Source of the DNA: an uncultured Gammaproteobacteria bacterium
GTDB lineage: Bacteria > Patescibacteriota > Patescibacteriia > UBA9934
NCBI GenBank assembly: GCA_964552565.1
Contig: CAZKGL010000001.1
Coordinates: 435,061-499,060, forward strand
Length of the DNA: 64,000 nucleotides
Direction of reading: 5' to 3'
This document shows positions 1 through 64,000 of the stretch, one piece after another (the stretch's first letter is position 1; each line of letters starts with the position of its first letter). The translations under genes and the position numbers were made by a program. The notes beneath the pieces were generated by a model. It was not told where the DNA came from, made no database searches, and saw only the letters and a program-made list of their open reading frames with translations.

Positions 1-730
1 CCGCGGGGAAATGCACCTTGCGGTGCTCATCGAGCAGATGCGCCGCGAGGGGTTCGAACTCCAGGTGTCGCAGCCGCAGGTCATCATGAAGGTCGAGGAC
101 GGCGTCGAGATGGAGCCGATGGAAACCGTGGTCATCGACGTGCCGGACGAGTTTTCGGGCACGGTCATCGAGAAGCTCGGCCGCCGCAAGGGCGAGATGA
201 AGAACATGATGAGCGAGAACGGCTCGACGCGGCTTGAATACGCCATGCCGACGCGCGGCCTCCTCGGCTACCGCACGGAATTCATGACCGATACGAAGGG
301 CGAAGGGACGCTGAGCCACGTCTTCAGCCATTACGGCCCGCACAAGGGCGATATCAGCCGCCGCACCACGGGCAGCATCATCTCGGGCTTCACCGGCACC
401 ACGACGCCGTACGCGCTCAACATGATCCAGGAACGCGGCCCGCTGTTCGTCGACCCGGGCGTCGAGGTGTACGAGGGCCAGGTTGTCGGTGCGAGCATGA
501 AGGAGACCATGACCGTCAACCCGATCCGCGAGAAGAAGCTCACGAACATGCGCTCCGCCGGCGCGGACGACCTCGTGAAGATCACCCCGGCGCTCGACAT
601 GAACCTGGAACGCGCGCTCGAATACATCGACAGCGACGAGCTCGTCGAAGTCACGCCGTCGACGGTGCGCATCCGCAAGAAGTACCTTACCGAAAACGAA
701 CGCAAGCGCCACGGCGTTGCGAACCAATAA
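1..730 (+). CDS. typA: GTP-binding protein TypA/BipA, C-terminal ~239 aa only; the 5' part lies upstream of the window
   Basis: Translation matches the BipA C-terminal domains (beta-barrel and C-terminal region); the ATG at 11 is internal because TypA is ~600 aa; stop TAA at 728-730. Confidence 0.85.
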   Translation, partial: RGEMHLAVLIEQMRREGFELQVSQPQVIMKVEDGVEMEPMETVVIDVPDEFSGTVIEKLGRRKGEMKNMMSENGSTRLEYAMPTRGLLGYRTEFMTDTKGEGTLSHVFSHYGPHKGDISRRTTGSIISGFTGTTTPYALNMIQERGPLFVDPGVEVYEGQVVGASMKETMTVNPIREKKLTNMRSAGADDLVKITPALDMNLERALEYIDSDELVEVTPSTVRIRKKYLTENERKRHGVANQ

Positions 731-732
731 CA

Positions 733-762
733 CAAAGACCGGCCGTGCGGCCGGTCTTTGTG
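733..762. terminator. Perfect GC-rich hairpin between convergent typA (+) and the 763..1428 (-) gene; likely a bidirectional intrinsic terminator
   Basis: ACAAAGACCGGCCGTGCGGCCGGTCTTTGT, a perfect inverted repeat with T-run flanks. Confidence 0.6.
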
Positions 763-1428
763 TTAGTTGCACTCCTCGCCCTGCAGCACCCTGTCCACCT
801 GTGCACGTACGGCATCGCGCAATCGCTCCCCGTACCGCCATCCGCTCTGCACATCCACGGACGGCGTGATGCCGTGCGCCTTCGCCGCGGTGCATGCCGC
901 GAGGACGGCGTCGGTCATGTCGACGTAGAGACCGGTCCAGACGTTCGTGCGGCCGGTCGCAGTGACGATCTCGGCGTACGGGACGGTGTGCGTTTCCGAT
1001 CCTGAGTACCGAGTTCCTTTGCTTTCTACCTCGCGGAGTCCGATTGCGAATGCCGTGATGTCCGCCCATGGCGTCGTTGTGCCTCCCCGCGTGATGCCAT
1101 CATCACCGACGACGTATGCCATGCGACCGCTTGTGAGAACGAGCGTGACCGACACGACGATGAGGACGCCCGCAGCGATCCGCCGATTGCGCATCTGATG
1201 CGGCGCAATTTCCGTCGTCGGCCACCACGCCGCGCCGCCGGCGAGCACGAGCAGTACGCCCGCAACAAGCAGCGCGATCTCGGCATTGCCGGGGAACACC
1301 GCCGCCGCGTCCGGATACCTCGCCGCAAGGAGCGGCATCGTGAGTACTTTTGGCAGCAGCACGGCTGCGCCCAATCCCATCACCGAACAGGCAAATGCAA
1401 TCCCCTGCGTGCGGTCAAACGTCTTCAT
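763..1428 (-). CDS. Hypothetical membrane-anchored protein (221 aa)
   Basis: ATG at 1426-1428; hydrophobic segments near the N-terminus and mid-protein; no recognisable family. Confidence 0.45.
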   Translation of the reverse strand: MKTFDRTQGIAFACSVMGLGAAVLLPKVLTMPLLAARYPDAAAVFPGNAEIALLVAGVLLVLAGGAAWWPTTEIAPHQMRNRRIAAGVLIVVSVTLVLTSGRMAYVVGDDGITRGGTTTPWADITAFAIGLREVESKGTRYSGSETHTVPYAEIVTATGRTNVWTGLYVDMTDAVLAACTAAKAHGITPSVDVQSGWRYGERLRDAVRAQVDRVLQGEECN

Positions 1429-1461
1429 ATTGCCTCAAGTATACCGCTCGCCGTGCGGTTC

Positions 1462-1492
1462 CCAAAACAAAAGAGGCCTTGCGGCCCCTCTT
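1462..1492 (-). terminator. Intrinsic terminator downstream of the dnaG-rpoD-small membrane protein operon
   Basis: Hairpin AAGAGGCC-TTGC-GGCCCCTCTT followed on the minus strand by a T-run (TTTTGTTTTGG). Confidence 0.55.
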
Positions 1493-1498
1493 GTCGTC

Positions 1499-1801
1499 CT
1501 ACGTTTTCTTTTTGAGGAACGGGTTCTTGCCGGTGGCCATCATCCACAGCCCGCCGAAGATGAAGACGATGTTCGCCGCGGCGGCGATAATGAGCACCCT
1601 GCCCGTCGCCTGCGTCGACAGATAGTTCGCGACCGTGAGCCCGAGTCCGATGACGAACATGAGTACGCCGTATCCGCGATAGCGCTTTTTCATCGCCGGG
1701 GTGTTCGCGAGCGCCGGGTTCGCGCGCACCGCGTCCTCGACCTGCTTGGATTCGGCGTACCCCTTTTTCATGAGCGCCTTGATCGCTTCGATCGACTGCA
1801 T
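1499..1801 (-). CDS. Small membrane protein (~100 aa) encoded immediately after rpoD
   Basis: ATG at 1799-1801, 1 nt after the rpoD stop; two hydrophobic helices (GYGVLMFVIGLGL, IIAAAANIVFIFGGLWMMATG). The listed ORF (1499..1897) extends antisense into rpoD. Confidence 0.5.
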   Translation of the reverse strand: MQSIEAIKALMKKGYAESKQVEDAVRANPALANTPAMKKRYRGYGVLMFVIGLGLTVANYLSTQATGRVLIIAAAANIVFIFGGLWMMATGKNPFLKKKT

Positions 1802-1802
1802 A

Positions 1803-3110
1803 CTAGTAATCGCGAAGTTTCTGGATGATGTCTTTCTGCTGGATCTTCTCGAGCGCCTTCGCTTCGATCTGACGGATGCGTTCGCGGGTGACGTCAAACT
1901 CGCGGCCGACCTCTTCGAGGGTATGGCTGACGCCGTCGACGAGCCCGAAGCGCATCTCCAGGATCTTTTGTTCGCGCGGCGTGAGGTCTTTCATTGCCTC
2001 GTTGACATAGTCCTTGAGGAGCTGCCGCGCGGCGGCCTTGTCCGGCGAGATGTTCTTCACGTCCTCGATGAAGTCCTCGAGCGTCGAGTCGTCATCGTCA
2101 TCACCGACCGTCGTTTCGAGCGACACGGTCTCCTGCGAGATCTTCTGGATGTGCTGCACCTTCTCGAGCGGCATGTCGAGCTCTGCGGCGAGCTCTTCGA
2201 GGAGCGGCTCGCGGCCGAGGTCCTGGATGAGGCGGCGCTCCACCTGCTTGAACCGGTTGATGGTCTCGACCATGTGGACCGGGATGCGGATGGTGCGCGA
2301 CTGGTCGGCAAGCGCGCGGGTGATGGCCTGGCGGATCCACCACGTCGCGTACGTGGAGAACTTGTAGCCCTTGCGGTATTCGAACTTCTTCACCGCGCGG
2401 AAGAGGCCGACGTTGCCCTCCTGGATGAGGTCAAGCAGCGACAACTGCTTGCCGACGAACTTCTTTGCGATGGAAACGACGAGACGGAGGTTCGCCTCGA
2501 TGAGCCGGCGCTCCGCTTCTTTGTCGTTGCGTTCCTTGCGCTTTGCGAGCGCGACCTCTTCTTCCGCTGAAAGGAGCGGGATCTTGCCGATCTCGCGCAG
2601 GTACATCTGGATGGAGTCCTGCGTCAGTTCCGACGGCTCGCTGAGGCTCGCGCGCTGCTTTTCCTTCTCCGCGCTGATGCGGAGTTTGTCGTAGACCTCG
2701 TCTCGGGTCTTACTGCCGCCGAGGAAACCCTCCTTCATCTCGACGAAGTGCAGACCCTTCCGCTCCAGGCGGTCAAGAAACTCGTCAAAAAGGTCGAGAT
2801 GGTCTTCGACGTACCCAAAAGCGAACATGACTTCGTTTTCCGTGACGAAACCCCGGGTCTGGCCGCGCTCAATCATGCGGTTCAGCGACTCTTCGCTCGG
2901 CGGCGGGGACTTGCGGGACGCCAAAATCGCCGCCTCGTTCGGTCGCTTCGGCGGTCGGATCTCTTTCTCCTTCTCGGGCCGCTTTGCCGCTGGCTTTTGT
3001 GCGGGCTTTTTCGACGCCTTCACCGGTTTCTTTCCCGGTTTCCTTGTGGGAGGAATGGCCTTCTTGTGTTTGGACGGTACAATCGCTTTCTTCTTGGTGC
3101 GCTGCGGCAT
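1803..3110 (-). CDS. rpoD: RNA polymerase sigma-70 (primary sigma factor) with a Lys/Pro-rich N-terminal extension
   Basis: Conserved regions 2-4 ([39 protein letters not shown]...TRERIRQIE); ATG at 3108-3110; lies immediately downstream of dnaG. Confidence 0.9.
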
Positions 3111-3113
3111 AGG

Positions 3114-4964
3114 TTACTTGCCCAAAATGCGAAGGAGTTGGGCGTACTCCGCAAGGAGTGCGTTCAGGGAAGCGGACTGCGAAAGTTCGGCCGCGCGAAT
3201 GGCGGCTTCGAGTTCTTTGCGCCGCTGGTCCCCAAGGGCACCCTTTAACAAAGCAATGTGCTGGTCGAGTTCTGCCCGAACCATGTCGGGTGACCATCCT
3301 CGAACCTGCTCTTCAAGTCGCAACAGCGTCGCGTCGATACGACGGAGGTCGTCATCGGCGCCACGCGAACGGACGTCACTCTGGAGGCGCGAATAAAGCG
3401 ATTGGTTGGTCGCGCCTGCAATCTGCCCCGAAGTATACTGTGCCTTCGCCATGGTGTAAAGACGCCGCCACGGCTCAGCGGGCAGCGCAGTTTCTGGCAC
3501 GCGGTCGAGGATTTCCGCGGCGACGCCGTCGTCCGCGAGCATGAGCCCGATGACGAACTCGGCGGCGCGGTCTTCTTTGGTCTGCTTTTTTTGGTGGGGG
3601 GTGGGAGGGTGGGAGGGTGGGAGGGTTTTCGGTGTGCTCGGCGCGGCGCGTTTGGCGACTTCGCGCTCGAGCACCTCGACCGCGACGTGCGTTGCGTCGG
3701 ACAAACGCAGCAGGTACAGATGCCGGTCGACGCTGCGCGGGATGCGCGCAATCTCGCCCACGAGCTCGTCGACCAGCGCGCGGCGCTCTTCGATGGTCGC
3801 GCTGCCCGACCGCGCCTCGTACGCCTTGAGCTGACGGTCAAACATGAATTCCACGATCTCCTTGGACGACTGCGCGATGCGCCGCCAGGCCTCGGGATCC
3901 TTCTGCACGACTTCGTCCGGGTCTTTGCCGGCGTCGCGAGGGATGATAAGGCAACGGATCTCGAGTTCGGGAAACTTCGTCCGCGCGATCTCGAGCGCAC
4001 GGCGCGCCGCGGCGAACCCGGCCGCGTCTTCGTCGAGCGCAAACACGATGCGCTTCGTATAGCGCGACAGGATTTTCAGCTGTTCCTCGGTCAGCGCGGT
4101 ACCCGAGCTCGCGACGATGTGCTCCACGCCCGCCTTGTGCGACGACACGACATCGAGGTTGCCTTCGACGACGATGACGCACTTCGCGGTGCGGATACCG
4201 GTCTTCGCCAGGTGCAGCCCGTACAGCACACGTCCCTTGGAATACACCGGCGACTCCGGCGAGTTCATGTACTTCGGCGCCACCGGCGTCACCGTCTGGC
4301 CCGGGCCGATGGTGCGCGCGGTAAAGCCGACGATGTTCCCGACGGCGTCGTGGAGTGGAATCATCACGCGGTGCCGGAAACGATCCAGCAGTCCGTCGCC
4401 CGACTTCTTGCGGATGCCAAGTCCGGCATCGACGATCTGCGTCGCGCCGTAGCCGCGGGATCCCAAAAACTGTACCAGCGCGTCCCACCGGTCGGGCGCG
4501 TAGCCAAGCCCGAACTTCTCGATGAGGTCGGGCGTGATGCCCCGCTTCGCGAGATAGTCGCGCGCCCCTGCCCCGTCCGGATGGTTGCGCAACACTTTCG
4601 CGAAGAACTTCTGTGCGAGATCCTGAATCGTCAGAAGCGACTCGCGCGCATCGACGACCGCCTTGGGCTGGGGACGGAACTCCGGCACGTCGACGCCCGC
4701 GCGTTTCCCGAGGTGCCGGAGCGCCTCCGGGAACGTCATGCCCTCGAGTTCCATGACGAACGCAAAGACGTCCCCGCCCTTGTCGCACCCGAAGCAATGC
4801 CAGATCTGCCGCTCGCGCGACACGTGGAACGACGGCGTCTTTTCGGCGTGAAACGGACAGACCGCCTTGAAGCTCCCGCTTCCCGCCGGTTTCAACTGCA
4901 AGTACTCCCCGAGTACGTCGGCGATGTCGAGTTTCTGCCGAATTTCATCCTTCGGTTCGAGCAT
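3114..4964 (-). CDS. dnaG: DNA primase
   Basis: N-terminal zinc-binding motif (CPFHAEKTPSF...CFGCDKGGD), TOPRIM region (EGNLDVVS, DEDAAG); dnaG-rpoD arrangement with a 3-nt gap. Confidence 0.9.
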   Translation of the reverse strand: MLEPKDEIRQKLDIADVLGEYLQLKPAGSGSFKAVCPFHAEKTPSFHVSRERQIWHCFGCDKGGDVFAFVMELEGMTFPEALRHLGKRAGVDVPEFRPQPKAVVDARESLLTIQDLAQKFFAKVLRNHPDGAGARDYLAKRGITPDLIEKFGLGYAPDRWDALVQFLGSRGYGATQIVDAGLGIRKKSGDGLLDRFRHRVMIPLHDAVGNIVGFTARTIGPGQTVTPVAPKYMNSPESPVYSKGRVLYGLHLAKTGIRTAKCVIVVEGNLDVVSSHKAGVEHIVASSGTALTEEQLKILSRYTKRIVFALDEDAAGFAAARRALEIARTKFPELEIRCLIIPRDAGKDPDEVVQKDPEAWRRIAQSSKEIVEFMFDRQLKAYEARSGSATIEERRALVDELVGEIARIPRSVDRHLYLLRLSDATHVAVEVLEREVAKRAAPSTPKTLPPSHPPTPHQKKQTKEDRAAEFVIGLMLADDGVAAEILDRVPETALPAEPWRRLYTMAKAQYTSGQIAGATNQSLYSRLQSDVRSRGADDDLRRIDATLLRLEEQVRGWSPDMVRAELDQHIALLKGALGDQRRKELEAAIRAAELSQSASLNALLAEYAQLLRILGK

Positions 4965-5024
4965 GGCGCCAGATTAGCGGATTTCGACCGGATTTGCTAG
5001 CGTGTCTGCACGCCAGGAGTTCCC

Positions 5025-5558
5025 ATGTCCTTTGCATCTCCGAACGACATCGTCATCGTGTCCGCGTGTTGGCCCGTCGGCCAGGCCATGCAGTTCATGA
5101 CCGTCATCGGCCGCGTCGCCACCGTCGAGGGCGCGACGATCCGGACGTCGTGGCGCACCGAGCTGACATGGTCGCCGGCGTGCTCCCGCGAGCAGCTCCT
5201 CGCGCACCGCGGCTTCATGGTGTGGCCCGACGACAAGGCCGCCGCGAGCGATGTCTGCCGCGCGATGCTTTCGGAGCAGACATTCTGGCGCATCGGCGCC
5301 TGGGTCGGCGGACACGACCCGGCGCGCCTCACCCACCGCCGTCTCGCCGGCACGACGCGGTTCGGCACGCCGATCAACGACTTCGTGCTCGGCGTGTGCG
5401 TGACGAGCGAGGTCAAGCAGGACCCGAACCTCGGCGAGGTCGACGGCGCGCACGAGGTCGCGCTCCTCGTCGCGCCACGACGCACCCCGCGGGGCTACTT
5501 CGACCGCTGCATCATGGGCAAGGACGACGTGCGCCTCCACGGCACCCCGCTGGATTGA
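5025..5558 (+). CDS. Hypothetical protein (177 aa)
   Basis: ATG at 5025 preceded by AGGAG; no antisense competitor with motifs; no recognisable family. Confidence 0.45.
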   Translation: MSFASPNDIVIVSACWPVGQAMQFMTVIGRVATVEGATIRTSWRTELTWSPACSREQLLAHRGFMVWPDDKAAASDVCRAMLSEQTFWRIGAWVGGHDPARLTHRRLAGTTRFGTPINDFVLGVCVTSEVKQDPNLGEVDGAHEVALLVAPRRTPRGYFDRCIMGKDDVRLHGTPLD

Positions 5559-6082
5559 CGAGGCCGCTTCCGAGCAGTAGCATGCGGGCGCACCGTGAGG
5601 GCACATGACCGGAGCGCCGCTCGTCGTCGTGTGGATCCTCCTCACGGCGATCGGTACTGCAACCCTTGCGTTGTGGCCGCTCGGGAGTCCCCCGCGGCCC
5701 AACCCCGTAGCACACGGAGGAAACGCACCGCCGTCGGTAGCACCCGCCCCCTCAGCAGCTCCAAGACGAGCAGCACGCCTCGCGCAGTCCCGTACCGCTC
5801 GAGATGACCGGCAACGCCGCTACCGTCGCCTGGTGACCTGGATCCCGCCCCCGTACCACATCGCTGCGCCCGTCTCGACGGGCATCCCACACACATGGCG
5901 AGCGGCCGGTGGCCAATCGCAGCTTCGTCCTTTCGCGGACTGGTAAGACGGCGCTCCCTTCCCTGCGCCTGTCGCACCGTTCGGAGAGACGCTCGCTCTG
6001 CAACATGACCGGGTCGTGGGCATCTCCCACGTCGCGCCCCGCGTCCGACACTCGTCGGCCGGGGCGCTCTTCTTTTTCTCCA

Positions 6083-6116
6083 TGTTCAAAAAATGACGAT
6101 CGTCATTTTTTGAACA
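6083..6116. promoter_or_regulatory. 34-bp perfect palindrome (operator-like site 1) overlapping the stop codon of the PaaX-like gene
   Basis: TGTTCAAAAAATGACGATCGTCATTTTTTGAACA; perfect dyad centred on GATC. Confidence 0.5.
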
Positions 6117-6603
6117 GGTGGCGCTCTCGAACAGCGAATACCTTTACATGTCGTCCCAATCCGTTCAGCTGAGCAAAATAGAGCAGGTGATCCGCGATGT
6201 CCGTCCTCCCGACCCAAACGCTTTTCTGGAGCATACGATACCGCTGCTCACGCAAAAGCTTACGGACCTCTGCACGAAGCCAACGATATCGCTCTGGGAT
6301 ATCGAACACGACCATGCATTGTTCACCTTCCCGCAGCGGACGCTGTCCCTTTCGCATGCATGCCAGTACAGCGAGTGTGACGCCCTTCTTCGTGATGACA
6401 ATTGCGCCATCTCTTCTTTTCCGGACGAGCTTCCTCTTTACTAGGCGGCGTAACGCATTTCGTTCTCTGCTCTTATACTGGTGATAGCTGTATTGAAACG
6501 ATGTTGGAGAGTATTTATATGGGCTCTGCATCATCTCGAATGTCCACCCAACCTCCCGGCAGATGGCAAGTAGCACTTCCATGGTTTTTGATGCACGTAC
6601 CAT
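6103..6603 (-). CDS. PaaX-family transcriptional regulator-like protein
   Basis: Winged-helix segment (RRLVKRKLVRKRRDGAIVITKKG) and the PaaX middle-domain signature (MVVFDIPERYRWLRAEVRKLLREQRYRMLQKSVW, compare E. coli PaaX WLLLLSEGLDKSTLADVKKQLIWQGF). Probable start is ATG at 6601-6603, or 6582. The region is lower in GC than its flanks. Confidence 0.55.
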   Translation of the reverse strand: MVRASKTMEVLLAICREVGWTFEMMQSPYKYSPTSFQYSYHQYKSRERNALRRLVKRKLVRKRRDGAIVITKKGVTLAVLACMRKGQRPLREGEQCMVVFDIPERYRWLRAEVRKLLREQRYRMLQKSVWVGRTDIADHLLYFAQLNGLGRHVKVFAVRERHLFKK

Positions 6604-6605
6604 AC

Positions 6606-6639
6606 TGTACAAAAACTGCCGATCATCATTTTTTGGACA
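6606..6639. promoter_or_regulatory. 34-bp imperfect palindrome (operator-like site 2) immediately upstream of the PaaX-like start codon
   Basis: TGTACAAAAACTGCCGATCATCATTTTTTGGACA, 29/34 identical to the site at 6083-6116. Confidence 0.5.
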
Positions 6640-6907
6640 ATGTCGCCGCACCCTCGCTGCGAAGCCGCGCAACCTTCGCCTCCGCCCCTCGGTTATAGCC
6701 GCCCGTCTTGCCGTCGGAGCGAATGACGCGGTGGCACGGGATTGCGGGGTCGTAGTTTTTATTCAAAATATTGCCGACGGCGCGGTAGGCGCGGGGGCGC
6801 CCGGCACGTGCGGCGACCTCTTTGTACGTCAGGACGCTCCCCTCGGGGATCTGTGTGACCACCGTGTACACCGCATCGCGGAAGGAATCAGACATAGTGG
6901 AGGACAT
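6626..6907 (-). CDS. Methylated-DNA-protein-cysteine methyltransferase (MGMT/Ogt) DNA-binding domain protein, ~93 aa, single domain
   Basis: Active-site motif PCHRVI and surrounding Ogt C-terminal-domain conservation (YKEVAARAGRPRAYRAVGNILNKN...IPCHRVIRSDG); ATG at 6905-6907 or 6893-6895. Confidence 0.7.
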   Translation of the reverse strand: MSSTMSDSFRDAVYTVVTQIPEGSVLTYKEVAARAGRPRAYRAVGNILNKNYDPAIPCHRVIRSDGKTGGYNRGAEAKVARLRSEGAATLSKK

Positions 6908-7502
6908 GAAAACCAAACATGAGGAGGAGGAGCCCAAGGAGCGCGGGCGGCCAGAGTCCCGCCGCAACGCATGCGCCGGTCGCGAATGCGAGAAGCGCAA
7001 TCGTGCTCTGCGCACTCGTGACCGGAACCTCCTCTGCGAGCCGGATGCGGAGCGTACCTGCAACGACGGCAGCCGTTGCGCAAAACCACGTCAGCATGGC
7101 GACAGGAGGAAAACCGTAATACAGCCCCGGCTCCGCGTACGACCACAGCCCGAGCGCGAGGCCCGCGGGTTCGACAACGAGCGCCGTCATGATCCCCGCG
7201 AGTCCTGCGACGGCGAGCTGCGTCCCAAGCCGCTGGCCGAAACGCGACGCGAGCAGGAAAGCTGAAGCGCCGACGCCGACCACGACCGGCGCGAATGTGG
7301 GCGACACGGCAAACGTCATGACGGCCACCGCCCCACCCGCCACGATGAGCGGGGCGTGTTGACGCCCCTTCACCATCGCCGCGACGAACGGCACGAGCGC
7401 AGCATACGCAAGCACAGGCAACAAGATGCCGAAACTCCTGTCGTGCGGCGCAAACCCCGCGAGGAAACCGAAAACGAGGAGCAACGGGACGATCCAATGC
7501 AT
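6888..7502 (-). CDS. Integral membrane protein (204 aa, ~6 TM helices)
   Basis: Hydrophobic throughout; ATG at 7500-7502; overlaps the upstream MGMT-domain gene start by 20 nt. Confidence 0.5.
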   Translation of the reverse strand: MHWIVPLLLVFGFLAGFAPHDRSFGILLPVLAYAALVPFVAAMVKGRQHAPLIVAGGAVAVMTFAVSPTFAPVVVGVGASAFLLASRFGQRLGTQLAVAGLAGIMTALVVEPAGLALGLWSYAEPGLYYGFPPVAMLTWFCATAAVVAGTLRIRLAEEVPVTSAQSTIALLAFATGACVAAGLWPPALLGLLLLMFGFHVLHYV

Positions 7503-7568
7503 ACCGCCTCCATGCTACCGCACTCCACGCCATCGTTCCACAGGACTCCTGCCCTTCTGCGCTGTGCT

Positions 7569-7577
7569 TGCTATACT
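7569..7577 (+). promoter_or_regulatory. Extended -10 promoter element TGCTATACT upstream of the first BNR surface protein gene
   Basis: TGNTATACT motif 24 nt upstream of the ATG; the same motif recurs upstream of several other genes in the window. Confidence 0.45.
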
Positions 7578-7600
7578 TTCCCCAAACTTATCTTTTGCGT

Positions 7601-10006
7601 ATGACCATGCGACTCTCTCGCGGCATCGGCGTTGCAGCCGGATTCCTCGCCGCATTCCTCATGGCGGCAAGTGCCGCAACCGCCCAGGCCGCGGGCGGAT
7701 GGACCGATGTCGACCTCGACATTTCGCTCGCTGAGCTCAACGGCATCGATGCCTACGGCTCAAGCCTGGCGATGATCGTCGGCAGCGGCGGCCTTGTGCT
7801 CGCGTCAACAGACAACGGCCTCACGTGGTCCGATGCGTCGCTCAGTTCCGCGGACATGGAGGGCCAGTCGTTCGACCTCTACGACGTGGACGTGATGAGC
7901 GCAACGACTGCGGTCGTCGGCGGCGAAGGCGGTATCTGGCGCACGACGGACGGCGGAGACACGTGGACCTGGGAAGAGATCGAGATCCTGGACACCGTCC
8001 GCGGCATCGACATGGGAAGCAGCACGATTGGTATCGCCGCCACGACGAACGGGACGATTTTCCGCACGACGGACGGCGGAGACACGTGGAGCAGCGTCGT
8101 CACGGGCACGAACGACTACTACGCAGCCTACTGCTACAGCGGCGGAAACCCGTGCTGGGCGGCCGGGGCGAACTCGAGCGGCACCGGCATCGTCTCCAAA
8201 TACAGCGGCAGCTCCTGGACAACAACGACGGTAACGGGCAGCGGCGTCTTGTACGGCATCGACTTTGTCTCGACGTCGACCGGATGGGTCGTCGGTGACG
8301 GAAGCTTTTTCAAAACGACCAACGGCGGCTCCAGCTGGTCGTCGGTAACGAGCGAATCGCTCGACGGGACGGAGGCGCTCTACGGTATCGACATGGCGAG
8401 CGCGTCGACCGGCTACGTTGTCACCAACGACGCGAAGATCGTGCAGACGAGCGACGGCAGCAGCTGGACGAACGGCACCGAGGTCGACAGCGTCTTCAGC
8501 TGGATGTACGCCGTAAACGCAAACCTCAAGATCGCGGTCGGCGGTTTCTCGAGCGCCTCGCGCTACGACGTCGCGGCTCCGGACGCGCCGACGAACTTCT
8601 TTGCTGAAGACGACACCACCACGGACCGCACGCCGTCGTTCACCTGGACCGCGGCCGTCGACGATGAAACCCCGATCGACTCCTACGAAGTCAAGCGCAA
8701 CAGCGGAAGCTGGACGAACATCGGCAACGTGACCAGTTACACCTGGCCGGCAACCATCGCGCCCGGCGCGCATACGTTCCTGCTCCGCGCCTACGACAGC
8801 GCCGGCAACGTCAGCGCGGAAGCGACCGAGACACTCACGGTCGACCTCACCGCCCCGACGGTCCCTGCGCCGTCGATCAACGCCTCGGAAGTCGGCGAGG
8901 AAATCACCTACAGCGTCGTTGCGACGGACGCGGAGACCGATGTCGCGAGCTGCACGCTCTACGTCAACGCGGCTAGCGTCGCGACGATGGTCGATATGAC
9001 GTCGGACTTCTACTACAGCACCCTGGCGGCAAGCGCCGGGACGTTCACCGCGTACGCCGTCTGCGTCGACAGCGCGGGCAATAGCACGACCGGCGCGTCG
9101 ACCGCGTACACCGTGACGGAGAGCAGTTCGAGTTCGTCGAGCGGCGACACCACTGCGCCCGTCGTCAGCGCAGTCTCCCCGTCGAGCGGCACATACGGCG
9201 TCATGGCGACCTGGACCGCCACCTACGCCGACGCGGTCGGCGTGACGGGCTGCACCTTCTACTTCGACGGTCGCAGCCGCGGCGCGATGACCATTGAGTC
9301 CGCGACCGCGGGCACGGCGACGACGACGTTCGCGCCGGACGACAGCGGGACGTCGAGCGCGTATGTCGTGTGCGAAGACGCCGCCGGCAATGAAGGGACC
9401 GGCGCAACGACGACCGTCGCGGTCGCCGCAAGCAGCTCGTCGAGCAGCGACACGAGCTCCGACACGTCGGACACCACGGATACCACGGATACAACCGACA
9501 CGACGTCCGACGAGGAAGACGAGGCGGTGAGCGAAGCGGAGCCGGGCAACCTCATTAAGCTCGCGTGTGCGGACGGGGCGGACATCAATGACCCGTGCAA
9601 GGCGGTCTACTACTACGACACGATCGACGAGAAACGCCACGCGTTCCCGAACGAAAAGGTCTACTTCACGTGGTACGACAGCTTCGACGATGTCATCATC
9701 GTCACCGACGAGTTCATGGCGTCCCTCACGCTCGGCGCCAACGTCACCTACCACCCGGGTACGCGGATGGTGAAGTTCATCACCGTCAACACCGTGTACG
9801 CGGTCGGTGAGGAGGGCGAGCTGCGTCCCATCGACAGCGAAGACACCGCCATCAGCATTTACGGCAGCACGTGGAACCAGCAGATCGACGACATCTCGGA
9901 CGCGTTCTACGGCAACTACGAGTTCGGCGAGGAGATCGATTCGACGAGCGACTTCGACCCGGACGCGGTCGAAGCGAGCGTCGACTCCATCGATGACATC
10001 CTCTAG
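7601..10006 (+). CDS. Large secreted/surface protein with BNR (Asp-box) beta-propeller repeats, Ig-like repeats, an acidic Ser/Thr/Asp linker and a conserved C-terminal domain
   Basis: Signal peptide (MTMRLSRGIGVAAGFLAAFLMAASAATAQA); repeated SxDxGxTW-type motifs (TDNGLTWSD, TTDGGDTWTWEE, TTDGGDTWSSV, TTNGGSSWSSV, TSDGSSWTNG); linker SSSSSDTSSDTSDTTDTTDTTDTTSDEEDE; C-terminal ~150 aa nearly identical to the paralog at 10110-12521. Confidence 0.75.
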   Translation: MTMRLSRGIGVAAGFLAAFLMAASAATAQAAGGWTDVDLDISLAELNGIDAYGSSLAMIVGSGGLVLASTDNGLTWSDASLSSADMEGQSFDLYDVDVMSATTAVVGGEGGIWRTTDGGDTWTWEEIEILDTVRGIDMGSSTIGIAATTNGTIFRTTDGGDTWSSVVTGTNDYYAAYCYSGGNPCWAAGANSSGTGIVSKYSGSSWTTTTVTGSGVLYGIDFVSTSTGWVVGDGSFFKTTNGGSSWSSVTSESLDGTEALYGIDMASASTGYVVTNDAKIVQTSDGSSWTNGTEVDSVFSWMYAVNANLKIAVGGFSSASRYDVAAPDAPTNFFAEDDTTTDRTPSFTWTAAVDDETPIDSYEVKRNSGSWTNIGNVTSYTWPATIAPGAHTFLLRAYDSAGNVSAEATETLTVDLTAPTVPAPSINASEVGEEITYSVVATDAETDVASCTLYVNAASVATMVDMTSDFYYSTLAASAGTFTAYAVCVDSAGNSTTGASTAYTVTESSSSSSSGDTTAPVVSAVSPSSGTYGVMATWTATYADAVGVTGCTFYFDGRSRGAMTIESATAGTATTTFAPDDSGTSSAYVVCEDAAGNEGTGATTTVAVAASSSSSSDTSSDTSDTTDTTDTTDTTSDEEDEAVSEAEPGNLIKLACADGADINDPCKAVYYYDTIDEKRHAFPNEKVYFTWYDSFDDVIIVTDEFMASLTLGANVTYHPGTRMVKFITVNTVYAVGEEGELRPIDSEDTAISIYGSTWNQQIDDISDAFYGNYEFGEEIDSTSDFDPDAVEASVDSIDDIL

Positions 10007-10011
10007 ACCGC

Positions 10012-10040
10012 AAAAACAGGCCTTCGGGCCTGTTTTTGCT
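10012..10040 (+). terminator. Intrinsic terminator after the first BNR surface protein gene
   Basis: CAAAAACAGGCC-TTCG-GGCCTGTTTTTG hairpin with T-run. Confidence 0.6.
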
Positions 10041-10072
10041 TGTGGATAGCGTATTTCTCATCCCGCCCCGCT

Positions 10073-10081
10073 TGTTATACT
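10073..10081 (+). promoter_or_regulatory. Extended -10 promoter element TGTTATACT upstream of the second BNR surface protein gene
   Basis: Motif lies 29 nt upstream of the ATG at 10110; context GCTTGTTATACTGG resembles GCTTGCTATACTTT upstream of the first paralog. Confidence 0.45.
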
Positions 10082-10109
10082 GGTGTCAGCTAATTTTCTG
10101 ACTTGCGCT

Positions 10110-12521
10110 ATGCGCCATTTGCTTCCCTTCCGCATCGCTTCGATAGGAGCGCTGCTTGTTGCGTCATGGTTCTTCAGTCACTCGGCCCTTGCGGGCTGGT
10201 ACACGCCCACGTCGGGCACGACCGCATCCCTCTACGACATCGACTACTACAGCGGCTACGTCGTTGCGGTGGGCTCGGGCGGGACAATCCGCTTTTCCGT
10301 CGATGCCGGACATTCGTGGTCAACGAGCACGAGCGGCACCACGTCGGCGCTGTACGCAGTCGATTCGGATAGCGGCTATGTCCTCGCCGTCGGCTATGGC
10401 GGCGTCATTCTGCGATCGACCAACTACGGCGCGACATGGACTGCCGTCACGAGCGGCACCACCGCGTCGTTGTACGACGTCATGATGAATCCCTACGGCC
10501 GGGCGTTCGCCGTCGGCTATGGCGGCGTACTCCTCACCTCAACGGACTACGGCGCGACATGGAGCGCACAGACTTCTGGTACGACGAACACGCTCCAGGC
10601 GGTTGACATTTGGGGCACCACCCGCGCCTACGCCGTCGGTTCGAGCGGCACCATCTTGTACTGGAACGGGACGACATGGAGCGCACAAACGTCCGGGACA
10701 ACGGAGACGCTGTACGGTGTCGCGATGTCCGGGACAACGGAAGCCTGGGTGGTGGGCTCCGGCGGCGTGGTACGGAAAACGACCGATGGCACGACGTGGA
10801 GCAGCGTCACGACGATTACCGGCCAAACGCTCTACAGTATCGAGATGTCGTCGAGCACGGCGGGCGGCATCATGGCAAAGACCGGCTTGTACGAAACCAC
10901 GAACGGAACGACATGGGCGGCAGCGTCGACCGGCAGCTGGTCGAGCGTATCCTGGGTGCTGAACGTCGATTACGGCACGATCCGTTTTGCCGTGGGCGCG
11001 AGCGGGAATATCCGTCGCTATGACCACTACGGCCCGGCTGTGGGTGCAGTAACACCGACGACTGCGCTCGAGGGCGTCCCGGTCACCTTCAGCGTTGACG
11101 CGACGGATGAAGCGGTCGTGACCCGATGCGATATCGAAATCCTTTCGGGTGACGGCAGCGGCGTCGTCCTGGACGGCGTGGACAGCGAAGATGACAGCTG
11201 GACGGCAAGCTATACGCTGAGTGCCGGCACCTACACGACCCAAGCGACGTGTTACGATCCGGCCTATAACTTTACGATGGGCGCAAGCAGCACCCTGACC
11301 GTCTCTGCGCCGGCGGACACGACCGAGCCCACTGTCGGGTCGCTCATCGTCGTCGAGGACGCCGTCGGGTCGCCGAGCGTATTCACGGTTTCGGCGTCGG
11401 ACGACGTCGGCATCGACTTCTGCACGCTCGTCATCTTGGAGGGCGACCTCGGCAGTGCGGGATTCCGCATGGCCATCCCGGCGTACGCCACCGCGGACAT
11501 GACCGGATCGGATGGTGCGTACACGGCAACATACACCTTTACTGCGGCAGGCGATTACACGGCATACGCGTACTGCCGCGATGCGGCGGGAAACCAGGCG
11601 AACACCGCGGATGCCATCTTTACGATTGACGCCGCGGCTGCGGCATCGGATACCGACGACACCGCGCCGACCATCGGGACGCCTTCCCCGACGAGCTTCA
11701 CGCTCGGCACCTCGCGCACGGTCACGGCGACTGTCAGCGACGACGTCGGCATCGAGAGCTGCGACCTCTTCATTGACGCTGAGAACGCCGGACTCATGAC
11801 GGTGAGCGGCGGGACAGCGAGCAAGTCCTACACCTTCTCGACAAACGACTGGGCCGACGGCGATACGGCGACGGTGACGGTGGAATGCGCAGACGAGGCC
11901 GGCAACTTCGACAGTACGTCGGTCGTCGTCACGCTCAGCGAGGCGGCGGTCGCGGATGAAGAAACGACAACGGAAGAAGAAACCGCGACGGATGAAGAAA
12001 CGGTAACCGTCGAAGAAGACCTGACAAACGAGGACGGCGACGCAGAGGCAGGCATGCTCATCAAACTCGCCTGCAGCGAAGGCGCGGACGTCAATGACCC
12101 GTGCAAAGCGGTCTACTTCTACAGCGAGTACGACGGCAAGCGCCACGCGTTCCCGAATGAGAAGGTCTACTTTACCTGGTACGCGAACTTCGACGAGGTC
12201 GCGGTCGTGAGCGACGAGTTCATGGCATCCCTCACCTTGGGACGCAACATCACGTACCGCCCCGGCACCCGCATGGTGAAGTTCATTACCGTCAACACGG
12301 TCTACGCGGTGACCCGAGGCGGCGTGCTGCGTCCCATCGACAGCGAGGAAACGGCCATCGCCCTCTACGGCGCGACGTGGAACCAGCAGATCGACGACAT
12401 CTCCGACGCGTTCTACGGCAACTATAGCTTCGGTGACGAAGTGACGAGCGGCGATGACTACGACGCGGAGACTGAGGAAGACGCCATCACCACGATCGAC
12501 GCCAACCTCCAGTGGCAGTAA
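10110..12521 (+). CDS. Paralogous large secreted/surface protein with BNR-like repeats, Ig-like repeats, an acidic linker and the same conserved C-terminal domain
   Basis: Signal peptide (MRHLLPFRIASIGALLVASWFFSHSALA); repeated TW-containing propeller-like motifs (SVDAGHSWSTSTSGTT, TNYGATWTAVTSGTT, TDYGATWSAQTSGTT, TDGTTWSSV); C-terminal domain GMLIKLACSEGADVNDPCKAVYFY...GTRMVKFITVNTVYAV...WNQQIDDISDAFYGNY shared with the first paralog. ATG at 10110; the listed ORF begins at an upstream GTG. Confidence 0.75.
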   Translation: MRHLLPFRIASIGALLVASWFFSHSALAGWYTPTSGTTASLYDIDYYSGYVVAVGSGGTIRFSVDAGHSWSTSTSGTTSALYAVDSDSGYVLAVGYGGVILRSTNYGATWTAVTSGTTASLYDVMMNPYGRAFAVGYGGVLLTSTDYGATWSAQTSGTTNTLQAVDIWGTTRAYAVGSSGTILYWNGTTWSAQTSGTTETLYGVAMSGTTEAWVVGSGGVVRKTTDGTTWSSVTTITGQTLYSIEMSSSTAGGIMAKTGLYETTNGTTWAAASTGSWSSVSWVLNVDYGTIRFAVGASGNIRRYDHYGPAVGAVTPTTALEGVPVTFSVDATDEAVVTRCDIEILSGDGSGVVLDGVDSEDDSWTASYTLSAGTYTTQATCYDPAYNFTMGASSTLTVSAPADTTEPTVGSLIVVEDAVGSPSVFTVSASDDVGIDFCTLVILEGDLGSAGFRMAIPAYATADMTGSDGAYTATYTFTAAGDYTAYAYCRDAAGNQANTADAIFTIDAAAAASDTDDTAPTIGTPSPTSFTLGTSRTVTATVSDDVGIESCDLFIDAENAGLMTVSGGTASKSYTFSTNDWADGDTATVTVECADEAGNFDSTSVVVTLSEAAVADEETTTEEETATDEETVTVEEDLTNEDGDAEAGMLIKLACSEGADVNDPCKAVYFYSEYDGKRHAFPNEKVYFTWYANFDEVAVVSDEFMASLTLGRNITYRPGTRMVKFITVNTVYAVTRGGVLRPIDSEETAIALYGATWNQQIDDISDAFYGNYSFGDEVTSGDDYDAETEEDAITTIDANLQWQ

Positions 12522-12524
12522 CGC

Positions 12525-12550
12525 AAAGACGGGCTCCGGCCCGTCTTTGT
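12525..12550. terminator. Bidirectional terminator hairpin between the second surface protein gene (+) and the EVE-domain gene (-)
   Basis: AAAGACGGGC-TCCG-GCCCGTCTTT, a perfect stem with T/A runs on both sides. Confidence 0.6.
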
Positions 12551-12963
12551 TATTTCTCGAGTTCCGTCTTCCCCATCGTCAGGAGCGCCTTTGCCTGGCC
12601 GAGCGTGATCGGCACCACGGAGAGCCGCGCCTGTTTGAGGAGCGGGATCTGCGCAAGCGTCTTGCGCATCTTGATCGCGAGCAGCGTCACCGGCTTCGCC
12701 ATCGCCTTCCATGGCACGAGGTCGACGGCGGTCCAGTCATCCGCCTTCGGCTCCGGGTACGGGCCGCTCACCACGCGCGCGATGCCGACGATCTGCCGCT
12801 CCGCACCGCTGTGGTAGATGAACGCGACGTCGTTTGCCTTCATCGCCTTGAGGTGGTTGCGCGCCTGGAAATTGCGCACCCCATCCCATGTCGTTTTCTT
12901 GTCCGCAACGAGGTCGCCCCAGCTGTAGGTGCCCGGCTCGGTTTTGAGCAGCCAGTAGGCCAT
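12550..12963 (-). CDS. EVE (PUA-like) domain protein
   Basis: MAYWLLKTEPGTYSWGDL... is a typical EVE-domain N-terminus; ATG at 12961-12963. The listed ORF extends further 5'. Confidence 0.7.
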   Translation of the reverse strand: MAYWLLKTEPGTYSWGDLVADKKTTWDGVRNFQARNHLKAMKANDVAFIYHSGAERQIVGIARVVSGPYPEPKADDWTAVDLVPWKAMAKPVTLLAIKMRKTLAQIPLLKQARLSVVPITLGQAKALLTMGKTELEK

Positions 12964-13071
12964 AATGGGAAAATGATAGCAGGATTCCGTCGTGCCGCCA
13001 AACAGAATCACCCGGCGCAGCGAGAGCCACCACGTCGGGTGATTCTGCCGCGCCGGGTGGCGGGTACCGTC

Positions 13072-14601
13072 CTAGCGGACGGGTTCTTCGTAGTCGCTCA
13101 GGGCGCTCGACTTCTTGAGGTAGGCGATGCCGAGGCCCATGCCGCCGTTGGACGGCAGGCCCTTGGCACGGCCGACGTCCGGGTTGCCGGTATCGCCGCC
13201 GGCGGTCGCCAGGTCGTGGTGCACGTAGCGGACGCCCTTCGGAACGAAGAAGCTGCAGAAGGCCGCGCCCGTCTGCGTGCCGCAGGCCTTGTCCGGCAGC
13301 TCGCTCAGGTTCTTGTAATCGGCGACCGTGTCCTTCATCGCGTTGTAGTGCTGGTCGGTGAGGCGCAGCGGCTGCACCGGGTCACCGACCTCGTCGCCGA
13401 GCTGCTCGAGCGTGGCCACGACGTCCTTGAGGTTGTCGCGCACCATGAGCGTGCTCATCTCGTCGCCGACGACCACCACGGCGTGCCCGGTGAGCGTCGC
13501 GTTGACGAGGACCTCGTCGCCGTCCTTGAGGCCAAAGCGCTCGCACGTCCAGGAGAGCACGTCGGCGAGGACCAGCCGGCCCTCGGCGTCCGTGTTGAGG
13601 ACACGCACCGTCGCGCCGCTGTAGGACGTGATGATCTCCTCGACGAGGTAGGCGTCCTGGGCGATGACGTTCTCGACGAGCCCGACGGCGAACACGGTGG
13701 TGCAGGCGAGCTCCTCGGGGTGCGCCATGAAGTACAGCGCCGCCGCGAGCACGGCCGCCGAGCCCATCATGTCGCAGTGCATGGTGCGCATGTGGTTCTC
13801 GGTCTTCACGCTGATGCCGCCGGTGTCCATGGTGACGCCCTTGCCGACGTACGCCCGCTTGCGCTCCGTCGGCCCGCCGGGCGGGTGGATGACGATGGCG
13901 CGGACCTCGCCGGGGTAGTTGCTCGCGCGGGCGACGGCGTTGAGGAGCTGCATGCGCTGGTACCCCTCCATCTCGGGCTCGATCATCTCGTAGCTCGTCT
14001 CCGGGTAGCGGTCGCAGGCCTCCGCGATCAGCTTCTCGATGAGCACGGCGTAGCTCTCCGGGTTGAGGATGTTCGGCGGGAGCTGGCCGAGCCAGCACTG
14101 GAAGTTCTCGTAGCAGCCCATCTCCCAGCCGCGCTCGAAGGCGACGTGGCTGCGCTCCGCCGTCTCGGTGGGGACGTTGATGTTGACGATGACCCCCGTG
14201 GGCCCGGCGTAGTACTTGGCGCTCGCCGCGGTCTTGCCCAGGCCCGGGCGCAGGAGGGCTCGCGCGATCCCGCGTCCGGCGCCCTCCAGATTCATGCCCT
14301 GCTGGATCTCCACGCAGAGCGTGGCGGGGGCGTTCGCCTCCATGAGGTTGAGCACGGTCTTGCCGTAGATGTCGGCCGTCCCGTTCGGGCTGAGCTGCGA
14401 CGGGGTCTCCTTGCCGGAGTTGACGTAGATCGCCGCGGCGTTGTTCATGACGAGGTACGCACCGGCCTTCTTCTCCGGGTCCGTGCCGACACCGACCACG
14501 AGGTCGGCATCGTGCATGCCGCCGAAGACCACCTTGCGGCTGGCCTTCGGGACGCTCCAGCCGAGGACGCGTTGGGCGGCTTCCAAGAGGTCCAGGTTCA
14601 T
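13072..14601 (-). CDS. pepA: Leucyl aminopeptidase, M17 family
   Basis: M17 signature NTDAEGRLVLAD and surrounding metal-ligand region; probable start MNLDLLEAAQRV at 14599-14601. The 725-aa + strand ORF across this region is antisense to it. Confidence 0.85.
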   Translation of the reverse strand: MNLDLLEAAQRVLGWSVPKASRKVVFGGMHDADLVVGVGTDPEKKAGAYLVMNNAAAIYVNSGKETPSQLSPNGTADIYGKTVLNLMEANAPATLCVEIQQGMNLEGAGRGIARALLRPGLGKTAASAKYYAGPTGVIVNINVPTETAERSHVAFERGWEMGCYENFQCWLGQLPPNILNPESYAVLIEKLIAEACDRYPETSYEMIEPEMEGYQRMQLLNAVARASNYPGEVRAIVIHPPGGPTERKRAYVGKGVTMDTGGISVKTENHMRTMHCDMMGSAAVLAAALYFMAHPEELACTTVFAVGLVENVIAQDAYLVEEIITSYSGATVRVLNTDAEGRLVLADVLSWTCERFGLKDGDEVLVNATLTGHAVVVVGDEMSTLMVRDNLKDVVATLEQLGDEVGDPVQPLRLTDQHYNAMKDTVADYKNLSELPDKACGTQTGAAFCSFFVPKGVRYVHHDLATAGGDTGNPDVGRAKGLPSNGGMGLGIAYLKKSSALSDYEEPVR

Positions 14602-14689
14602 CTTCAGTTCCTGGCGCGTAGCGTTGGGTGAAGAAACGCGAAACGAGCCGAGCAGTAAGGTAAGGAAATTTGGCTGAACTGTCAATAAA

Positions 14690-14722
14690 AAACAAAGACG
14701 CCGCCGTAAAAGGCGGTGTCCT
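14690..14722 (-). terminator. Intrinsic terminator downstream of the minus-strand tRNA pair
   Basis: On the minus strand: CACCGCC-TTTTAC-GGCGGCG followed by TCTTTGTTTTTT. Confidence 0.5.
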
Positions 14723-14724
14723 TG

Positions 14725-14801
14725 TGGTCGGGCTGAACGGACTTGAACCGTCGACCTCTTGCACCCCATGCAAGCGCGCTAGCCAACTGCGCCACAGCCC
14801 G
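14725..14801 (-). tRNA. tRNA-Pro, anticodon GGG
   Basis: Manual fold: acceptor CGGGCTG/CAGCCCG, D-stem GCGC, anticodon stem CTTGC/GCAAG with loop AUGGGGU (GGG, G37), T-arm GACGG-TTCAAGT-CCGTC, encoded CCA. Confidence 0.8.
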
Positions 14802-14802
14802 C

Positions 14803-14890
14803 TGGCGGAAGGAGAGGGATTCGAACCCTCGATACCTTGCGGTATACACGCTTTCCAAGCGTGCGCACTAGGCCACTATGCGATCCTTCC
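14803..14890 (-). tRNA. tRNA-Ser, anticodon GGA (class II, long variable arm)
   Basis: Manual fold: acceptor GGAAGGA/TCCTTCC, anticodon stem CACGC/GCGTG with loop UUGGAAA, variable arm ATACC-GCAA-GGTAT, T-arm GAGGG-TTCGAAT-CCCTC, encoded CCA; ends 1 nt before tRNA-Pro(GGG). Confidence 0.8.
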
Positions 14891-14918
14891 AAGCGGCGAA
14901 AGAGTACCCCATTTCCGA

Positions 14919-14952
14919 TCCTTGATCAATTGGGCAATATAGAGTAGTATTT
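14919..14952. promoter_or_regulatory. Putative promoter region in the divergent spacer between the minus-strand tRNAs and plus-strand tRNA-Pro(CGG)
   Basis: TTGATC-17 nt-TAGTAT on the + strand about 40 nt upstream of tRNA-Pro(CGG); weak consensus match, unverified. Confidence 0.3.
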
Positions 14953-14994
14953 TCGCACCCGAGAACAGCACCTCAGTCGGTATCCGGCACATGC

Positions 14995-15070
14995 CGGGTC
15001 GTAGCTCAGTAGGTAGAGCGCTACGTTCGGGTCGTAGAGGCCGTGGGTTCGAGTCCCGCCGGCCCGACCA
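14995..15070 (+). tRNA. tRNA-Pro, anticodon CGG
   Basis: Manual fold: acceptor CGGGTCG/CGGCCCG (one G-U pair), D-arm GCTC-AGTAGGTA-GAGC, anticodon stem CTACG/CGTAG with loop UUCGGGU (CGG, G37), T-arm GTGGG-TTCGAGT-CCCGC, encoded CCA. Confidence 0.8.
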
Positions 15071-15071
15071 A

Positions 15072-15100
15072 AAGAACCGCCGCAAGGCGGTTCTTTTGTT
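15072..15100 (+). terminator. Intrinsic terminator after tRNA-Pro(CGG)
   Basis: GAACCGCC-GCAA-GGCGGTTC followed by TTTTGTTTGGG. Confidence 0.65.
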
Positions 15101-15186
15101 TGGGTTACGGCTGGACAAAAGACGAAAACTCTGCTAATAATAGTGGTCCTCGAGACACCGTCCATCCCGGACGGAAAGGAGACACG

Positions 15187-15705
15187 ATGCCCGACACCGC
15201 CACGCCCACGACCCGCCAGCGCCTCCTCGCCATGTTCCGCCACCTCAAGAAGATGATCACGCTCACCGACAGCTTCTTCGATGGCCTCTACTGCGATCCG
15301 GCCTGGGAAGGCTTCGGCCTGTACGGCGTCGCCGACAAGGGCGAGTTCAAGGCCATCCTCCGCCTCGCGATCGGCACAACGTGCCCGGACGACCTCTGCA
15401 AGGACTGGCCCGAGGACAAGCCGTGGGTCGAGCTGTGGCTCTACTGCCACGAGGACGGTCGGCTCACCATCTTCCGGAGCGAGGACGGCGATCTGTTCAA
15501 GATCCTCTGGACCGAGAAGGGCGATCGCGAGGGCTTCACGACGGGCCTCGATCCGTGGATGGATCAGGTCCGCGCGGATTCCACGGCCTGGCAGCGGGTC
15601 CTCGAGAAGCCCGACAGCCCGATCACCATGGCCCAGCTCGCGGAGATGACGATCGCCTACCTGCGCCACTACGACGAGTCCGCGGAATCCGAAGACGAAG
15701 ACTAG
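15187..15705 (+). CDS. Hypothetical protein (172 aa)
   Basis: ATG at 15187 preceded by AAGGAG; the upstream part of the listed ORF overlaps the tRNA and terminator; no recognisable family. Confidence 0.5.
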   Translation: MPDTATPTTRQRLLAMFRHLKKMITLTDSFFDGLYCDPAWEGFGLYGVADKGEFKAILRLAIGTTCPDDLCKDWPEDKPWVELWLYCHEDGRLTIFRSEDGDLFKILWTEKGDREGFTTGLDPWMDQVRADSTAWQRVLEKPDSPITMAQLAEMTIAYLRHYDESAESEDED

Positions 15706-15767
15706 CGCACCCACTGCGCGGAAGATGCCCCATGGGCTCCCGCGGCTCGTGGGTGCGTCTTCTGTTC

Positions 15768-15818
15768 TGGTATACTTGGACTCCGAAGCTGAGCTTCGAA
15801 GCTCAGCTTCGGAGTCCA
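15768..15818 (+). promoter_or_regulatory. Extended -10 element TGGTATACT followed immediately by a 42-bp perfect palindrome in the leader of the 15874 gene
   Basis: TGGTATACT at 15768-15776; TGGACTCCGAAGCTGAGCTTCGAAGCTCAGCTTCGGAGTCCA at 15777-15818 is a perfect inverted repeat centred on TTCGAA. Confidence 0.5.
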
Positions 15819-15873
15819 GTCGTCGAGTCGCTGTGATTGCTCAATTGTTGGTATTGCGCCACACTGCAACTAT

Positions 15874-16254
15874 ATGAAACTTACCTTCCCCCGCGATGCG
15901 GTCATGAATGCGGTGTCGGTCCTGCGAAAGGCCGGGTACTCGTATCTTGTTGACCCCGTCACGAAGGAAGGGAGCTACATCATCCGGCTCACTGGCGACC
16001 ACTACCCGCGCTTCCACGTCTACCTGGAAGAACACCAGGACGCGGTCGTGTTCAACCTCCACCTCGACCAAAAAAAGCCCAGCTACGGCACAGGCCCGGC
16101 ACACAACGGCGAATACGATGGTCCCGTGGTCGAGCGGGAGGCAAAACGCATCGAATCGTGGGTCAGCGCCGCGCTGCGCGAGGCCCGCGGCAAGGAGCCC
16201 GGCCATGGCAAGCAACCGGTCCGCAAATGGTCGGATTGGTTTTTTGGCAGATAG
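15874..16254 (+). CDS. Hypothetical protein (126 aa)
   Basis: ATG at 15874; coding-like composition; no recognisable family. Confidence 0.45.
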   Translation: MKLTFPRDAVMNAVSVLRKAGYSYLVDPVTKEGSYIIRLTGDHYPRFHVYLEEHQDAVVFNLHLDQKKPSYGTGPAHNGEYDGPVVEREAKRIESWVSAALREARGKEPGHGKQPVRKWSDWFFGR

Positions 16255-16271
16255 GCGTCCGTTCGCCATTT

Positions 16272-16300
16272 TTTGACATTTTGCGAGAATTCCGCTACTG
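16272..16300 (+). promoter_or_regulatory. Sigma-70-type promoter of the DEAD-box helicase gene
   Basis: TTGACA-17 nt-TACTGT; this predicts a ~95-nt leader containing the hairpin CTTGATCC-CATCGGTTC-GGATCAAG (16366-16392). Confidence 0.55.
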
Positions 16301-16400
16301 TTAGGTTCTTGATTTTCGCCTCCGCCTAACTTTGCGGACGGCATCGAACCTCGGTCGGCAGTTCCCTGTCTTGATCCCATCGGTTCGGATCAAGACAACT

Positions 16401-17756
<1,356 letters not shown>

Positions 17757-17764
17757 CGATTTTT

Positions 17765-17795
17765 CCCAAAAACCGCCCGCCATAGGCGGTTTTTG
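17765..17795 (+). terminator. Intrinsic terminator after the helicase gene
   Basis: AAAAACCGCCCGCC-ATA-GGCGGTTTTTGG. Confidence 0.65.
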
Positions 17796-17830
17796 GTTGA
17801 CGTGATGCAATTTTTTTGCTAATATTACCG
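17796..17830 (+). promoter_or_regulatory. Sigma-70-type promoter upstream of the 17850 gene
   Basis: TTGACG-17 nt-TAATAT, then a GGGAGG Shine-Dalgarno 6 nt before the ATG at 17850. Confidence 0.5.
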
Positions 17831-17849
17831 CCTTCCCATTTGGGAGGCT

Positions 17850-19028
17850 ATGGAGCTGCGGTCTGCATTCGCGCAAACCGTCTGCAGCAGCAACCCCATA
17901 GAAGGCTCCGCGCATACCGGAGTCAAAACTGGCAAGAAGCTGAAACCTTCACAACGACAACGAGACTTGGAGTACACCATGGCCGCTGAAACCGGCATGA
18001 ACATCGTCACCGCCACGCGCCGCGTGCGGAAGCTCGCGGACAACGCCATCGACCTCATCGAGGACAACCGGCGTACGCCGGCCGAGATCAAGGCCATCCT
18101 GAACGCCCTGCAGGCGTTCAAGGAAGGCAAGCTCGTCGGCATCATGCTGGCGGACACCTCCGACCGGACTATCGCGCTGTGCTCGACCCGCATCGAGGAC
18201 ACGGCGCTCGCGGACGAGGACATGAAGTACATCGTCGCGCGCGGTGTTCGCTACGTCGGGGAGATCTGCTACCTCAACTTCGGCGTCCAGGCCCGGCCGC
18301 GCCAGATCGAGGCGCGGATCAAGGCGGCGCTCGGCTTGCCGATGCGCTTCGACCCGCTTCGCCACGACTGGAAGCCACCCTACTGGAGCGACGAGTCGTT
18401 CTGGAGCGCGCTCGGCATGCCGTGCGTGACGTACTTCGGCGACTACAGTCCGGCGTACTACGATCTGGGTCTCGGTCGTCGCGAGAAGAGCTACTCGAAG
18501 ACCTGCACCCTCGCGCGCAAGCTCGGCCTCTTCGGTGCCATCTACAACATGGCGAGCTTCCTGCGGTGCACGCAGGAGCGCGGCAAGGGCAAGATCGGCA
18601 GCGCCCTGGATCTGGAGACCGTGCTCGGCCGCCCGCGCCCCGGGCTGCTGTGGGCGATGGCTATCATCCCGCCCACCTGGCTCGCCCGGCCGACGAAGCC
18701 CGAGCGGTGGATCGAGGAAGAGCGGGAGATCGAGCAGGAGATCGCGAAGTACGAGACGCCCCGCGCGTGGGTGGTCTCGTGGGTCGTCGATGACGTCACG
18801 GCGGGATTCGCGGGCCTCTGGAAAGCGCGCGAGCTGCATCCGAAGCGCGCCAAGCTGCCCCCCTTCTGGTTCGCAGACGGCAAGGTGCACGCGAGCCACG
18901 CGCGCGAGGAAATCCCGTTCGACCGTGAGCTGGTGGATCACCGCGAGCACCTCCGGTCGTTCCACACCGAGAGCGAGGCCCAGGACTTCATCGAGAAGAT
19001 GGGCCGCGAGATCGTGGACGAGCGCTAG
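17850..19028 (+). CDS. Hypothetical protein (392 aa)
   Basis: Strong RBS (GGGAGG) before ATG 17850; long ORF with coding-like composition; no recognisable family. Confidence 0.55.
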   Translation: MELRSAFAQTVCSSNPIEGSAHTGVKTGKKLKPSQRQRDLEYTMAAETGMNIVTATRRVRKLADNAIDLIEDNRRTPAEIKAILNALQAFKEGKLVGIMLADTSDRTIALCSTRIEDTALADEDMKYIVARGVRYVGEICYLNFGVQARPRQIEARIKAALGLPMRFDPLRHDWKPPYWSDESFWSALGMPCVTYFGDYSPAYYDLGLGRREKSYSKTCTLARKLGLFGAIYNMASFLRCTQERGKGKIGSALDLETVLGRPRPGLLWAMAIIPPTWLARPTKPERWIEEEREIEQEIAKYETPRAWVVSWVVDDVTAGFAGLWKARELHPKRAKLPPFWFADGKVHASHAREEIPFDRELVDHREHLRSFHTESEAQDFIEKMGREIVDER

Positions 19029-19040
19029 CGTCACGTCGTA

Positions 19041-19090
19041 GCCCCGCCATTCGGACACCATCCGGGTGGCGGGGCTCCTCTTTTTCATGA
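19041..19090 (+). terminator. Intrinsic terminator after the 17850-19028 gene
   Basis: GCCCCGCCA...TGGCGGGGC stem followed by TCCTCTTTTTC; a second hairpin lies at 19093-19138. Confidence 0.55.
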
Positions 19091-19145
19091 CTAAAGAAAG
19101 CCACCCCAAGGCGCTTGCCGAGGGGTGGTTTCTTTAGTTTCGAGT

Positions 19146-19892
19146 TTATTCGAGCTCCGCGTCAATGAGGTCCACGAAGGTCTCCAGCGGAACTGCGCCC
19201 GAGACGAGCTGGCCGTTGACGAAGGTCGCCGGGGTGCCGCTGACGCCCGCAGCACGGCCGGAGGAGGTGTCCTCGGAGATCTTGCTCGCGTACTTCTCGC
19301 TCTCGACGCAATCGTCGAACTGCGAGCGGTTCAAACCGAGTTCGTCCGCGAGTTCGCCGTAGTAGTCGTCGCTCAGCGAGTCCTGATTCGCGAAGAGCTC
19401 ATCCGTGTACTCCCAGAACTTGTCCTGCTCGCCCGCGCATTCCGCGGCGAGCGCCGCCGGCTTTGCTTCGGGGTGGAACGACAGCGGGAAGTGGCGGTAC
19501 ACCCACGCGACGTCGTCGCCGTACTTGTCCATGATGTCGAGCATGGTCGGGTGGTGGCGGCCGCAGAACGGACACTCGTAGTCCGAGTATTCGACGACAA
19601 CGACCTTCGCCTTCTCGATGTCGCCGCGCACGTGGTCCTCGTCCGTCACCGGCGCAAGCGTCTTTGCCGTCGCCGTCCCGGTCGAGCCGCTGTCATCATC
19701 ATCGTCGTCAACCACGACCGCATCCTCGTCTGCCGCAACCGCACGGCCGCTCGTCCCTCCCAAGATGTCGCCGCCGACGTACGTCAACGCGATGCCGGCC
19801 ACAAGACCGAACACGAAAATCATTTTCGGATTGCCGTCAAAAAAACCGAGCTGCTTGCTGTCGGTCTGCGATGTCGTTCCTTCTTCGCTCAT
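19146..19892 (-). CDS. Membrane-anchored DsbA-family thiol:disulfide oxidoreductase
   Basis: Thioredoxin-fold CPFC active site (YSDYECPFCGRHHP) with typical DsbA flanking conservation; N-terminal TM helix; poly-Asp stretch (VVVDDDDDDSG). Confidence 0.75.
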   Translation of the reverse strand: MSEEGTTSQTDSKQLGFFDGNPKMIFVFGLVAGIALTYVGGDILGGTSGRAVAADEDAVVVDDDDDDSGSTGTATAKTLAPVTDEDHVRGDIEKAKVVVVEYSDYECPFCGRHHPTMLDIMDKYGDDVAWVYRHFPLSFHPEAKPAALAAECAGEQDKFWEYTDELFANQDSLSDDYYGELADELGLNRSQFDDCVESEKYASKISEDTSSGRAAGVSGTPATFVNGQLVSGAVPLETFVDLIDAELE

Positions 19893-19928
19893 AGGTTTTC
19901 GGTTATTTTACGGCCTTAAGTCTAGCAT

Positions 19929-20678
19929 TTATTGGCGTTTTTGCCTGTGTGTTATCCACAAGACGGCGCCGCCAAAAATAGCGAGCGCGATGCCGAGATA
20001 CTGGCCTGGCGTTAGCCCAAGATAGCGGGTGTCGACAAGGCGCCAGAAGTCTGTCGCGAAACGGAAAAGGCCATACCAGAGCGAGAAGACGCCGATGAAT
20101 GTCCCGACAGGCGGGCGTCTCCGCGCAAGCAAGACGAAGACTACTGCCATGAACGCCCCGTTGATGACCTCGTACAGCCCGTGGTCATGCCGCACGACGC
20201 CGTCCGGGTATTGCACGCCAAGTGCGAAGTCTGTCGCCGTTCCCGGATGGTCGTGAATGAGGAAACATCCGATGCGGCCGACCATCATGCCAAACGGAAG
20301 CCCGAACGCCGCGTCGTCGGCGTAGCGCCACACGTCCACGTGTTTGCGGCGGAGATACCCGATGCCGACGATCGCGCAAGCAATGAGGCCTCCGAACATC
20401 GACAGCCCGCCCTCCCAAATGGCAAAGACTTCGACGGGGTGCGCGAGGTAATACGGGAATTCGTAAAAGAGCACATGGCCAAGACGGCCGCCGACCATGC
20501 CGGCGAGCACCATCCACGCCGCAAGGTCATAGATGATCTCCGCACGAAGTCCATTCCGTTTCGCATGCCGCCCCGCGACAAGCGCGGCAACAAGGAACCC
20601 GAGCGCAACAAACAGCCCCCACACGTGCAGCGTGAGCGGTCCCAGTGTGATGGTTTTCCACTCGATGTACGGGATCAT
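19929..20678 (-). CDS. lgt: Prolipoprotein diacylglyceryl transferase
   Basis: Lgt N-terminal region (MIPYIEW..ITLGPLTLHVWGLFVALGF) and multi-TM architecture; probable start ATG at 20676-20678. The listed ORF extends further upstream. Confidence 0.85.
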   Translation of the reverse strand: MIPYIEWKTITLGPLTLHVWGLFVALGFLVAALVAGRHAKRNGLRAEIIYDLAAWMVLAGMVGGRLGHVLFYEFPYYLAHPVEVFAIWEGGLSMFGGLIACAIVGIGYLRRKHVDVWRYADDAAFGLPFGMMVGRIGCFLIHDHPGTATDFALGVQYPDGVVRHDHGLYEVINGAFMAVVFVLLARRRPPVGTFIGVFSLWYGLFRFATDFWRLVDTRYLGLTPGQYLGIALAIFGGAVLWITHRQKRQ

Positions 20679-20679
20679 G

Positions 20680-21123
20680 TTAGAGCGCGCCAATGTCCAC
20701 GAGCGCCTTCTTGAATGTCGCCACCGCTTTCCGGGCTTCCCCGCCGCGGAGCGAAGAGTGCGGGTTGTGCGAGAGTTCGTTGCGCAGCTTGTGCGCCCAC
20801 CACACACGGCGGAGTTCGCGATACTTCTTCTGCGCAAACTGCATGCGTGTCGCAAACCGGTCGCCCGGGAAATGCTTCGCTTGCAGCGCTTTGTCGAGCA
20901 CGGCGTCCGCGTGCATCACGGCAAGCCGCGCGCTCATCTCGTCGCCGCGCGCCATGAGCTGCTCGACGTCGCGCCACGCAAGCGCGATCTTTTGCCGCTC
21001 GTTGCCGAACGCCCAGCGGCGAAACAGGAGCTTGAACCGATAGATGCCGTAGGCTGCACCTCCAGTGACAATCACAAAGACAGCGATCGCTATGCCCATC
21101 TGCGTTGGTGTCAATTCAAACAT
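20680..21123 (-). CDS. Hypothetical membrane-anchored protein (147 aa)
   Basis: N-terminal TM helix (GIAIAVFVIVTGGAAYGIY); its stop is adjacent to the lgt start, suggesting an operon. Confidence 0.45.
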   Translation of the reverse strand: MFELTPTQMGIAIAVFVIVTGGAAYGIYRFKLLFRRWAFGNERQKIALAWRDVEQLMARGDEMSARLAVMHADAVLDKALQAKHFPGDRFATRMQFAQKKYRELRRVWWAHKLRNELSHNPHSSLRGGEARKAVATFKKALVDIGAL

Positions 21124-21131
21124 AGCTCATT

Positions 21132-21180
21132 GGCGGGGTCCCCGCACCCCGCCGATCCGCCGGCCTGCGGGGAGGCCGGC
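21132..21180. repeat. GC-rich double-hairpin repeat (family 2, intergenic copy; module order A then B)
   Basis: GGCGGGGTCCCCGCACCCCGCC (A) then GCCGGCCTGCGGGGAGGCCGGC (B); both modules recur verbatim at 31187-31245 in swapped order. Confidence 0.6.
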
Positions 21181-22637
21181 TATGCACGCGGGTGTTCCTC
21201 ATGCCATTTCGTGAGTGATTGGTATGCCGCCCCGGCGCGGAGCACCTTCCCGTCCTGGAACGCGCCGCCGAGGAACTGGAGTCCCACAGGAAGCTGTTCG
21301 TCGGTTGCAACCCCGCACGGCACCGAGATTCCGGCGATGCCGGCAAGGTTCGCACCGACGGTGAAAATATCCGCGTAGTACATCGCCAACGGATCGTCGA
21401 ATTTTTCTCCGATCTTCCATGCAACGACCGGCGAAGTCGGCGTCATAATAACGTCAACTTCGTTGAACGCCGCGTCAAACTCCTGACGAATCTTCGTGCG
21501 CACGGCGAGCGCCTTTTTGTAGTACGCGTCGGCGTATCCCGCGGAAAGGATCGCAGTGCCGAGAATAATGCGGCGCTTTACTTCTCTCCCGAACCCATCC
21601 GAACGGGCAGCGATGGAACTCTCTTCGAGATTTCCTTCCGCACGGGTGCCGTAGCGCATCCCATCGAACCGCGCGAGGTTACTCGATGCCTCGGCCGGTT
21701 GGATGATGTAGTACGTCGGGAGCGCGTACGCGTAGCTCGTGTCGACATCGATCTTCGTGATTTCCGCTCCCTCCGACTCGAGAAGCTTCACCGCGTCCGC
21801 AAATGCGGTGACGTAATCGAACTCCGAAAGTTCCGGAGCATCAAGATAACTCGGGATGCCAATCCTCATCCCTTTCAGCGAGCGGTCCATGAGTTCGGGA
21901 ATCGTCTTCTCCTCGAGGACAACCGAGGTTGCGTCCTTTTCATCGACACCTTCAATCACTTCAAGCGTCAACGCGGCATCATCAACCGAGCGCGCGAGCA
22001 CGCCGATTTGGTCGAGGCTCGACGAGAGCGCCGTGAGGCCGAACCGCGACACTCGTCCGTAGCTCGGCTTCAGGCCGGTGATGCCGCACAGTGCGGCCGG
22101 CTGCCGGACGGATCCGCCGGTGTCGGAGCCAAGCGCGACCGGCACGAAACCCGCAGCAACCGCAGCCGCCGAACCGCCCGACGACCCGCCGGGCACGCGT
22201 GTGACATCCCAGGGATTCTTCGTCTGCTGGAACGCCGATGTTTCCGTCGACGAGCCCATCGCAAACTCGTCCATGTTCGTGCGCCCGACAATGATCGCGC
22301 CGGCAGCCTTCAGCCGCGCGACCACGGTTGCATCGTACGTCGCGACGTACTCCGCGAGGATCTTCGATCCCGATGAGGCGACATGACCCTTCACGAGGAT
22401 GCAATCCTTCACTGCGACCGGCACGCCGGCAAGACGCGGGAGGGATTCGCCGCGGGCCTTCATGTCGTCGATCGTTTGCGCCGCCGCCAGCGCGTCGTCA
22501 TCAAACGTCTCCAAAAACGCGCCGATCTTTTTGTCACGCTTTTTGATGTCCGCGAGGGTCGCCTTCACGACCTCGACCGCGCTCGTGGTGCCGGACGCAA
22601 TCGCGTCGCGGATTTCTTTCGCCGTTGCAAACGCCAT
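21180..22637 (-). CDS. gatA: Glu-tRNA(Gln)/Asp-tRNA(Asn) amidotransferase subunit A
   Basis: Amidase signature (GGSSGGSAAAVAAG...SDTGGSVRQPA); 485 aa; directly downstream of gatC. Confidence 0.9.
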   Translation of the reverse strand: MAFATAKEIRDAIASGTTSAVEVVKATLADIKKRDKKIGAFLETFDDDALAAAQTIDDMKARGESLPRLAGVPVAVKDCILVKGHVASSGSKILAEYVATYDATVVARLKAAGAIIVGRTNMDEFAMGSSTETSAFQQTKNPWDVTRVPGGSSGGSAAAVAAGFVPVALGSDTGGSVRQPAALCGITGLKPSYGRVSRFGLTALSSSLDQIGVLARSVDDAALTLEVIEGVDEKDATSVVLEEKTIPELMDRSLKGMRIGIPSYLDAPELSEFDYVTAFADAVKLLESEGAEITKIDVDTSYAYALPTYYIIQPAEASSNLARFDGMRYGTRAEGNLEESSIAARSDGFGREVKRRIILGTAILSAGYADAYYKKALAVRTKIRQEFDAAFNEVDVIMTPTSPVVAWKIGEKFDDPLAMYYADIFTVGANLAGIAGISVPCGVATDEQLPVGLQFLGGAFQDGKVLRAGAAYQSLTKWHEEHPRA

Positions 22638-22639
22638 AC

Positions 22640-22924
22640 TTATTCAAAGACGCCAGGGACTTTCAACGCGCCGGCGGTCGACTGCGGGAACGCATCGAGA
22701 AGCGCCTTCCGGGTCGCTTCATCGACGGGCAGCGCCTCGTCGTCACGGAACACGTTGACCGCGTCGGTAAGGTACGCCTTCACATCGACGCCGGAGGTAT
22801 CGACCTCTTCAAGCTTTCCGACAAACTCCAAGATCGCCGGCAACTGCGGCTCCATCATTTTTTTCTCTTTGGCCGTCAGGCGCAGCTTCGCGAGCTTCGC
22901 AACGTGGTCAATATTGATATCCAT
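22640..22924 (-). CDS. gatC: Glu-tRNA(Gln) amidotransferase subunit C
   Basis: 94 aa, typical GatC (MDINIDHVAKLAKLRLTAKEKK...); sits between ligA and gatA with 2-3-nt gaps. Confidence 0.85.
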   Translation of the reverse strand: MDINIDHVAKLAKLRLTAKEKKMMEPQLPAILEFVGKLEEVDTSGVDVKAYLTDAVNVFRDDEALPVDEATRKALLDAFPQSTAGALKVPGVFE

Positions 22925-22926
22925 AA

Positions 22927-24903
22927 TTACGACCCAAGAATACGCAGGAACTCCGCTTCCGACAAGGTGCGGACACCGAGGCGATTCGCGTCGTCGAGCT
23001 TGCTGCCCGGCTCAGCGCCGACGACCACGTAATCCGTCTTTTTACTCACCGACCCCGACACGTTGCCGCCCGCGAGCCGGATTTTCTCCTTTGCTTCTTC
23101 GCGCCCCAAGCGCTCCAACGTCCCGGTGAGCACGAACGTCTTTCCGGCGAGGGTCCGCTCCACCTTCTTGGCCGGGCGCACCGTCACGCCGACCTCTGCA
23201 TACTCGTCAAACAGCATCTTCGCTTGGCTGCTCTGCAAAAACTCGGTGATGGAGTCCGCGACGACCTCGCCAATGTCCGGCACGCCGAGCAAGTCTTCTT
23301 TCGTGGCGCCCATGAACGCATCACGCGTGCCGAATGCCGTCGCGAGCGCGAACGCGGTTTCGCCGCCGACATGGCGGATGCCGAGCGCGACGATGAACTT
23401 GTCGAGGTCGATCGTCTTCTTGCTTTGGATTTCATCGACGAGCTTCTTTGCCAAGATATCGCCGAAGCGCTCGAGCTCCATCAATTCTTCGGCAGTCAGG
23501 CGGAACACGTCCGGCGGTGAGTTGAGCAGTCCCTCGTTGATGAGCCGTTCAATGATCTTTTCGCCAAGGCCGTCGATTGCGAATGCTCGGACGGCGTAGA
23601 GGATGCGCTCACGCTCTTTCGCGTAACATTCACGGTTCGTACAAAACAGCGCCACCTCGCCCTCACGGCGTTCGACCGGCGAACTGCACACCGGGCATTG
23701 CTTTGGGATCGGCACGGCCTTCTCCTTCCCTTCCCGCAGTTCAGGCAGCACCTTTGTGATTTTCGGGATGATGTCGCCGGCTTTCGTAAGGACGACAGTA
23801 TCTCCGATCTTCAGGCCGAGGCGCGCAATCTCGTCGGCGTTGTGCAGCGTCGCGTGCGTCACGGTCGTGCCGGCGATGAAGGTCGGCGAAACGGTCGCGA
23901 CCGGCGTCAACGACCCGGTGCGGCCCACGAACCACTCGACGCGCTCGACGCGCGTTGTCGCTTCTTCGGGCGCGAACTTCCACGCCACAAGCCCGCGCGG
24001 CGTTTTCCCGACGACGCCGAGGCGTTCGAACTCCCTGTACGCGTTGACGCGGATGACCACGCCGTCAATCCAAAACGGCAGCTCTTCGCGCTCCTTTTCA
24101 ATCGTTGCGTAAAATTTCTTGATCGCGGCGAAATCCTTTGCATGCACAAACGGGCTCGTCGCAAATCCCAATTCGCGCAGCCGCGCCATGCCTTCGGCCT
24201 GCGCCGTCACCGAGGGGTCGCCTTCGATGCGCCATGCAAAGAACCGCAGCGGGCGCGCCGCGGCGAGTTTTGGGTCGAGTTGGCGGATGCTGCCGGCCGA
24301 CACGTTGCGCGGATTGGCAAACTCCTCCTCACCCGCCTTGCGCCGTGCCGCATTCATCTTTTCGAAATCGTCCTTGCGCATGTACACCTCGCCACGCACC
24401 TCGATGCGCCCCTTCACCACTTCACGGAGCGTCAACGGGACCGATTCGATGGTGCGGACGTTCATCGTGACGTCTTCGCCGACACGGCCGTTGCCGCGCG
24501 TCGCCGCCGTTTGCAACACCCCGTCGTCGTAGATGAGCGAAACAGCGAGGCCGTCGATCTTGCACATGCACACATAGTCGAGCGGGCGGCCAGCGATCTT
24601 TTCCACACGCGCCATCCACTCCTTCGCCTCGTCCTCGGTGAAGACATCTTCCATGGACAGCATTGGGCGCTCGTGCGCCACCTTCTTGAACTTCGGCAGC
24701 GGCTCGCCGCCCACGCGCTGGGTCGGCGAGTCGGGCGTGATGAGTTCCGGGAACTCCTGCTCGAGTTGGAAGAGCTCGTGTTTGAGCGTGTCGTGCGCGG
24801 CATCCGAAATCTCCGCCTTGTCGAGGACGTGGTATTCGTAGCGGTATGTGTCGATCGCTTTCCGGAGCTTTTCGATGCGTTTTTTGGCCTCTTCCTTGGT
24901 CAT
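22927..24903 (-). CDS. ligA: NAD-dependent DNA ligase
   Basis: Adenylation motif KIDGLA, OB domain, Zn finger (CPVCSSPVERREGEVALFCTNRECYAK), HhH and BRCT regions; probable start MTKEEAKKRIEKL at 24901-24903. Confidence 0.9.
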   Translation of the reverse strand: MTKEEAKKRIEKLRKAIDTYRYEYHVLDKAEISDAAHDTLKHELFQLEQEFPELITPDSPTQRVGGEPLPKFKKVAHERPMLSMEDVFTEDEAKEWMARVEKIAGRPLDYVCMCKIDGLAVSLIYDDGVLQTAATRGNGRVGEDVTMNVRTIESVPLTLREVVKGRIEVRGEVYMRKDDFEKMNAARRKAGEEEFANPRNVSAGSIRQLDPKLAAARPLRFFAWRIEGDPSVTAQAEGMARLRELGFATSPFVHAKDFAAIKKFYATIEKEREELPFWIDGVVIRVNAYREFERLGVVGKTPRGLVAWKFAPEEATTRVERVEWFVGRTGSLTPVATVSPTFIAGTTVTHATLHNADEIARLGLKIGDTVVLTKAGDIIPKITKVLPELREGKEKAVPIPKQCPVCSSPVERREGEVALFCTNRECYAKERERILYAVRAFAIDGLGEKIIERLINEGLLNSPPDVFRLTAEELMELERFGDILAKKLVDEIQSKKTIDLDKFIVALGIRHVGGETAFALATAFGTRDAFMGATKEDLLGVPDIGEVVADSITEFLQSSQAKMLFDEYAEVGVTVRPAKKVERTLAGKTFVLTGTLERLGREEAKEKIRLAGGNVSGSVSKKTDYVVVGAEPGSKLDDANRLGVRTLSEAEFLRILGS

Positions 24904-25264
24904 AGCGCTTCCCCAATGGTACCCGAAAACGACACTATTTGCCATGACCCCGGCCATACAAACCCATTGACTTTTTTGCTCAGCTCAGGCATCCTTTTGC
25001 ACCGGAGGCTCCATGAACGACCGTACGACCGACCTGTCCGCCCGGGGCAGCCGCCCCAGCACGTCCCGCATCGACCTCAAGCCGCCACCGGAGATGTACC
25101 TGACCCCGGGGCCGTTCCCGGAGGTCGTCCACCCCGTGCCGGAGGCTCCCGTCGACACCGACGAGTCGATCTACAACTACTCCCAGCCCGCCGGCTGGTA
25201 GCAGCCCCTCCAACCGTCCGTCCCCGCCCGCGAACCCCACTCGCCGAGGCGGGGTTTGCATTTT

Positions 25265-25273
25265 TGGTATACT
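25265..25273 (+). promoter_or_regulatory. Extended -10 element TGGTATACT; predicts a leaderless or near-leaderless arfB mRNA
   Basis: The motif ends 10 nt before the arfB ATG at 25284; no Shine-Dalgarno in between. Confidence 0.45.
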
Positions 25274-25283
25274 ATGCTCGATT

Positions 25284-25688
25284 ATGCTCGGAGGACGGAG
25301 GATTCCGGAGAATGAAATTCGTATCGTCTACGTCCGTTCGTCGGGCGCGGGCGGGCAAAACGTCAACAAGGTCGCGACCAAGGCGCAGCTCCACTGGGAC
25401 TTGGCCGGGTCGCAGGTTTTTGATAGTTCCGAAAAAGCCAGGCTCCGCGCCGCATTCAAGAACCGGCTGAACAACGAAGGCGAAGTGGTCCTCACTGCGA
25501 GCGAAAGCCGCCTGCAGTCCCGCAACCGCGAAACCGCGCTCGAGAAGTTGTACCGCCTCATCGAGCACGCGCTAACGCCGCAAGCAAAACGCGTCCCAAC
25601 AAAACCCACCCGCGCATCGAAGCAACGCCGCATCGACGCAAAGAAACGCCGCTCAGTCATCAAGCAGTTGCGGAGAAGTGTTGATTAG
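25284..25688 (+). CDS. arfB: Peptidyl-tRNA hydrolase ArfB (alternative ribosome-rescue factor B; RF-1 GGQ-domain protein)
   Basis: 134 aa; GGQ motif (SSGAGGQNVNKV) in a short class-I release factor domain plus a basic C-terminal tail. Confidence 0.75.
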   Translation: MLGGRRIPENEIRIVYVRSSGAGGQNVNKVATKAQLHWDLAGSQVFDSSEKARLRAAFKNRLNNEGEVVLTASESRLQSRNRETALEKLYRLIEHALTPQAKRVPTKPTRASKQRRIDAKKRRSVIKQLRRSVD

Positions 25689-25794
25689 GTGGCGGAATGA
25701 AATGTACACGCGATACCGCCACCTGGACATAAAACGAAGCGCCCCGGAAGCCAGGGCGGCTTCTCGGGGCGACGGCGACGCGCGAGTTCTTCGG

Positions 25795-26160
25795 CTAGAA
25801 GCCGCCGAACTGCGGGCCACGGTAGACGATGAACTCGAGCTGGCTGCCGGCGAAGTGCGGCATCTGCTCCTTGTGGCTTCCGCAGACCGCCGTGATCTCC
25901 TCGTTCACACGGTTCACGATGATCTTCACCGTGACGCCCTTGCACGCGGCGACGAACTCGTCCATGTTGAAAGTCGCGGTGTGGGTCGACTCGTTGTACG
26001 AGTAGCCCTGGACCGGCGGGGTCTCGACCGGGACGAAGCCGGCGGGGGTCGCGGCCTCGGCGCGGTTCATGACGTTGCGCTCGAAGCCCATGCCGAAGCT
26101 GAAGAGGCCGAGAGAGAAGAGGAACGCGGAGAGGCCGTAGGCGAGGTGCTTGTGACGCAT
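25795..26160 (-). CDS. Hypothetical secreted protein (121 aa)
   Basis: N-terminal signal peptide (LSAFLFSLGLFSFGMGF); ATG at 26158-26160. Confidence 0.45.
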   Translation of the reverse strand: MRHKHLAYGLSAFLFSLGLFSFGMGFERNVMNRAEAATPAGFVPVETPPVQGYSYNESTHTATFNMDEFVAACKGVTVKIIVNRVNEEITAVCGSHKEQMPHFAGSQLEFIVYRGPQFGGF

Positions 26161-26317
26161 GCGAACTCCTGGGTTGCGATGCGAACCTTAGCAGAAAAGC
26201 GAGCCGTTGTCCAGCTCGCTTCTCGAGATTCACCGCCACCTTGGAAAACCATCCCGACGCCAGGAGGGACCTAGAACGCCCGCAAGGTCCCTCGCCTTCG
26301 CTCGGGATGGTTGCGCG

Positions 26318-26509
26318 CTACCAGCTTTTGCTTTGTAAAATCTGCTCGGAATACACTGCGGGATTGAAGGTGTCGGCAGCCTCGTATTCGAGGCCAAGTT
26401 TGATCATCGTGACGTTCGGCTGCATGAGGAGCGACCAGCGCCACGCCGCTTTTTCTTCCTCGGAGATGTCCGACGCGTTCACGCCCGCAATCACTTCTTC
26501 GATCGTCAT
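26318..26509 (-). CDS. Small hypothetical protein (63 aa) downstream of the prepilin peptidase gene
   Basis: ORF beginning 4 nt after the pilD stop; no family assignment; weak. Confidence 0.3.
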   Translation of the reverse strand: MTIEEVIAGVNASDISEEEKAAWRWSLLMQPNVTMIKLGLEYEAADTFNPAVYSEQILQSKSW

Positions 26510-26512
26510 ACG

Positions 26513-27310
26513 CTACGACAAGACGCCAAGGTACCAGTCGAGCATCCACGGCCCGAACACCATGACGATGACCGTCGCGAGCGCCAGGAACGTCCCGAAC
26601 GGCACATGGCTATCCAGTTTGCGATGGCCGAAGGCGATGAGGATAACGCCCGCAATCGCGCCGAGGACATAGGACCAGAACAGGGCGACGATACCGAGCG
26701 GCAGGCCGAGCAAGAAGCCCATGAGCAGCCCCATGCGGATGTCGCCGCCGCCGACCCAGCGCCCCTGCGAAACGAGATACTGCACCGAGAAGAACCCACC
26801 GAGCGCAAGCCCGCCAAGGAGCAGCGACCACGTCGACGCGCCGAGCACGAGGTTCGCGAGGATGACGATGATGACCGCGGGAATGGAAAACCGGTCAGGA
26901 ATGACGGAAAACCGGAAGTCGTACAGAAAAATGATGACGAGGAAGACCGCAACGATCGCATCGCGGATAAAAAGCAGCGCGTGTTCGGTACCGGTGATGT
27001 ACGGCGGGATGCCGACGCCAAGGAAGATGCGCGCGGCGAAGAGCGCGAACAAGAGGCCCATCGCAAGTTCCACGGCGGGGTACTGCCATTCGATTGCGGA
27101 AGAACACCGGCGGCAGCGGCCCTTGAGGGCAAAGAAACTCACGACCGGGATGAGGTCGAACCACGCGAGCGGCTCGACGCACGACAAACACTTCGCCCGG
27201 CTCATGAGCGGCAGCCCCGCTTTGGTACGCAACACGGTAGCGTTGACGATGCTGCCGGTGACGACGCCGAGGACGAACGCGAGGAGCAGGTACGCGATGA
27301 TTTCCCCCAT
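26513..27310 (-). CDS. pilD: Type IV prepilin peptidase (A24 family)
   Basis: N-terminal tetra-Cys motif (CLSCVEP...CRRCSS), multi-TM architecture, conserved Asp-containing loops. Confidence 0.8.
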   Translation of the reverse strand: MGEIIAYLLLAFVLGVVTGSIVNATVLRTKAGLPLMSRAKCLSCVEPLAWFDLIPVVSFFALKGRCRRCSSAIEWQYPAVELAMGLLFALFAARIFLGVGIPPYITGTEHALLFIRDAIVAVFLVIIFLYDFRFSVIPDRFSIPAVIIVILANLVLGASTWSLLLGGLALGGFFSVQYLVSQGRWVGGGDIRMGLLMGFLLGLPLGIVALFWSYVLGAIAGVILIAFGHRKLDSHVPFGTFLALATVIVMVFGPWMLDWYLGVLS

Positions 27311-27316
27311 AGCCGG

Positions 27317-27811
27317 TTATTCAAGCGTGCCGCAGGCGCCGGGCACAAGGTTGCTCTCGGTCGCGCAGTTCGCGCCCTTCACCAAGCCGAGCACGTTGTT
27401 CTTTCCTTCGAGCTCGAATTGGATGCGGTACTGATCGCCGTCGCTCTCATAGCAGTACACGTCGCTTGTGTCGCCGCAGGACACCGCGCCCTTCAGCCCT
27501 TTCGTGGGCGGCGTGGGGACGATCTCGAGATACGCCCCGTCCGGCGCGATGCTGCAATCAAATCCGTCGTCGGAAAGGCACTGCGTCGCGCCCTGCCCGA
27601 GCGCCGTCGCCTCGTCGGCCGCCGGGTACGCGCTATGGTCGGAGAAATACGACTCGAGCGCATTTTGTAGTTCGCGGACATGCGAAAGCCGCGTCGCATC
27701 GCGGGTCCGTTCGCGCGCCGTCGACACGGCGACCGCGGAAAGCGCCCCCATGACCCCGAGCACGAGGAGCACGATCAGCACCTCAATTTTTGTCATACCC
27801 ATTTGGTTCAT
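27317..27811 (-). CDS. Type IV pilin / pseudopilin
   Basis: Prepilin leader and N-methylation site: G|MTKIE with Glu at +5, followed by a hydrophobic helix (VLIVLLVLGVMGAL); 164 aa. Confidence 0.75.
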   Translation of the reverse strand: MNQMGMTKIEVLIVLLVLGVMGALSAVAVSTARERTRDATRLSHVRELQNALESYFSDHSAYPAADEATALGQGATQCLSDDGFDCSIAPDGAYLEIVPTPPTKGLKGAVSCGDTSDVYCYESDGDQYRIQFELEGKNNVLGLVKGANCATESNLVPGACGTLE

Positions 27812-27829
27812 ACGGTTAAGCGAAGCATA

Positions 27830-28204
27830 TCACAACGAGAGCAAGCGTTTCATTTTCGCGACCGCCTCTTGCGGGACAAAATGCCCGACGAGCAGGTAGT
27901 CGCTGGCGCCGGCGAGCATCGCGTCGCGGACGCCGTGCATGTGCGCACGGCTCGCAAGGACGACGATGTGCGTCTTGAGGAGCGTTGGCAGCGCTTTGAG
28001 ACGCCGCACTTCTTTGGCGACATCCGCCACACAATCGGCTTCGAACATGAGGACCGCGGGCCGCACTTGCACCGCGCGATGCTCCGCGTCCTTCACGCGC
28101 TCGACGACCTCCACCTCCCAGCCGTCACGCTCAAACTTCCGGCCGTAGATGCCGGCAAGATACGTGTCGCATGCGGCAATCAGGATGGTCGGCCGGGGCG
28201 CCAT
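27830..28204 (-). CDS. Stand-alone response-regulator receiver domain protein (CheY-like) inside the pilus cluster
   Basis: 124 aa receiver fold (ILIAACD...LMFEAD...ALPTLLKTHIVVLAS); ATG at 28202-28204, 2 nt after the pilM stop. The listed ORF starts further upstream. Confidence 0.6.
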   Translation of the reverse strand: MAPRPTILIAACDTYLAGIYGRKFERDGWEVEVVERVKDAEHRAVQVRPAVLMFEADCVADVAKEVRRLKALPTLLKTHIVVLASRAHMHGVRDAMLAGASDYLLVGHFVPQEAVAKMKRLLSL

Positions 28205-28206
28205 AG

Positions 28207-29361
28207 CTATTCTTCGGCCGCGCGCATGGCGAGCCCGATGGCGATGCTGAACCGCGGGCCCACTTCTTCGAGCACCGGCCGGAGCGCCGCAGGCGCCGCG
28301 ATGCGCGCCCACGGGTCACCGATATAGACGTTCACGTTCAGTTCCTTGGTGAGGTATGGGTCAAGCGACGGCAGGTGCGCGCTGCCGCCGGTCACGATGA
28401 TCTTTTCCACCGTGCGGTTGTCGTGGAACGCCTGCTGCGCGTACAGCTCAAGCGCATACCGCAACTCATGCACGACCGACTCGAGCGCGTCTTTCACCAC
28501 CTTCGGCGGCTCTGTCTCGCCCGGCGAAAGCGCAAGGTCGCGCTTCATGCGCTCCGCGTCCTCGTAGCCCATGCCAAGGCTCGTCGCGAGCGCCTGCGTC
28601 ATGGCGCTGCCGCCGCCCTTCATGCTCCGCGCGAGGTACGGCACCCCTTTGTCGATGATGGAAATATTCGCCTGCGCAAACCCCATGTCCGCGACCATGA
28701 TGCGCGACTTGTCTTTGCCGACGAGCGACCGGATGAGCGCGAACACCTCGGTCTCGAGCGAGACGAGGTCGAGCTTCGCCTTCCTGAAGATGTCGACGTA
28801 CTTCTGGACGAGCGTACGCGGCGCGGCGGTCACGAGGACGCGGATGTGCTTTTTCTCCTCGGCCTTCGGTGCCTCGGGCGCTGCGGCCTCTTTTTGTTCC
28901 TGCTTCTCCTCCTTTTTCTCTTTCTTTTCCTGGCCAGCCTCCTTCGGGAGGAGTTCCTTGTCGAGCACGTTCGAGTCGACAATCATCTCCGCCATCGGGA
29001 GCGGCAGGAGCTTCGCCGTCTGCGTCTCAATCATCGCCTTCACTTCCTCCTTCGTCTTGACTTGCGGAATGACGACGATGGTTTGGAAGACCTGCGCGCT
29101 CGGCAACGCCGCGACCGCGCGGGTCGCCTTCATCCCCGAGTCTTTGATGATGGCGCGGATGAGCTCGACCGCCTTGTCGGGATTGTCGAGGAGCGACGGC
29201 GCCTCGGACGAAACCGCGGCGTACTCCGCGTAGCCGTACGTCGAAAGGCGGAGCCGCCCCTTCTCGGGGACAAGCTCGACGATCTTGATGCCGGACGGAC
29301 CGATGTCGACCCCGAGCATGCCGTCAAAGTGTTCTTCTTTCTTGCCTCCAAACAAGCCCAT
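28207..29361 (-). CDS. pilM: Type IV pilus assembly protein PilM (actin-like ATPase fold) with an internal Lys/Glu-rich insertion
   Basis: PilM N-terminal motif GVDIGPSGIKIVEL and C-terminal actin-fold motifs (IVTGGSAHLPSL); low-complexity insert KEAGQEKKEKKEEKQEQKEAAAPEAPKAEEKK. Confidence 0.8.
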   Translation of the reverse strand: MGLFGGKKEEHFDGMLGVDIGPSGIKIVELVPEKGRLRLSTYGYAEYAAVSSEAPSLLDNPDKAVELIRAIIKDSGMKATRAVAALPSAQVFQTIVVIPQVKTKEEVKAMIETQTAKLLPLPMAEMIVDSNVLDKELLPKEAGQEKKEKKEEKQEQKEAAAPEAPKAEEKKHIRVLVTAAPRTLVQKYVDIFRKAKLDLVSLETEVFALIRSLVGKDKSRIMVADMGFAQANISIIDKGVPYLARSMKGGGSAMTQALATSLGMGYEDAERMKRDLALSPGETEPPKVVKDALESVVHELRYALELYAQQAFHDNRTVEKIIVTGGSAHLPSLDPYLTKELNVNVYIGDPWARIAAPAALRPVLEEVGPRFSIAIGLAMRAAEE

Positions 29362-29376
29362 AGTAGGAAAATGATA

Positions 29377-29802
29377 TCACAGCCCAAGAGCCGCATCGAT
29401 GGTCTTATTCACCATGGCGTCCGCGTCTTTGTTGAACTCCCGGCGCACGTGGCGGAAGGAAATCGTCCGGAAATGCGGTTTGAGGTTGTACACATCCACA
29501 AAGAGGCGCGCAAGCTCCGGGTTCTTGACCTTGTACTCGCCGTTCAGCTGCTTGACCGCGAGCTCGGAGTCCAAACAGACATCGAGCGACTGCACGCCAA
29601 GCTCGTGCGCCTTTCGGAGTCCGATGATGATTCCCGTGTACTCCGCGACGTTGTTCGTCGCATGGGGCAAATACTCGCCCACTTCCGCAAGCCGTTCACC
29701 GACGTTGCCATCCCCGTCGAGCGCAAACAAGACCGCGCCGCCCGCCGCAGGCCCCGGATTCCCTCTTGCCCCGCCATCGGCATACATTCGTGCCCGCTTC
29801 AT
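29377..29802 (-). CDS. rnhA: Ribonuclease HI
   Basis: 141 aa; RNase H fold with catalytic D/E positions (YADGGARGNPGPAAGG...EYTGIIIGL...); its start overlaps the recJ stop (ATGA). Confidence 0.8.
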   Translation of the reverse strand: MKRARMYADGGARGNPGPAAGGAVLFALDGDGNVGERLAEVGEYLPHATNNVAEYTGIIIGLRKAHELGVQSLDVCLDSELAVKQLNGEYKVKNPELARLFVDVYNLKPHFRTISFRHVRREFNKDADAMVNKTIDAALGL

Positions 29803-31559
29803 ACGCGCAAATCAACAATCCGGAGTTGCAACTCACGGCGCCCGTTCCATATATTTACCTCCAGAGTATACGCGACATCGACGCGGTCGCCCATATGGAG
29901 GCGCGCTGCCCATTCGCCGAAGCCAAAGCCGACGAGCTTCCGCGCCTGTCCCGCGCCGTCAAGCGCCGACAACCGCAGGTGGTTCGCCCTGTTCCCCATC
30001 GTTTCGGCCGCAAGAACGCTGACGCCGCACGCGGCAAATATCGGCGCGCGGTTCCCTTCGCCAAACGGCGCGCACCGCGCGACGTCGCCGAGCAACTCCC
30101 ATGTCGCGTGCTCGAGCGGCAGCTCGACGTCGATCGGGAGCGTCTGCGCCGGTCGCGGCCCGCCAAAGAACGTGCGGGCAAACTCCCCGATGCGGGCTTG
30201 GAAGTCCCGGACCAACGACTCGTCCGCGATAGTGAGGCCGCACGCCTGCGGGTGCCCGCCTTTTCTGACGAACATATCGCCGCACGCGTTCATGGCTTCA
30301 ACCAAATGCAAGCCGCCGACGCTCCGCCCGCTGCCCACGTACTGGCCGCCGACGCGGGCGAATGCGAACGCCGGTACCCCGTAGTCGCCGACAAGACGCC
30401 CGGCGATGAGCCCGACGATGCCGGGAAGCCAATCGTCCTTCCACACCACGAGCACAGGAGCAGCCTCAGCAGCGTCGACCATCGCCCGCGCCTCGTCGTA
30501 TGCCTTTGCGAACATTCCCTGCCGTTCACGGTTCAGCGTCTCGAGCGTCGCCGCGGCGCGCTGTGCGGCAACCATGTCGTCTGCAGCAAGCGCGTCGAAC
30601 GCATGCGACGCCGACGTAAGACGTCCGGCGGCGTTCAACCGCGGGCCGATGCGGAAGCCGATCGTCTCCGTGTCGATGGTATCGAGGTCGACGCCTGCGG
30701 AGGCGAGGATGGCGAGCAGTCCCGGACGTTTTGTCTTGCGCAGCACGGTGAGCCCGAAATGTTCGAGGACGCGGTTCTCGCCGAGGAGCGGCATGACGTC
30801 CGTGACGGTCGCGACCGCAACAAGGTCGAGCATCCACTTTTCGTAGCCGACCGGGAATGCCGCGCCGCGTTTCCGCGCTTCGTCGAAGAGCGCACTCGCG
30901 AGTTTGAACGCGACGCCGGTACCGCACAACACTTTGTTCGGGTACTCCTCGCCCGGCGCGAGGGGATGCAACATGATCGCATGCGCGGGAAGGCGATCTC
31001 CCAACTGGTGGTGGTCGCAAATAACGACGTCAACGCCGAGCTCGTGGGCATGGTCGAGCTGGTCCGCGTTCGCAATACCGCAATCGACGGTAAGCAGCAG
31101 CTTCGTGCCCTCGGCCGCCAGCCGCTCCACCGTGTGCATGGCGACGCCGTAGCCGTCCTTCTCCCGGTCGGGCAGGAATACTCCCAGCCGGCCTGCGGGG
31201 AGGCCGGCGATGTACTGTTGATAGGCGGGGTCCCCGCACCCCGCCATTTTTTTAGCAATGTCTTGGAGCGCGCCGTACAGGAGCGCGCTCCCCGACACGC
31301 CGTCGGCGTCATAATCGCCGTGGATCATGATACGCTCGCCGTTTGCAAGCGCGGCGAAGACGCGGTCGACCGCGTGCCGCATCTTCGTGAACAGCCACGG
31401 CGAATGCGTCCCGCGTTCCCAGTCGGGCGATAAGAACGCCGCGCCGTCGTCCGGGCGGACACCGCGGTTCGCAAGCAGTTGCCGAACAATATCGTCCTCC
31501 ACGCGGGGGGCGATGACCCATTGCCGTTCCATGAAGCTGTCGTTACGTCGCGCCTCCAC
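29799..31559 (-). CDS. recJ: Single-stranded-DNA-specific exonuclease RecJ (DHH family)
   Basis: DHH motifs (IHGDYDADGVSG, DHH..., GGGH); start is either GTG at 31559 or ATG at 31532; contains an in-frame family-2 repeat at 31187-31245. Confidence 0.85.
   Translation of the reverse strand: MEARRNDSFMERQWVIAPRVEDDIVRQLLANRGVRPDDGAAFLSPDWERGTHSPWLFTKMRHAVDRVFAALANGERIMIHGDYDADGVSGSALLYGALQDIAKKMAGCGDPAYQQYIAGLPAGRLGVFLPDREKDGYGVAMHTVERLAAEGTKLLLTVDCGIANADQLDHAHELGVDVVICDHHQLGDRLPAHAIMLHPLAPGEEYPNKVLCGTGVAFKLASALFDEARKRGAAFPVGYEKWMLDLVAVATVTDVMPLLGENRVLEHFGLTVLRKTKRPGLLAILASAGVDLDTIDTETIGFRIGPRLNAAGRLTSASHAFDALAADDMVAAQRAAATLETLNRERQGMFAKAYDEARAMVDAAEAAPVLVVWKDDWLPGIVGLIAGRLVGDYGVPAFAFARVGGQYVGSGRSVGGLHLVEAMNACGDMFVRKGGHPQACGLTIADESLVRDFQARIGEFARTFFGGPRPAQTLPIDVELPLEHATWELLGDVARCAPFGEGNRAPIFAACGVSVLAAETMGNRANHLRLSALDGAGQARKLVGFGFGEWAARLHMGDRVDVAYTLEVNIWNGRRELQLRIVDLRV
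31187..31245. repeat. GC-rich double-hairpin repeat (family 2, in-frame copy within recJ; module order B then A)
   Basis: GCCGGCCTGCGGGGAGGCCGGC ... GGCGGGGTCCCCGCACCCCGCC; translated within RecJ as MAGCGDPAYQQYIAGLPAGR. Confidence 0.6.
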
Positions 31560-32019
31560 GAAGACGCGTCGTCACCACACCTTCCTAAAACCCATACGAT
31601 CCCATGGCGAGGATCATGGACACGATGACCAGCAGGGCGACGACCGCCCATGCTTTGCGCGACGCTTCGGAGCGTTTCATACGCTCCCATTCTAGCAGAG
31701 TGGCTTCCCGATTCATCCACACCCTTGCCCGTTTTTGCGGGCTCATCTATAGTGACCCCGCCACGCCCGTGACGCACGCGCTCCATAGCGGGGCTCGGTG
31801 CTCCGGGTACCACGTTCACCCTCAGGAACATTGTCGTGCAAGGACTGGCCTGTCCCATGCGAGCCACCCTCCATGAGAAGCATCGGTTTGTTCGAGCATA
31901 CATCGGTCAACTCCGGCTCGCGCACCGCAATCGACATGAGGCCCTTGATCGCCGTCCGGGAGGAGCGGCGATCTTGCCTTTTTCTGCACTGTCATTATCC
32001 TTATTGCCGGAGGGAAGAA

Positions 32020-32397
32020 ATGACGACATCACCTGCGCTTACGCTCGAAGAGCTCCGCGGCCGGTTTCCGGACAGCGGACGCTGGTACGTCGATGGCTGC
32101 ACGCCGTTCGCCGGCGACGTCGAGGCGATCATCGAGGATGACGGCGGCTTCTACGTCCGCATCCAGCCGACGCACGACCTCGCGCCGGACGGCGACCCGG
32201 TCATCTGCCGCCTGCACTGGGACGACGGCTACCACCTGAGCGCGAAGGCGTTCGGCACGCTGCCCGACCCCGCGCAGCGCCGCATCGCCGCCGCGCTCCA
32301 GACGGAGTTCGATGCGCCCGCGAAAGACGATGACGACGACCCGCGGTGGAAGGCGTCCTACTTCCGTCGCAACCCCGACGAAGACGAGGACCGCTGA
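32020..32397 (+). CDS. Hypothetical acidic protein (125 aa)
   Basis: ATG at 32020 preceded by GGAGGGAAGAA; acidic C-terminus (DDDDDPRW...DEDEDR). Confidence 0.45.
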   Translation: MTTSPALTLEELRGRFPDSGRWYVDGCTPFAGDVEAIIEDDGGFYVRIQPTHDLAPDGDPVICRLHWDDGYHLSAKAFGTLPDPAQRRIAAALQTEFDAPAKDDDDDPRWKASYFRRNPDEDEDR

Positions 32398-33020
32398 TGC
32401 CCGGGCCCGAACTCCTGGCGTGGGATCCCGAGGCGCTCACGCGCGGCGACGAGGTGCGGCTCACCGACGCCGATGACGAGGAGGAAGTGTTCTTCTTCGT
32501 CACGAAGGTCACCGAGCACGATCGCGAATACTACTTCTTCGTCGACGGGCCGGAAGACGACGAAGATTCGCTCATGTACATCTTCGTCCTGGAAGAGGTC
32601 GACGAGGGGCAGACGCTCACCGACAACATCGACGCGGTGACGATCGACCGGCTCATGCGCTGGCTGCACGCGCAGTTCGACCAGGATGCGCGGCTTCGGA
32701 CGTCGGCGGCGGCTCCGCGCATCTTCCCGAACCACGTCGAGCTCGAGGATGCAGGGTCCCCGATCGTCGCGTCCGCCCTCTGCCAGGTCGAGATCGACAT
32801 GCGCACCTACGTCTTCTTCCGTGCCGTCGAACCGTTCGAAGGCGCGAGCGAAGGCGGGCTCATGCTCATGACCTTCTACGTCCTCGAAGCGACGAAGACC
32901 AAGGCGGGCATCATCTGGGAGCCCGTCGATGAGGAGGATCGGCTGATGGCGAACGAGCGGATGGCCGAACTGCACGGCGACGCGCCGGATGAGGCCGAAC
33001 CGTCGTACGACGACGCGTGA
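32397..33020 (+). CDS. Hypothetical acidic protein (207 aa)
   Basis: ATG overlaps the upstream stop (TGATG); D/E-rich; motif EEVFFFVTKVTEHDREYYFFVD resembles the upstream protein (GFYVRIQPTHDL), suggesting a paralogous pair. Confidence 0.45.
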   Translation: MPGPELLAWDPEALTRGDEVRLTDADDEEEVFFFVTKVTEHDREYYFFVDGPEDDEDSLMYIFVLEEVDEGQTLTDNIDAVTIDRLMRWLHAQFDQDARLRTSAAAPRIFPNHVELEDAGSPIVASALCQVEIDMRTYVFFRAVEPFEGASEGGLMLMTFYVLEATKTKAGIIWEPVDEEDRLMANERMAELHGDAPDEAEPSYDDA

Positions 33021-33115
33021 CATGCACACTCAGGGCGGACCGCGCGATCGCGGCCCGCCCTGGAACTTTTTTTATGGTTCAGCGAGGCTGCCGCGTATGG
33101 CCGCCTTGTCCATTT

Positions 33116-33124
33116 TGTTATACT
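33116..33124 (+). promoter_or_regulatory. Extended -10 element TGTTATACT 9 nt upstream of the ATG at 33133 (predicts a leaderless mRNA)
   Basis: Same TGNTATACT motif as at 7569, 10073, 15768, 25265 and 47259. Confidence 0.45.
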
Positions 33125-33132
33125 GGGCAGGT

Positions 33133-34056
33133 ATGCTCGAGCATGAGGACCACGGCGGGTCGCCAGATTGGACGGCTCCGCAAGAGGCTCGCGAAAAGAA
33201 ACCGTTCGCCCCGGAAGACGGCGGGCAGTATTCGATTGAGGATCCGAACGTTCCGGAACGCTTGAAGCGCGAAGCGACGGAGAAGGCGCTCGGCGCGTGG
33301 CGGAAGCTGCTTGCGGACGTTCCCGACTACGTCGTGTTCGCGAGTACCGCGATGTACCTGCACGGCACCGAGCACGGGATCGACGAGCTCGACGTGCCTC
33401 CGGGGGATTTTGACGTCGCGGTGATGAACAAACAGACGCTCGCCCGTCTTGCGGAACGTTTTGGCAACGTCGACGAGATCACGCTCGACCACGACGGCCA
33501 ACCGCGCCGGTTCGTGGGAGAGGACAGCATGCGCATGAGCGGTACGCTCGCCATCCCGATGGAGTCGGACGGCAAGGAGTTCACGCTCTTGCAGCCGTTC
33601 GAGTTCTACTATAACTCGGTCATCGTCACGCCGCGCGTCCTGCGCACCATCGAGCACGCGCGGGGATTCCGCGTCCTTGGCATGGAAGGACTGCAAGCGC
33701 AGTACGGCAACAACCTCAAACGGGAACTGCAACAGCAGGACGTCATCGACGGCAAGTTCGCGTTCCTCATGGAACACAAAGACGAGCTCGCCGCCGAACT
33801 CGCCCGGCGCGCCAACCACGCCGACGAGGTGCCGCTCGTCCCGTCGCGCCGGTATGCGGAGATTGCGCAGGCGGCCGGGCTCACCCCCGGACAACTCGAA
33901 TCGTTTTTTACGCACGCAGAGGGGCTCGGCGACGCCGACACCCGCATCGCCGCCGAGAAAGCGATCGCAACGCTCCTCAGCGGAAGCAAAACCAAGGTCG
34001 CGAAACGGTGGCACAACGTCGAGCAATTGCAGGACCTTCAGCGCCTTGAGACGTAA
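33133..34056 (+). CDS. Hypothetical protein (307 aa)
   Basis: ATG at 33133; the listed ORF starts upstream at 32989 and overlaps the promoter motif; no confident family. Confidence 0.5.
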   Translation: MLEHEDHGGSPDWTAPQEAREKKPFAPEDGGQYSIEDPNVPERLKREATEKALGAWRKLLADVPDYVVFASTAMYLHGTEHGIDELDVPPGDFDVAVMNKQTLARLAERFGNVDEITLDHDGQPRRFVGEDSMRMSGTLAIPMESDGKEFTLLQPFEFYYNSVIVTPRVLRTIEHARGFRVLGMEGLQAQYGNNLKRELQQQDVIDGKFAFLMEHKDELAAELARRANHADEVPLVPSRRYAEIAQAAGLTPGQLESFFTHAEGLGDADTRIAAEKAIATLLSGSKTKVAKRWHNVEQLQDLQRLET

Positions 34057-34083
34057 CACGACGGGCCCGCGGGCCCGTCGTGT
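34056..34083. terminator. 28-bp perfect palindrome between convergent genes (33133-34056 + and lepA -); bidirectional terminator-like
   Basis: ACACGACGGGCCCGCGGGCCCGTCGTGT. Confidence 0.55.
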
Positions 34084-35873
34084 TATCGTTTGAGCACTTT
34101 GAGATACGCTTCGCTCGGGATACTCACTTTGCCGACGCCCATTTCGAGCATCTTCTTCTTTCCCTTCTTCTGCTTCTCGAGGAGTTTCATCTTGCGCGTC
34201 ACGTCGCCGCCGTACAACGCGCCAGTAACGTCTTTGCGCATCGCGCTGATGCGTTCGCCGGCGACGACCTTCCCGCCGATCGCGGCCTGCAGCTTGATGA
34301 CGAACTGCTGCTTGGGAATCTCGTCCTTCAAGATTTCGAGCACGCGGCGCCCGACGCGCTCGGCTTCGTCGCGGTACACGAGCGTCGCGAACGCGTCGAC
34401 CGGGTCCTCAGCAACGAGGATGTCGAGTTTCACGACATCTGCCTCGCGGTACGCAAAGACCTCATACCCCATCGAAGCGTACCCGCTGGAAATGCTTTTC
34501 AGCTTGTCGTTGAAGTCCACGATGATCGCCGAAAGCGGGAGCTCGTAGTGCAGCACTGCGCGGCCTTCGGACAGGTACTCCGTGTTCTTGTAGATGCCGC
34601 GCCGCTCCTGGCAGAGGCCCATGATGCCGCCGATGTCGTCGGGGCGCGCGATGATGTCGACCTTCGCCCACGGCTCCTCAATCGTATCGATGAAACTCGG
34701 GTCCGGCAGGTCGAGCGCGCTCTTGATGACCTCGTACTCCGTACTGCCGCTGCGGTAGATGCGGTACGCCACGGACGGCAGCGTCACGACGAGCTCGATG
34801 CGGAACTCGCGCGACAGGCGCTCCTTGAGGATTTCAAGGTGAAGCATGCCGAGGAAGCCGCAGCGGAAACCGTAGCCGAGCGCGGGTGAATGTTCCGGCT
34901 CGTACACGAGCGCCGCGTCGTTCAGCTTGAGGCGGTCCATCGCCTCGCGCAGCTGTTGGTACTCGTCGCCGGACGCCGGGAAGATGCCGGCGAACACCAT
35001 CGGCCGTACCTCGCGGTAGCCCTCGAGCACGACCGTGCTCGGGTTGTTGGCAAGCGTGATCGTGTCGCCGACGCGGCAGGCGCGGATGTCCTTGAGGCCG
35101 GTGACGATGTAGCCGATCTGCCCGGTCTCGAGCTCGTCCATCGCCGCGAACTTCGGCTTCAGCGCGCCGAGCTCGAGCACTTCGCCGTCCGCCAGCGTCG
35201 CCATCATCTTCAGCCGGTCGCGTTTACGGAAGGCGCCGTCGACGACGCGGACATACGCGACGACGCCTTTGTAGTCGTCGTATGCCGAATCGAAGATGAG
35301 TGCGCGCGGCGGGGCGGCGGCGTCGCCCTTCGGCGACGGAATGCGCGCGACGATCGCATCGAGCAACTCCATGACGCCTTCGCCGGTCTTGCCGGAGACG
35401 CACAAAATATCCTCGCGGCGGCACCCGATGAGCTTCATGAGTTCTTCCGCCCGCTTCGGGACGTCCGCGGCCGGAAGGTCGATCTTGTTCAAGACGGGGA
35501 TAATCGTCAGGTTCTCTTCAATGGCCAGGTACAGGTTGGCGATGGTCTGCGCCTGTACGCCCTGCGTCGCGTCGACAAGCAATACCGCGCCGTCCACCGC
35601 GGCGAGCGAACGGGAGACTTCGTAGTTGAAGTCGATGTGGCCCGGCGTGTCGATGAGGTTGAGCGTCGTCCCCCGCCATTCCATGCGGGCCGGAGCGAGC
35701 TTGATGGTGATACCGCGCTCCCGCTCGATATCCATGCTGTCGAGAAGCTGATCTTTCATCTGCCGTTTGTCGACCGTGCCGGTAACTTCAAGCAACCGGT
35801 CGGAAAGCGTGCTTTTTCCGTGGTCGATGTGGGCAATGATGCAGAAATTGCGAATGCGCTCCTGGGAAACCAT
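34083..35873 (-). CDS. lepA: Elongation factor 4 (LepA)
   Basis: N-terminal GTPase motifs (AHIDHGKST, DTPGH, NKID) and the LepA-specific C-terminal domain; 596 aa. Confidence 0.9.
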   Translation of the reverse strand: MVSQERIRNFCIIAHIDHGKSTLSDRLLEVTGTVDKRQMKDQLLDSMDIERERGITIKLAPARMEWRGTTLNLIDTPGHIDFNYEVSRSLAAVDGAVLLVDATQGVQAQTIANLYLAIEENLTIIPVLNKIDLPAADVPKRAEELMKLIGCRREDILCVSGKTGEGVMELLDAIVARIPSPKGDAAAPPRALIFDSAYDDYKGVVAYVRVVDGAFRKRDRLKMMATLADGEVLELGALKPKFAAMDELETGQIGYIVTGLKDIRACRVGDTITLANNPSTVVLEGYREVRPMVFAGIFPASGDEYQQLREAMDRLKLNDAALVYEPEHSPALGYGFRCGFLGMLHLEILKERLSREFRIELVVTLPSVAYRIYRSGSTEYEVIKSALDLPDPSFIDTIEEPWAKVDIIARPDDIGGIMGLCQERRGIYKNTEYLSEGRAVLHYELPLSAIIVDFNDKLKSISSGYASMGYEVFAYREADVVKLDILVAEDPVDAFATLVYRDEAERVGRRVLEILKDEIPKQQFVIKLQAAIGGKVVAGERISAMRKDVTGALYGGDVTRKMKLLEKQKKGKKKMLEMGVGKVSIPSEAYLKVLKR

Positions 35874-35932
35874 ACGTTGGCCGGAATGATAGCAGAAAAT
35901 GCCATTTTTTCGCTAGTTTTCCACCTTTTCGC

Positions 35933-35961
35933 TTGACGAAACCCTATTTCTTTGCTAATTT
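35933..35961 (+). promoter_or_regulatory. Putative sigma-70-type promoter upstream of the 36051 gene
   Basis: TTGACG-17 nt-TAATTT; a downstream leader carries AAGGAGG 7 nt before the ATG. Confidence 0.4.
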
Positions 35962-36050
35962 CTAGACTTTTCTCGTGGCTGAGGCAGCCATGGAAAAGCC
36001 CCTCCCCTCAGGGAATCCACCCGAACGCCCCACAAGGAGGCTCGGAACCC

Positions 36051-36389
36051 ATGTCCCAACCCGCCGTGCAGCAGATCGTCGAGGCCGCAGAGCGGCGCAC
36101 CCTCACGATCGAGATGATCGAGGCCGCCGCCCGGAACACCCAGCGCGTGGGCCGCAAGGAGCTCGCCAGCGCGCTGAAGACCGCGTCGCGGTCCATGCCG
36201 ACGCTGGTCGACCAGGCCTGCCGCACCAGCGCCGTCACCAAGGACCGGCTGGGCGCAGAGCTCGTCGAAGAGGTGCGGCGCCACACGGATGCCGGCGACA
36301 TCCCGATCACGAGCGACATGACGTTCGACCGCATCATGCGGATCATCGCCTCACGGCTTCGGGAACCGGGGTACCGGATGACGGGATAG
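36051..36389 (+). CDS. Hypothetical protein (112 aa)
   Basis: Strong RBS (AAGGAGG) before ATG 36051; no recognisable family. Confidence 0.5.
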   Translation: MSQPAVQQIVEAAERRTLTIEMIEAAARNTQRVGRKELASALKTASRSMPTLVDQACRTSAVTKDRLGAELVEEVRRHTDAGDIPITSDMTFDRIMRIIASRLREPGYRMTG

Positions 36390-36407
36390 GGTTCACGGAA
36401 ACACGGA

Positions 36408-36450
36408 CGGCAGGAGCTCCCACTCGGGACTCCTGCCGTTGCTCGTTGTT
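36408..36450. terminator. Terminator-like hairpin between convergent 36051-36389 (+) and mnmA (-)
   Basis: CGGCAGGAG...CTCCTGCCG 9-bp stem followed by TTGCTCGTTGTT. Confidence 0.5.
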
Positions 36451-37564
36451 ATGCAGCAATGACGCCGCTACCGATGAGTTCGTCGCCGTCGTAGAACGCG
36501 ATGAACTGCCCCGGCGCGACGGCGCGCTGCGGCGTGTCGAAGGTGACGACCACCCCCGAACCCCCTCCATGAATGGAGGGGGACTTCGCTCCCTCTTGGC
36601 TACCCCCATTCATGGGGGCTAGGGGGTAGACGACACACGGGGCGAGCGGCTGGCGGTAGCGGATGCGCGCCGCGATTTTTTTGTTTTGCGCGTCCGTGAG
36701 GTTGCCCGGAACGGTCTCCGTCAGGTCCGTCGCAACGAGTGCGGAACGGTACAGCGCCGGATCCTCGTCCCCAACCGCGACCACGACCTCGTTCGTCTCC
36801 GGACGGCGTTCGACGACATAGAGCGGCGTCCCGCCGCCGACACCAAGCCCCTCGCGCTGGCCGATGGTGTAGAACGCGAACCCCTTGTGCGTGCCGAGGA
36901 CCTTTCCGTCCGTCGTCACAATGTTTCCCTCGTGCGGCGCAATGCGTTCGGCAAGGAAATCGACCATGTCGACTTTGCCGACAAAGCAGATACCTTGGCT
37001 GTCCTTTTTCTCCGCGACCGGAAGCGCAAACTTCCGTGCACGCTCGCGCACCTCGGGTTTCGTGTACTCGCCAATCGGGAAGATGACGCGGCGCAACTGC
37101 TCCTGCGTCAACTGACAAAGGAAGTAGCTTTGGTCCTTGTTCGTGTCGACGCCGGCATACAACCGCCCGTCCTTCACGCGGGCGTAGTGCCCGGTTGCCA
37201 CGAAGGCGCACCCCAGCGCGTCCGCTTCGCGGAGGAACAGGTCGAACTTCATGTACTTGTTGCACCGCACGTCCGGATTCGGTGTGCGTCCCGCCCTGTA
37301 CTCGGCGATCATGTACTCGTATACCTTGCGGCGATACTCCTCCTCAAAGTCGAACGTATGGAATGGGATACCGAGCTGCGCTGCGACCCGCATCGCGTCG
37401 CGCCGCTCCGCGCGCCAGCCGCAACTTTCGTCCTCAGTCCCGTCGCTCCAGTTCTTCATGAATCCGCCGACGACCTCATAACCCTGTTCCAACAGCAATG
37501 CCGCGCTGACGCTTGAGTCAACGCCGCCAGAGAGGCCCACAAGGACGCGAGGCTTCGGCTGCAT
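36449..37564 (-). CDS. mnmA: tRNA-specific 2-thiouridylase MnmA
   Basis: PP-loop SGGVDSSV, catalytic Cys region and C-terminal barrel (AVAPGQFIAFYDGDELIGSGVI); contains an in-frame family-1 repeat at 36552-36628. Confidence 0.9.
   Translation of the reverse strand: MQPKPRVLVGLSGGVDSSVSAALLLEQGYEVVGGFMKNWSDGTEDESCGWRAERRDAMRVAAQLGIPFHTFDFEEEYRRKVYEYMIAEYRAGRTPNPDVRCNKYMKFDLFLREADALGCAFVATGHYARVKDGRLYAGVDTNKDQSYFLCQLTQEQLRRVIFPIGEYTKPEVRERARKFALPVAEKKDSQGICFVGKVDMVDFLAERIAPHEGNIVTTDGKVLGTHKGFAFYTIGQREGLGVGGGTPLYVVERRPETNEVVVAVGDEDPALYRSALVATDLTETVPGNLTDAQNKKIAARIRYRQPLAPCVVYPLAPMNGGSQEGAKSPSIHGGGSGVVVTFDTPQRAVAPGQFIAFYDGDELIGSGVIAA
36552..36628. repeat. GC-rich double-hairpin repeat (family 1, in-frame copy within mnmA)
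   Basis: ~90% identical to 40752-40828; hairpins CCCCCTCCA-TGAA-TGGAGGGGG and CTACCCCC..GGGGGTAG; encodes PLAPMNGGSQEGAKSPSIHGGGSGVV. Confidence 0.7.
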
Positions 37565-37576
37565 AAGCGCAGCATG

Positions 37577-38266
37577 CTACCCGACTGTACGGAAGATGTC
37601 GAGCTCTGGCTCTGCGGCAACGGTGATGCGCTCCTTCGTGACCGGTTGGTCAAACTCGAGCGACCGGGCGAACAGCCCGATGGCGCCGCTGTGACCCTCC
37701 CCCTGCCCGAGGGGGAGTTGGAGGGGGTGGGAGGCGCCGTATTTTTTGTCGCCGACGATCGGGGTGCCGAGCGATGCCATGGCCACGCGAATCTGGTGCG
37801 GCCGTCCTGTTGCGGGTTGCACCTCGACAAGCGATCGCCCGTCCTTGGACGCGAGGACGCGGTACGAGAGTTGCGCCCGCTGCGAATCCGGGACCTCGTG
37901 GTCGTACGCGGTCACGAAATTCTTCGCCTCGTCCTTCACCAGCCACTGGATCACATCGCCTGCGGTTTTTTCCGGCCTGCCTTCCACGACCGCCCAATAC
38001 GTCTTGTCGATGCTGTGCGAACGGAACTGTTCAGACAGGCGGCTCGCGCCCTTCGATGTCTTTGCGAACAGCACGACGCCCCCGACCGGCCGGTCGAGGC
38101 GGTGGAGCAGCCCCAAAAACACGTTGCCGGGCTTCGCGTCGCGCGACTTCAGCAATGCTTTTACTTCGTCCATCACATTGACGTCCCCTGTCTCGTCGCC
38201 CTGCGTCAGCATGCCGTGCGGTTTGCGGACGGCAATCAGGTGGTTATCTTCGTAGAGGATGTCCAT
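37577..38266 (-). CDS. RluA-family pseudouridine synthase
   Basis: Catalytic motif HRLDRPVGGVVLFAK plus the C-terminal GDKKYG...LFARSLEF region typical of RluA/RluD-type enzymes. Confidence 0.85.
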   Translation of the reverse strand: MDILYEDNHLIAVRKPHGMLTQGDETGDVNVMDEVKALLKSRDAKPGNVFLGLLHRLDRPVGGVVLFAKTSKGASRLSEQFRSHSIDKTYWAVVEGRPEKTAGDVIQWLVKDEAKNFVTAYDHEVPDSQRAQLSYRVLASKDGRSLVEVQPATGRPHQIRVAMASLGTPIVGDKKYGASHPLQLPLGQGEGHSGAIGLFARSLEFDQPVTKERITVAAEPELDIFRTVG

Positions 38267-38384
38267 ACCGCCGAAAGATTAACATATGGCGGACGGAGGC
38301 GCTACTACGGCGGCGTCCGGATAAATAGCGGCTTCATAATTTTGCGATCGTGAAGTTATGAAGCTTCGCAGCTGTCAGCTACAT

Positions 38385-38957
38385 CTATTGCTCCTTGATG
38401 CCGAACTTCTTGAATATCCCCTCAACCGTCGATTGTTGCGCTTCGGTGTCCGCGGCAAGCACGACCGCCTCGCCGTCGTCCCAATGCAACGTGTAGAGGT
38501 ATTTCGGCCCGCGGTGGGTCGCCGTGTTCCGCTTCGAGTATGTCACGCCCTCCCCCGAAAGCTGCTCGTCCTCGCTTCCCTTCTGCCGCCGCAACTCGCC
38601 CGTCTCTTTGTTGTAGATGTACAGCGTGTCGCGGCTTGCAATCCCGTCCGTTGCGCGGTCCGCAACCTGCGCGCGGCCTACGCCAAACATGCTCCACGAC
38701 CCGACCGCAAGCATGAGGCACAACGCGCCGAATACGATGGCGGCGACCGCCCCCGTTTTCCCATTCGCGACCGCGATGCCGCCGGGGACGATGAAGAGCG
38801 CCCCCAGAATAAGGCACCATGCAATCAGCCACGGCCAGGTCTTCACGGTCGTCTCGTTGAATGGCGCAAATCGGATAATGAGCAGGTCGTCCTGCGCAAG
38901 CACGCCGTACTGCAGCAGTTCGTACAAGGATTCTGCCCCTGCGATCGTTGCAAGCAT
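38385..38957 (-). CDS. Hypothetical membrane protein (190 aa)
   Basis: Two hydrophobic helices (WLIAWCLILGALFIVPGGIAV, AVAAIVFGALCLMLAVG) with a hydrophilic C-terminus; no family. Confidence 0.45.
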   Translation of the reverse strand: MLATIAGAESLYELLQYGVLAQDDLLIIRFAPFNETTVKTWPWLIAWCLILGALFIVPGGIAVANGKTGAVAAIVFGALCLMLAVGSWSMFGVGRAQVADRATDGIASRDTLYIYNKETGELRRQKGSEDEQLSGEGVTYSKRNTATHRGPKYLYTLHWDDGEAVVLAADTEAQQSTVEGIFKKFGIKEQ

Positions 38958-38960
38958 AGA

Positions 38961-39827
38961 TTATGTCCCCCAAGAAGAACGAATGACGATGCCGGTCGGG
39001 AGTTCGAATGCTCGCGGCGTGGTTTCTTTCAAGGTCAACTCGACCGAGGACAACGACTGCGCACACGGCACCGTCGTACGCACGAGATTCTCGATGGCGA
39101 GCGCCGGGAATCCGAGCGAGTACGCGTTCACAAGGAGATGGCCGCGTTCCTTGTTCAGCAATTGCGCACACATGTCGAGCAGCTTCGGCAAGTGCTCTTC
39201 AAACTTCCACAGCTCCCCCTCCGGGCCGCGGCCGAACGCGGGCGGGTCCATGACGATCGCGTCGTACGTATTGCCGCGGCGGACCTCGCGCCCGACGAAC
39301 TTCATCACGTCGTCAGTGATGTACCGCACCGTGCGGTTGCCAAGGCCGGACAACTCGATGTTTTCCTTGACCCACGCGATCGCCGGCTTGCTCCCGTCGA
39401 CATGGACGACCTCGGCGCCCGCCGATGCGCACGCGAGCGTCACGCCGCCGGTGTAGCCAAACAGGTTCAACACCTTCATGCCCGGCTGCACGACGCCGCG
39501 AAGATACTTCCAGTTCGACGCCTGTTCCGGAAATAACCCCGTGTGTTTGAACGACGTCGTGCGGATGCGGAACCGCAGGTCCTCCCACTGCACGGTCCAC
39601 GACGACGGCAACGGACGGATGATATCCCAGTCCCCTTCACGACCGGTCCGCGTGTACGTCGCCCACGCCTTGTTCCAGGCATCGGCGCCAGACTTTCGCC
39701 ACAACGCCTGCGGCTCGGGACGTACCATGACGACGTCCCCATAGCGCTCGCATTTTTCAAAATCGCCCGAGTCGATGAGTTCGACGTCGGACCATGGTGC
39801 GGCCTCCCGTGTGAGCGGCGTCGCCAT
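38961..39827 (-). CDS. Class I SAM-dependent RNA methyltransferase (RlmI/YwbD-like family)
   Basis: SAM-binding motif VLNLFGYTGGVTLACASAGA, acidic motif DVMKF, post-motif DAIVMDPPAFGRG. Confidence 0.7.
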   Translation of the reverse strand: MATPLTREAAPWSDVELIDSGDFEKCERYGDVVMVRPEPQALWRKSGADAWNKAWATYTRTGREGDWDIIRPLPSSWTVQWEDLRFRIRTTSFKHTGLFPEQASNWKYLRGVVQPGMKVLNLFGYTGGVTLACASAGAEVVHVDGSKPAIAWVKENIELSGLGNRTVRYITDDVMKFVGREVRRGNTYDAIVMDPPAFGRGPEGELWKFEEHLPKLLDMCAQLLNKERGHLLVNAYSLGFPALAIENLVRTTVPCAQSLSSVELTLKETTPRAFELPTGIVIRSSWGT

Positions 39828-39828
39828 A

Positions 39829-40638
39829 CTACGCGGTCAAGCGATCCGCAAACACGGTGAGGAGCAGCAGGCCGAACGCAATGCGATACAGCGCAAACAC
39901 ACCGAACCCCGTCTTGCGGATGATAAAAAACAACAAGCGGATGGCAATGACGCCAAAGATGAGCGCGGAGGCGAAACCGATACCGAGCATGCCCCATGCG
40001 AGGTCTGTCGCCCCGGCATCGACAACATCCCACGCCGTCTTAGCGCCTGCGCCAACGATGGCGGGTATTGCGAGGAGGAAGGAAAAGCGCGCCGCCTGCC
40101 CGCGGTCCATGCCGGAGAACAAGCCGATGGTCATGGTCGCGCCCGACCGCGAGGTGCCCGGGATGAGCGCGAAAGCTTGCGCGACGCCAACGGCAACCGC
40201 CTGGCCCCACGTGACATCGTGGACGCGACGCGCGTCGATGGTGCGCTTCTTTGGGACGTAGTCGGCAATGCCAAGCAGGATGCCCCACGCAATGAGCATT
40301 GCCGCGACGACCGGCAGCGTGCGCACTGCGTCCATCATGCTGCCGAGCGCGGCGCCGACGATGACCGCCGGGATGGTCGCCACGAGCAGCTTCACTGCCA
40401 ACGACCGGTCGGCCCGGACCCTTTCGCGGATGCCCTTCACGAGGGCGCCGATTTCGCGGCGCATGGCGATGACGATGGCGAGCAGCGTCGCAAGGTGGAC
40501 CGCCACATCGAACACCAACCCTTGCGCCTCCCAACCGAAGAGCGCCGGAATCGCAAGAAGGTGGCCGGAGCTCGAAATGGGGAGGAACTCGGTGAGGCCC
40601 TGGACCGCGCCAAGCACTGCCGCCTCAAGGAACGTCAT
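39829..40638 (-). CDS. uppP: Undecaprenyl-diphosphate phosphatase
   Basis: UppP/BacA signature (GAVQGLTEFLPISSSGHL...PGTSRSGATM) with 8 TM helices; its start overlaps the stop of the upstream ATPase gene (ATGA). Confidence 0.85.
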   Translation of the reverse strand: MTFLEAAVLGAVQGLTEFLPISSSGHLLAIPALFGWEAQGLVFDVAVHLATLLAIVIAMRREIGALVKGIRERVRADRSLAVKLLVATIPAVIVGAALGSMMDAVRTLPVVAAMLIAWGILLGIADYVPKKRTIDARRVHDVTWGQAVAVGVAQAFALIPGTSRSGATMTIGLFSGMDRGQAARFSFLLAIPAIVGAGAKTAWDVVDAGATDLAWGMLGIGFASALIFGVIAIRLLFFIIRKTGFGVFALYRIAFGLLLLTVFADRLTA

Positions 40639-42530
40639 AGCTCTTCGTCAAACGTTATGCGCTCGCCGGGCATGACCTGCTGCGGCGCGGCGGCTGGCGC
40701 GTCCCCGCCGTTCCCGCGGTTGCGGCGTCGGCGTCGGCGTTTGCGGCCAACCACCCCCGAGCCCCCTCCATCAATGGAGGGGGACCCGGTTCCCTCTTGG
40801 CTACCCCCATTCATGGGGGCGAGGGGGTTGAGCATGTCGCCTGCACGTGGTGCGGCGTCGTCGTGCGCCGGGACGGGTTTCGGCGGTGACGCCTCGGGTT
40901 TCTTTACGGGGGAAAGTGCGGACAACGACATGCTTTCGCCCGCCTCCCGCGCAACAGGCTCACCGTCATGCACCTTCGGCGCCGGCCCGGACTCCTTGCC
41001 CTTCTGGCGTACCTCCTTCTTTTCCTTCCCCTTCTTCCGCTCCTCCATCACGATGGGGTGGCACTCTTCACAGTAAATCGGGCGCGACCGGTCAAGCTCC
41101 ACCGGCAACAAAAACTTCTTCCCGCAGCGGGTGCAGTCATACTCGTGGCTGTACCGCTTCTTTTTGTCCTCCTTCTTTTGCGCCGCGACCGCGGCGAGCG
41201 CTCCGGCCACGTCGACGTTCGGGTCAAACCCCGCCCACGTCGCGACGTGCTCTTCAATCTGCGCCTTGTTGCCGGCGTACCGTTCGCGCGACTGCGCGAT
41301 GACCCGCTCCGCGCTGCCCGTGCGCTGGGCGATGGGCGGCAGCGTCTGCGCCGAAAACGGATGGCTCGTCACGCCGTCAATCATGAGTTTGACGTAGATG
41401 GCGTGCTTCGGGAGGTTGATGATGTCTTCCGGCGTGAACCGCGGCATGAGCTCGTTCTCGAGGAAGACGGCGTCCGGCGAGCCGACGCGGAAGAACACCA
41501 TGCTGCCGACGTTGCCGAACACTGCGTCCCGCACCGCAGTCGACGTCCCCTGCTCGAGCTGGGCGATGTACTGGTGCGCCATGATGAGGTTGAGCCGGTA
41601 CTTGCGCGCTTCAGAGAGCACGCTTGCGAACGATTCGACGGCAAAGTTCTGGAATTCGTCGACGTACAGGTAGAAATCGTTCCGCTCGGACTCCGGGACA
41701 TTCACGCGCTCCATGGCCGACATCTGGATCTTCGTGATGAGCATGCCGCCGAGGAGGCGCATCGCATCTTCACCGACGCGCCCCTTGGAGAGGTTGATGA
41801 TGAAAATCTTCTGGCTGTCCATGATGTCGCGGATGTTGATGGACGACTTCGCCTGCGCGACGATGTTGCGAATGACCGACGACGACAAGAATTGGCCGAT
41901 CTTGTTTTGGATCGGCGCAACCGCCTCGGTCGCGAATTTCGCATCATATTGGGCGAACTCCTGCAGCCAGAACTGTTTGACGATCGGGTCGGTGACGTTC
42001 GTGATGATCTGCGCGCGGTAGTCCTTATCCGACAGCATGCGATTGATGCCGAGCAGCGTGGATCCCGACGTGTCGAGGAGCGCAAGGATGGTGTTATTCA
42101 AAATGTACTCCATGCGCGCCGACCACACGTTCTCCCAGATCTTTTTGAACACCGACATGAGGCTCGACGCGACGAGGTGCTTCATGGTCGGATCCACCGA
42201 CTCGAGGATGTTGAAGCCGATCGGGTAGTCGAGGTCCGACGGATTGAAATACACGACGTCGTTGATGCGCCAGGACGGGATGTAATCGATCAGCTTTTCC
42301 GCGGTGTCGCCGTGCGGATCGACATAACAACACCCGTGGCCGGCGTAGATGTCGGCCAGGATCATGTTCTCGAGCAGCGTCGTCTTGCCCATGCCGGTCT
42401 TTCCGATGACGTACATGTGCCGGCGGCGGTCGTCGGTCTTGACGCCGAACTTGCGCATCGCATTCCGGAAGTTGGTCTTGCCGAAATAGATGACGTCGCT
42501 CTCGTGGTCATGTTCGTAACGCATTGGCAT
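40635..42530 (-). CDS. FtsK/HerA/TraG-superfamily P-loop ATPase resembling type IV coupling proteins (TraD/VirD4-like), soluble, with a C-terminal zinc ribbon and basic tail
   Basis: Walker A VIGKTGMGKTT, YVDPHGD (like the DPKG motif of TraD/VirD4), Walker B FYLYVDEFQNF, Zn ribbon YDCTRCGKKF...IYCEECH, Arg-rich tail; contains an in-frame family-1 repeat. Confidence 0.65.
   Translation of the reverse strand: MPMRYEHDHESDVIYFGKTNFRNAMRKFGVKTDDRRRHMYVIGKTGMGKTTLLENMILADIYAGHGCCYVDPHGDTAEKLIDYIPSWRINDVVYFNPSDLDYPIGFNILESVDPTMKHLVASSLMSVFKKIWENVWSARMEYILNNTILALLDTSGSTLLGINRMLSDKDYRAQIITNVTDPIVKQFWLQEFAQYDAKFATEAVAPIQNKIGQFLSSSVIRNIVAQAKSSINIRDIMDSQKIFIINLSKGRVGEDAMRLLGGMLITKIQMSAMERVNVPESERNDFYLYVDEFQNFAVESFASVLSEARKYRLNLIMAHQYIAQLEQGTSTAVRDAVFGNVGSMVFFRVGSPDAVFLENELMPRFTPEDIINLPKHAIYVKLMIDGVTSHPFSAQTLPPIAQRTGSAERVIAQSRERYAGNKAQIEEHVATWAGFDPNVDVAGALAAVAAQKKEDKKKRYSHEYDCTRCGKKFLLPVELDRSRPIYCEECHPIVMEERKKGKEKKEVRQKGKESGPAPKVHDGEPVAREAGESMSLSALSPVKKPEASPPKPVPAHDDAAPRAGDMLNPLAPMNGGSQEGTGSPSIDGGGSGVVGRKRRRRRRNRGNGGDAPAAAPQQVMPGERITFDEEL
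40752..40828. repeat. GC-rich double-hairpin repeat (family 1, in-frame copy within the T4CP-like ATPase gene)
   Basis: Near-identical to 36552-36628; encodes PLAPMNGGSQEGTGSPSIDGGGSGVV in the C-terminal tail. Confidence 0.7.
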
Positions 42531-42538
42531 AGCGCAAA

Positions 42539-44170
42539 CTACAGCACGGGCAAATTCCCCGGCGCGTCGTCGTCATCACTGATCGGTTCTGCGGCAAGGT
42601 TCAGGCCCGGCGGAAGCGGCGCAGGTTTGCCTGGTTGCGGGACGAACTCGGCGTGCGCAGGGGCGGCATGCGCCGGCGCAGCGGCGTGGGCCGGAGCACG
42701 GGCCGGGGCACCGCCGGTCGGCGCATGCGGCGTCGGGACGGATAACACCCCCGCCTCTTCTTCGCCGACCCCGTACTCCCCGCCCTTCTCCTTCATGAGT
42801 TCCTTCCAGTCCGGGAGATCCGGCGCATCGTCGTCCGCGAACGGCAATGCGAGCGGCGCTTCTGCGCGGCGGGCGCCCGACGTGGCGAGAATCGGGGTCC
42901 GGGCGTCGGCCGGCGGGAAGTGGAACAGCGACGCAAGTTCCTCCGAGTTCAGAATGTACGGCGGCGCGCCGGCACCAAGCTGGCGGCCCTTGTAGCGCTT
43001 CACCAGCCGCGTCATGCGCGCAAAAATCTGCCACTCCAACCAGAAGTAGTCGTCCTTCGGCGTGGCCGGGTCGTGCATGCCGAACTTGTTCATGTTCAGG
43101 TGCGCGAACGGATGGAACATGCCCTTGATGACCGACGCAATGAGCGGCTTGCGGTACGTCTCGTGCACCGCGCAGTACACCACGCGGATCTTTGTATACC
43201 ACCCGAGCTTGCTGATCTTCTCCGCAATGGCGTCCGAAACACTGCGCTCGGTCGGCGTCATCTTGAACATGCGGAAATCGTCCGCCTTCTTCTCTTCGTG
43301 GCCGCCCTCGCCCATAAGGTCCAGCCCGGCGGTCTGCTTCAGCACCTCGTTCGGCAACCAAGCAACGCCGCCCATGATCTGCGACGTCATGCTCGGCGCG
43401 TGCTTCTCCTCCTTGCCCATGAGCTTGTTGAGGTACTTCTCGCCCTCCTTCGCCCAGTCCTGTTCGTCCGGCTGTTGGATGATGATCTGCACCCACAAGT
43501 GCTCGCCCTTCTGCATCTTGCCCATGATCTCGATGACGTTGAGGAGCGGATCCTTAAACCGCATGTCCTTTTCGCCAAGATGCTCAAAATCCGCGTACGT
43601 ACGGATCGGGTAGAACATCGGCTTGCTGAGCTTCATTTCGCTGCCGAAGACGAGGTGCGTGTCGTTCGGATACTTGTCCGGGATGCGGTCGACGTAGTCC
43701 TCGACCTCCATGATCTGCGCCTCGGGGTACTGTGCGTAGAGCGCGGCCTCGACAAGATCGCGGTATTTCTCCGGCGTACGGATGTAGAACTTCACGTCGC
43801 CTTCGCTGCCCACGATCTCGAAGCTGAAAAATGCCTGGAACTTGCCGAGAAGATGCGCCTCCTTCCACGTAATCGCCGACTTTGAGCCCGCGATGTTGTT
43901 GAAGAAGTTCTCCATGCCCTTCGGCGTGTTGATGGCGCCTTGGGGGATGCTGATGTTGAGGAGCACCCAGTCGATATGCGCAAGGTACTGCCCTTGCTTG
44001 TAGTCGACCCATACTTCCGTGAAGCCCCAGATGAGGACGCCGAAAATAGGGATCCACCCGAACACGAGCAGTGCGTGCGACGCCATCTCGAAGACCGGCG
44101 TGGTCGCGATGTAGTGATCGACGGCCGGTGGCAGGTTGAATGCGATGCCGAGCATAATTGCTCGCATCAT
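42539..44170 (-). CDS. Membrane protein partner of the T4CP-like ATPase (N-terminal TM helices plus a large soluble domain and a Pro/Ala-rich acidic tail)
   Basis: ATG at 44168-44170 (the listed ORF starts at an upstream TTG); TM segments (IMLGIAFNLPP, HALLVFGWIPIFGVLIWGF); ends 8 nt before the ATPase gene. Confidence 0.55.
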   Translation of the reverse strand: MMRAIMLGIAFNLPPAVDHYIATTPVFEMASHALLVFGWIPIFGVLIWGFTEVWVDYKQGQYLAHIDWVLLNISIPQGAINTPKGMENFFNNIAGSKSAITWKEAHLLGKFQAFFSFEIVGSEGDVKFYIRTPEKYRDLVEAALYAQYPEAQIMEVEDYVDRIPDKYPNDTHLVFGSEMKLSKPMFYPIRTYADFEHLGEKDMRFKDPLLNVIEIMGKMQKGEHLWVQIIIQQPDEQDWAKEGEKYLNKLMGKEEKHAPSMTSQIMGGVAWLPNEVLKQTAGLDLMGEGGHEEKKADDFRMFKMTPTERSVSDAIAEKISKLGWYTKIRVVYCAVHETYRKPLIASVIKGMFHPFAHLNMNKFGMHDPATPKDDYFWLEWQIFARMTRLVKRYKGRQLGAGAPPYILNSEELASLFHFPPADARTPILATSGARRAEAPLALPFADDDAPDLPDWKELMKEKGGEYGVGEEEAGVLSVPTPHAPTGGAPARAPAHAAAPAHAAPAHAEFVPQPGKPAPLPPGLNLAAEPISDDDDAPGNLPVL

Positions 44171-44246
44171 AACACAAACACACCTTGCTGTGGAAACACA
44201 CAAAAAACCATCCCGCGCACTGCCGCGCAGGACGGTTTCTTGTTCG

Positions 44247-45149
44247 TTACTTCTTTCCCTTCCCCCAGTGCTCGCTCATGACGAGGAGCGGGCTGGCGAG
44301 GAAGATGGACGAGTACGCACCGGCGGCGATACCGGCAAGGAGCGTCATGGCGAACGGTCGCGTCGACTCGCCGCCGAACACGACGATCGCGAGGACCGGC
44401 AGGAGCGTCGACAGCGTGGTGTTAATGGAGCGCGCGAGCGTTTCGTTGATGCTCTGGTTCACCGTTTCGCCGAAACTCGCGTGCCTGTGGCGGTTGCGGT
44501 ACAGGTTTTCGCGGGTGCGGTCGAACACCACGATGGTGTCGTTAATCGAGTAACCGAGGATGGTGAGGAGCGCGGCGACGAACGCGGTGTCGGCCTGGAA
44601 TCCGTAGATTTTGCCAAGGACCGCGAAGATGCCGAGCGGGATGATGACATCGTGGAACGCGCTGATGACCGTAATGACGCCGTACTTCCAGGACTCGACC
44701 GGCTGCGAGACGCGACGGAAGGCCCACGCGATATAGACCGCGATAAGGAGCAGGACGAGGATCATCGCGAACGTCGCCTTTTCCTTGAGCTCCTCACCCA
44801 CGACCGGGCCGACGGAATCGAAACGCTGTTCCTCGAGCTCGCCGAAACGCGTGCGGAGCGCGGCGAGGACCGCCTGGTGTTCTTCCTCGGTGACCGGACG
44901 GACACGGATCAGCGTGGAGCCGTCGTCGGCCTGCTGGATGACCGGTTCGTAACCGAGTTCGGCGACCGCCGCACGGACGTCTTCCTGCACCGGAACGGAA
45001 GTGAATTTCACCGACATGAGCGAGCCGCCGGTGAAGTCGATACCCGGGTTCACGCCGAAGCCGATGATTGCCGCGAGCGCAAGGACGACGATCGTCCCGG
45101 ACATCGCGAGCCAGACCTTGGAATGTGTGACGATGGAGAGGTTGGCCAT
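44247..45149 (-). CDS. secF: Protein translocase subunit SecF
   Basis: SecF periplasmic motif (GIDFTGGSL) and six-TM core; immediately downstream of secD. Confidence 0.85.
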   Translation of the reverse strand: MANLSIVTHSKVWLAMSGTIVVLALAAIIGFGVNPGIDFTGGSLMSVKFTSVPVQEDVRAAVAELGYEPVIQQADDGSTLIRVRPVTEEEHQAVLAALRTRFGELEEQRFDSVGPVVGEELKEKATFAMILVLLLIAVYIAWAFRRVSQPVESWKYGVITVISAFHDVIIPLGIFAVLGKIYGFQADTAFVAALLTILGYSINDTIVVFDRTRENLYRNRHRHASFGETVNQSINETLARSINTTLSTLLPVLAIVVFGGESTRPFAMTLLAGIAAGAYSSIFLASPLLVMSEHWGKGKK

Positions 45150-45153
45150 ACGG

Positions 45154-47175
45154 TTATTTGATGCCCAGGAAGAACAGCCGCTTGCGCAACGCCTGCGACC
45201 GGCTCACCGCGATGAGCAGCGAGCGCACGAGGACCAGCGCGCAGAAGAGCGAGACGAAGATACCGATCATGAGCGTCAGCGCGAATCCCTTGATGAAGCT
45301 CGTGCCCATCGTGAAGAGGATGAACGTCGCGATGAGCGTCGTCGTGTTGCCGTCGCGGATCGACGGCGTCGCGCGCAGGACCGCCTCCTCAACCGCGGTC
45401 GGCAGGTCGCGCCCGCTCCAGAGCTCTTCCTTCAAGCGCTCGAAGATCAGCACGTTTGCGTCCACCGCGATGCCGACCGAGAGCACGAAGCCCGCGATGC
45501 CCGACAACGTCACCGTGACGCCGAACACCTTGTACAGCGCGAGGTTGATGGCGCTGTAGACGAGGAGCGCGATGACGGCAAGGAAGCCCGGAAGGCGGTA
45601 GTACAGAATGAGGAATGCCGTAATGAGGGCGAACGCGATGAGGCCTGCCGTGATGCTCGCCTCAAGCGACGCCTGGCCGAGCGTCGGGCCGATCGTCTGC
45701 TGCGTGATGACCGAGATCGGCACCGGGAGCGCGCCGGCGTTCAGGCGCTGCGCAGTCTCCTTCGCCTCGACGACCGTGAACTGGCCGGTGATCTGCGCTT
45801 CGCCGCCGTAGATCGCCTGTTGCACGACCGGCGTCGTGACCGGCTCCCCGTCGAGGAAGATGCCGATGACCTGGCCGATGTTCGCTTCGGTGAGGTCCGC
45901 AAACAACTCCGCGCCCTCGCTGTTGAACGAGAGGAGGATGTACGGGGCGCCGGTGTTCGGGTCGAACGCGACCGAGGCGCTCTTCACATGCTTGCCCGAA
46001 AGCGCGGTGTTCTCCCACGGGTCGGCGTCGATGATGTCGGAGAGCGTCGTCCACGGCATCTCGACGTGCGCGAGTTCGTACGTCTTCACGGATTCGGAGC
46101 GCTCGCGGTAGATGAGGTGGTAGCCGAACTCCGTTTCGACCACGTCGGAGACCGTGCCGTCCTCCATGGCGAAGAGGGTGTCCTCAAACGACTGCACCAT
46201 CATTCCTTTGGTGACGGTGCCGAGGTCGCCTCCGGTGGAATTCGCGCCCGGCTCGTCCGAATTTGCCTTGGCGAGGTCGGTGAAGTTTTCCGTCGTCGCT
46301 TCCGTCTTGAGGCCGTCGATGAGGGCGCGCGCCTCTTCCTTGGAGCGCGTCTCGCCGCAGCGGGTCGCGCCGGCGTAACAAATGAGGATATGCGACGCAT
46401 CGACTTCCTCTTCGGCGCCCGTCCCCATGAAGTCGACGATGTGCATGCTCGACGCGCTCTCGTACAGGCCGTCAACGACGCCGGTGCGGCGGCCGAGGTC
46501 CTTCACGAGGTCCCCAAACACCTCGTCGTCCTCGCGGACCATGCCAAGGTAGCCGCCGGTGTCCTTGGTCGCGGTATCGATGGAAAATTCCGTCGCGAGG
46601 GCGGCGAAGTCCTCGCCGTCGAGCGCGCGGTCGAGCACCGCAAGCGCGGCGTCGCGCTCCGACTCCTGCGCAGCGTCAATCTGCGCCTGCTGCTCGGGCG
46701 TTGCCTCGGTCGGAACGTCCGCGGTTGGGGTTTTGAACTCCAGAACCGGCGTCTCGCCGATGATGCGCGTCGCTTCGGTCGCGTCCTGGATGCCCGGGAG
46801 CTCGATGATGACGCGGTAGTGCCCGTCGGCGATCGTCGTTTCCACGCGCGATTCGCTGACGCCGAGCGCGTTGGCGCGGCGTTCGATGACGTCGCGGACG
46901 CCTTCGAGCGCATCGGCGCGGTCGGCCTCCGGGATGGCGGACATGTCCGCCTCGTAGACGAGGTGCACGCCGCCGGAGAGGTCGAGGCCGAGGGTGAAGT
47001 CGGTGTCCGGGAACGTCGGCAGCGCAAACCCGATCTTCTCGCGGATCGCGGCCATGGCGTTATTCCACGGCGTCGGGAAGGCGGTGAAGCCGGCAAAGAA
47101 CAAGATTGCAAGTACCAGAGCCACGCGCAGCACACTCTGACGAGTGGAGCGCGCCATAATCGGTCGCAAAGGCAT
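45154..47175 (-). CDS. secD: Protein translocase subunit SecD with two parvulin-type PPIase domains in its periplasmic head region
   Basis: SecD N-terminal motif LGLDLSGGVHLVYEAD, P1-base and TM2-6 core; between them two parvulin signatures (GEDFAALATEFS...GGYLG...HIV and HILICYAG...FTDLAKANSDEPGANSTGGDLGTVTKGMMVQSFEDTLF...ETEFGYHLIY). Confidence 0.85.
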   Translation of the reverse strand: MPLRPIMARSTRQSVLRVALVLAILFFAGFTAFPTPWNNAMAAIREKIGFALPTFPDTDFTLGLDLSGGVHLVYEADMSAIPEADRADALEGVRDVIERRANALGVSESRVETTIADGHYRVIIELPGIQDATEATRIIGETPVLEFKTPTADVPTEATPEQQAQIDAAQESERDAALAVLDRALDGEDFAALATEFSIDTATKDTGGYLGMVREDDEVFGDLVKDLGRRTGVVDGLYESASSMHIVDFMGTGAEEEVDASHILICYAGATRCGETRSKEEARALIDGLKTEATTENFTDLAKANSDEPGANSTGGDLGTVTKGMMVQSFEDTLFAMEDGTVSDVVETEFGYHLIYRERSESVKTYELAHVEMPWTTLSDIIDADPWENTALSGKHVKSASVAFDPNTGAPYILLSFNSEGAELFADLTEANIGQVIGIFLDGEPVTTPVVQQAIYGGEAQITGQFTVVEAKETAQRLNAGALPVPISVITQQTIGPTLGQASLEASITAGLIAFALITAFLILYYRLPGFLAVIALLVYSAINLALYKVFGVTVTLSGIAGFVLSVGIAVDANVLIFERLKEELWSGRDLPTAVEEAVLRATPSIRDGNTTTLIATFILFTMGTSFIKGFALTLMIGIFVSLFCALVLVRSLLIAVSRSQALRKRLFFLGIK

Positions 47176-47258
47176 AGTGGCCGCATTCTAAGCCAAATGG
47201 CATGTCTCTACAAGCCGCGTCGGCGCGAAGCTATACACAGCCGAAAAAGACGGAACGA

Positions 47259-47267
47259 TGCTATACT
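47259..47267 (+). promoter_or_regulatory. Extended -10 element TGCTATACT upstream of the 47291 gene
   Basis: Motif lies 24 nt upstream of ATG 47291; the listed ORF start (47258) lies inside or at this promoter, so 47291 is preferred. Confidence 0.45.
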
Positions 47268-47290
47268 TGGTGCAACGTTTTTACATCCTT

Positions 47291-49339
47291 ATGGGAAAGA
47301 AAGGAACAACGGTCGAAGGTGGGCTCGCCGGGCTTGGCGCAGCCATTGAAGCACAGGGGAAGCAGGCGGCCGCACCGGCGCCCGAGGCGGCTCCGGCAAA
47401 AGCGCCGGCGGCAAAGGCGGAAAAAAAACCCGCGCAACCTCCCGCGCCGAAAAAGAAGGCAGCCCCAGCGCCCGCACCGGCGTCGGAAGTCAAAAAGGCT
47501 GCTCCGCGCTCCGCGCGCCAGGAACGGCAGGCCAGTGCGACGACGCCGCAACGGGTGGAAACTGCGCCCGAGGCGGCACGGCGCGTGATGCGCGAAGCTC
47601 AAGAACTGCGTGACCGTGAGTATAGGGATGCAACCGCGCTCTTTGAGGAAACGCGTGCGGGAATCCAGGAAATCGATGGCGGCGACCCTCGCATCCAAAA
47701 GCTCCCTGAAACGAAGGCGCTCCGTGCCAAACTCTTCAAGGCAAACGAAGGGGCGCTGCGCGAGATGACGCAGTATGAGTACCACATGCTCTTGCCCGAC
47801 CTCGCGGCCGAGCTTCAGCGTATTGATGCGGCACGTGCGGGTAACATGGAAGATGAGGATTTGAAACGGCGTGCACACGAAGTCAATGAGCTCATTAACG
47901 ACATCGACGATCGGGCGGCGCAGTTCAAGATTGGTGAGTACGCGGTAAAGAAGGAGAAAAAGGCCGCGGCTCCAACGGAAGTCGCCCCGGAACCTGCGCC
48001 AAAGGCCGAGGTGGCTCCGGCGCCCGCTGAACCCAAGGTCGAAGAACTCGACACGGATACGCTCATCGCCAAGGAGCGCGAGCGGCGCGAAGCGGAGATT
48101 ACGGCCGCGCAGGCCGAGCTCGCAGGCATTGAACCCGACATCGCGAAGCTGAGCGCCATCCCGAAGCGCGAACGCACGCTTGCCATGCAGCAGCGGCTCG
48201 ACCAGCTTGAAGCGCGGTCGTTGGAATTGAAGAAGGCGTTGCCGGCTGCAGAGGCGGTCGTGGAACAAACCCCAGACCTCGGTCCGGAAGCGAAGAAGTA
48301 TCTCGGCGCCATCGAAAAGGTCCGCAAGAGCGCAACAGGCCTGCGCGAATTGAGCGAAGGTTTCTTGAACGAAAAGGCCGCGGTCGTCGCCGCGAACGCG
48401 GAGATCGCACGCAACCATGAAACAGTCGAGGCGACGTTCACCGCGCTGCGCGACGATATCAATGAGAAGCTGAAGGCGCTGCCAGACTACATGAAAGACG
48501 CCCTCTCCGCGGCGGTCGGCAGCAAGCGTGCACCGAAGGATGCTGGGCAGCTGACAAAGCTGAAAATGTGGTTCGATGCCTGGAAGGGCAAAGTGAAGCC
48601 GGGTTTCTGGAGAAAAAACTTCGGTGACTGGGATTACGAGAAGATCCAGGAGCTGGAGGCGATGGCCGAGGATCCGCGCATTGCGGAAATGGAGGCCCTG
48701 GAACAGCAGAACGACGAGATCCGCCTCCGCGGCGTATCGAGCGAACAGGAGCAGCATCGGTACATTACGAAGATCGAGGAGTACGCCTCCGCGATGGCGA
48801 ACGAAGTCCCCGCCGTTCCTGAGGGGCTCACAAAGGATGAACAGGCCGCAATAAAGGCGACGTTCGACGAGATCAACCGCGAGATGAACCTCGTGAAGCT
48901 CCCTTCCGAAGTCAGCCGAGCGGCGTCACGCAACGTCGAAAAGTTCTTCAAGAACATGGGCCATGAACGCGACCTCGCCAGCGGGAAGATGACGCCAGAG
49001 CAGGCGCGCGAAAAGAAGGCGGCAGAGCACGTCCCGGAGGTCATGAAGCTGTCGGAAGATGTCGATATCGAGTTCCGGCTCCTCGACTTGGCCAAGAGCT
49101 ACGGCAGCGCGCTGCAGGGAATGAAAAAGGAATCCCCGCATTACGCGGAAACCTGGGCGAAGAAGCATGCCCTCGAATTCCTCGCGCATCGCAAGTACGT
49201 CGCAAAAGGATTCTTCATGGCAGACATCCAAAAAGCGGCAAAACGCGACCTCGGCGCCGAACTCGACCGTGCGACCATCGAGGAAGCCTGGGCGCACGCC
49301 TTCCAGATCAACCGCGACACCGCGCTTGCCGCGGCGTAA
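47291..49339 (+). CDS. Hypothetical large protein (~682 aa) with an Ala/Pro/Lys-rich low-complexity N-terminus and long predicted coiled-coil regions
   Basis: AAPAPEAAPAKAPAAKAEKKPAQPPAPKKKAAPAPAPA then heptad-like charged helices; no family recognised. Confidence 0.55.
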   Translation: MGKKGTTVEGGLAGLGAAIEAQGKQAAAPAPEAAPAKAPAAKAEKKPAQPPAPKKKAAPAPAPASEVKKAAPRSARQERQASATTPQRVETAPEAARRVMREAQELRDREYRDATALFEETRAGIQEIDGGDPRIQKLPETKALRAKLFKANEGALREMTQYEYHMLLPDLAAELQRIDAARAGNMEDEDLKRRAHEVNELINDIDDRAAQFKIGEYAVKKEKKAAAPTEVAPEPAPKAEVAPAPAEPKVEELDTDTLIAKERERREAEITAAQAELAGIEPDIAKLSAIPKRERTLAMQQRLDQLEARSLELKKALPAAEAVVEQTPDLGPEAKKYLGAIEKVRKSATGLRELSEGFLNEKAAVVAANAEIARNHETVEATFTALRDDINEKLKALPDYMKDALSAAVGSKRAPKDAGQLTKLKMWFDAWKGKVKPGFWRKNFGDWDYEKIQELEAMAEDPRIAEMEALEQQNDEIRLRGVSSEQEQHRYITKIEEYASAMANEVPAVPEGLTKDEQAAIKATFDEINREMNLVKLPSEVSRAASRNVEKFFKNMGHERDLASGKMTPEQAREKKAAEHVPEVMKLSEDVDIEFRLLDLAKSYGSALQGMKKESPHYAETWAKKHALEFLAHRKYVAKGFFMADIQKAAKRDLGAELDRATIEEAWAHAFQINRDTALAAA

Positions 49340-49384
49340 GACACAACAAAACGATGTCCGTCCGGACATCGTTTTGTGTACTGG

Positions 49385-49732
49385 CTATTCTTTTTTGAAC
49401 CGCACCGAGAACGCCGGCACCCACTTCACATTCGCGTCATCGACGATCTCGACGTTTTCGTTTGCAAGAAATTTGTTGAGCGCGATATCGGCGAGCATCT
49501 CTTGGTCGCCTTTGATGTCCGCCTTCAGCGCCTCGATCTCCGTGATGTCGCCCGGCGAACGGACTTCGTTTTCGATCGACTTCTTTTCCTCGCGCAACTT
49601 CTGCAGTTCTTCCACAATCTCCTGATAGCGCGGGTGGACCGAGAGCTCATCCTGGAATGACTTGTTCAAATCCCGCCGCTTGCGCTTCTTCTCCTGTAAC
49701 CGCTTGTAAACCGCTTCGAGGGTGTTCGACAT
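49385..49732 (-). CDS. Hypothetical small coiled-coil protein (115 aa)
   Basis: Charged helical sequence (LQEKKRKRRDLNKSFQDELSV...LQKLREEKKSIENE); weak call. Confidence 0.4.
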   Translation of the reverse strand: MSNTLEAVYKRLQEKKRKRRDLNKSFQDELSVHPRYQEIVEELQKLREEKKSIENEVRSPGDITEIEALKADIKGDQEMLADIALNKFLANENVEIVDDANVKWVPAFSVRFKKE

Positions 49733-49826
49733 AGCAAAAAGAGTGAATCAGCGGGCGTCATTATACCACGTCGAGCCCCGCCCGACGTAACGCAAAAAAG
49801 AGCCGGCCGGCTCTTTTTGCGGACAG

Positions 49827-50450
49827 TTACTTGAGCAACTGCAGTCCGAAGTGATAGTTGCCAACGATGCGCTCGGCGGCCTGCTTGTCCTTCACGACAT
49901 ACAGGCCCGCCATCGTGAACATTGCGTCGTCGCCATTCTTGCTCGAGCCCGCCTTCTCCGCCTGGTCGAGGAAATAGCGGATCTTCACCGTCCCAGCCGG
50001 AACCTTGAACACGCCCGAGCTCACGGTCCATTCTCCGCTTTTCGCGTCCTTCCGGATGGTCGCCTGCCCCTTAAAGCGGCTCATGATCTTCCCGTCGGCG
50101 CCCATGGCGTAGCCGTGAATGACCGGCAGGCCGGTGATGTCGTTCGCGCGGACGGTCTCGGCCTTGGTGTACGCGACAAACACGACGTGCTCGCCGGCGC
50201 GGCCGCTGACCGCAACATCCTTATACGCCTGCTCGGACTCGCTCCCGTTCTCGGTGAGCGTCACCGTTCCGTCGCTTGCAACGCTGACCCCGCCCTGTGT
50301 CACCCAGTTTCCGGGAGCCAAAAGGTTGACCGGCGCGGTCATGTGGCGGAACCGGGGGGTATGCTCCCCTTTTGCCCACGCGGCGGCCGGAGAAAGCGAA
50401 AACGCGCCAAGCAGCGCGATCACACCTGCCTTTACGAGCGGAAGTTGCAT
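49827..50450 (-). CDS. Hypothetical secreted protein (~207 aa)
   Basis: Signal peptide MQLPLVKAGVIALLGAFSLSPAAAWA; ATG at 50448-50450. Confidence 0.5.
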   Translation of the reverse strand: MQLPLVKAGVIALLGAFSLSPAAAWAKGEHTPRFRHMTAPVNLLAPGNWVTQGGVSVASDGTVTLTENGSESEQAYKDVAVSGRAGEHVVFVAYTKAETVRANDITGLPVIHGYAMGADGKIMSRFKGQATIRKDAKSGEWTVSSGVFKVPAGTVKIRYFLDQAEKAGSSKNGDDAMFTMAGLYVVKDKQAAERIVGNYHFGLQLLK

Positions 50451-50494
50451 AGCAAACACGTTAAGGTTCTTGAACTTCATTCATAGCACAGCCG

Positions 50495-51094
50495 CTAGCG
50501 CTTCTTCCAGTCCCCGCCCCGAAAACGGTTACGTGGAGCCAAAAAATGCCAGTCGTGCGGATTGGCGGCGACGAGCGCTTTCCTGAGCTTCTTCGCCGAG
50601 GCGGTGTAGAGCTTCGGCGGGAGGTAGGTGTCGCGGTTTTCCTTCCAGAGGTCGCGCAGCGCGATGCCCTGCGCATGCGCCTCGCGCAGTTCCAGGTCGA
50701 CGTCGAGGTTGTCGGCGTCCTTCACGACCTGCGCCGCCTTCGTCTTCCGCTCCTCGTATTCGCGGAGGACCTCCCGCATGTCCTCCTCGTGGATGGTGTC
50801 AGCAAGCATGTCCCCGATCGCCGCATGCTCGTCGCGCGTCACATACTGCCGCTGGACGTAGTTGACGTCCCCGCAGCGGCTCTCGGCAAGGTCGTGGATG
50901 AGCGCCATCTTGAGCACCTTCTCATGGTCGCGCACCTTTTCCATCCGCGCCAACGTCAATGCAATCCACGCGACGCGGAACGCGTGCTCGGCGTTGTTCG
51001 CCGCGCCGGGGTAGAGGAAGTGCTTCCACGTGCGGTCGACGAACCGGAACGCGCTCGCCTCGTACAAAAACTCGATGTCGCGCTTCATCGTCAT
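50495..51094 (-). CDS. HD-domain phosphohydrolase (YfbR-like 5'-deoxynucleotidase family)
   Basis: HD motif (ALIHDLAESRCGDVNY) plus upstream His; ATG at 51092-51094, adjacent to the Nudix gene stop. Confidence 0.7.
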   Translation of the reverse strand: MTMKRDIEFLYEASAFRFVDRTWKHFLYPGAANNAEHAFRVAWIALTLARMEKVRDHEKVLKMALIHDLAESRCGDVNYVQRQYVTRDEHAAIGDMLADTIHEEDMREVLREYEERKTKAAQVVKDADNLDVDLELREAHAQGIALRDLWKENRDTYLPPKLYTASAKKLRKALVAANPHDWHFLAPRNRFRGGDWKKR

Positions 51095-51522
51095 AGGCCG
51101 AAAAACATGCGTACCAACGTGTCGTTGTCTTTCACGAGCGTCATGCCGAGCGCCTCGTGGGGCGTCGCCCAGCACGCGTCCTTGTGCTCTGCGGGGCTCA
51201 CGACGAGCTCGGGAAGATGTTCGAGATCGAGCGCGAACTCGTGGAAGATAAAATCGTATTGCGGGTAGCGGACATAGACCGTCTGCGCAAACCGATAGCG
51301 ATCCGGCGGCATCGTGATGCCCGTTTCCTCGCCGACTTCACGCGCGATGGCCGCGTCGAGCGCCTCGCCCTTGCCGATCTTCCCACCCGGCGTCCCCCAC
51401 TTGTTGCCTTCGTCCTTGTCGTCATTGCGCAGGAGCAACAGGAACTTGCCGCCGTGCTGGACGTAGCAACTGACGACCTCAAACTTCGGCTGGAACGCCT
51501 CGGGCGGCAAAGTGTGGATCAT
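51091..51522 (-). CDS. NUDIX hydrolase
   Basis: Nudix box GGKIGKGEALDAAIAREVGEETGI (GX5EX7REUXEEXGU). Confidence 0.8.
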   Translation of the reverse strand: MIHTLPPEAFQPKFEVVSCYVQHGGKFLLLLRNDDKDEGNKWGTPGGKIGKGEALDAAIAREVGEETGITMPPDRYRFAQTVYVRYPQYDFIFHEFALDLEHLPELVVSPAEHKDACWATPHEALGMTLVKDNDTLVRMFFGL

Positions 51523-52079
51523 ACGACCGCCGCAAGGGCTTCAGGAAGCTCGGTAATGCCGTTGTCTTCGGTGATATGTCCGTGGTTCGGCAGGACGGAG
51601 ATCGCCGCGAGCGGGAATTCGCCGACGAACAGCCGGACGTTTTCCTTGAGCGGGACGTGCGGATCATCATCCGAGAAGATGAGGGAGAGCTTTGGGCAGT
51701 GCGCGCGCACGGACTCGAAATCAATGGGCGTCTCGAGCCACGGTTTCGCGACCGCCTGCTCTTCTTCGCCCTCAAGGCCGGTGAGGTGGAGCCACGGCGC
51801 AACGAGCACCGCCTGCGCGACCGGTGTGTTGATGGACGCGAGGTAGCGCAGCACCGCCTGGCAGCCGATGCTGTGCCCAATCAAGACGAGCTGATCGTCG
51901 GTTTCGCCGACCGCATCCGAAAGCGATTTCGCCCACGCATCGATGGTCGGGTTATCGGCGTCGGGGATGGTCGGCGTCAGCACGGTGAATCCCTTTGCTT
52001 CGAGCTCCCCGCGGAGCCACGGATACCAGTCGCTCTCCGGCGACCCGCTCCAACGGTGGACGATAACGGCACGCTGCAT
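51519..52079 (-). CDS. Small alpha/beta serine hydrolase (RBBP9/YdeN-like, ~186 aa)
   Basis: Nucleophile elbow LIGHSIGCQ; size and motif spacing fit the YdeN family; probable start MQRAVIVHRWSG at 52077-52079. Confidence 0.6.
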   Translation of the reverse strand: MQRAVIVHRWSGSPESDWYPWLRGELEAKGFTVLTPTIPDADNPTIDAWAKSLSDAVGETDDQLVLIGHSIGCQAVLRYLASINTPVAQAVLVAPWLHLTGLEGEEEQAVAKPWLETPIDFESVRAHCPKLSLIFSDDDPHVPLKENVRLFVGEFPLAAISVLPNHGHITEDNGITELPEALAAVV

Positions 52080-52093
52080 ATGGGATGAGTCTA

Positions 52094-52291
52094 TCACGCA
52101 GTGAAGTCTGCCTGCCATTCGGGGTTCAGTTCGTCGAATGTATTGCGGCAATGCGGACAGACGACGTGCAGCATGATGCCGCGCGCATCGTCGCGAACCG
52201 TACCGTCCCATACCGCCATCTTGCCGCAGTTCGGACATTCGGAGCGATAGCGGCCTGTCGGAAGGCGGTTTGTATATGGCGCGTTCTCCAT
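52094..52291 (-). CDS. Small zinc-ribbon protein (65 aa)
   Basis: CPNCGK...CPHCRN, a four-Cys zinc ribbon. Confidence 0.45.
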   Translation of the reverse strand: MENAPYTNRLPTGRYRSECPNCGKMAVWDGTVRDDARGIMLHVVCPHCRNTFDELNPEWQADFTA

Positions 52292-52293
52292 AC

Positions 52294-52734
52294 TTATGCG
52301 AGAGCAAGTTTCTGTTTTGTAAATCCAAAATGCTCTTCATCGATGAGTTCGATGAGACTCGGCCGGAGCACATACCATGCGTCGCCCTGCAGGACGTCGT
52401 CCTCGGGCGCGGGCGCTGGCTTGTTGCGTTTGGCGAAGTGCTTCACGGCAAGGTCGTGGCGCGGTCCGTCGATTTTCTCCGCCATGCCCGCAACCTGCAC
52501 GCCGAGGTTCATGTCGCCCCGCGCGTTCGCGGTAATGCTCACCGCAACACGCGCATCGTTCGCGATGGCTTTCGAATGCCGGACGTCGGGGTCGGACATC
52601 CAATACACGTTCAGATCATCGTCGAAGACGTAGATGACGTCGCTCACCCACGGTCCGCCGTCATCGACGGTCGCAAGGCTCATGAGGTAGCCGCGTTCCA
52701 GCGCAAGCCGGACGCGCGCACGGATGTCGGTCAT
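52294..52734 (-). CDS. Pyridoxamine 5'-phosphate oxidase-like FMN-binding split-barrel protein
   Basis: PNPOx-like pattern (LMSLATVDDGGPWVSDVIYVFDDDLNVYWMSDPDVRHSKAI...VAVSIT); ATG at 52732-52734 (the listed ORF starts at an upstream TTG). Confidence 0.55.
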   Translation of the reverse strand: MTDIRARVRLALERGYLMSLATVDDGGPWVSDVIYVFDDDLNVYWMSDPDVRHSKAIANDARVAVSITANARGDMNLGVQVAGMAEKIDGPRHDLAVKHFAKRNKPAPAPEDDVLQGDAWYVLRPSLIELIDEEHFGFTKQKLALA

Positions 52735-52807
52735 AGATGCACATACTCTACCAGCGGCGACCAGACTCGACAATGTTCGTAGAACCTGCTAGCGTATCGC
52801 GCTGGAG

Positions 52808-53173
52808 GTGAGCATGGCTCGGTATTATCGGCCGAAAAACCGAGTCCCGAGCTGGCACCTCCGTAAGGCCAGCTACCGGGACTTCCTTGACGGGCATAAG
52901 TGCATTTTTCTCTTCCCGGCAACGGCGTTTTTCATCCGACTTGAGCGCGGGATGGATGTGCACCTCATGAACGGCAGTCACCGAACGCTGTGCCGCGTCG
53001 TCGCGAAACGCTTCTACCGCAGCCTGGAGGAGGCGGTCGAACACGAGGACCTGGAAAAAATCTGCCACGGTGACGCGGCGCAAGTCCTCGGATCGCTCGA
53101 CCGCGTGTACCACCACTCCATCTGGGACTCCGGCGCGTACGCCTTCGAGTTCGTCGTCATCAACAACTCCTGA
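52808..53173 (+). CDS. Hypothetical protein (121 aa)
   Basis: GTG at 52808 or ATG at 52814; no family. Confidence 0.4.
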   Translation: MSMARYYRPKNRVPSWHLRKASYRDFLDGHKCIFLFPATAFFIRLERGMDVHLMNGSHRTLCRVVAKRFYRSLEEAVEHEDLEKICHGDAAQVLGSLDRVYHHSIWDSGAYAFEFVVINNS

Positions 53174-53248
53174 ATACGCGCACCGCGCCGGGTTCTCCGG
53201 CGCGGTTCGTCATATCCTGCGACACCGCCTCGCGGGCGGTGTTGTTCG

Positions 53249-53566
53249 TTACTCGCGCTGATCGGCCGGTGCGTTCGCGTAATGCGCGGCGGTTTCAAAT
53301 GCGCCATCGACAGCGTCATTGATCGCATCCAGGACCCACGGGTTGGCTTCGATCGCCTTTTTCGCCTGTTCGGTAACGGCTGCCCGCAACTCGTCGGGAG
53401 TCATGCGGTCAGCCATGTCGCGGATCTGCAAGTAGATGGAATCTTTCACCTCTTCTCGCTTCGCCTCGTCCATCGGCTGCGCAAACTGCTCCATCATCGG
53501 GCCGAACTCACGACGAATATACATCGCAAGCTCCTGTTTCGGGTCACCCATGCGCTCACCTTCCAT
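53249..53566 (-). CDS. Hypothetical protein (105 aa)
   Basis: ATG at 53564-53566; helical, charged; no family. Confidence 0.4.
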   Translation of the reverse strand: MEGERMGDPKQELAMYIRREFGPMMEQFAQPMDEAKREEVKDSIYLQIRDMADRMTPDELRAAVTEQAKKAIEANPWVLDAINDAVDGAFETAAHYANAPADQRE

Positions 53567-53681
53567 ACTGGCATCGTAAATACTGATGACGCAAGTTTAC
53601 ACCACCCGCTGCCTGGTTGGTGTGCATAACTCAACGCCGCCTCCGGGCCAGCCCAGCTGGTTCCAAAGGCGGCGTCGCCTG

Positions 53682-53891
53682 TTAGTGGTTCTTGTTGTCG
53701 ATGCCGAACGCCGTATGGAGCCAGCACCACGCGGTGAAGCTCTCGATGAGCGCGATCCACGCGATGACGAACAGCGCCCAATTCACCGGTTCGCTGGCAT
53801 ATTCCGGGGCCCATGGACCGAGCCACCAAAACGCGAGCAGGAAACGGAGTACCCTATCGAGCTTGCCCAAATTTTGTTTGAGCATATGCAC
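53682..53891 (-). CDS. Small membrane protein, DUF2892 (YgaP-like) type
   Basis: MLKQNLGKLDRVLRFLLAF... resembles the conserved DUF2892 N-terminus (GxxDRxxRxxxG) followed by two TM helices. Confidence 0.5.
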   Translation of the reverse strand: MHMLKQNLGKLDRVLRFLLAFWWLGPWAPEYASEPVNWALFVIAWIALIESFTAWCWLHTAFGIDNKNH

Positions 53892-53936
53892 AATGCAAAG
53901 AATAAACTGATACTACTATAGCACCCCCGACTCGCC

Positions 53937-54090
53937 GCATCTACAAAAAATGTCCGGCCGGACAAAAAGTGTAGACGGGGGGCGTTACACTTTTTTCACG
54001 ATCGTCGATTTTGTGTAACGCTCCTGGTAACCAAAACCTCACGGCCGTAAAAAATTGATATCCATCACAAAACCGCCCTTGCGAGCGGTT
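53937..54090. repeat. 154-bp direct repeat, copy 1 (identical to 55542-55695)
   Basis: Perfect 154/154 identity; contains the palindrome TGTCCGGCCGGACA and a terminator-like hairpin AAAACCGCCC-TTGCGA-GCGGTT at its high-coordinate end. Confidence 0.9.
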
Positions 54091-54098
54091 CTGCGGGG

Positions 54099-54743
54099 CT
54101 ATTCAAGTCGCGCAGTCGTGATAAGCCCTTCAAGTGTAGCGAAGACGGCAGCCTCGTCGACCGCCTGGATACTGCCGGGATCCCAGTTGCCGATGTTGCC
54201 GGTCGCGACGATCGCCGCAAGCTCAACGCAATTCCCATCGTGCATTGCGTGGTACACCCGCCTTTCAAAACTCGTACCCGCAGCGGCTTCTCCAATAACC
54301 CCGTAATACCATGTAACGCCGCCGATCTCTTTCGTTTCCGTAAGCTCGACGGTGCCCGTGCCATAGCGAGCGAGGTTGCACGACAAAGCCGTATCGTTTT
54401 CGCTTATCCTACTAAATGATGAAAGATGCACCCAGGCGCCAAACAGGTTGGTGCCGTCATACGGCGCCTCATCAAGAAGGAACGTCGAGCGCACGGGGGG
54501 TGGGTTGCCGTTACTGCTCAGCATGTCGATGAGTGCGCTTCCCGTCTGATAGTCGGAAGCTTCGTCGGCAGCAACGGTAAATTCGTCTGGGTCGTATGCG
54601 AGCGTCAGGCCGAGCGTGCTATCGGAGAACGTCACGCTGCTTGCTTCCGAGGAGGAGGGGGCGGGACGTAAGGCTACGATCGCCAGAAAGACGGCCGCAC
54701 AGATCAATCCGCCCATGAGTATCGCGCGTGATGCCACGGTCAT
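54099..54743 (-). CDS. Hypothetical secreted/membrane-anchored protein (214 aa)
   Basis: N-terminal TM/signal segment (ILMGGLICAAVFLAIVAL); lies within the repeat-bracketed cassette. Confidence 0.5.
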   Translation of the reverse strand: MTVASRAILMGGLICAAVFLAIVALRPAPSSSEASSVTFSDSTLGLTLAYDPDEFTVAADEASDYQTGSALIDMLSSNGNPPPVRSTFLLDEAPYDGTNLFGAWVHLSSFSRISENDTALSCNLARYGTGTVELTETKEIGGVTWYYGVIGEAAAGTSFERRVYHAMHDGNCVELAAIVATGNIGNWDPGSIQAVDEAAVFATLEGLITTARLE

Positions 54744-54804
54744 AGATAGCCTTAAGAGTACCTTGAATAATTATTCCTGCACAGCCCGCTCGTCAAGGCA
54801 ATCA

Positions 54805-54828
54805 CAAAACCGCCCGGAGGCGGTTTTG
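54805..54828 (-). terminator. Intrinsic terminator inside the repeat-bracketed cassette, downstream of the 89-aa gene
   Basis: AAAACCGCCC-GGA-GGCGGTTTTG. Confidence 0.55.
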
Positions 54829-54848
54829 AGTGTGACACCTCTGTTTTT

Positions 54849-55118
54849 TTACTGCCAGAACCAAATCATGTACGAGCCGCGATACCCGTTCTGATACACG
54901 CAGTTCTCGGAACCAAGTTGGATGCCGAATGGCACTTTCCTTACCCCTGGCGCCCCGTCACCGCATGGGACCACACTTGCGTCGGCGGCGAGCTTCACCG
55001 CATCCTCTCCATGTCTCGTACGAATTTTTCGCATCGCTTCGTCGGTATCCATCCATGGCGCCCAGGCGCAAAGGCCGATGACGAGCACAACAACAGCGAT
55101 AACATGGGAATATTTCAT
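54849..55118 (-). CDS. Small secreted protein (89 aa)
   Basis: Signal peptide (VIAVVVLVIGLCAWAPW). Confidence 0.45.
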   Translation of the reverse strand: MKYSHVIAVVVLVIGLCAWAPWMDTDEAMRKIRTRHGEDAVKLAADASVVPCGDGAPGVRKVPFGIQLGSENCVYQNGYRGSYMIWFWQ

Positions 55119-55142
55119 ATTCGCGTTCTCCGAAGTAAAAGT

Positions 55143-55493
55143 CTAGCTTTGAAGCCCGGTCCTCCGTCTCGTAGCCGCCATCACGATCGCGGATATGACC
55201 GCGAAGAAGCCAGCGTCAAGCAGGAATGCGCTGCCCGAAAAGTCATCTTCTATACCAAGGCTTCCGATAACGCTCGTCCCTGCGCTGTCCTTTAAAAATG
55301 GCCTTGGAAATCCCGCTTGCGGCAAGTATTGATAGCACAGGCCATACGGGTTGCCTTCTGTCACGGGACAAAGATTGCCCGTCATGGCCTCATAGCGCGA
55401 GCGAAACACGTAACCAGACAATACGGCCAGCACGAGCCCGAACGAAAGTGCTAACAACACGAACCGTACGCGCCCCATCGTTTTTGCTTCCAT
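55143..55493 (-). CDS. Small membrane protein (116 aa)
   Basis: N-terminal TM (FVLLALSFGLVLAVLSGYVF) and C-terminal TM (FFAVISAIVMAAT). Confidence 0.45.
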   Translation of the reverse strand: MEAKTMGRVRFVLLALSFGLVLAVLSGYVFRSRYEAMTGNLCPVTEGNPYGLCYQYLPQAGFPRPFLKDSAGTSVIGSLGIEDDFSGSAFLLDAGFFAVISAIVMAATRRRTGLQS

Positions 55494-55541
55494 AGTCGAG
55501 TCACTATACCGCGTGCCAACAGCTTAGCAACCTCATCCTGA

Positions 55542-55695
55542 GCATCTACAAAAAATGTCCGGCCGGACAAAAAGTGTAGACGGGGGGCGTTACACTTTTT
55601 TCACGATCGTCGATTTTGTGTAACGCTCCTGGTAACCAAAACCTCACGGCCGTAAAAAATTGATATCCATCACAAAACCGCCCTTGCGAGCGGTT
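55542..55695. repeat. 154-bp direct repeat, copy 2 (identical to 53937-54090); immediately downstream of secA
   Basis: Perfect identity to copy 1; its terminal hairpin also serves as the secA terminator (followed by TTTTG). Confidence 0.9.
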
Positions 55696-55704
55696 TTGTG
55701 CGCG

Positions 55705-58464
55705 CTAGGCGCCGTGGCATTTCTTGTACTTTTTCCCGGACCCACACGGGCAGGGGTCGTTGCGGCCGACATTATCGAACTTCTTTTCATCCGATGATGG
55801 CGTGGTTTGTGTGACGACCGTTGTCGCGGTCGATGCGTTCTTGGCTGCGCCGCTCATTTGCATGCCCTTGATGACCTGCGGCGCCAAGTCGATCAGCTTC
55901 TTCGTCGCGACCGCCTGGTCGAGGAGCTTAAAGAGGTTGTAGGCGACCTCGTGCTGTACCTCGTCCTGCATCGCGTTATACAAACGGAACGACTCATGCT
56001 TGTACTCGACAAGCGGGTCGCGCTGGGCGTAACCGCGCAGGCCGATGGTGTGGCGCAGGTACGTCATCTCGTCCAAATGACGCATCCAATGGCTGTCCAT
56101 GGCGCGCAAAAGGACGGTGCGTGCGATACGTTGTACCTGTTCCTGGCCGCCGAAGGTTTCCACCGTCGCATCGTACTTCGCATTCAAGTATCCCATCATC
56201 CGTTCGATGACCGCGCTGCGCTGCGCTGCCAACTTCTCCTTGTCGCGCGACAGCGACGGCAGGTCGGTACGGATGGCGGCCTTCGTTGCATCATCAAGCG
56301 GCACAATAGTGTGCAGCGTCTCGATAATTTCCTTCGGGTCCCAATCGCCCGCCTGTTTCTTGTCCGTAAAGTCGTCCGGGATGTCGGTATCGACGCCGGT
56401 GTGGAAAAGGACCACGCGCTCAAGCTCGCGCTCTACCATGCCCATGACTTCGGTGTGCGCAAACGCCAAATCGCCCTGCAAGAGCCGTCGGCGGCGTTCA
56501 TAGGTCGCAAGACGGTGCTTGTTGAGCACATCGTCATACTCAAGGACGTGCTTGCGGGTGTCGTAGTTGTGCCCTTCCACGCGCTGCTGCGCCTTCTCGA
56601 GCGCACTCGTGATCATCTTGCTTTCGATCGGGGTCGTGTCGTCAAAGCCGAGCTTGTCCATCATCCCCTTCACGCGGTTGCTGCCGAAAATGCGCATGAG
56701 GTCGTCGTCGAGCGACACGAAGAACTGCGTCGTGCCCGGGTCGCCCTGGCGCCCAGCGCGGCCGCGCAGCTGGTTATCGATGCGACGCGACTCATGGCGC
56801 TCCGTACCAATCACGCACAGGCCGCCAAGCGCGCGGATCTCCTCTGCCTCGTTCGCGTCCGGCGGGTTGCCGCCGAGGATGATGTCCACGCCGCGGCCGG
56901 CCATGTTCGTCGCGACGGTCACCGCACCCTTGCGGCCGGCCTGCGCGATAATCTCCGCTTCACGTTCGTGGTGCTTCGCGTTCAGGAGTTCGTGGCGGAC
57001 GCCGGCCATGCGCAACAGTTCGCTCAAGCGCTCGTTCTTGTCGACAGAAATGGTACCGATAAGCACCGGCTGCCCCTTTTCCTGAAGCGCCTTCACCTCT
57101 TTGACGATGGCGAGGAACTTGCCGTTCTCCGTCTTGTAGATGCGGTCCGGCAGGTCGACGCGCGCGTTCGTCTTGTTGGTCGGGATCTGCACGACCTCGA
57201 GGTTGTACGTCTTTGCAAACTCCTCAGCCTCGGTCGCCGCGGTACCGGTCATGCCGGCGAGCTTCGTGTAGAGGCGGAAGTAATTTTGGTAGGTAATCGT
57301 CGCGAGCGTGCGGCTTTCGCGCTGGATTTTGACGCCCTCCTTCGCCTCGATCGCCTGGTGCAAGCCTTCGCTGTAGCGGCGGCCTTCCATGACGCGGCCC
57401 GTGAACTCGTCGACGATCATCACCTCGCCGTCGCGGACGATGTAGTCGCGGTCGCGCAAAAACAGCGCATGCGCTTTCAGCGCCTGCTCGGCGTGGTGGA
57501 CCATCTCAAGGCCGCCCTGCTCGTACAAGTTGTCGATGCCAAGCGCCTTCTCTACCTTCTGCAACCCGGTCTCGGTGAAGGTCGACGAGCGCATCTTTTC
57601 GTCGATGTTGTAGTCCTCGCCCTCCTTCAGGCCGCGGACGATGTCGGCAAACCGGTAGTACGTGTCCGCGGACTCCGCAGCCGGCGCACTGATGATGAGC
57701 GGCGTGCGCGCCTCGTCAATAAGGATGGAGTCGACCTCGTCGACGATGGCGTAGTGCAGTTCGCGCTGCACCATGTGCGCCGCGTCCTGCGCCATGTTGT
57801 CGCGCAAATAATCAAACCCGTACTCGTTGTTCGTGCCGTAGGTAATGTCGCAGGCGTAGGCATCCTTGCGGCTGCCCGGACGGAGATAGTCCATCTGCAC
57901 GCGGAACGAGCTCGTTGACGCCTTCGCTTCGCCTTCTTCCGCCGTCTCCGGCACCGGCGCCTTGTACGCCGCATCAAAGACATAGCCGCTCTCGTGCTGG
58001 ATGCAGCCGACCGTCAGGCCTAAAAACCCGAACACGCGGCCCATCCAGACGGCGTCGCGCTTGGCGAGGTAGTCGTTGACCGTGACGACGTGGACGCCTT
58101 TGCCGGCGAGGGCGTTGAGGTACGTCGGCGCCACGGCGGTGAGCGTCTTCCCTTCACCGGTACGCATTTCCGAAATCTGCCCGCGATGGAGTGCGAGGCC
58201 GCCCATGAGCTGGACGTCGTACTGGCGCTGGCCGAGCGCGCGCTTGGACGCTTCCCGGACCACGGCAAACGCCTCGAACGCCAGGTCGTCGATAGCCGCG
58301 CCGTCCGCGAGGCGCTGCATGAATTCTGCGGTCTTCGCCTTCAGTTGGTCGTCCGTCAACGCCGCGATGGCGGGTTCAAACGCATTGATGGCGTCGACGT
58401 CGGCACGCAGCTGTTTGAGGACCTTTTCGTTGGGATCGCCGAAGATTTTGGAGAGGAAGGACAT
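55705..58464 (-). CDS. secA: Preprotein translocase ATPase SecA
   Basis: DEAD-like motor motifs, preprotein-binding domain, C-terminal zinc-binding tail CPCGSGKKYKKCHG; probable start MSFLSKIFGDPNEK at 58462-58464. Confidence 0.9.
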   Translation of the reverse strand: MSFLSKIFGDPNEKVLKQLRADVDAINAFEPAIAALTDDQLKAKTAEFMQRLADGAAIDDLAFEAFAVVREASKRALGQRQYDVQLMGGLALHRGQISEMRTGEGKTLTAVAPTYLNALAGKGVHVVTVNDYLAKRDAVWMGRVFGFLGLTVGCIQHESGYVFDAAYKAPVPETAEEGEAKASTSSFRVQMDYLRPGSRKDAYACDITYGTNNEYGFDYLRDNMAQDAAHMVQRELHYAIVDEVDSILIDEARTPLIISAPAAESADTYYRFADIVRGLKEGEDYNIDEKMRSSTFTETGLQKVEKALGIDNLYEQGGLEMVHHAEQALKAHALFLRDRDYIVRDGEVMIVDEFTGRVMEGRRYSEGLHQAIEAKEGVKIQRESRTLATITYQNYFRLYTKLAGMTGTAATEAEEFAKTYNLEVVQIPTNKTNARVDLPDRIYKTENGKFLAIVKEVKALQEKGQPVLIGTISVDKNERLSELLRMAGVRHELLNAKHHEREAEIIAQAGRKGAVTVATNMAGRGVDIILGGNPPDANEAEEIRALGGLCVIGTERHESRRIDNQLRGRAGRQGDPGTTQFFVSLDDDLMRIFGSNRVKGMMDKLGFDDTTPIESKMITSALEKAQQRVEGHNYDTRKHVLEYDDVLNKHRLATYERRRRLLQGDLAFAHTEVMGMVERELERVVLFHTGVDTDIPDDFTDKKQAGDWDPKEIIETLHTIVPLDDATKAAIRTDLPSLSRDKEKLAAQRSAVIERMMGYLNAKYDATVETFGGQEQVQRIARTVLLRAMDSHWMRHLDEMTYLRHTIGLRGYAQRDPLVEYKHESFRLYNAMQDEVQHEVAYNLFKLLDQAVATKKLIDLAPQVIKGMQMSGAAKNASTATTVVTQTTPSSDEKKFDNVGRNDPCPCGSGKKYKKCHGA

Positions 58465-58538
58465 AGCGTCGATTACCGCAGAAGTTTGCCCCAAAAATGG
58501 GGGTTAGGCAAGCACCAGCCGATAGAATCGACTGTTTC

Positions 58539-58578
58539 GCCCCCGAACCACCCCTTGCCCCTCCTTGGGAAGGAGGGG
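58539..58578. repeat. Partial copy of the family-1 GC-rich hairpin element (intergenic, murC/secA)
   Basis: GCCCCCGAACCACCCCTTGCCCCTCCTTGGGAAGGAGGGG: shares the 5' CCCCCGAACC and a first hairpin of the CCCC(C)TCC...GGAGGGG type with 36552 and 40752. Confidence 0.4.
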
Positions 58579-58583
58579 AAATG

Positions 58584-59975
58584 CTATTGCACCAGACGCC
58601 GCGCCACCTCGTCGATATCGCCGGCGCCCATGACGATGACGACGTCGCCGTCACGCAGATGCGCACGGAGCTTCGCCTCGGTTGCGTCGAGGTCCTGGGC
58701 GTACTCCATCGGACGCACCGCTCCGCTCCCCGCAGGAATCCGCTGCTGGATGGCGTTCAGGAGATCCATACTCGAGATCGCATCCGCCTCGTCCGTCCGG
58801 CCTTGCACACCGTAAATTTCCGTGAGGATAAGGACATCAGCGTCGTCGAACGCCGTGACGAACTCGTCGAAGAGTTCTTTCGTGCGGTTGTGCTGATGCG
58901 GCTGGAAGGCGAGCACGATGCGCCGACCAGGGAAAAACTCTTTCGCCGCGGCGAGCGTGCCGGTAATGGCAGTCGGATGGTGGCCGTAATCGGAGATGAC
59001 ATCGGCGCCGTTGCACGTGCCGACGCGCTCAAAGCGGCGCCAGATGCCGGTGAAGTTCATCAGCGTCTGGAGGGCGATGTGCGCACCAATCCCGTATTCC
59101 GACGCGATCGCGAGCGCGGCGAGCGCGTTCATCATGTTGAATGCGCCGGGAATCTGCAGCATGAGGTCGCCGATGATCGCGCGCCGGCGCAAGAATCCGC
59201 GCGACCGGTACAGGCGCAACAACTGATAGCCGCCTTCGAAACGGCGCGGCTCGGCGTCCATGGCGTCACCGAAGAACTTCAGCGTCGCCGTGCCGTCGCC
59301 GCGATAGATGCGCCGCGCGCGGTCGGCGGCATTGTGGAAAAATGTCTTTGTCGTCTGCATGCCGAGCTGGCGGAACATCGCTTCCATGTCCGCAAGGTCC
59401 TTGTACACGTCCGTGTGGTCCAGCTCGACGTTCGTGACGAGCGTCGTCTCCGGGTGCAGCGCGAGCACTTTCCGCTTGTACTCGTCGCCCTCGACGATAA
59501 GGATGTCGCTTGCGCCGATGCGCAGGTTCCCCAGCTCCCAGCCGGGAACGAGGCTGCCGACGAAGACCGTCGGGTCCATGCCGGCGTCTTCAAAAATCTT
59601 TCCGGTCATCGCCGTCGTCGTGGATTTCCCGTTCGTCCCCGTCACGCAAATCGTACGCATCGTCTTTGCAAGCTCCCCAAGGAATCCGAAGTGCCCGAGC
59701 TGGCGGATGCCGCGCCGCGCGGCCTCCGCGCGCTCGACGTTGTCCTCCCCCGCCGCCTCGGTGTACACGACAAGATCGCACGATGCGGGGATGTTCGCCG
59801 CGTCGTGGCCGATGGTGATCGTCGCGCCCCGCGCGGCGAGGTCGTCGGTCATCGCGGACCGGACCGTGTCGGAGCCGCTCACCGCAACGCCGCGCGAAAG
59901 CAAAAATTTCGCGACCGCGCTCACGCCGATCCCTCCCGCGCCGATGCAGTGCGCATGCTTCACCTCGTCCTGCAT
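58584..59975 (-). CDS. murC: UDP-N-acetylmuramate--L-alanine ligase
   Basis: Mur ligase motifs (GIGGIGVSAVA, TGTNGKSTT) and a C-terminal domain; 463 aa. Confidence 0.9.
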   Translation of the reverse strand: MQDEVKHAHCIGAGGIGVSAVAKFLLSRGVAVSGSDTVRSAMTDDLAARGATITIGHDAANIPASCDLVVYTEAAGEDNVERAEAARRGIRQLGHFGFLGELAKTMRTICVTGTNGKSTTTAMTGKIFEDAGMDPTVFVGSLVPGWELGNLRIGASDILIVEGDEYKRKVLALHPETTLVTNVELDHTDVYKDLADMEAMFRQLGMQTTKTFFHNAADRARRIYRGDGTATLKFFGDAMDAEPRRFEGGYQLLRLYRSRGFLRRRAIIGDLMLQIPGAFNMMNALAALAIASEYGIGAHIALQTLMNFTGIWRRFERVGTCNGADVISDYGHHPTAITGTLAAAKEFFPGRRIVLAFQPHQHNRTKELFDEFVTAFDDADVLILTEIYGVQGRTDEADAISSMDLLNAIQQRIPAGSGAVRPMEYAQDLDATEAKLRAHLRDGDVVIVMGAGDIDEVARRLVQ

Positions 59976-59976
59976 A

Positions 59977-60303
59977 CTAGTCGTTTGCGGGACGCTCCGT
60001 CATGCGCTCCTTGCGTTCGATAAGCTGGCGCTTGAGGTCGTCCTTCGCGACATCGATCGCCGCGTACAGGTCCTCCTCGACCGACTCGGCGCGGAGCGTC
60101 GTGCCCGGGATGCTCATGGTAAATTCCGCCCGGAAAATCTTCCCCTTATTGTGGTGCTCGCTCGTCTTGCCGACGTCCGCAGACACGTCGCATGGGTTGT
60201 AACGCTCGCAAAACTTCTCAAGCGACTGGAGCTTCTGCTCGACGTACGCACGGATCGCCTCCGTGACCTCCATGTTCGTACCGATGATTTCCGTGATGCG
60301 CAT
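59977..60303 (-). CDS. hpf: Ribosome hibernation promoting factor (HPF/RaiA, short form)
   Basis: Sigma-54 modulation protein fold signature (MRITEIIGTNMEVTEAIRAYVEQKL...); ATG at 60301-60303; 1 nt before the murC start. Confidence 0.8.
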   Translation of the reverse strand: MRITEIIGTNMEVTEAIRAYVEQKLQSLEKFCERYNPCDVSADVGKTSEHHNKGKIFRAEFTMSIPGTTLRAESVEEDLYAAIDVAKDDLKRQLIERKERMTERPAND

Positions 60304-60324
60304 AGAGTTGCATTTTACCATGAG

Positions 60325-61461
60325 TTATTTTGCCGCCTGTTCGGCTGACGCGGCCTCGGTCTTTGGCACGGTAAAGAGCATCTGGAAATAGGACAACATC
60401 CTTTCGCTGTGCGGCGCAAGGGGCACGTCAAGCAGCCGCAGCCGTTCCGTCATGCCTAGCTCCGCCGCGACCGCATTGACGAACCGCGTGTAGTTCACCG
60501 CGAACAGCGCGTCAAAAATCTCGTCGTCCGTCAGCGGCGTGCGCTCAAGCATCGCGCGGACCGCAGCCTTGCCCTTGGCAAATATGCCGCCGGAGATGCG
60601 GCCGTCGACCATGAGGACGCGCCAGCGGTCGTTTTCTTTGAATGCCCGGACATTGTTCGTGCCGATAAAATCGACCAGCCCTCCGGTTTCTTGACTGAAC
60701 GCCATTGCAGACCGAAGGAATGCGACGAGTTCCTTTCGGAGCTCGGGGTCATTTTTCGCCGTCTCGACAAACTCCTCGACGCCGGCGTCGCGCGCCATCA
60801 TCGGCACGCCGACATACGAATCCGGGTTCGGGGCGCAGTCGAGGTACGACGCATTCATGTCGGCGTAATCTTGGCCGTCGATTGCGGTGACGCCGGTCGC
60901 CTTTTCGACATACTTCATCTGGATGCCGTGCGACCCGGGTCCGAACGCCGCATCGGGAGCGCGTTCCTGGAGCGTGACGATCGTCGGGAATTCGTGGGTG
61001 CCGCGCGTCAGCCTGGGAAGCACCGCGTCCTGCCCCGCCAGCGTCTGGAGCGTCTCGTCCGTGACGGGGATGTCCATGATACGGATGCGCTCGTGCAGCA
61101 TGTACGGCGCAAAGTATTGTTTTGCCGTCCGTACGCTGCCCTGTTCCTTGCGCAGTTCGCGCGCGAGCAGCAGCCGCTGCCGGCGCGCGACTTCTTCCTT
61201 GGGCGTCCCGGGCGGCGCCTTCGTACGTTCATTCAGTGACCGGAGCAAGTGGATGCGGTGCACTTTCGCGACGATGCCCCGCGGCACGCCCTCTTGGTTT
61301 TCGAGCGTGAATACGGCATGCATGCCGCCCTCGCCGAGGAGTTCCGGCTTTGCGGCGATGATGAGCGGATGACGGTACATTTCACTCAGCGCCTCCGCAG
61401 CGAGCGCCTTCCGTTCTTCGTTTGCCGCGCCGGTCCTGAACCGGCCCGCTTCCGTGTTCAT
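60325..61461 (-). CDS. Hypothetical protein (378 aa)
   Basis: ATG at 61459-61461 overlapping the murB stop (ATGA); no confident family. Confidence 0.5.
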   Translation of the reverse strand: MNTEAGRFRTGAANEERKALAAEALSEMYRHPLIIAAKPELLGEGGMHAVFTLENQEGVPRGIVAKVHRIHLLRSLNERTKAPPGTPKEEVARRQRLLLARELRKEQGSVRTAKQYFAPYMLHERIRIMDIPVTDETLQTLAGQDAVLPRLTRGTHEFPTIVTLQERAPDAAFGPGSHGIQMKYVEKATGVTAIDGQDYADMNASYLDCAPNPDSYVGVPMMARDAGVEEFVETAKNDPELRKELVAFLRSAMAFSQETGGLVDFIGTNNVRAFKENDRWRVLMVDGRISGGIFAKGKAAVRAMLERTPLTDDEIFDALFAVNYTRFVNAVAAELGMTERLRLLDVPLAPHSERMLSYFQMLFTVPKTEAASAEQAAK

Positions 61462-62450
61462 AGCGAGAAGCCAAGATACTGCACCTCTTCGTGGAGTTGG
61501 ATGCCGGCCTCGTTGCGGACGCGGGTTTTGATGAGCGCGATGAGCTGCACGATCTCGTCCGCAGTCGCGTTTCCTTTGTTGACGAGGAAGTTGCCGTGCG
61601 TTTCCGACACCATCGCGTCGCCGACGCGCGTGCCCTTCAGCCCGAGCTGGTCGATGATCCACCCGGACGCGATACGTTTGCGTGCGAGCATTTCTGGCGG
61701 CACGGGATAGCGCGCGGCAAGTTTCGCGATTTCCGACTCGTCCGTGTACTCCACGTTCTTGAACATGCAGCCTGCGCTCGACGACCCAAGCGGCTGGCTT
61801 GCCTTGCGGCCGGCGAGGTTCTTTTCGAGCTGTGCCATCGCCTCCGCGGCGTCGCCCTTCTTCAGCGCGAGCGTCGCGTCAAGGACAACGTCGGCGTTGC
61901 CCGGCTCTTTGAACATGCTGTGGCGGTATGCGAACCCGAGTTCATTCTTGTGGAGCGTCTTCAGCTCGCCGTCGTGGAGCACGCGTACCGACTCGACCGC
62001 GTCTTTCATCTCGCCGCCGAAGCAGCCCGCGTTGCCGCGCACGCCGCCGCCGATCGTCCCCGGGAGCGAGATGGCCCACTCGAACCCGCGCAGCCCGGCC
62101 TGCGCCGTGGCGCGAGCGACCGCCGCAGCAATGACGCCGGCCTCGGCGATGACGCGCGTCCCGTCGATTTTCATGCCGCGGTTCGCCGCCTTCACGAGAA
62201 GCCCGTCGAAGCCTTTGTCCGACGCAAGCGTGTTGCTGCCGCCGCCGAGGACGAAAAACGGGACGCCGGCGTCCTTCGCCATGCGTACGGCGTCGATGAT
62301 GTCTTGGCTTGACTGCGCCTCGACGAAATAGCGCGCCGGTCCGCCGATGCGGAAGTTGAGATGCTTCGCCAGCGGTTCGTCCTGCTTCGCCCTCGCCCCG
62401 AACCGTTCCGCCAACATGGCCGCAAAATCCATACGAAGGAAGTCTAGCAT
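61458..62450 (-). CDS. murB: UDP-N-acetylenolpyruvoylglucosamine reductase
   Basis: FAD-binding domain (NFRIGGPARYFVEA...FFVLGGGSNTL) and a MurB C-terminal domain; ATG at 62448-62450. Confidence 0.85.
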   Translation of the reverse strand: MLDFLRMDFAAMLAERFGARAKQDEPLAKHLNFRIGGPARYFVEAQSSQDIIDAVRMAKDAGVPFFVLGGGSNTLASDKGFDGLLVKAANRGMKIDGTRVIAEAGVIAAAVARATAQAGLRGFEWAISLPGTIGGGVRGNAGCFGGEMKDAVESVRVLHDGELKTLHKNELGFAYRHSMFKEPGNADVVLDATLALKKGDAAEAMAQLEKNLAGRKASQPLGSSSAGCMFKNVEYTDESEIAKLAARYPVPPEMLARKRIASGWIIDQLGLKGTRVGDAMVSETHGNFLVNKGNATADEIVQLIALIKTRVRNEAGIQLHEEVQYLGFSL

Positions 62451-62482
62451 TTCAGCGAAAAATCGGCTACCATGCTGGCAGT

Positions 62483-63781
62483 ATGATGAACCACCTGTTT
62501 CCCGCTGACCCGGCAGTCGCAAAGGCCCTCGAGGGCGAGCTCAACCGCGAACGCGACGGGCTTGAGATGATCCCCTCGGAAAATTTCGTGTCGCCGGCAG
62601 TGCTTGAGGCGCTCGGATCGATCGGCACGAACAAGTATTCGGAGGGGTACCCGGGAGGCCGGTACTACGGTGGCTGCGAATTCGTCGACGCAATCGAGAA
62701 CCTTGCTCGGGACCGCGCAAAGGCGCTGTTCAACGTGACGCACGCCAACGTCCAGCCGGCGTCGGGATGCGCGGCGAACATTGCGGTCATGTTTGCGTTG
62801 CTCGACCCGGGAGACACGCTCATGGGCATGTCGCTTGCGTTTGGGGGCCACATGACGCACGGCCGCCCCGGGAACTTCTCCGGCAAGTACTACACGTCGG
62901 TGCAGTACACGTCGGACGCAAACGGGTTCATGGATTTTGATCAGATGGCCGCCATGGCGAAGGAGCACCGACCGAAACTCATCATTGTCGGCGCGACGGC
63001 GTATCCGCGCATCATCGACTGGAAAAAGGCGCGCGAGATCGCGGACAGCGTCGGCGCGTTCTTGCTGGCCGACGTCTCGCATATCTCCGGCCTCATCATT
63101 TCCGGCGACCATCCGTCTCCTGCGGGAATCGCGGACGTCATCACGACGACGACGCACAAGACACTGCGCGGCCCGCGCGGTGCGATGATCTTGTGTAACG
63201 GCAATCCGTCGACGCCGCTCAAGGCCGCGGAGCGCACGCGCGAAAACCTGCCGACGCTTATCGACCGCGCCATCATCCCCGGCCTGCAGGGCGGGCCGCA
63301 CAACCACCAGACGGCGGCAATCGCGGTTGCCCTCAATGAGGCCGCCCGTCCGGACTTCACCGAGTACGGCCATCAGGTCATGAAAAACGCGAAGGCGCTT
63401 GCCGCAGCACTCACCGCGCGCGGCTATGCCCTCGTCACCGGAGGTACGGACAACCATCTCATGGTCGTCGACCTCACGAACAACGGCGTCTCGGGCAAAG
63501 AGGCGCAGGTTGCGCTGGACGCGGCAGGCATCACCGTCAACAAGAACACCGTGCCGTTCGATCCCCGCAAACCGTTCGACCCGTCGGGCATTCGCCTTGG
63601 CACTCCGGCGCTGACGACCCGCGGGATGCGCGAAGCGGATATGGAGCGCATCGCCGGCTGGATCGACGCCGCGATCCTTGCGCGCACCAACGCCGACCGT
63701 CTCTCGACAATCCGCAAAGAGATTCACGACTTCACTGCGCAGTTTCCGCTCTACGCCGGCCTCAGCTATACCGGCGAATAA
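62483..63781 (+). CDS. glyA: Serine hydroxymethyltransferase
   Basis: SHMT PLP site (TTTTHKTLRGPRGA) and global conservation; 432 aa. Confidence 0.9.
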   Translation: MMNHLFPADPAVAKALEGELNRERDGLEMIPSENFVSPAVLEALGSIGTNKYSEGYPGGRYYGGCEFVDAIENLARDRAKALFNVTHANVQPASGCAANIAVMFALLDPGDTLMGMSLAFGGHMTHGRPGNFSGKYYTSVQYTSDANGFMDFDQMAAMAKEHRPKLIIVGATAYPRIIDWKKAREIADSVGAFLLADVSHISGLIISGDHPSPAGIADVITTTTHKTLRGPRGAMILCNGNPSTPLKAAERTRENLPTLIDRAIIPGLQGGPHNHQTAAIAVALNEAARPDFTEYGHQVMKNAKALAAALTARGYALVTGGTDNHLMVVDLTNNGVSGKEAQVALDAAGITVNKNTVPFDPRKPFDPSGIRLGTPALTTRGMREADMERIAGWIDAAILARTNADRLSTIRKEIHDFTAQFPLYAGLSYTGE

Positions 63782-63782
63782 T

Positions 63783-64000
63783 ATGACCGAGATCCTGAAC
63801 GGCAACGTGCTCGCAAAAAACATCCGCGAGAAGGCGGCGCAGCGCATCGCGAACCTCCCGCACCCGCCGGGACTCGCGGTCATTTTGGTCGGCGACAACC
63901 CCGCGTCGCACCTGTACGTCGGCCTCAAGGAGCAGGCGGCGCGCGAGGTCGGCATTTACATTGAAAAGTTCTTGTTCGCGAGCGATGCGCCGGAAAAGGA
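63783..64000 (+). CDS. folD: Bifunctional methylenetetrahydrofolate dehydrogenase/cyclohydrolase, N-terminal fragment (continues past the window end)
   Basis: MTEILNGNVLAKNIREKAAQRIANL...VILVGDNPASHLYVGLKEQAAREVGI matches the FolD N-terminus; follows glyA. Confidence 0.8.
   Translation, partial: MTEILNGNVLAKNIREKAAQRIANLPHPPGLAVILVGDNPASHLYVGLKEQAAREVGIYIEKFLFASDAPEK

Follow-up and report, generated by a model that had tools for sequence, protein, structure and literature searches.

Evidence that the SecDF complex cooperates with the periplasmic chaperones PpiD and SurA has so far been obtained by cross-linking, by EM at low resolution and by AlphaFold modelling (PMC9643414, PMC9987972). The E. 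coli PpiD contacts SecD's periplasmic domain and works together with SecDF at a late stage of translocation, and the importance of its own parvulin domain has been questioned (PMC9643414). Within the holotranslocon, SurA in turn attaches to the SecDF periplasmic domains (PMC9987972), and a cross-link to SecD has been reported for Mpn444, a parvulin lipoprotein of Mycoplasma (bioRxiv 10.1101/2024.09.05.611430). In all these systems the parvulin and SecD are separate proteins. In the stretch of DNA analyzed here (64 kb; hereafter, the window), which belongs to a Uhrbacteria-like genome of the Patescibacteria, a 673-aa SecD carries two parvulin domains (D1 and D2) within its own chain (Table 1). 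With a probability of about 0.7, we read this protein as a functional SecD, operating with SecF, whose extracytoplasmic P1 region carries a tandem parvulin module that is likely to act as a foldase at the exit of the Sec channel.

Table 1. Features of the secD-secF locus, in window coordinates and SecD residues.
Feature	Residues	Position	Strand	Basis
secF, partner subunit	300 aa	44247..45149	-	Starts 4 nt past the secD stop codon; TIGR00966
secD with parvulin insert	673 aa	45154..47175	-	ORF; TIGR01129, Pfam, AF2 model
TM2-TM6 core	487-660	45196..45717	-	Pfam SecD_SecF_C 487-654; Asp572 in GIAVDANVLIFER
P1 head subdomain	380-486	45718..46038	-	Pfam SecDF_P1_head 389-485, E 1.3e-28
Strand β1′, displaced β1 of D1 (putative), TYELAHVEMP with H370	365-374	46054..46083	-	Covariation, AF2, positional homology
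Parvulin domain D2, canonical order	258-358	46102..46404	-	Pfam, conservation, Foldseek
Cys266...Cys273 pair, D2 β1-α1 loop	266, 273	46357..46380	-	Covariation
Parvulin domain D1 core, α1-α2-α3-β2-α4-β3-β4	158-250	46426..46704	-	No N-terminal β1
SecD GG motif and N-terminal P1 base	58-150	46726..47004	-	Pfam Sec_GG 60-80, SecD_1st 92-149
TM1, preceded by a basic cytoplasmic N-terminus	~14-33	47077..47136	-	Hydrophobic VLRVALVLAILFFAGFTAF; AF2 helix 4-32

The protein is a bona fide SecD, partnered by SecF. It scores 359.9 bits against the curated equivalog-domain model TIGR01129 (cut-off 244.4), in a match split in two by the insert, and Pfam places the P1 base, the P1 head and the C-terminal five-TM bundle in the expected order, with the SecDF fold supported by Foldseek. 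The full-length AF2 model (pLDDT 84.8, pTM only 0.48) matches the SecDF crystal structures 5xan, 5xap, 5yhf and 3aqp with E-values of 4e-24 to 2e-19. The P1-base segment, which aligns with residues 32-119 of the Thermus thermophilus SecDF, ends in the invariant strand GETPVLEFK (G140, E141, T142, P143, L145, and F147 are invariant), and the P1 head aligns with the same protein from residue 148 onward. The proton-pathway aspartate D572 (GIAVDANV) aligns with D340 of the T. thermophilus SecDF and is invariant in 67/67 relatives; D340 itself was reportedly found to be essential for proton transport by Tsukazaki and colleagues in 2011. By comparison with solved SecDF structures, the chain up to residue ~490, except for TM1 and the N-terminus preceding it, would lie outside the cytoplasm. 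The downstream secF scores 279.6 bits against TIGR00966 (cut-off 160), and the secD-secF order is kept in 71 of 80 related loci, the exceptions being mostly contigs that end early.

The insert spans 228 aa (residues ~152-379) and takes the place of the short connector between P1 base and P1 head, which in the T. thermophilus SecDF comprises ~29 aa (residues 119-148). Its resemblance to parvulins is far beyond chance, with whole-protein Pfam E-values of 4.7e-36 for Rotamase_3, in two stretches, and of 5.7e-29 for Rotamase. The sequence-only reading had assigned two parvulin domains to the periplasmic head of SecD, the second canonical and the first diverged, and Pfam bears out both domains and the disparity between them (Rotamase_3, 94.7 against 37.0 bits). 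All the motifs quoted in that reading are present in the ORF: LGLDLSGGVHLV at residues 62-73, GEDFAALATEFS at 186-197, GGYLG at 207-211 and HIV at 245-247, followed in D2 by HILICYAG at 262-269, FTDLAKANSDEPGANSTGGDLG at 298-319 and ETEFGYHLIY at 347-356. The proposed location holds insofar as the domains lie between the SecD GG motif and P1 base on one side and the P1 head and TM2-6 on the other, but they sit at the base/head junction and not within the head. Likewise, the proposed extent, 46108-46680 on the minus strand, does cover residues 166-356, but D1 is discontinuous and its β1 falls just outside this interval. The AF2 model of the insert alone has a pLDDT of 89.8 and SurA as its best Foldseek match, and the insert can be aligned colinearly with the P1 and P2 domains of SurA (1m5y, E about 4e-13). 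Insert (0.63-0.73) and SecD core (0.73-0.75) are conserved to a similar degree.

D2 exceeds the Pfam gathering cut-offs (22.5 bits for Rotamase_3 and 21.7 bits for Rotamase) over the full parvulin profile, scoring 94.7 and 74.9 bits, respectively, when scanned alone, the latter over positions 1-96 of 97. It adopts the β-α3-β-α-β2 parvulin fold according to AF2 secondary structure and Foldseek, and matches Pin1, PrsA, and SurA-P2 domains with TMt values of 0.80-0.85 and rmsd of 1.9-2.5 Å. The catalytic set, whose positions we take to correspond by motif to those of Pin1 and Par10, is complete (H262, S306, E308, F330, and H353), with the two histidines and the acidic or cysteine residue of the S-x-[DC] loop that in Pin1 are H59, H157, and C113. 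Among 201 relatives, H262, H353, G316, and G351 are each present in 201, F330 in 200 and S306 in 198; D2 is catalytically intact in sequence. Position 308 is acidic in 189 of these relatives, with Asp, the typical residue of the family, in 158, and Glu, as in the window SecD, in 31. This pattern suggests that D2 catalyzes prolyl cis/trans isomerization. PPIase activity is nonetheless dispensable or absent in SurA and PpiD, and residue conservation in D2 hence leaves its catalytic relevance unproven. D2 also harbors two cysteines, Cys266 and Cys273, that are each other's top covariation partner; both are present in 195 of the 201 relatives, neither in 6, and one alone in none. They probably form a disulfide, and their strict covariation is consistent with an extracytoplasmic location of the insert.

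D1 departs further from the canonical parvulin. Scanned alone, it obtains 37.0 bits for Rotamase_3 (profile positions 33-112 of 116) and 34.8 bits for Rotamase (from position 10 of 97), both above the gathering cut-offs, and hhalign relates it to D2 with a probability of 96.8% (E 2e-10). The AF2 secondary structure of D1 agrees with parvulin topology, but the canonical strand order, with β1 at the N-terminus, is not observed; the equivalent of β1 is found past D2, in the strand designated β1′. Candidate catalytic residues D200, H245, and H370 are all present in the window SecD and are kept in 171, 154, and 142 of the 201 relatives, respectively, with the three co-occurring in 118. The substrate-pocket residues of D1 α4 have diverged, and in some close relatives (P0005 type) the D1 catalytic loop is deleted.

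Several lines of evidence point to β1′ as the displaced first strand of D1. In APC-corrected mutual information, a statistic that ignores phylogeny, positions 370 and 245 are mutual top partners, 372 is coupled with 243, and 367 with 209; the first two couplings indicate an antiparallel register against D1 β4, and the third indicates D1 β2 at the flank. H245 and H370 co-occur with an odds ratio of 10, in counts that also ignore phylogeny. Furthermore, residues 351-374 are assigned to sheet in the insert-only AF2 model (pLDDT 95-97), and conservation in β1′ reaches 0.73, compared to 0.44 in the neighboring linkers. The strand matches in position the KASHILFK strand of SecDs with a single parvulin, and no such strand is seen in parvulin-free SecDs. 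In the single-parvulin proteins, the xSHILxK motif lies exactly 16 aa past GYHII in 89 of 98 sequences and precedes α1 in none, and relocating it in silico to the N-terminus lets the Pfam match begin at profile position 1, with a gain of 5-8 bits. The same relocation does not improve the match of the window D1 (35.2 to 34.7 bits), for which the evidence of permutation thus consists of positional homology together with covariation and the AF2 secondary structure. Secondary-structure assignments and covariation indicate that β1′ pairs within D1 and, because residues 365-374 serve as its β1, that D1 is a circularly permuted parvulin homologue with D2 nested inside it; a two-stranded β ribbon seems to connect the two domains. 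The chain would accordingly run from the P1 base through the D1 core (α1 to β4), the whole of D2 and the displaced D1 β1 to the P1 head. Both the permutation of D1 and the nesting of D2 had gone unnoticed at first reading. The SecD strand VLEFK (144-148) was also weighed as D1 β1, since it occupies the position of the SurA SHILI strand in the colinear alignment. It is disfavored: it is unstructured in the insert-only AF2 model (pLDDT 55-69) and occurs in parvulin-free SecDs as well, and covariation assigns the β1 role to residues 365-374.

The window SecD shares with known SecD and SecDF proteins (T. thermophilus 3AQP/5YHF, E. coli SecD) the GG motif, P1 base and head, the TM2-6 aspartate, and the SecF partner, but it bears a 228-aa double-parvulin module where these have a ~29-aa connector; no parvulin is present in any of the solved SecD/SecDF chains that were matched, as none aligns across the insert. 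Of the described parvulins, E. coli SurA (1M5Y) is the best match to the whole insert in both sequence and fold, and displays the same tandem order, with a diverged first parvulin and a competent second one that carries an S-x-D-P-G-S...GGDLG loop. SurA, however, is soluble, with P1 and P2 following one another as independent domains, whereas the module described here is covalently embedded in a membrane protein and has a D1 permuted around a nested D2. SurA also possesses an N-terminal chaperone domain and a C-terminal tail, whereas a Pfam scan of the whole window SecD returned no SurA_N-type family at E≤0.1, and the SurA model NF008038 yields 58.6 bits, far below its cut-off of 394. The organisms encoding parvulin-SecDs probably have neither an outer membrane nor BAM. 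E. coli PpiD, which acts with YfgM, is likewise a membrane-anchored parvulin at the periplasmic exit of SecYEG, but it forms a protein of its own, with a single TM anchor, chaperone domains and an inactive parvulin, whereas the parvulins of the window SecD are fused to it and D2 retains a complete set of catalytic residues; the PpiD model NF008054 matches the parvulin region only (41.2 bits; cut-off 493). PrsA of Bacillus and Staphylococcus and the Mycoplasma Mpn444 and Mpn436 are also extracytoplasmic, membrane-tethered parvulin foldases, in bacteria without an outer membrane, and D2 matches the PPIase domains of PrsA (2jzv, 6vj6). PrsA and Mpn444 are nevertheless lipoproteins with an N/C chaperone domain that form dimers or trimers, whereas the module in the window is anchored by SecD itself: the N-terminus is SecD TM1, no lipobox is present, and Pfam detects no NC chaperone domain in the protein. 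The PrsA models NF002846 and NF002827 again match the parvulin region only (59 bits for the former, with a cut-off of 361, and 45 bits for the latter, with a cut-off of 343).

The parvulin-SecD architecture is a clade-wide trait of several Patescibacteria lineages, and not a peculiarity of one genome. The two-parvulin form occurs in at least 80 species-level genomes, mostly of Ca. Uhrbacteria, comprising all 80 retrieved from 428 tblastn matches, and in 120 of the 120 top protein clusters (90% identity), which derive from independent assemblies. Permuted SecDs with one parvulin are found in Ca. Moranbacteria/Parcubacteria, and longer forms in Ca. Peregrinibacteria; SecDF-fused forms also exist. 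This recurrence excludes the misassembly that the sequence-only reading had named as a possible source of error, and the notion of an assembly chimera or of a decaying, non-functional insertion, which is further contradicted by an intact reading frame and by the near-equal conservation of insert and core, can be given practically no credence. The simplest origin for the module would be the tandem duplication of a permuted single unit that persists in other Patescibacteria. No parvulin outside SecD is encoded in the window or within ±4 kb of secD in the 80 relatives. That the insert makes up for the lack of a separate PpiD or PrsA in the genome as a whole is a conjecture of the sequence-only reading. 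Parvulin-SecDs carry only "SecD" as their database name and, in keeping with the sequence-only reading, which knew of no such fusion, no account of a SecD-parvulin fusion or of a permuted parvulin was found in the literature searched, the scope of which excluded most subscription journals. A study of giant genes (bioRxiv 10.1101/2023.11.21.568195) was considered as a prior report and set aside, as it names SecD and Rotamase_2 in unconnected passages.

In the mechanism that we propose, the secretory chain emerging from SecYEG would be engaged by the proton-driven P1 head of SecDF and bound by the attached parvulins. D2 would then isomerize its prolyl bonds, with D1 serving mainly as a scaffold or holdase in which some activity may remain, and as the adapter by which the mobile P1 head hangs from the P1 base. 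The outcome would be a foldase similar to PrsA or PpiD, fixed at the Sec exit in a cell without an outer membrane. By sequence and by analogy with PrsA, PpiD, and SurA, a foldase-chaperone tethered to the SecDF arm is the likely identity of the module. A bolder version, in which the module is mechanically coupled to the PMF-driven swing of the P1 head and each cycle comprises capture, isomerization, and release of the chain, is conceivable given that the permuted D1 would be what suspends the head from the base. We regard this version as improbable; if true, it would constitute an energy-coupled foldase in an ATP-free compartment.

It is somewhat less improbable, though still unlikely, that the module is purely a holdase, a docking unit or a longer P1 arm, without any physiological role for isomerization, on the model of the E. 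coli SurA and PpiD. The divergence of D1, the loss of its catalytic loop in some relatives, and the fact that the insert is closest to SurA, the chaperone function of which is independent of PPIase activity, would all fit this interpretation, as would the doubts raised over the PpiD parvulin domain (PMC9643414). Yet the universal D2 histidines and the near-invariant S306, F330, and D/E308 reveal a tighter constraint than structure alone demands, and the SurA_N-type chaperone domain that is the holdase carrier in SurA, PpiD, and PrsA is the very element that Pfam does not find here. More speculative, and considerably less probable than either of these alternatives, is a module that is not a general foldase but serves a small number of abundant surface proteins, of which type IV pilins, S-layer proteins and large Ig-like/BNR proteins would be examples. 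Patescibacteria are rich in pilus systems, and the products encoded in the window include a VirD4/TraG-like ATPase and large surface proteins of the Ig-like/BNR kind, but this support is contextual. SecD is a general component of the translocon, only secF is seen to remain linked with parvulin-SecD, and the D2 active site, as read from sequence, resembles that of non-specific parvulins and lacks a Pin1-type basic cluster.

The existence of a natural parvulin-SecD fusion supports the reported contacts of PpiD with SecD and of SurA with SecDF. A conserved fusion provides independent evolutionary evidence that the partnership between chaperones and SecDF is real, and points to the junction of P1 base and head as the site of joint parvulin-SecD action. 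The permuted parvulin and its nested tandem form should be useful for the study of protein folding and domain evolution, and might even represent the first circular permutation of the parvulin fold to be found in nature. The insert, at ~230 aa, is compact enough for separate expression and assay to be feasible without growing the organism. Lastly, parvulin-SecD emerges as the main candidate for a secretory foldase in the Patescibacteria, a very large and uncultivated radiation of bacteria with reduced genomes.

The protein in which the sequence-only reading had placed two parvulin domains is a 673-aa SecD, and the stretch at issue (46108–46680) corresponds to its residues 166–356. Against the NCBIfam SecD model TIGR01129 the ORF scores 359.9 bits (cut-off 244.4), and D572, the Asp of GIAVDANV, is invariant among relatives and aligns with D340 of the Thermus thermophilus SecDF (Tt; PDB 3AQP). 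The top matches of its whole-protein AF2 model (pLDDT 84.8) are SecDF crystal structures (E 4e-24 to 2e-19), with SurA next, and outside the insert the protein is an ordinary SecD. Residues 59–151 align to Tt 32–119 and residues 380–661 to Tt 148–429, so that an insert of ~228 residues replaces the ~29-residue connector leading from the P1 base to the P1 head. The insert begins past the invariant GETPVLEFK, the strand with which the N-terminal P1 base ends. The two proposed parvulin domains, here D1 and D2, are confirmed, since all quoted motifs were found and each domain exceeds the Pfam gathering threshold.

Features of secD, its product and other genes of the window (ORFs and tRNAs in window positions, domains in SecD residues)
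Feature	Position	Strand	Remarks
secD ORF	45154–47175	-	673 aa; ORF call
secF ORF	44247–45149	-	300 aa; 4-nt gap after secD ORF; TIGR00966 279.6 bits
Sec_GG	60–80		E 4.2e-4 (Pfam, whole protein)
SecD_1st	92–149		E 3.8e-14 (Pfam, whole protein)
D1	158–250		diverged parvulin; 37.0 bits scanned alone
Rotamase_3	best 254–355		two stretches; E 4.7e-36 (Pfam, whole protein)
D2	258–358		canonical parvulin; 94.7 bits scanned alone, essentially full profile
Rotamase	best 262–358		two stretches; E 5.7e-29 (Pfam, whole protein)
SecDF_P1_head	389–485		E 1.3e-28 (Pfam, whole protein)
SecD_SecF_C	487–654		E 2.8e-16 (Pfam, whole protein)
812-aa paralogues, tandem	7568–10006; 10083–12521	+; +	BNR/YCF48-like propeller, Big_13/filamin Ig-like domains
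tRNA cluster	14725–15070		small; tRNA-Pro(GGG) (-), tRNA-Ser(GGA) (-), tRNA-Pro(CGG) (+)
Coupling ATPase	40635–42530	-	631 aa; VirD4/TraG/TrwB-like, treble-clef zinc finger; second gene downstream of secF
554-aa ORF	42539–44203	-	adjoins secF downstream; hydrophobic N-terminal region, Pro/Ala/His-rich tail (PAHAAAPAHAAPAHAE); no Pfam match
693-aa ORF	47258–49339	+	divergent from secD, 82 bp apart; Ala/Lys/Glu-rich, coiled-coil look; no Pfam family
SecA	55705–58494	-	full-length, 929 aa, SEC-C zinc motif; ~8.5 kb from secDF

The suspicion that the region might be a misassembled chimera is refuted by the recurrence of the architecture and by its genomic setting. The Rotamase and SecD Pfam set is carried by all 120 of the best 90%-identity protein clusters (57–80% identical, 601–709 aa), the named ones among them belonging to Ca. 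Uhrbacteria or the 'Patescibacteria group' and annotated merely as 'SecD'. Furthermore, when a single genome was scanned for each species, tblastn confirmed 428 relatives of the insert; of these, the 80 retrieved match essentially all of the 257-aa query at 38–66% identity (one ends with its contig) and preserve the order SecD_N, parvulin, parvulin, P1 head and TM, with secF next where the contig is long enough. The neighbouring genes are core chromosomal (DnaG, LigA, RecJ, LepA, a GatA-like amidase, SecA and three tRNAs), and the chance that the feature is an artefact is close to negligible. No further parvulin is encoded in the window, nor any further parvulin ORF within ±4 kb of secD in the 80 related loci. 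The 554-aa ORF and the coupling ATPase downstream of secF may be components of a system for DNA uptake or of one resembling type IV secretion.

In a search of 1.84 billion cluster representatives (50% identity), the best 150 were classified with custom HMMs; about half of these 150 contain one or more parvulins placed after SecD_1st and ahead of the P1 head, an arrangement confirmed by Pfam on ten representatives. Two-parvulin SecDs (~665–705 aa) occur in Ca. Uhrbacteria and one Ca. Magasanikbacteria, SecDs with one permuted parvulin (~540–600 aa) in Ca. Moranbacteria and Parcubacteria, and a canonical parvulin with extra flanking sequence (~680–800 aa) in Ca. Peregrinibacteria; SecDF fusions with the insert span ~905–1100 aa. 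The parvulin insert is an old, widespread Patescibacteria trait and no oddity of the window genome. In the Peregrinibacteria SecDs P0167, P0176 and P0196 (~780–810 aa), helical segments without a Pfam match flank the canonical parvulin, ~180 aa long on its N-terminal side and ~50 aa on its C-terminal side; they may be additional parvulin units that have degenerated, or an N/C chaperone domain like that of PrsA. Single-chain SecDF fusions of 1015–1100 aa with the insert include P0134, P0142, P0158, P0166 and P0172, among others. Many MAG records with an Uhrbacteria-type two-parvulin SecD (loci L005–L007, L012, L015, L051, L069 and others) bear titles such as 'uncultured Gammaproteobacteria', 'Candidatus Kapaibacterium', 'Acutalibacteraceae' or 'Candidatus Binatia', which are probably placeholder or wrong taxonomy.

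Both sequence and fold assign D2 to the parvulin family. Across 201 two-parvulin SecDs its H262, H353, G316 and G351 never vary, F330 is retained in 200 and S306 in 198, and position 308, the equivalent of Pin1 C113 and of the Asp in the SurA-P2 'SQDPGS', is acidic (D or E) in 189, being E308 in the window protein. Two cysteines of the D2 beta1-alpha1 loop, C266 and C273, are always present or absent together (both in 195/201, neither in 6, a single one in none), a co-occurrence consistent with a disulfide and with a position outside the cytoplasm. D1, a homologue of D2 (hhalign 96.8%, E 2e-10), is under less constraint (D200 kept in 171/201, H245 in 154, H370 in 142); in P0005 and similar 665-aa Uhrbacteria SecDs its catalytic loop is deleted (FAALATEFSIDTATKDTGGYLG is gone) while D2 is intact, which indicates that D1 catalysis is dispensable. 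The best Foldseek match of the insert-only AF2 model (pLDDT 89.8) is SurA 1m5y (~229 columns, E 3e-10), followed by single parvulin domains of Pin1, PrsA and SurA-P2 (TMt 0.80–0.85, rmsd ~2 Å).

D1 is homologous to parvulins, yet it fails the canonical strand order. Its profile match begins only at position 33 of 116 (10 of 97 in Rotamase), and the N-terminal beta1 strand is absent. Six lines of evidence from sequence and modelling place this strand after D2, at residues 365–374 (TYELAHVEMP; beta1'), and D2 would therefore be nested within a permuted D1. In one-parvulin SecDs (~560–590 aa), LEF[KR] and alpha1 lead to GYHII (beta4), a 12-residue loop and then 'KASHILFK', so that the beta1 signature motif comes after beta4; xHIL lies exactly 16 residues past GYHII in 89 of 98, none of the 98 has a canonical beta1 motif ahead of alpha1, and the strand is wholly missing from parvulin-free SecDs of the same homology search, probably Patescibacteria. 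Shifting it in silico to the N-terminus of one-parvulin SecDs moves the Rotamase match start from 10 or 8 to 1 and lifts the two scores, 88.5 and 87.1 bits, to 94.3 and 91.7 bits respectively; the same shift in the window D1 gave no Pfam score gain. In the AF2 model of the window protein, residues 243–265 and 351–374 are two long sheet-forming strands (pLDDT 95–97), and VLEFK is unstructured in that of the insert alone. Conservation of the 365–374 strand (0.73) equals that of the SecD core, against 0.44 for neighbouring linkers. Lastly, APC-corrected mutual information over residues 141–392 (201 sequences, Neff 91, kinship uncorrected) identifies 370 and 245 as mutual best partners, with 372–243 and 367–209 also coupled. 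These couplings suggest an antiparallel register of beta1' against D1 beta4, with D1 beta2 on the opposite side; the resulting sheet order, beta3-beta4-beta1-beta2, is that of the parvulin sheet, and in this arrangement H245 and H370 would make up the customary dual-His pair. The predicted chain order (base, D1 alpha1 to beta4, complete D2, D1 beta1', head) is exactly what tandem duplication of a permuted single unit would produce.

The analysis establishes a complete SecDF with a predicted outward-facing insert, a strongly conserved D2 bearing a full catalytic set, and a diverged D1 as the physical link between the base and the mobile head of P1. In the proposed mechanism, the parvulin module would take over chains leaving SecYEG while the P1 head engages them, with D2 isomerising prolyl bonds and D1 serving as scaffold or holdase. 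According to a hypothesis of the sequence-only reading, the module might also make up for a separate PrsA or PpiD lacking in the genome. The logic of a foldase at the Sec exit is supported by three non-covalent analogues: SurA bound to the SecDF periplasmic domains in the holotranslocon (PMC9987972), the contact between PpiD and the SecD periplasmic domain (PMC9643414), and Mpn444, a Mycoplasma parvulin lipoprotein that cross-links to SecD (bioRxiv 10.1101/2024.09.05.611430). That the module is instead a pure holdase or an extension of the arm is unlikely, given the invariant catalytic histidines of D2 and the failure to detect a SurA_N/NC chaperone domain in the window protein. A foldase dedicated to just a few surface proteins is less plausible still. 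The two 812-aa paralogues of the window are likely to be large surface proteins and might be among the clients of the Sec/parvulin machinery.

While the window protein displays every testable defining feature of SecD, it lacks the chaperone domain and localisation type of SurA, the chaperone domains and anchor of PpiD and the chaperone domain and anchor of PrsA, and reaches the curated model cut-off of none of the three; by analogy, it most likely works as they do. Neither a SecD-parvulin fusion nor a circularly permuted parvulin was found described in the incompletely covered full-text literature; any Pfam run on public sequences shows the architecture, which is not categorically new. The fusion backs the non-covalent partnerships between parvulins and SecD(F), and the insert, conserved and mechanistically suggestive, offers a 230-aa soluble module that makes direct testing possible.

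Follow-up and report, generated by a model that had tools for sequence, protein, structure and literature searches.

What event has left the same 154-bp sequence on both sides of three small genes directly behind secA, in a bacterium belonging to the CPR, a group with tiny, repeat-poor genomes? We have analyzed a window of 64 kb (the whole stretch of DNA considered here), which represents 7.6% of a Candidatus Uhrbacteria genome of about 0.84 Mb. A previous sequence-only reading of this DNA had described perfect direct repeats at this place, and the alignment bore this out. Copy 1 (53937-54090) and copy 2 (55542-55695), on the minus strand like the genes around them, are identical at 154 of 154 positions and are separated by 1605 bp from start to start. 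The match stretches to 157 nt if one mismatch is allowed (C at 54091 versus T at 55696). A 40-mer of the repeat has exactly two occurrences in the window and none in any of 100 shuffled versions, and neither BLAST nor a motif search detected a further or partial copy in the 64 kb. The placement had also been read properly, with copy 2 right after secA and copy 1 right after the cassette. Specifically, copy 2 begins 9 nt past the stop codon of secA (55705) and fills the gap from there to the promoter of c116, while copy 1 begins 8 nt past the stop codon of c214 (54099) and fills the gap up to the promoter of a YgaP-like gene. The edges of the repeat are sharp and the flanks of the two copies are unrelated. 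Their alignment revealed neither terminal inverted repeats nor duplicated target bases shared by the flanks. The 3' coding end of secA is not duplicated in the window, and the repeat starts only after its stop codon. The lower GC content that had been suspected was apparent too, with 47% in the repeat and 55.8% in the 1451-bp interior versus 62.4% over the window.

The repeat is a 154-bp non-coding intergenic module. Besides a terminator hairpin (T1) and a weak second one, it contains two palindromic units of 32 nt in inverted orientation. Folded as a whole, it reaches -72.7 kcal/mol on the minus strand (z = -4.3) and -62.1 kcal/mol on the plus strand (z = -3.5), with G-U pairs favouring the sense strand, and the predicted structure consists of four separate hairpins, all given here on the minus strand. 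T1 (54066-54093; 55671-55698 in copy 2) is a strong terminator hairpin, CAGAACCGC-TCGCAAGG-GCGGUUUUG plus a U-tract, with folding energies of -22.7 and -22.2 kcal/mol (z about -4.6). The version in copy 2 is symmetric, with an A-tract and a T-tract on both sides. Its stem type, AAAACCGC...GCGGTTTT, is common to other terminators here and in the related locus L003, and terminators of this stem type recur at the gene boundaries of this region in two species. H2 (54030-54059; 55635-55664) is a weak A/U-rich hairpin around ACGGCCGU that is not significant alone (-5.4 kcal/mol, z = +0.3). H3 (53982-54021; 55587-55626), with GCGUUACAC...GUGUAACGC around CGAUCG, folds at -16.0 kcal/mol (z = -4.8) and repeats the H4 unit in inverted orientation, the two 32-nt arms (53942-53973 and 53986-54017) being 72% complementary and 12 nt apart. 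This 32-nt unit has no other occurrence in the 64-kb window. Another palindromic repeat family is found in the same genome, in-frame in two genes. Finally, H4/T2 (53938-53977; 55543-55582), detected by folding and by the terminator scan (matches at 53964-53951 and 55569-55556), has the apical stem UGUCC-GGCC-GGACA followed by U6 and folds at -16.2 kcal/mol (z = -5.0). It resembles a second (backup) intrinsic terminator, and the repeat ends 7-8 nt beyond its U-run. The terminator hairpin and the palindrome TGTCCGGCCGGACA reported earlier for this sequence are both present as described. We also considered a mini-ORF or leader peptide inside the module (frames of 8 and 34 codons on the minus strand), rejected for lack of a ribosome-binding site or any other support.

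Downstream of both copies we found predicted promoters. Beyond copy 2, an extended -10-like box, TGCTAAGCT (55521-55529, minus strand), lies 12 nt from the end of the repeat and 36 nt upstream of the c116 start, with TTGCTA-16-TATAGT (55530-55503) as an alternative promoter for the same gene. Beyond copy 1, the extended -10 box TGCTATAGT (53915-53923, minus strand) is located 13 nt from the end of the repeat. Its distance to the YgaP-like gene downstream is 32 nt. In the related locus L009, where the repeat does not exist, the orthologous gene is preceded by TGCTATGCT, with which this box aligns. Many genes of the window have the motif TGnTAnnnT 20-36 nt ahead of their starts. The last bases of the repeat were also examined as a -35 element (TTGTAG or TAGATG), and this candidate is not claimed, the match being poor (3/6) and the spacing inconsistent. 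Since the repeat takes up all of the sequence from a stop codon to the next -35 region, its role, to judge from sequence and position, is probably to shield the downstream unit from read-through.

The first enclosed gene, c116 (55143-55493, minus strand, GC3 0.62), codes for 116 aa with two transmembrane segments (11-29 and 89-107). Its family is uncharacterised, counts 97 cluster representatives at E<=1e-3 and is recognizable by the motif VGNLC...NP.G.C...LP..GFP...D..G.SV.G.LG.ED and an invariant Cys pair, and the alignment of this family was too divergent for a locus scan. The next one, c89 (54849-55118, minus strand), is an orphan of 89 aa whose N-terminus has a hydrophobic, signal-like segment (5-23). 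Its GC3 of 0.62 is the minimum of the window, and its only match among 5.8 billion proteins was to itself. The third, c214 (54099-54743, minus strand, 214 aa, GC3 0.66), combines an N-terminal transmembrane anchor with an extracytoplasmic domain of ~175 aa that fits no known family. It has a single homologue, P0122 (64% identity), which is syntenic in L003, and viral contigs contained no relatives of it. A model of c214 made with AlphaFold from a 2-sequence alignment was unusable (pLDDT 52). The three proteins were said to have signal or transmembrane segments and no known family. The former is right, with one or two hydrophobic segments each, and the latter holds for Pfam, where none of the three found a family, but c116 does sit in an uncharacterised family and c214 has its one homologue. 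Orthologues of c116 and c89 were not found in L003, whose own 116-aa gene is unrelated. Between c89 and c214 (54767-54831, minus strand) we detected an internal terminator, AAAACCGCCTCCGGGCGGTTTTGTGAT (54803-54831), and a promoter-like TTGACG-18-AATTAT (54796-54767), indicating that the segment consists of two transcription units, c116-c89 and c214. Upstream of copy 2 is secA (55705-58494, minus strand), in hpf-murC-secA synteny and with Candidatus Uhrbacteria as best named relatives. The first gene after copy 1 is the YgaP-like gene (53682-53891, minus strand), coding for a small membrane protein (PF11127, Pfam E = 4e-10). Its orthologue in L009 is 76% identical, adjoins a Ser_hydrolase gene and is also downstream of secA; this gene is ancestral to the region.

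Among the 55 ORFs of the window, c116, c89 and c214 have the three lowest GC3 values (mean 0.80, sd 0.066). Such values are typical of L003 and L009 (about 55% GC, GC3 0.5-0.7). Comparison with related genomes had been proposed as a check, and in all those examined the region differs. L004, L005, L008 and L009 have hpf-murC-secA followed by differing small genes, and the contig of L003 stops short of secA and shares genes only downstream, where the c214 homologue is found upstream of the PNPOx, NUDIX and HD genes, in the same neighbourhood. The repeat, c116 and c89 were in none of these five Uhrbacteria loci. In two relatives, short duplications of the secA 3' end flank small insertions, which marks the secA 3' flank as a place where duplicative insertion has happened repeatedly. 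Sensitive BLAST of the repeat against about 90 loci, including 10 Uhrbacteria relatives, returned generic terminator stems only, and BLAST of the repeat and segment against phage and plasmid collections gave no match. Exact scans with 20-22-mers of the repeat (one in genome_contigs, two in metagenome_contigs and three in viral_contigs) gave 0 matches, which says little because the host species is absent from genome_contigs, as indicated by a FolD-anchored scan with a best match of 79%.

With these data, we consider it about an even call that the pair of repeats is the footprint of recent recombination in the hypervariable region downstream of secA. A single recent event in the interval between secA and NUDIX/secDF would have imported or re-joined the 1.45-kb segment (c116-c89 and c214), with the composition of a lower-GC relative. 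Look-alike terminator/promoter spacers would likely have recombined by a RecA-type or illegitimate mechanism, either by a single crossover of DNA bearing the repeat or by ectopic copying of the repeat between spacers. Terminators of the same type could supply the microhomology at the upstream edge of the repeat. No donor of the segment was found in our searches, and the H2-H4 part of the repeat had no homologue in the relatives' loci or in the genome, metagenome, viral, phage and plasmid collections. The syntenic c214 homologue in L003 indicates that c214 at least is old in the neighbourhood, and copying of the repeat in situ is more in keeping with this than an import of the entire segment. 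The cassette had been interpreted before as an insertion or an excisable segment. The variable region, the atypical composition and the absence of the repeat, c116 and c89 from relatives speak for that interpretation. As c214 is syntenic in L003, however, a single foreign insertion does not suffice to explain the cassette, which comprises two transcription units, and no mobility gene or target duplication was found. Neither integrase nor integron core site, inverted ends or target duplication was found at the locus; transposition and site-specific integration are both unlikely. A 154-bp perfect direct repeat is, on the other hand, a plausible deletion substrate. Recombination between the two copies could delete the segment, leaving secA, one repeat and the YgaP-like gene, or could amplify it in tandem.

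A different origin would be that the repeat, or only the H3/H4 doublet, belongs to a family of dispersed, mobile or recombining palindromic intergenic elements (REP/BIME/REPIN-, MITE-, ERIC- or Correia-like), that two copies of it ended up in neighbouring spacers and that the cassette between them is incidental. The layout of H3 and H4, as closely spaced inverted units, is that of a REPIN or BIME, both copies occupy 3' intergenic positions as REP elements do, and the genome does have another palindromic repeat family. Nevertheless, we regard this origin as unlikely, since no further repeat or 32-nt unit appeared in the 64 kb or in about 10 related loci, and three sub-patterns of the repeat had zero matches in genome, metagenome and viral collections (which do not include the host species). 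Besides, the repeat has no terminal inverted repeats or target-site duplication, both copies have identical outer boundaries that include a gene-specific terminator, and an identity of 100% would be unusual for copies inserted independently.

The arrangement itself might be unstable: the chromosome could read secA, one repeat and the YgaP-like gene beside a separate circle of 1605 bp, there could be a tandem array, or the population could be mixed, and the identity of the copies could be due in part to consensus polishing. The only other assembly, GCA_016177675.1, differs by just 5 SNPs in 10.7 kb and represents the same population, and this sister draft is not an independent confirmation for that reason. 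The independent k=31 Logan assembly of SRR12113420 (L002 and L007) confirms the junctions of the repeat with c116, c214 and the YgaP-like gene, with contigs that end exactly 30 nt into the repeat at every junction. The connections in the assembly graph (secA to repeat, c214 to repeat, repeat to c116 and repeat to the YgaP-like gene) fit a circle, an array or a mixture equally well. With its 154-157 bp the repeat exceeds typical Illumina reads, and the Logan contigs break inside it. The draft assembly L001, from the same population as well, shows indels precisely at the two T1 hairpins, which points to assembly problems at that place. Still, the same path from secA through repeat, segment and repeat to the YgaP-like gene was obtained in two assemblies, paired-end inserts normally exceed 154 bp and make this path resolvable by assemblers, and the 1.6-kb unit has no gene for replication or mobilisation. 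A search for strain variants with exact proteins retrieved only the sister draft and the Logan contigs, and among them no variant without the segment. Altogether an unstable arrangement appears rather unlikely to us.

It is more doubtful that the repeat is a functional RNA, either as a small RNA or as a cis-regulatory leader or attenuator, or a protein-binding region that co-regulates the two small membrane-protein genes following it, with selection or gene conversion keeping the copies identical. The module has much predicted structure, its last hairpin carries a U-run like that of a terminator, and its G-U pairs are on the side of the sense strand. The palindrome TGTCCGGCCGGACA, centred near -58, is a candidate binding site, and both copies precede a promoter and a small membrane-protein gene at equal spacing. 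Yet the repeat gave no Rfam match at gathering thresholds or at E<=10 (only tRNAs elsewhere and sub-threshold noise were found), and a sigma-70-type scan, to be read with the caution that CPR promoters are poorly known, detected no promoter inside it on either strand. These results, together with the position of both copies upstream of the extended -10 box of the next gene, argue against a leader or riboswitch. As the predicted promoters of c116 and the YgaP-like gene lie after the repeat, and that of the latter is orthologous in L009, which lacks it, the repeat would be outside those mRNAs. No homologue that could be used for conservation or covariation was found in the relatives or collections searched, and the sharp edges and 100% identity point to recent copying and not to conservation.

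We find it similarly improbable that the repeat is an undescribed cassette-junction element of CPR bacteria, a hairpin cluster recurrent in the genome and serving as a portable recombination site, free of a dedicated integrase, integron- or REPIN-like and specific to Uhrbacteria. If this were true, it would let units of small secreted or membrane proteins be captured, shuffled, excised (as 1.6-kb circles) or amplified behind secA. Least of all do we believe in a site-specific recombination site (attL/attR of a degraded islet or an attC-like cassette junction): the direct repeats do bracket promoter-proximal small ORFs of unknown function beside the 3' end of a conserved gene, the module is hairpin-rich as attC is, and the secA 3' end duplications of the relatives resemble leftovers of integrative elements that target 3' ends, but the annotated genes (about 47.2-53.9 kb and 55.7-64 kb of the window) include no integrase or recombinase, the three enclosed genes code for small membrane or secreted proteins, neither strand of the repeat has a GTTRRRY or RYYYAAC core site (the nearest, GTTACAC and GTGTAAC, both fail), it forms four hairpins and not the single long bulged hairpin of attC, the segment contains a terminator and promoters of its own, and the secA coding end is excluded from the repeat.

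Returning to the recombination footprint, its interest lies in the proteins concerned. The gain and loss of small surface and secreted proteins in CPR bacteria, thought to be mediators of episymbiosis, are to our knowledge poorly documented. This locus would be a concrete example, useful for studies of variation at the strain level: a recently recombined segment that occupies a variable slot beside secA and could potentially be deleted or amplified. It also suggests that look-alike terminator/promoter spacers act as recombination substrates. It looks like ordinary genome plasticity, and only if the repeat turned out to be dispersed and active would a new mechanism be involved.

Several known systems have features in common with this locus. 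Integron cassettes with attC sites, as in the VCR arrays of Vibrio, also have small, mostly orphan ORFs and structured repeats of about 120-150 bp, but here there are only two repeats, without core sites, IntI or a bulged hairpin, and the genes have their own promoters. The REP/BIME/REPIN systems and MITEs (ERIC, Correia, RUP and the RPE of Rickettsia) share the inverted palindromic units, the 3' intergenic location and the terminator-like hairpins. They differ in that our repeat is present in the window as two adjacent copies, has neither inverted termini nor target duplication and includes an ordinary gene terminator; besides, no RAYT (IS200/IS605-type) or other transposase was found among the annotated genes of the window. 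Tandem or backup intrinsic terminators are similar in the predicted stem and U-run of T1 and T2, in series after a stop codon, although here about 85 nt of extra structured sequence separate T1 from T2. The minimal mobile elements of Neisseria, and similar variable slots whose genes are swapped through homologous recombination in the flanks, have the same organization of conserved anchors (here hpf-murC-secA on one side and NUDIX/HD and secDF on the other) with differing small genes in between, and the composition of our segment matches that of relatives. However, internal perfect repeats do not normally border minimal mobile elements, and natural transformation in Uhrbacteria is only inferred. 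Finally, the deletable or amplifiable units flanked by direct repeats and the Campbell-type (single-crossover) insertions that arise by homologous recombination have the same perfect repeats of >100 bp, short segment and no mobility genes, with the differences that our repeat is a complete terminator-to-promoter spacer and not a gene fragment or an IS, and that neither a deleted nor an amplified variant was seen here. Since its length is above the minimum for RecA-dependent exchange, loss or amplification of the segment is to be expected.

The SecA and c214 proteins place this DNA in a Candidatus Uhrbacteria genome (CPR/Patescibacteria; contig of 838,942 bp). All genes of the locus lie on the minus strand, in the order hpf (59977-60321), murC, secA (55705-58494), repeat copy R2 (55542-55695), three small genes named by their protein length in amino acids, c116 (55143-55493), c89 (54849-55118) and c214 (54099-54743), repeat copy R1 (53937-54090), a gene for a YgaP-like 69-aa membrane protein (PF11127; 53682-53891) and small ORFs, followed by PNPOx, Ser_hydrolase, NUDIX and HD genes. 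The sequence-only reading had described an exact direct repeat, one copy after secA and the other after the small genes, around DNA of lower GC, and all of this was borne out. The two copies are identical at 154/154 positions (157 nt with one mismatch if extended), their starts are 1605 bp apart, and each begins 8-9 nt past a stop codon. The GC content is 47% in the repeat, 55.8% in the 1451-bp interior and 62.4% in the window. A 40-mer taken from it is present exactly two times in the window, and 100 dinucleotide-preserving shuffles never produced it.

The upstream edge of R falls inside the base of the first hairpin, T1 (CA[A/G]AACCGC-UCGCAAGG-GCGGUUUUG plus a U-run), the terminator already proposed from the sequence, which is strong (-22 kcal/mol, z about -4.6). 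It is followed by H2, weak and not significant (z = +0.3), H3 (GCGUUACAC...GUGUAACGC; -16.0 kcal/mol, z = -4.8) and H4 (apical stem UGUCC-GGCC-GGACA, then U6; -16.2 kcal/mol, z = -5.0), which a terminator scan also matched. R ends 7-8 nt beyond the U-run of H4. H3 and H4 are one 32-nt unit in inverted copies, 72% complementary and 12 nt apart. The whole repeat folds better on the minus strand (-72.7 kcal/mol, z = -4.3) than on the plus strand (-62.1 kcal/mol, z = -3.5) because the G-U pairs exist on the sense strand only.

This inverted doublet would fit a dispersed family of the REP/BIME/REPIN or MITE type, as would the fact that the genome hosts another family of palindromic repeats. We consider such an origin of R unlikely, since short-word BLAST and a dedicated motif search found no third copy, full or partial, in the 64-kb window, and none is seen in the relatives; R also lacks inverted termini and a target duplication, and R1 and R2 have the same outer edges. 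Exact-pattern scans for parts of R were empty in metagenome_contigs, viral_contigs and genome_contigs, the last of which lacks the species itself (FolD, encoded just beyond the window edge and used as species anchor, has a best match of 79%), and no match came from the collections of phages and plasmids either. The other palindromic repeat is 82 nt long with two GC-rich hairpins (36549-36630 and 40750-40831, 90% identical). It lies within two unrelated minus-strand genes, one for an MnmA-like tRNA 2-thiouridylase (36449-37564) and one for a TraG/VirD4-like coupling protein (40635-42530). Both read it in the same frame, which gives their products the extra peptide PLAPMNGGSQEG..SPSI.GGGSGVV. 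In this in-frame insertion it resembles the Rickettsia palindromic elements (RPEs). A partial copy is found in a related locus (L011, 5800-5834; 86% over 37 nt). Elsewhere in the window, two adjacent paralogous genes of 812 aa (7568-10006 and 10083-12521) contain blocks (274 nt and 119 nt) that are 79-85% identical between them in nucleotide sequence, as well as internal short repeats.

The draft genome GCA_016177675.1 (JACOUU010000007.1) has the same arrangement as the window. Over 10.7 kb, just 5 SNPs set the two apart, along with four indels (54078-54080, 55683-55699, about 59003-59040 and about 63266-63306), so it is the same population and not an independent strain. Two of the indels fall exactly in T1, one in each copy, and remove parts of it; the four are probably assembly errors in the draft. 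Another coincides with the point at which murC of the draft breaks up into ORFs of 393 aa and 61 aa. The raw reads SRR12113420 have also been assembled independently at k=31 (Logan). In that assembly, a 1511-bp contig corresponds to the interior and ends 30 nt into R at both sides, and a second contig starts 30 nt inside R and runs on into ygaP, so the reads do contain the junctions R to c116, c214 to R and R to ygaP. The path through R is ambiguous at such short k-mers. This ambiguity of the assembly graph and the draft indels in T1 could point to an artefact of the assembly or the population (a circle of 1605 bp, a tandem array or a mixture of alleles), with an identity possibly induced by polishing. 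Yet two assemblies follow one and the same path, and no replication gene lies in the 1605-bp unit, making such an origin quite improbable.

Past R2, after 12 nt, comes an extended -10-like box, TGCTAAGCT, 36 nt upstream of the c116 start codon; past R1, after 13 nt, a similar one, TGCTATAGT, 32 nt upstream of ygaP. Many intergenic sites in the window have the pattern TGnTAnnnT 20-36 nt ahead of a start, and the ygaP box can be aligned with TGCTATGCT, which precedes the orthologous gene in L009, a relative without R. Inside R no sigma-70-type promoter was predicted on either strand. R is thus the entire spacer from the stop codon to the -35 position of the next predicted promoter, and would lie outside the downstream mRNAs, which argues against a riboswitch or leader role. 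A terminator or insulator would be its simplest function. R is structured, and both copies stand at the same distance from a predicted promoter, which could also suit a functional RNA or a regulatory region to which proteins bind, but with no internal promoter, no Rfam family even at E<=10 and no homologues of R found, we regard this as very unlikely. R can hardly be an att or attC site, having neither core sites nor a single long hairpin; the annotated genes around it include no integrase, and the enclosed genes have predicted promoters of their own.

The segment comprises two predicted transcription units, c116-c89 and c214, between which lie a terminator (54803-54831) whose stem is of the T1 type and a promoter-like TTGACG-18-AATTAT. 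As previously noted, all three products carry signal or membrane segments: two TM segments in c116, a signal-like segment in c89 and an N-terminal anchor in c214, ahead of a domain of about 175 aa (AlphaFold pLDDT 52, unusable). That they belong to no known family holds for the orphan c89; c214 has a single homologue (64% identity) and c116 belongs to an uncharacterised family of 97 representatives (E<=1e-3), covered by no Pfam model, with an invariant Cys pair and the motif VGNLC...NP.G.C...LP..GFP...D..G.SV.G.LG.ED. Its named members are all "hypothetical protein", one from an actinobacterial (Kineosporiaceae) MAG. They are small two-TM proteins of about 105-120 aa (P0125-P0220), sometimes fused in longer proteins, and the conserved motif is extracytoplasmic. 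The GC3 values of c116, c89 and c214 (0.62, 0.62 and 0.66) are the three lowest among the 55 ORFs of the window (mean 0.80, sd 0.066). They are ordinary in related Uhrbacteria of about 55% GC (L003, L009), which suggests that the three genes were acquired from a lower-GC relative.

Four relatives (SecA 74-77% identical) all have hpf-murC-secA, followed by differing small genes: two NUDIX genes in L004; a 23S-IVP protein, a 109-aa gene and NUDIX genes in L005; NUDIX directly in L008; and genes of 48, 65 and 144 aa, NUDIX, and then YgaP-like and Ser_hydrolase in L009. This comparison, which the sequence-only reading had proposed, found R, c116 and c89 in none of the four. Ancestral to the interval are the pair of YgaP-like and Ser_hydrolase genes, NUDIX and HD. 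As in the window, the c214 homologue of L003 precedes PNPOx, NUDIX and HD genes; there it has unrelated genes on both sides and only a plain terminator after it. Together these patterns indicate that the secA-secDF interval is a gene-swapping slot, that c214 is old in its neighbourhood and that R seems specific to this species. The last 21-26 nt of secA, stop codon included, are duplicated around small insertions in L009 (12737-12762 and 12904-12929, flanking 141 nt with a 48-aa CxxC mini-ORF) and L004 (9267-9287 and 9329-9349, flanking 41 nt with a 13-bp-arm palindrome), showing that duplicative insertion has repeatedly affected the secA 3' flank in this clade. In the slot, gene boundaries of both the window species and L003 carry terminators with the stem AAAACCGC...GCGGTTTTGT, a stem type found elsewhere in the window too; such look-alike spacers could have provided microhomology at the upstream edge of R. 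The terminator after c89 with its TTGACG -35 box (54760-54835) resembles two L003 spacers (1550-1600 and 2695-2725), a terminator with TTGACG after the c214 homologue and a terminator after an unrelated 183-aa gene. Between the window and L003, these intergenic modules seem better conserved than the genes between them.

The explanation that we favour, to which we give roughly an even chance, is that R is a terminator-to-promoter spacer of an ordinary kind, if unusually elaborate, whose perfect copies record one recent recombination in a hypervariable slot. R-bearing DNA with c116-c89-c214 may have recombined with a resident R (Campbell-type, or by exchange with DNA of a lower-GC relative), or ectopic copying may have carried R from the spacer between c214 and ygaP to that between secA and c116, or in the opposite direction. 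All three genes have a composition that speaks for import, and the synteny of c214 in L003 speaks for copying in situ. The insertion or recombination proposed earlier is supported in part, by the variable slot, the atypical GC3 and the absence of R, c116 and c89 from the relatives, but not by the syntenic c214 homologue. A perfect identity over 154 bp is sufficient for RecA-dependent exchange, so under either event the segment should be deletable, leaving secA-R-ygaP, or amplifiable. Were R a dispersed, active cassette-junction element, which we think highly improbable, the locus would be more significant. As a recombined spacer, it would represent a fresh instance of a known form of genome plasticity, a segment flanked by direct repeats in a variable slot, in this case in a CPR genome.
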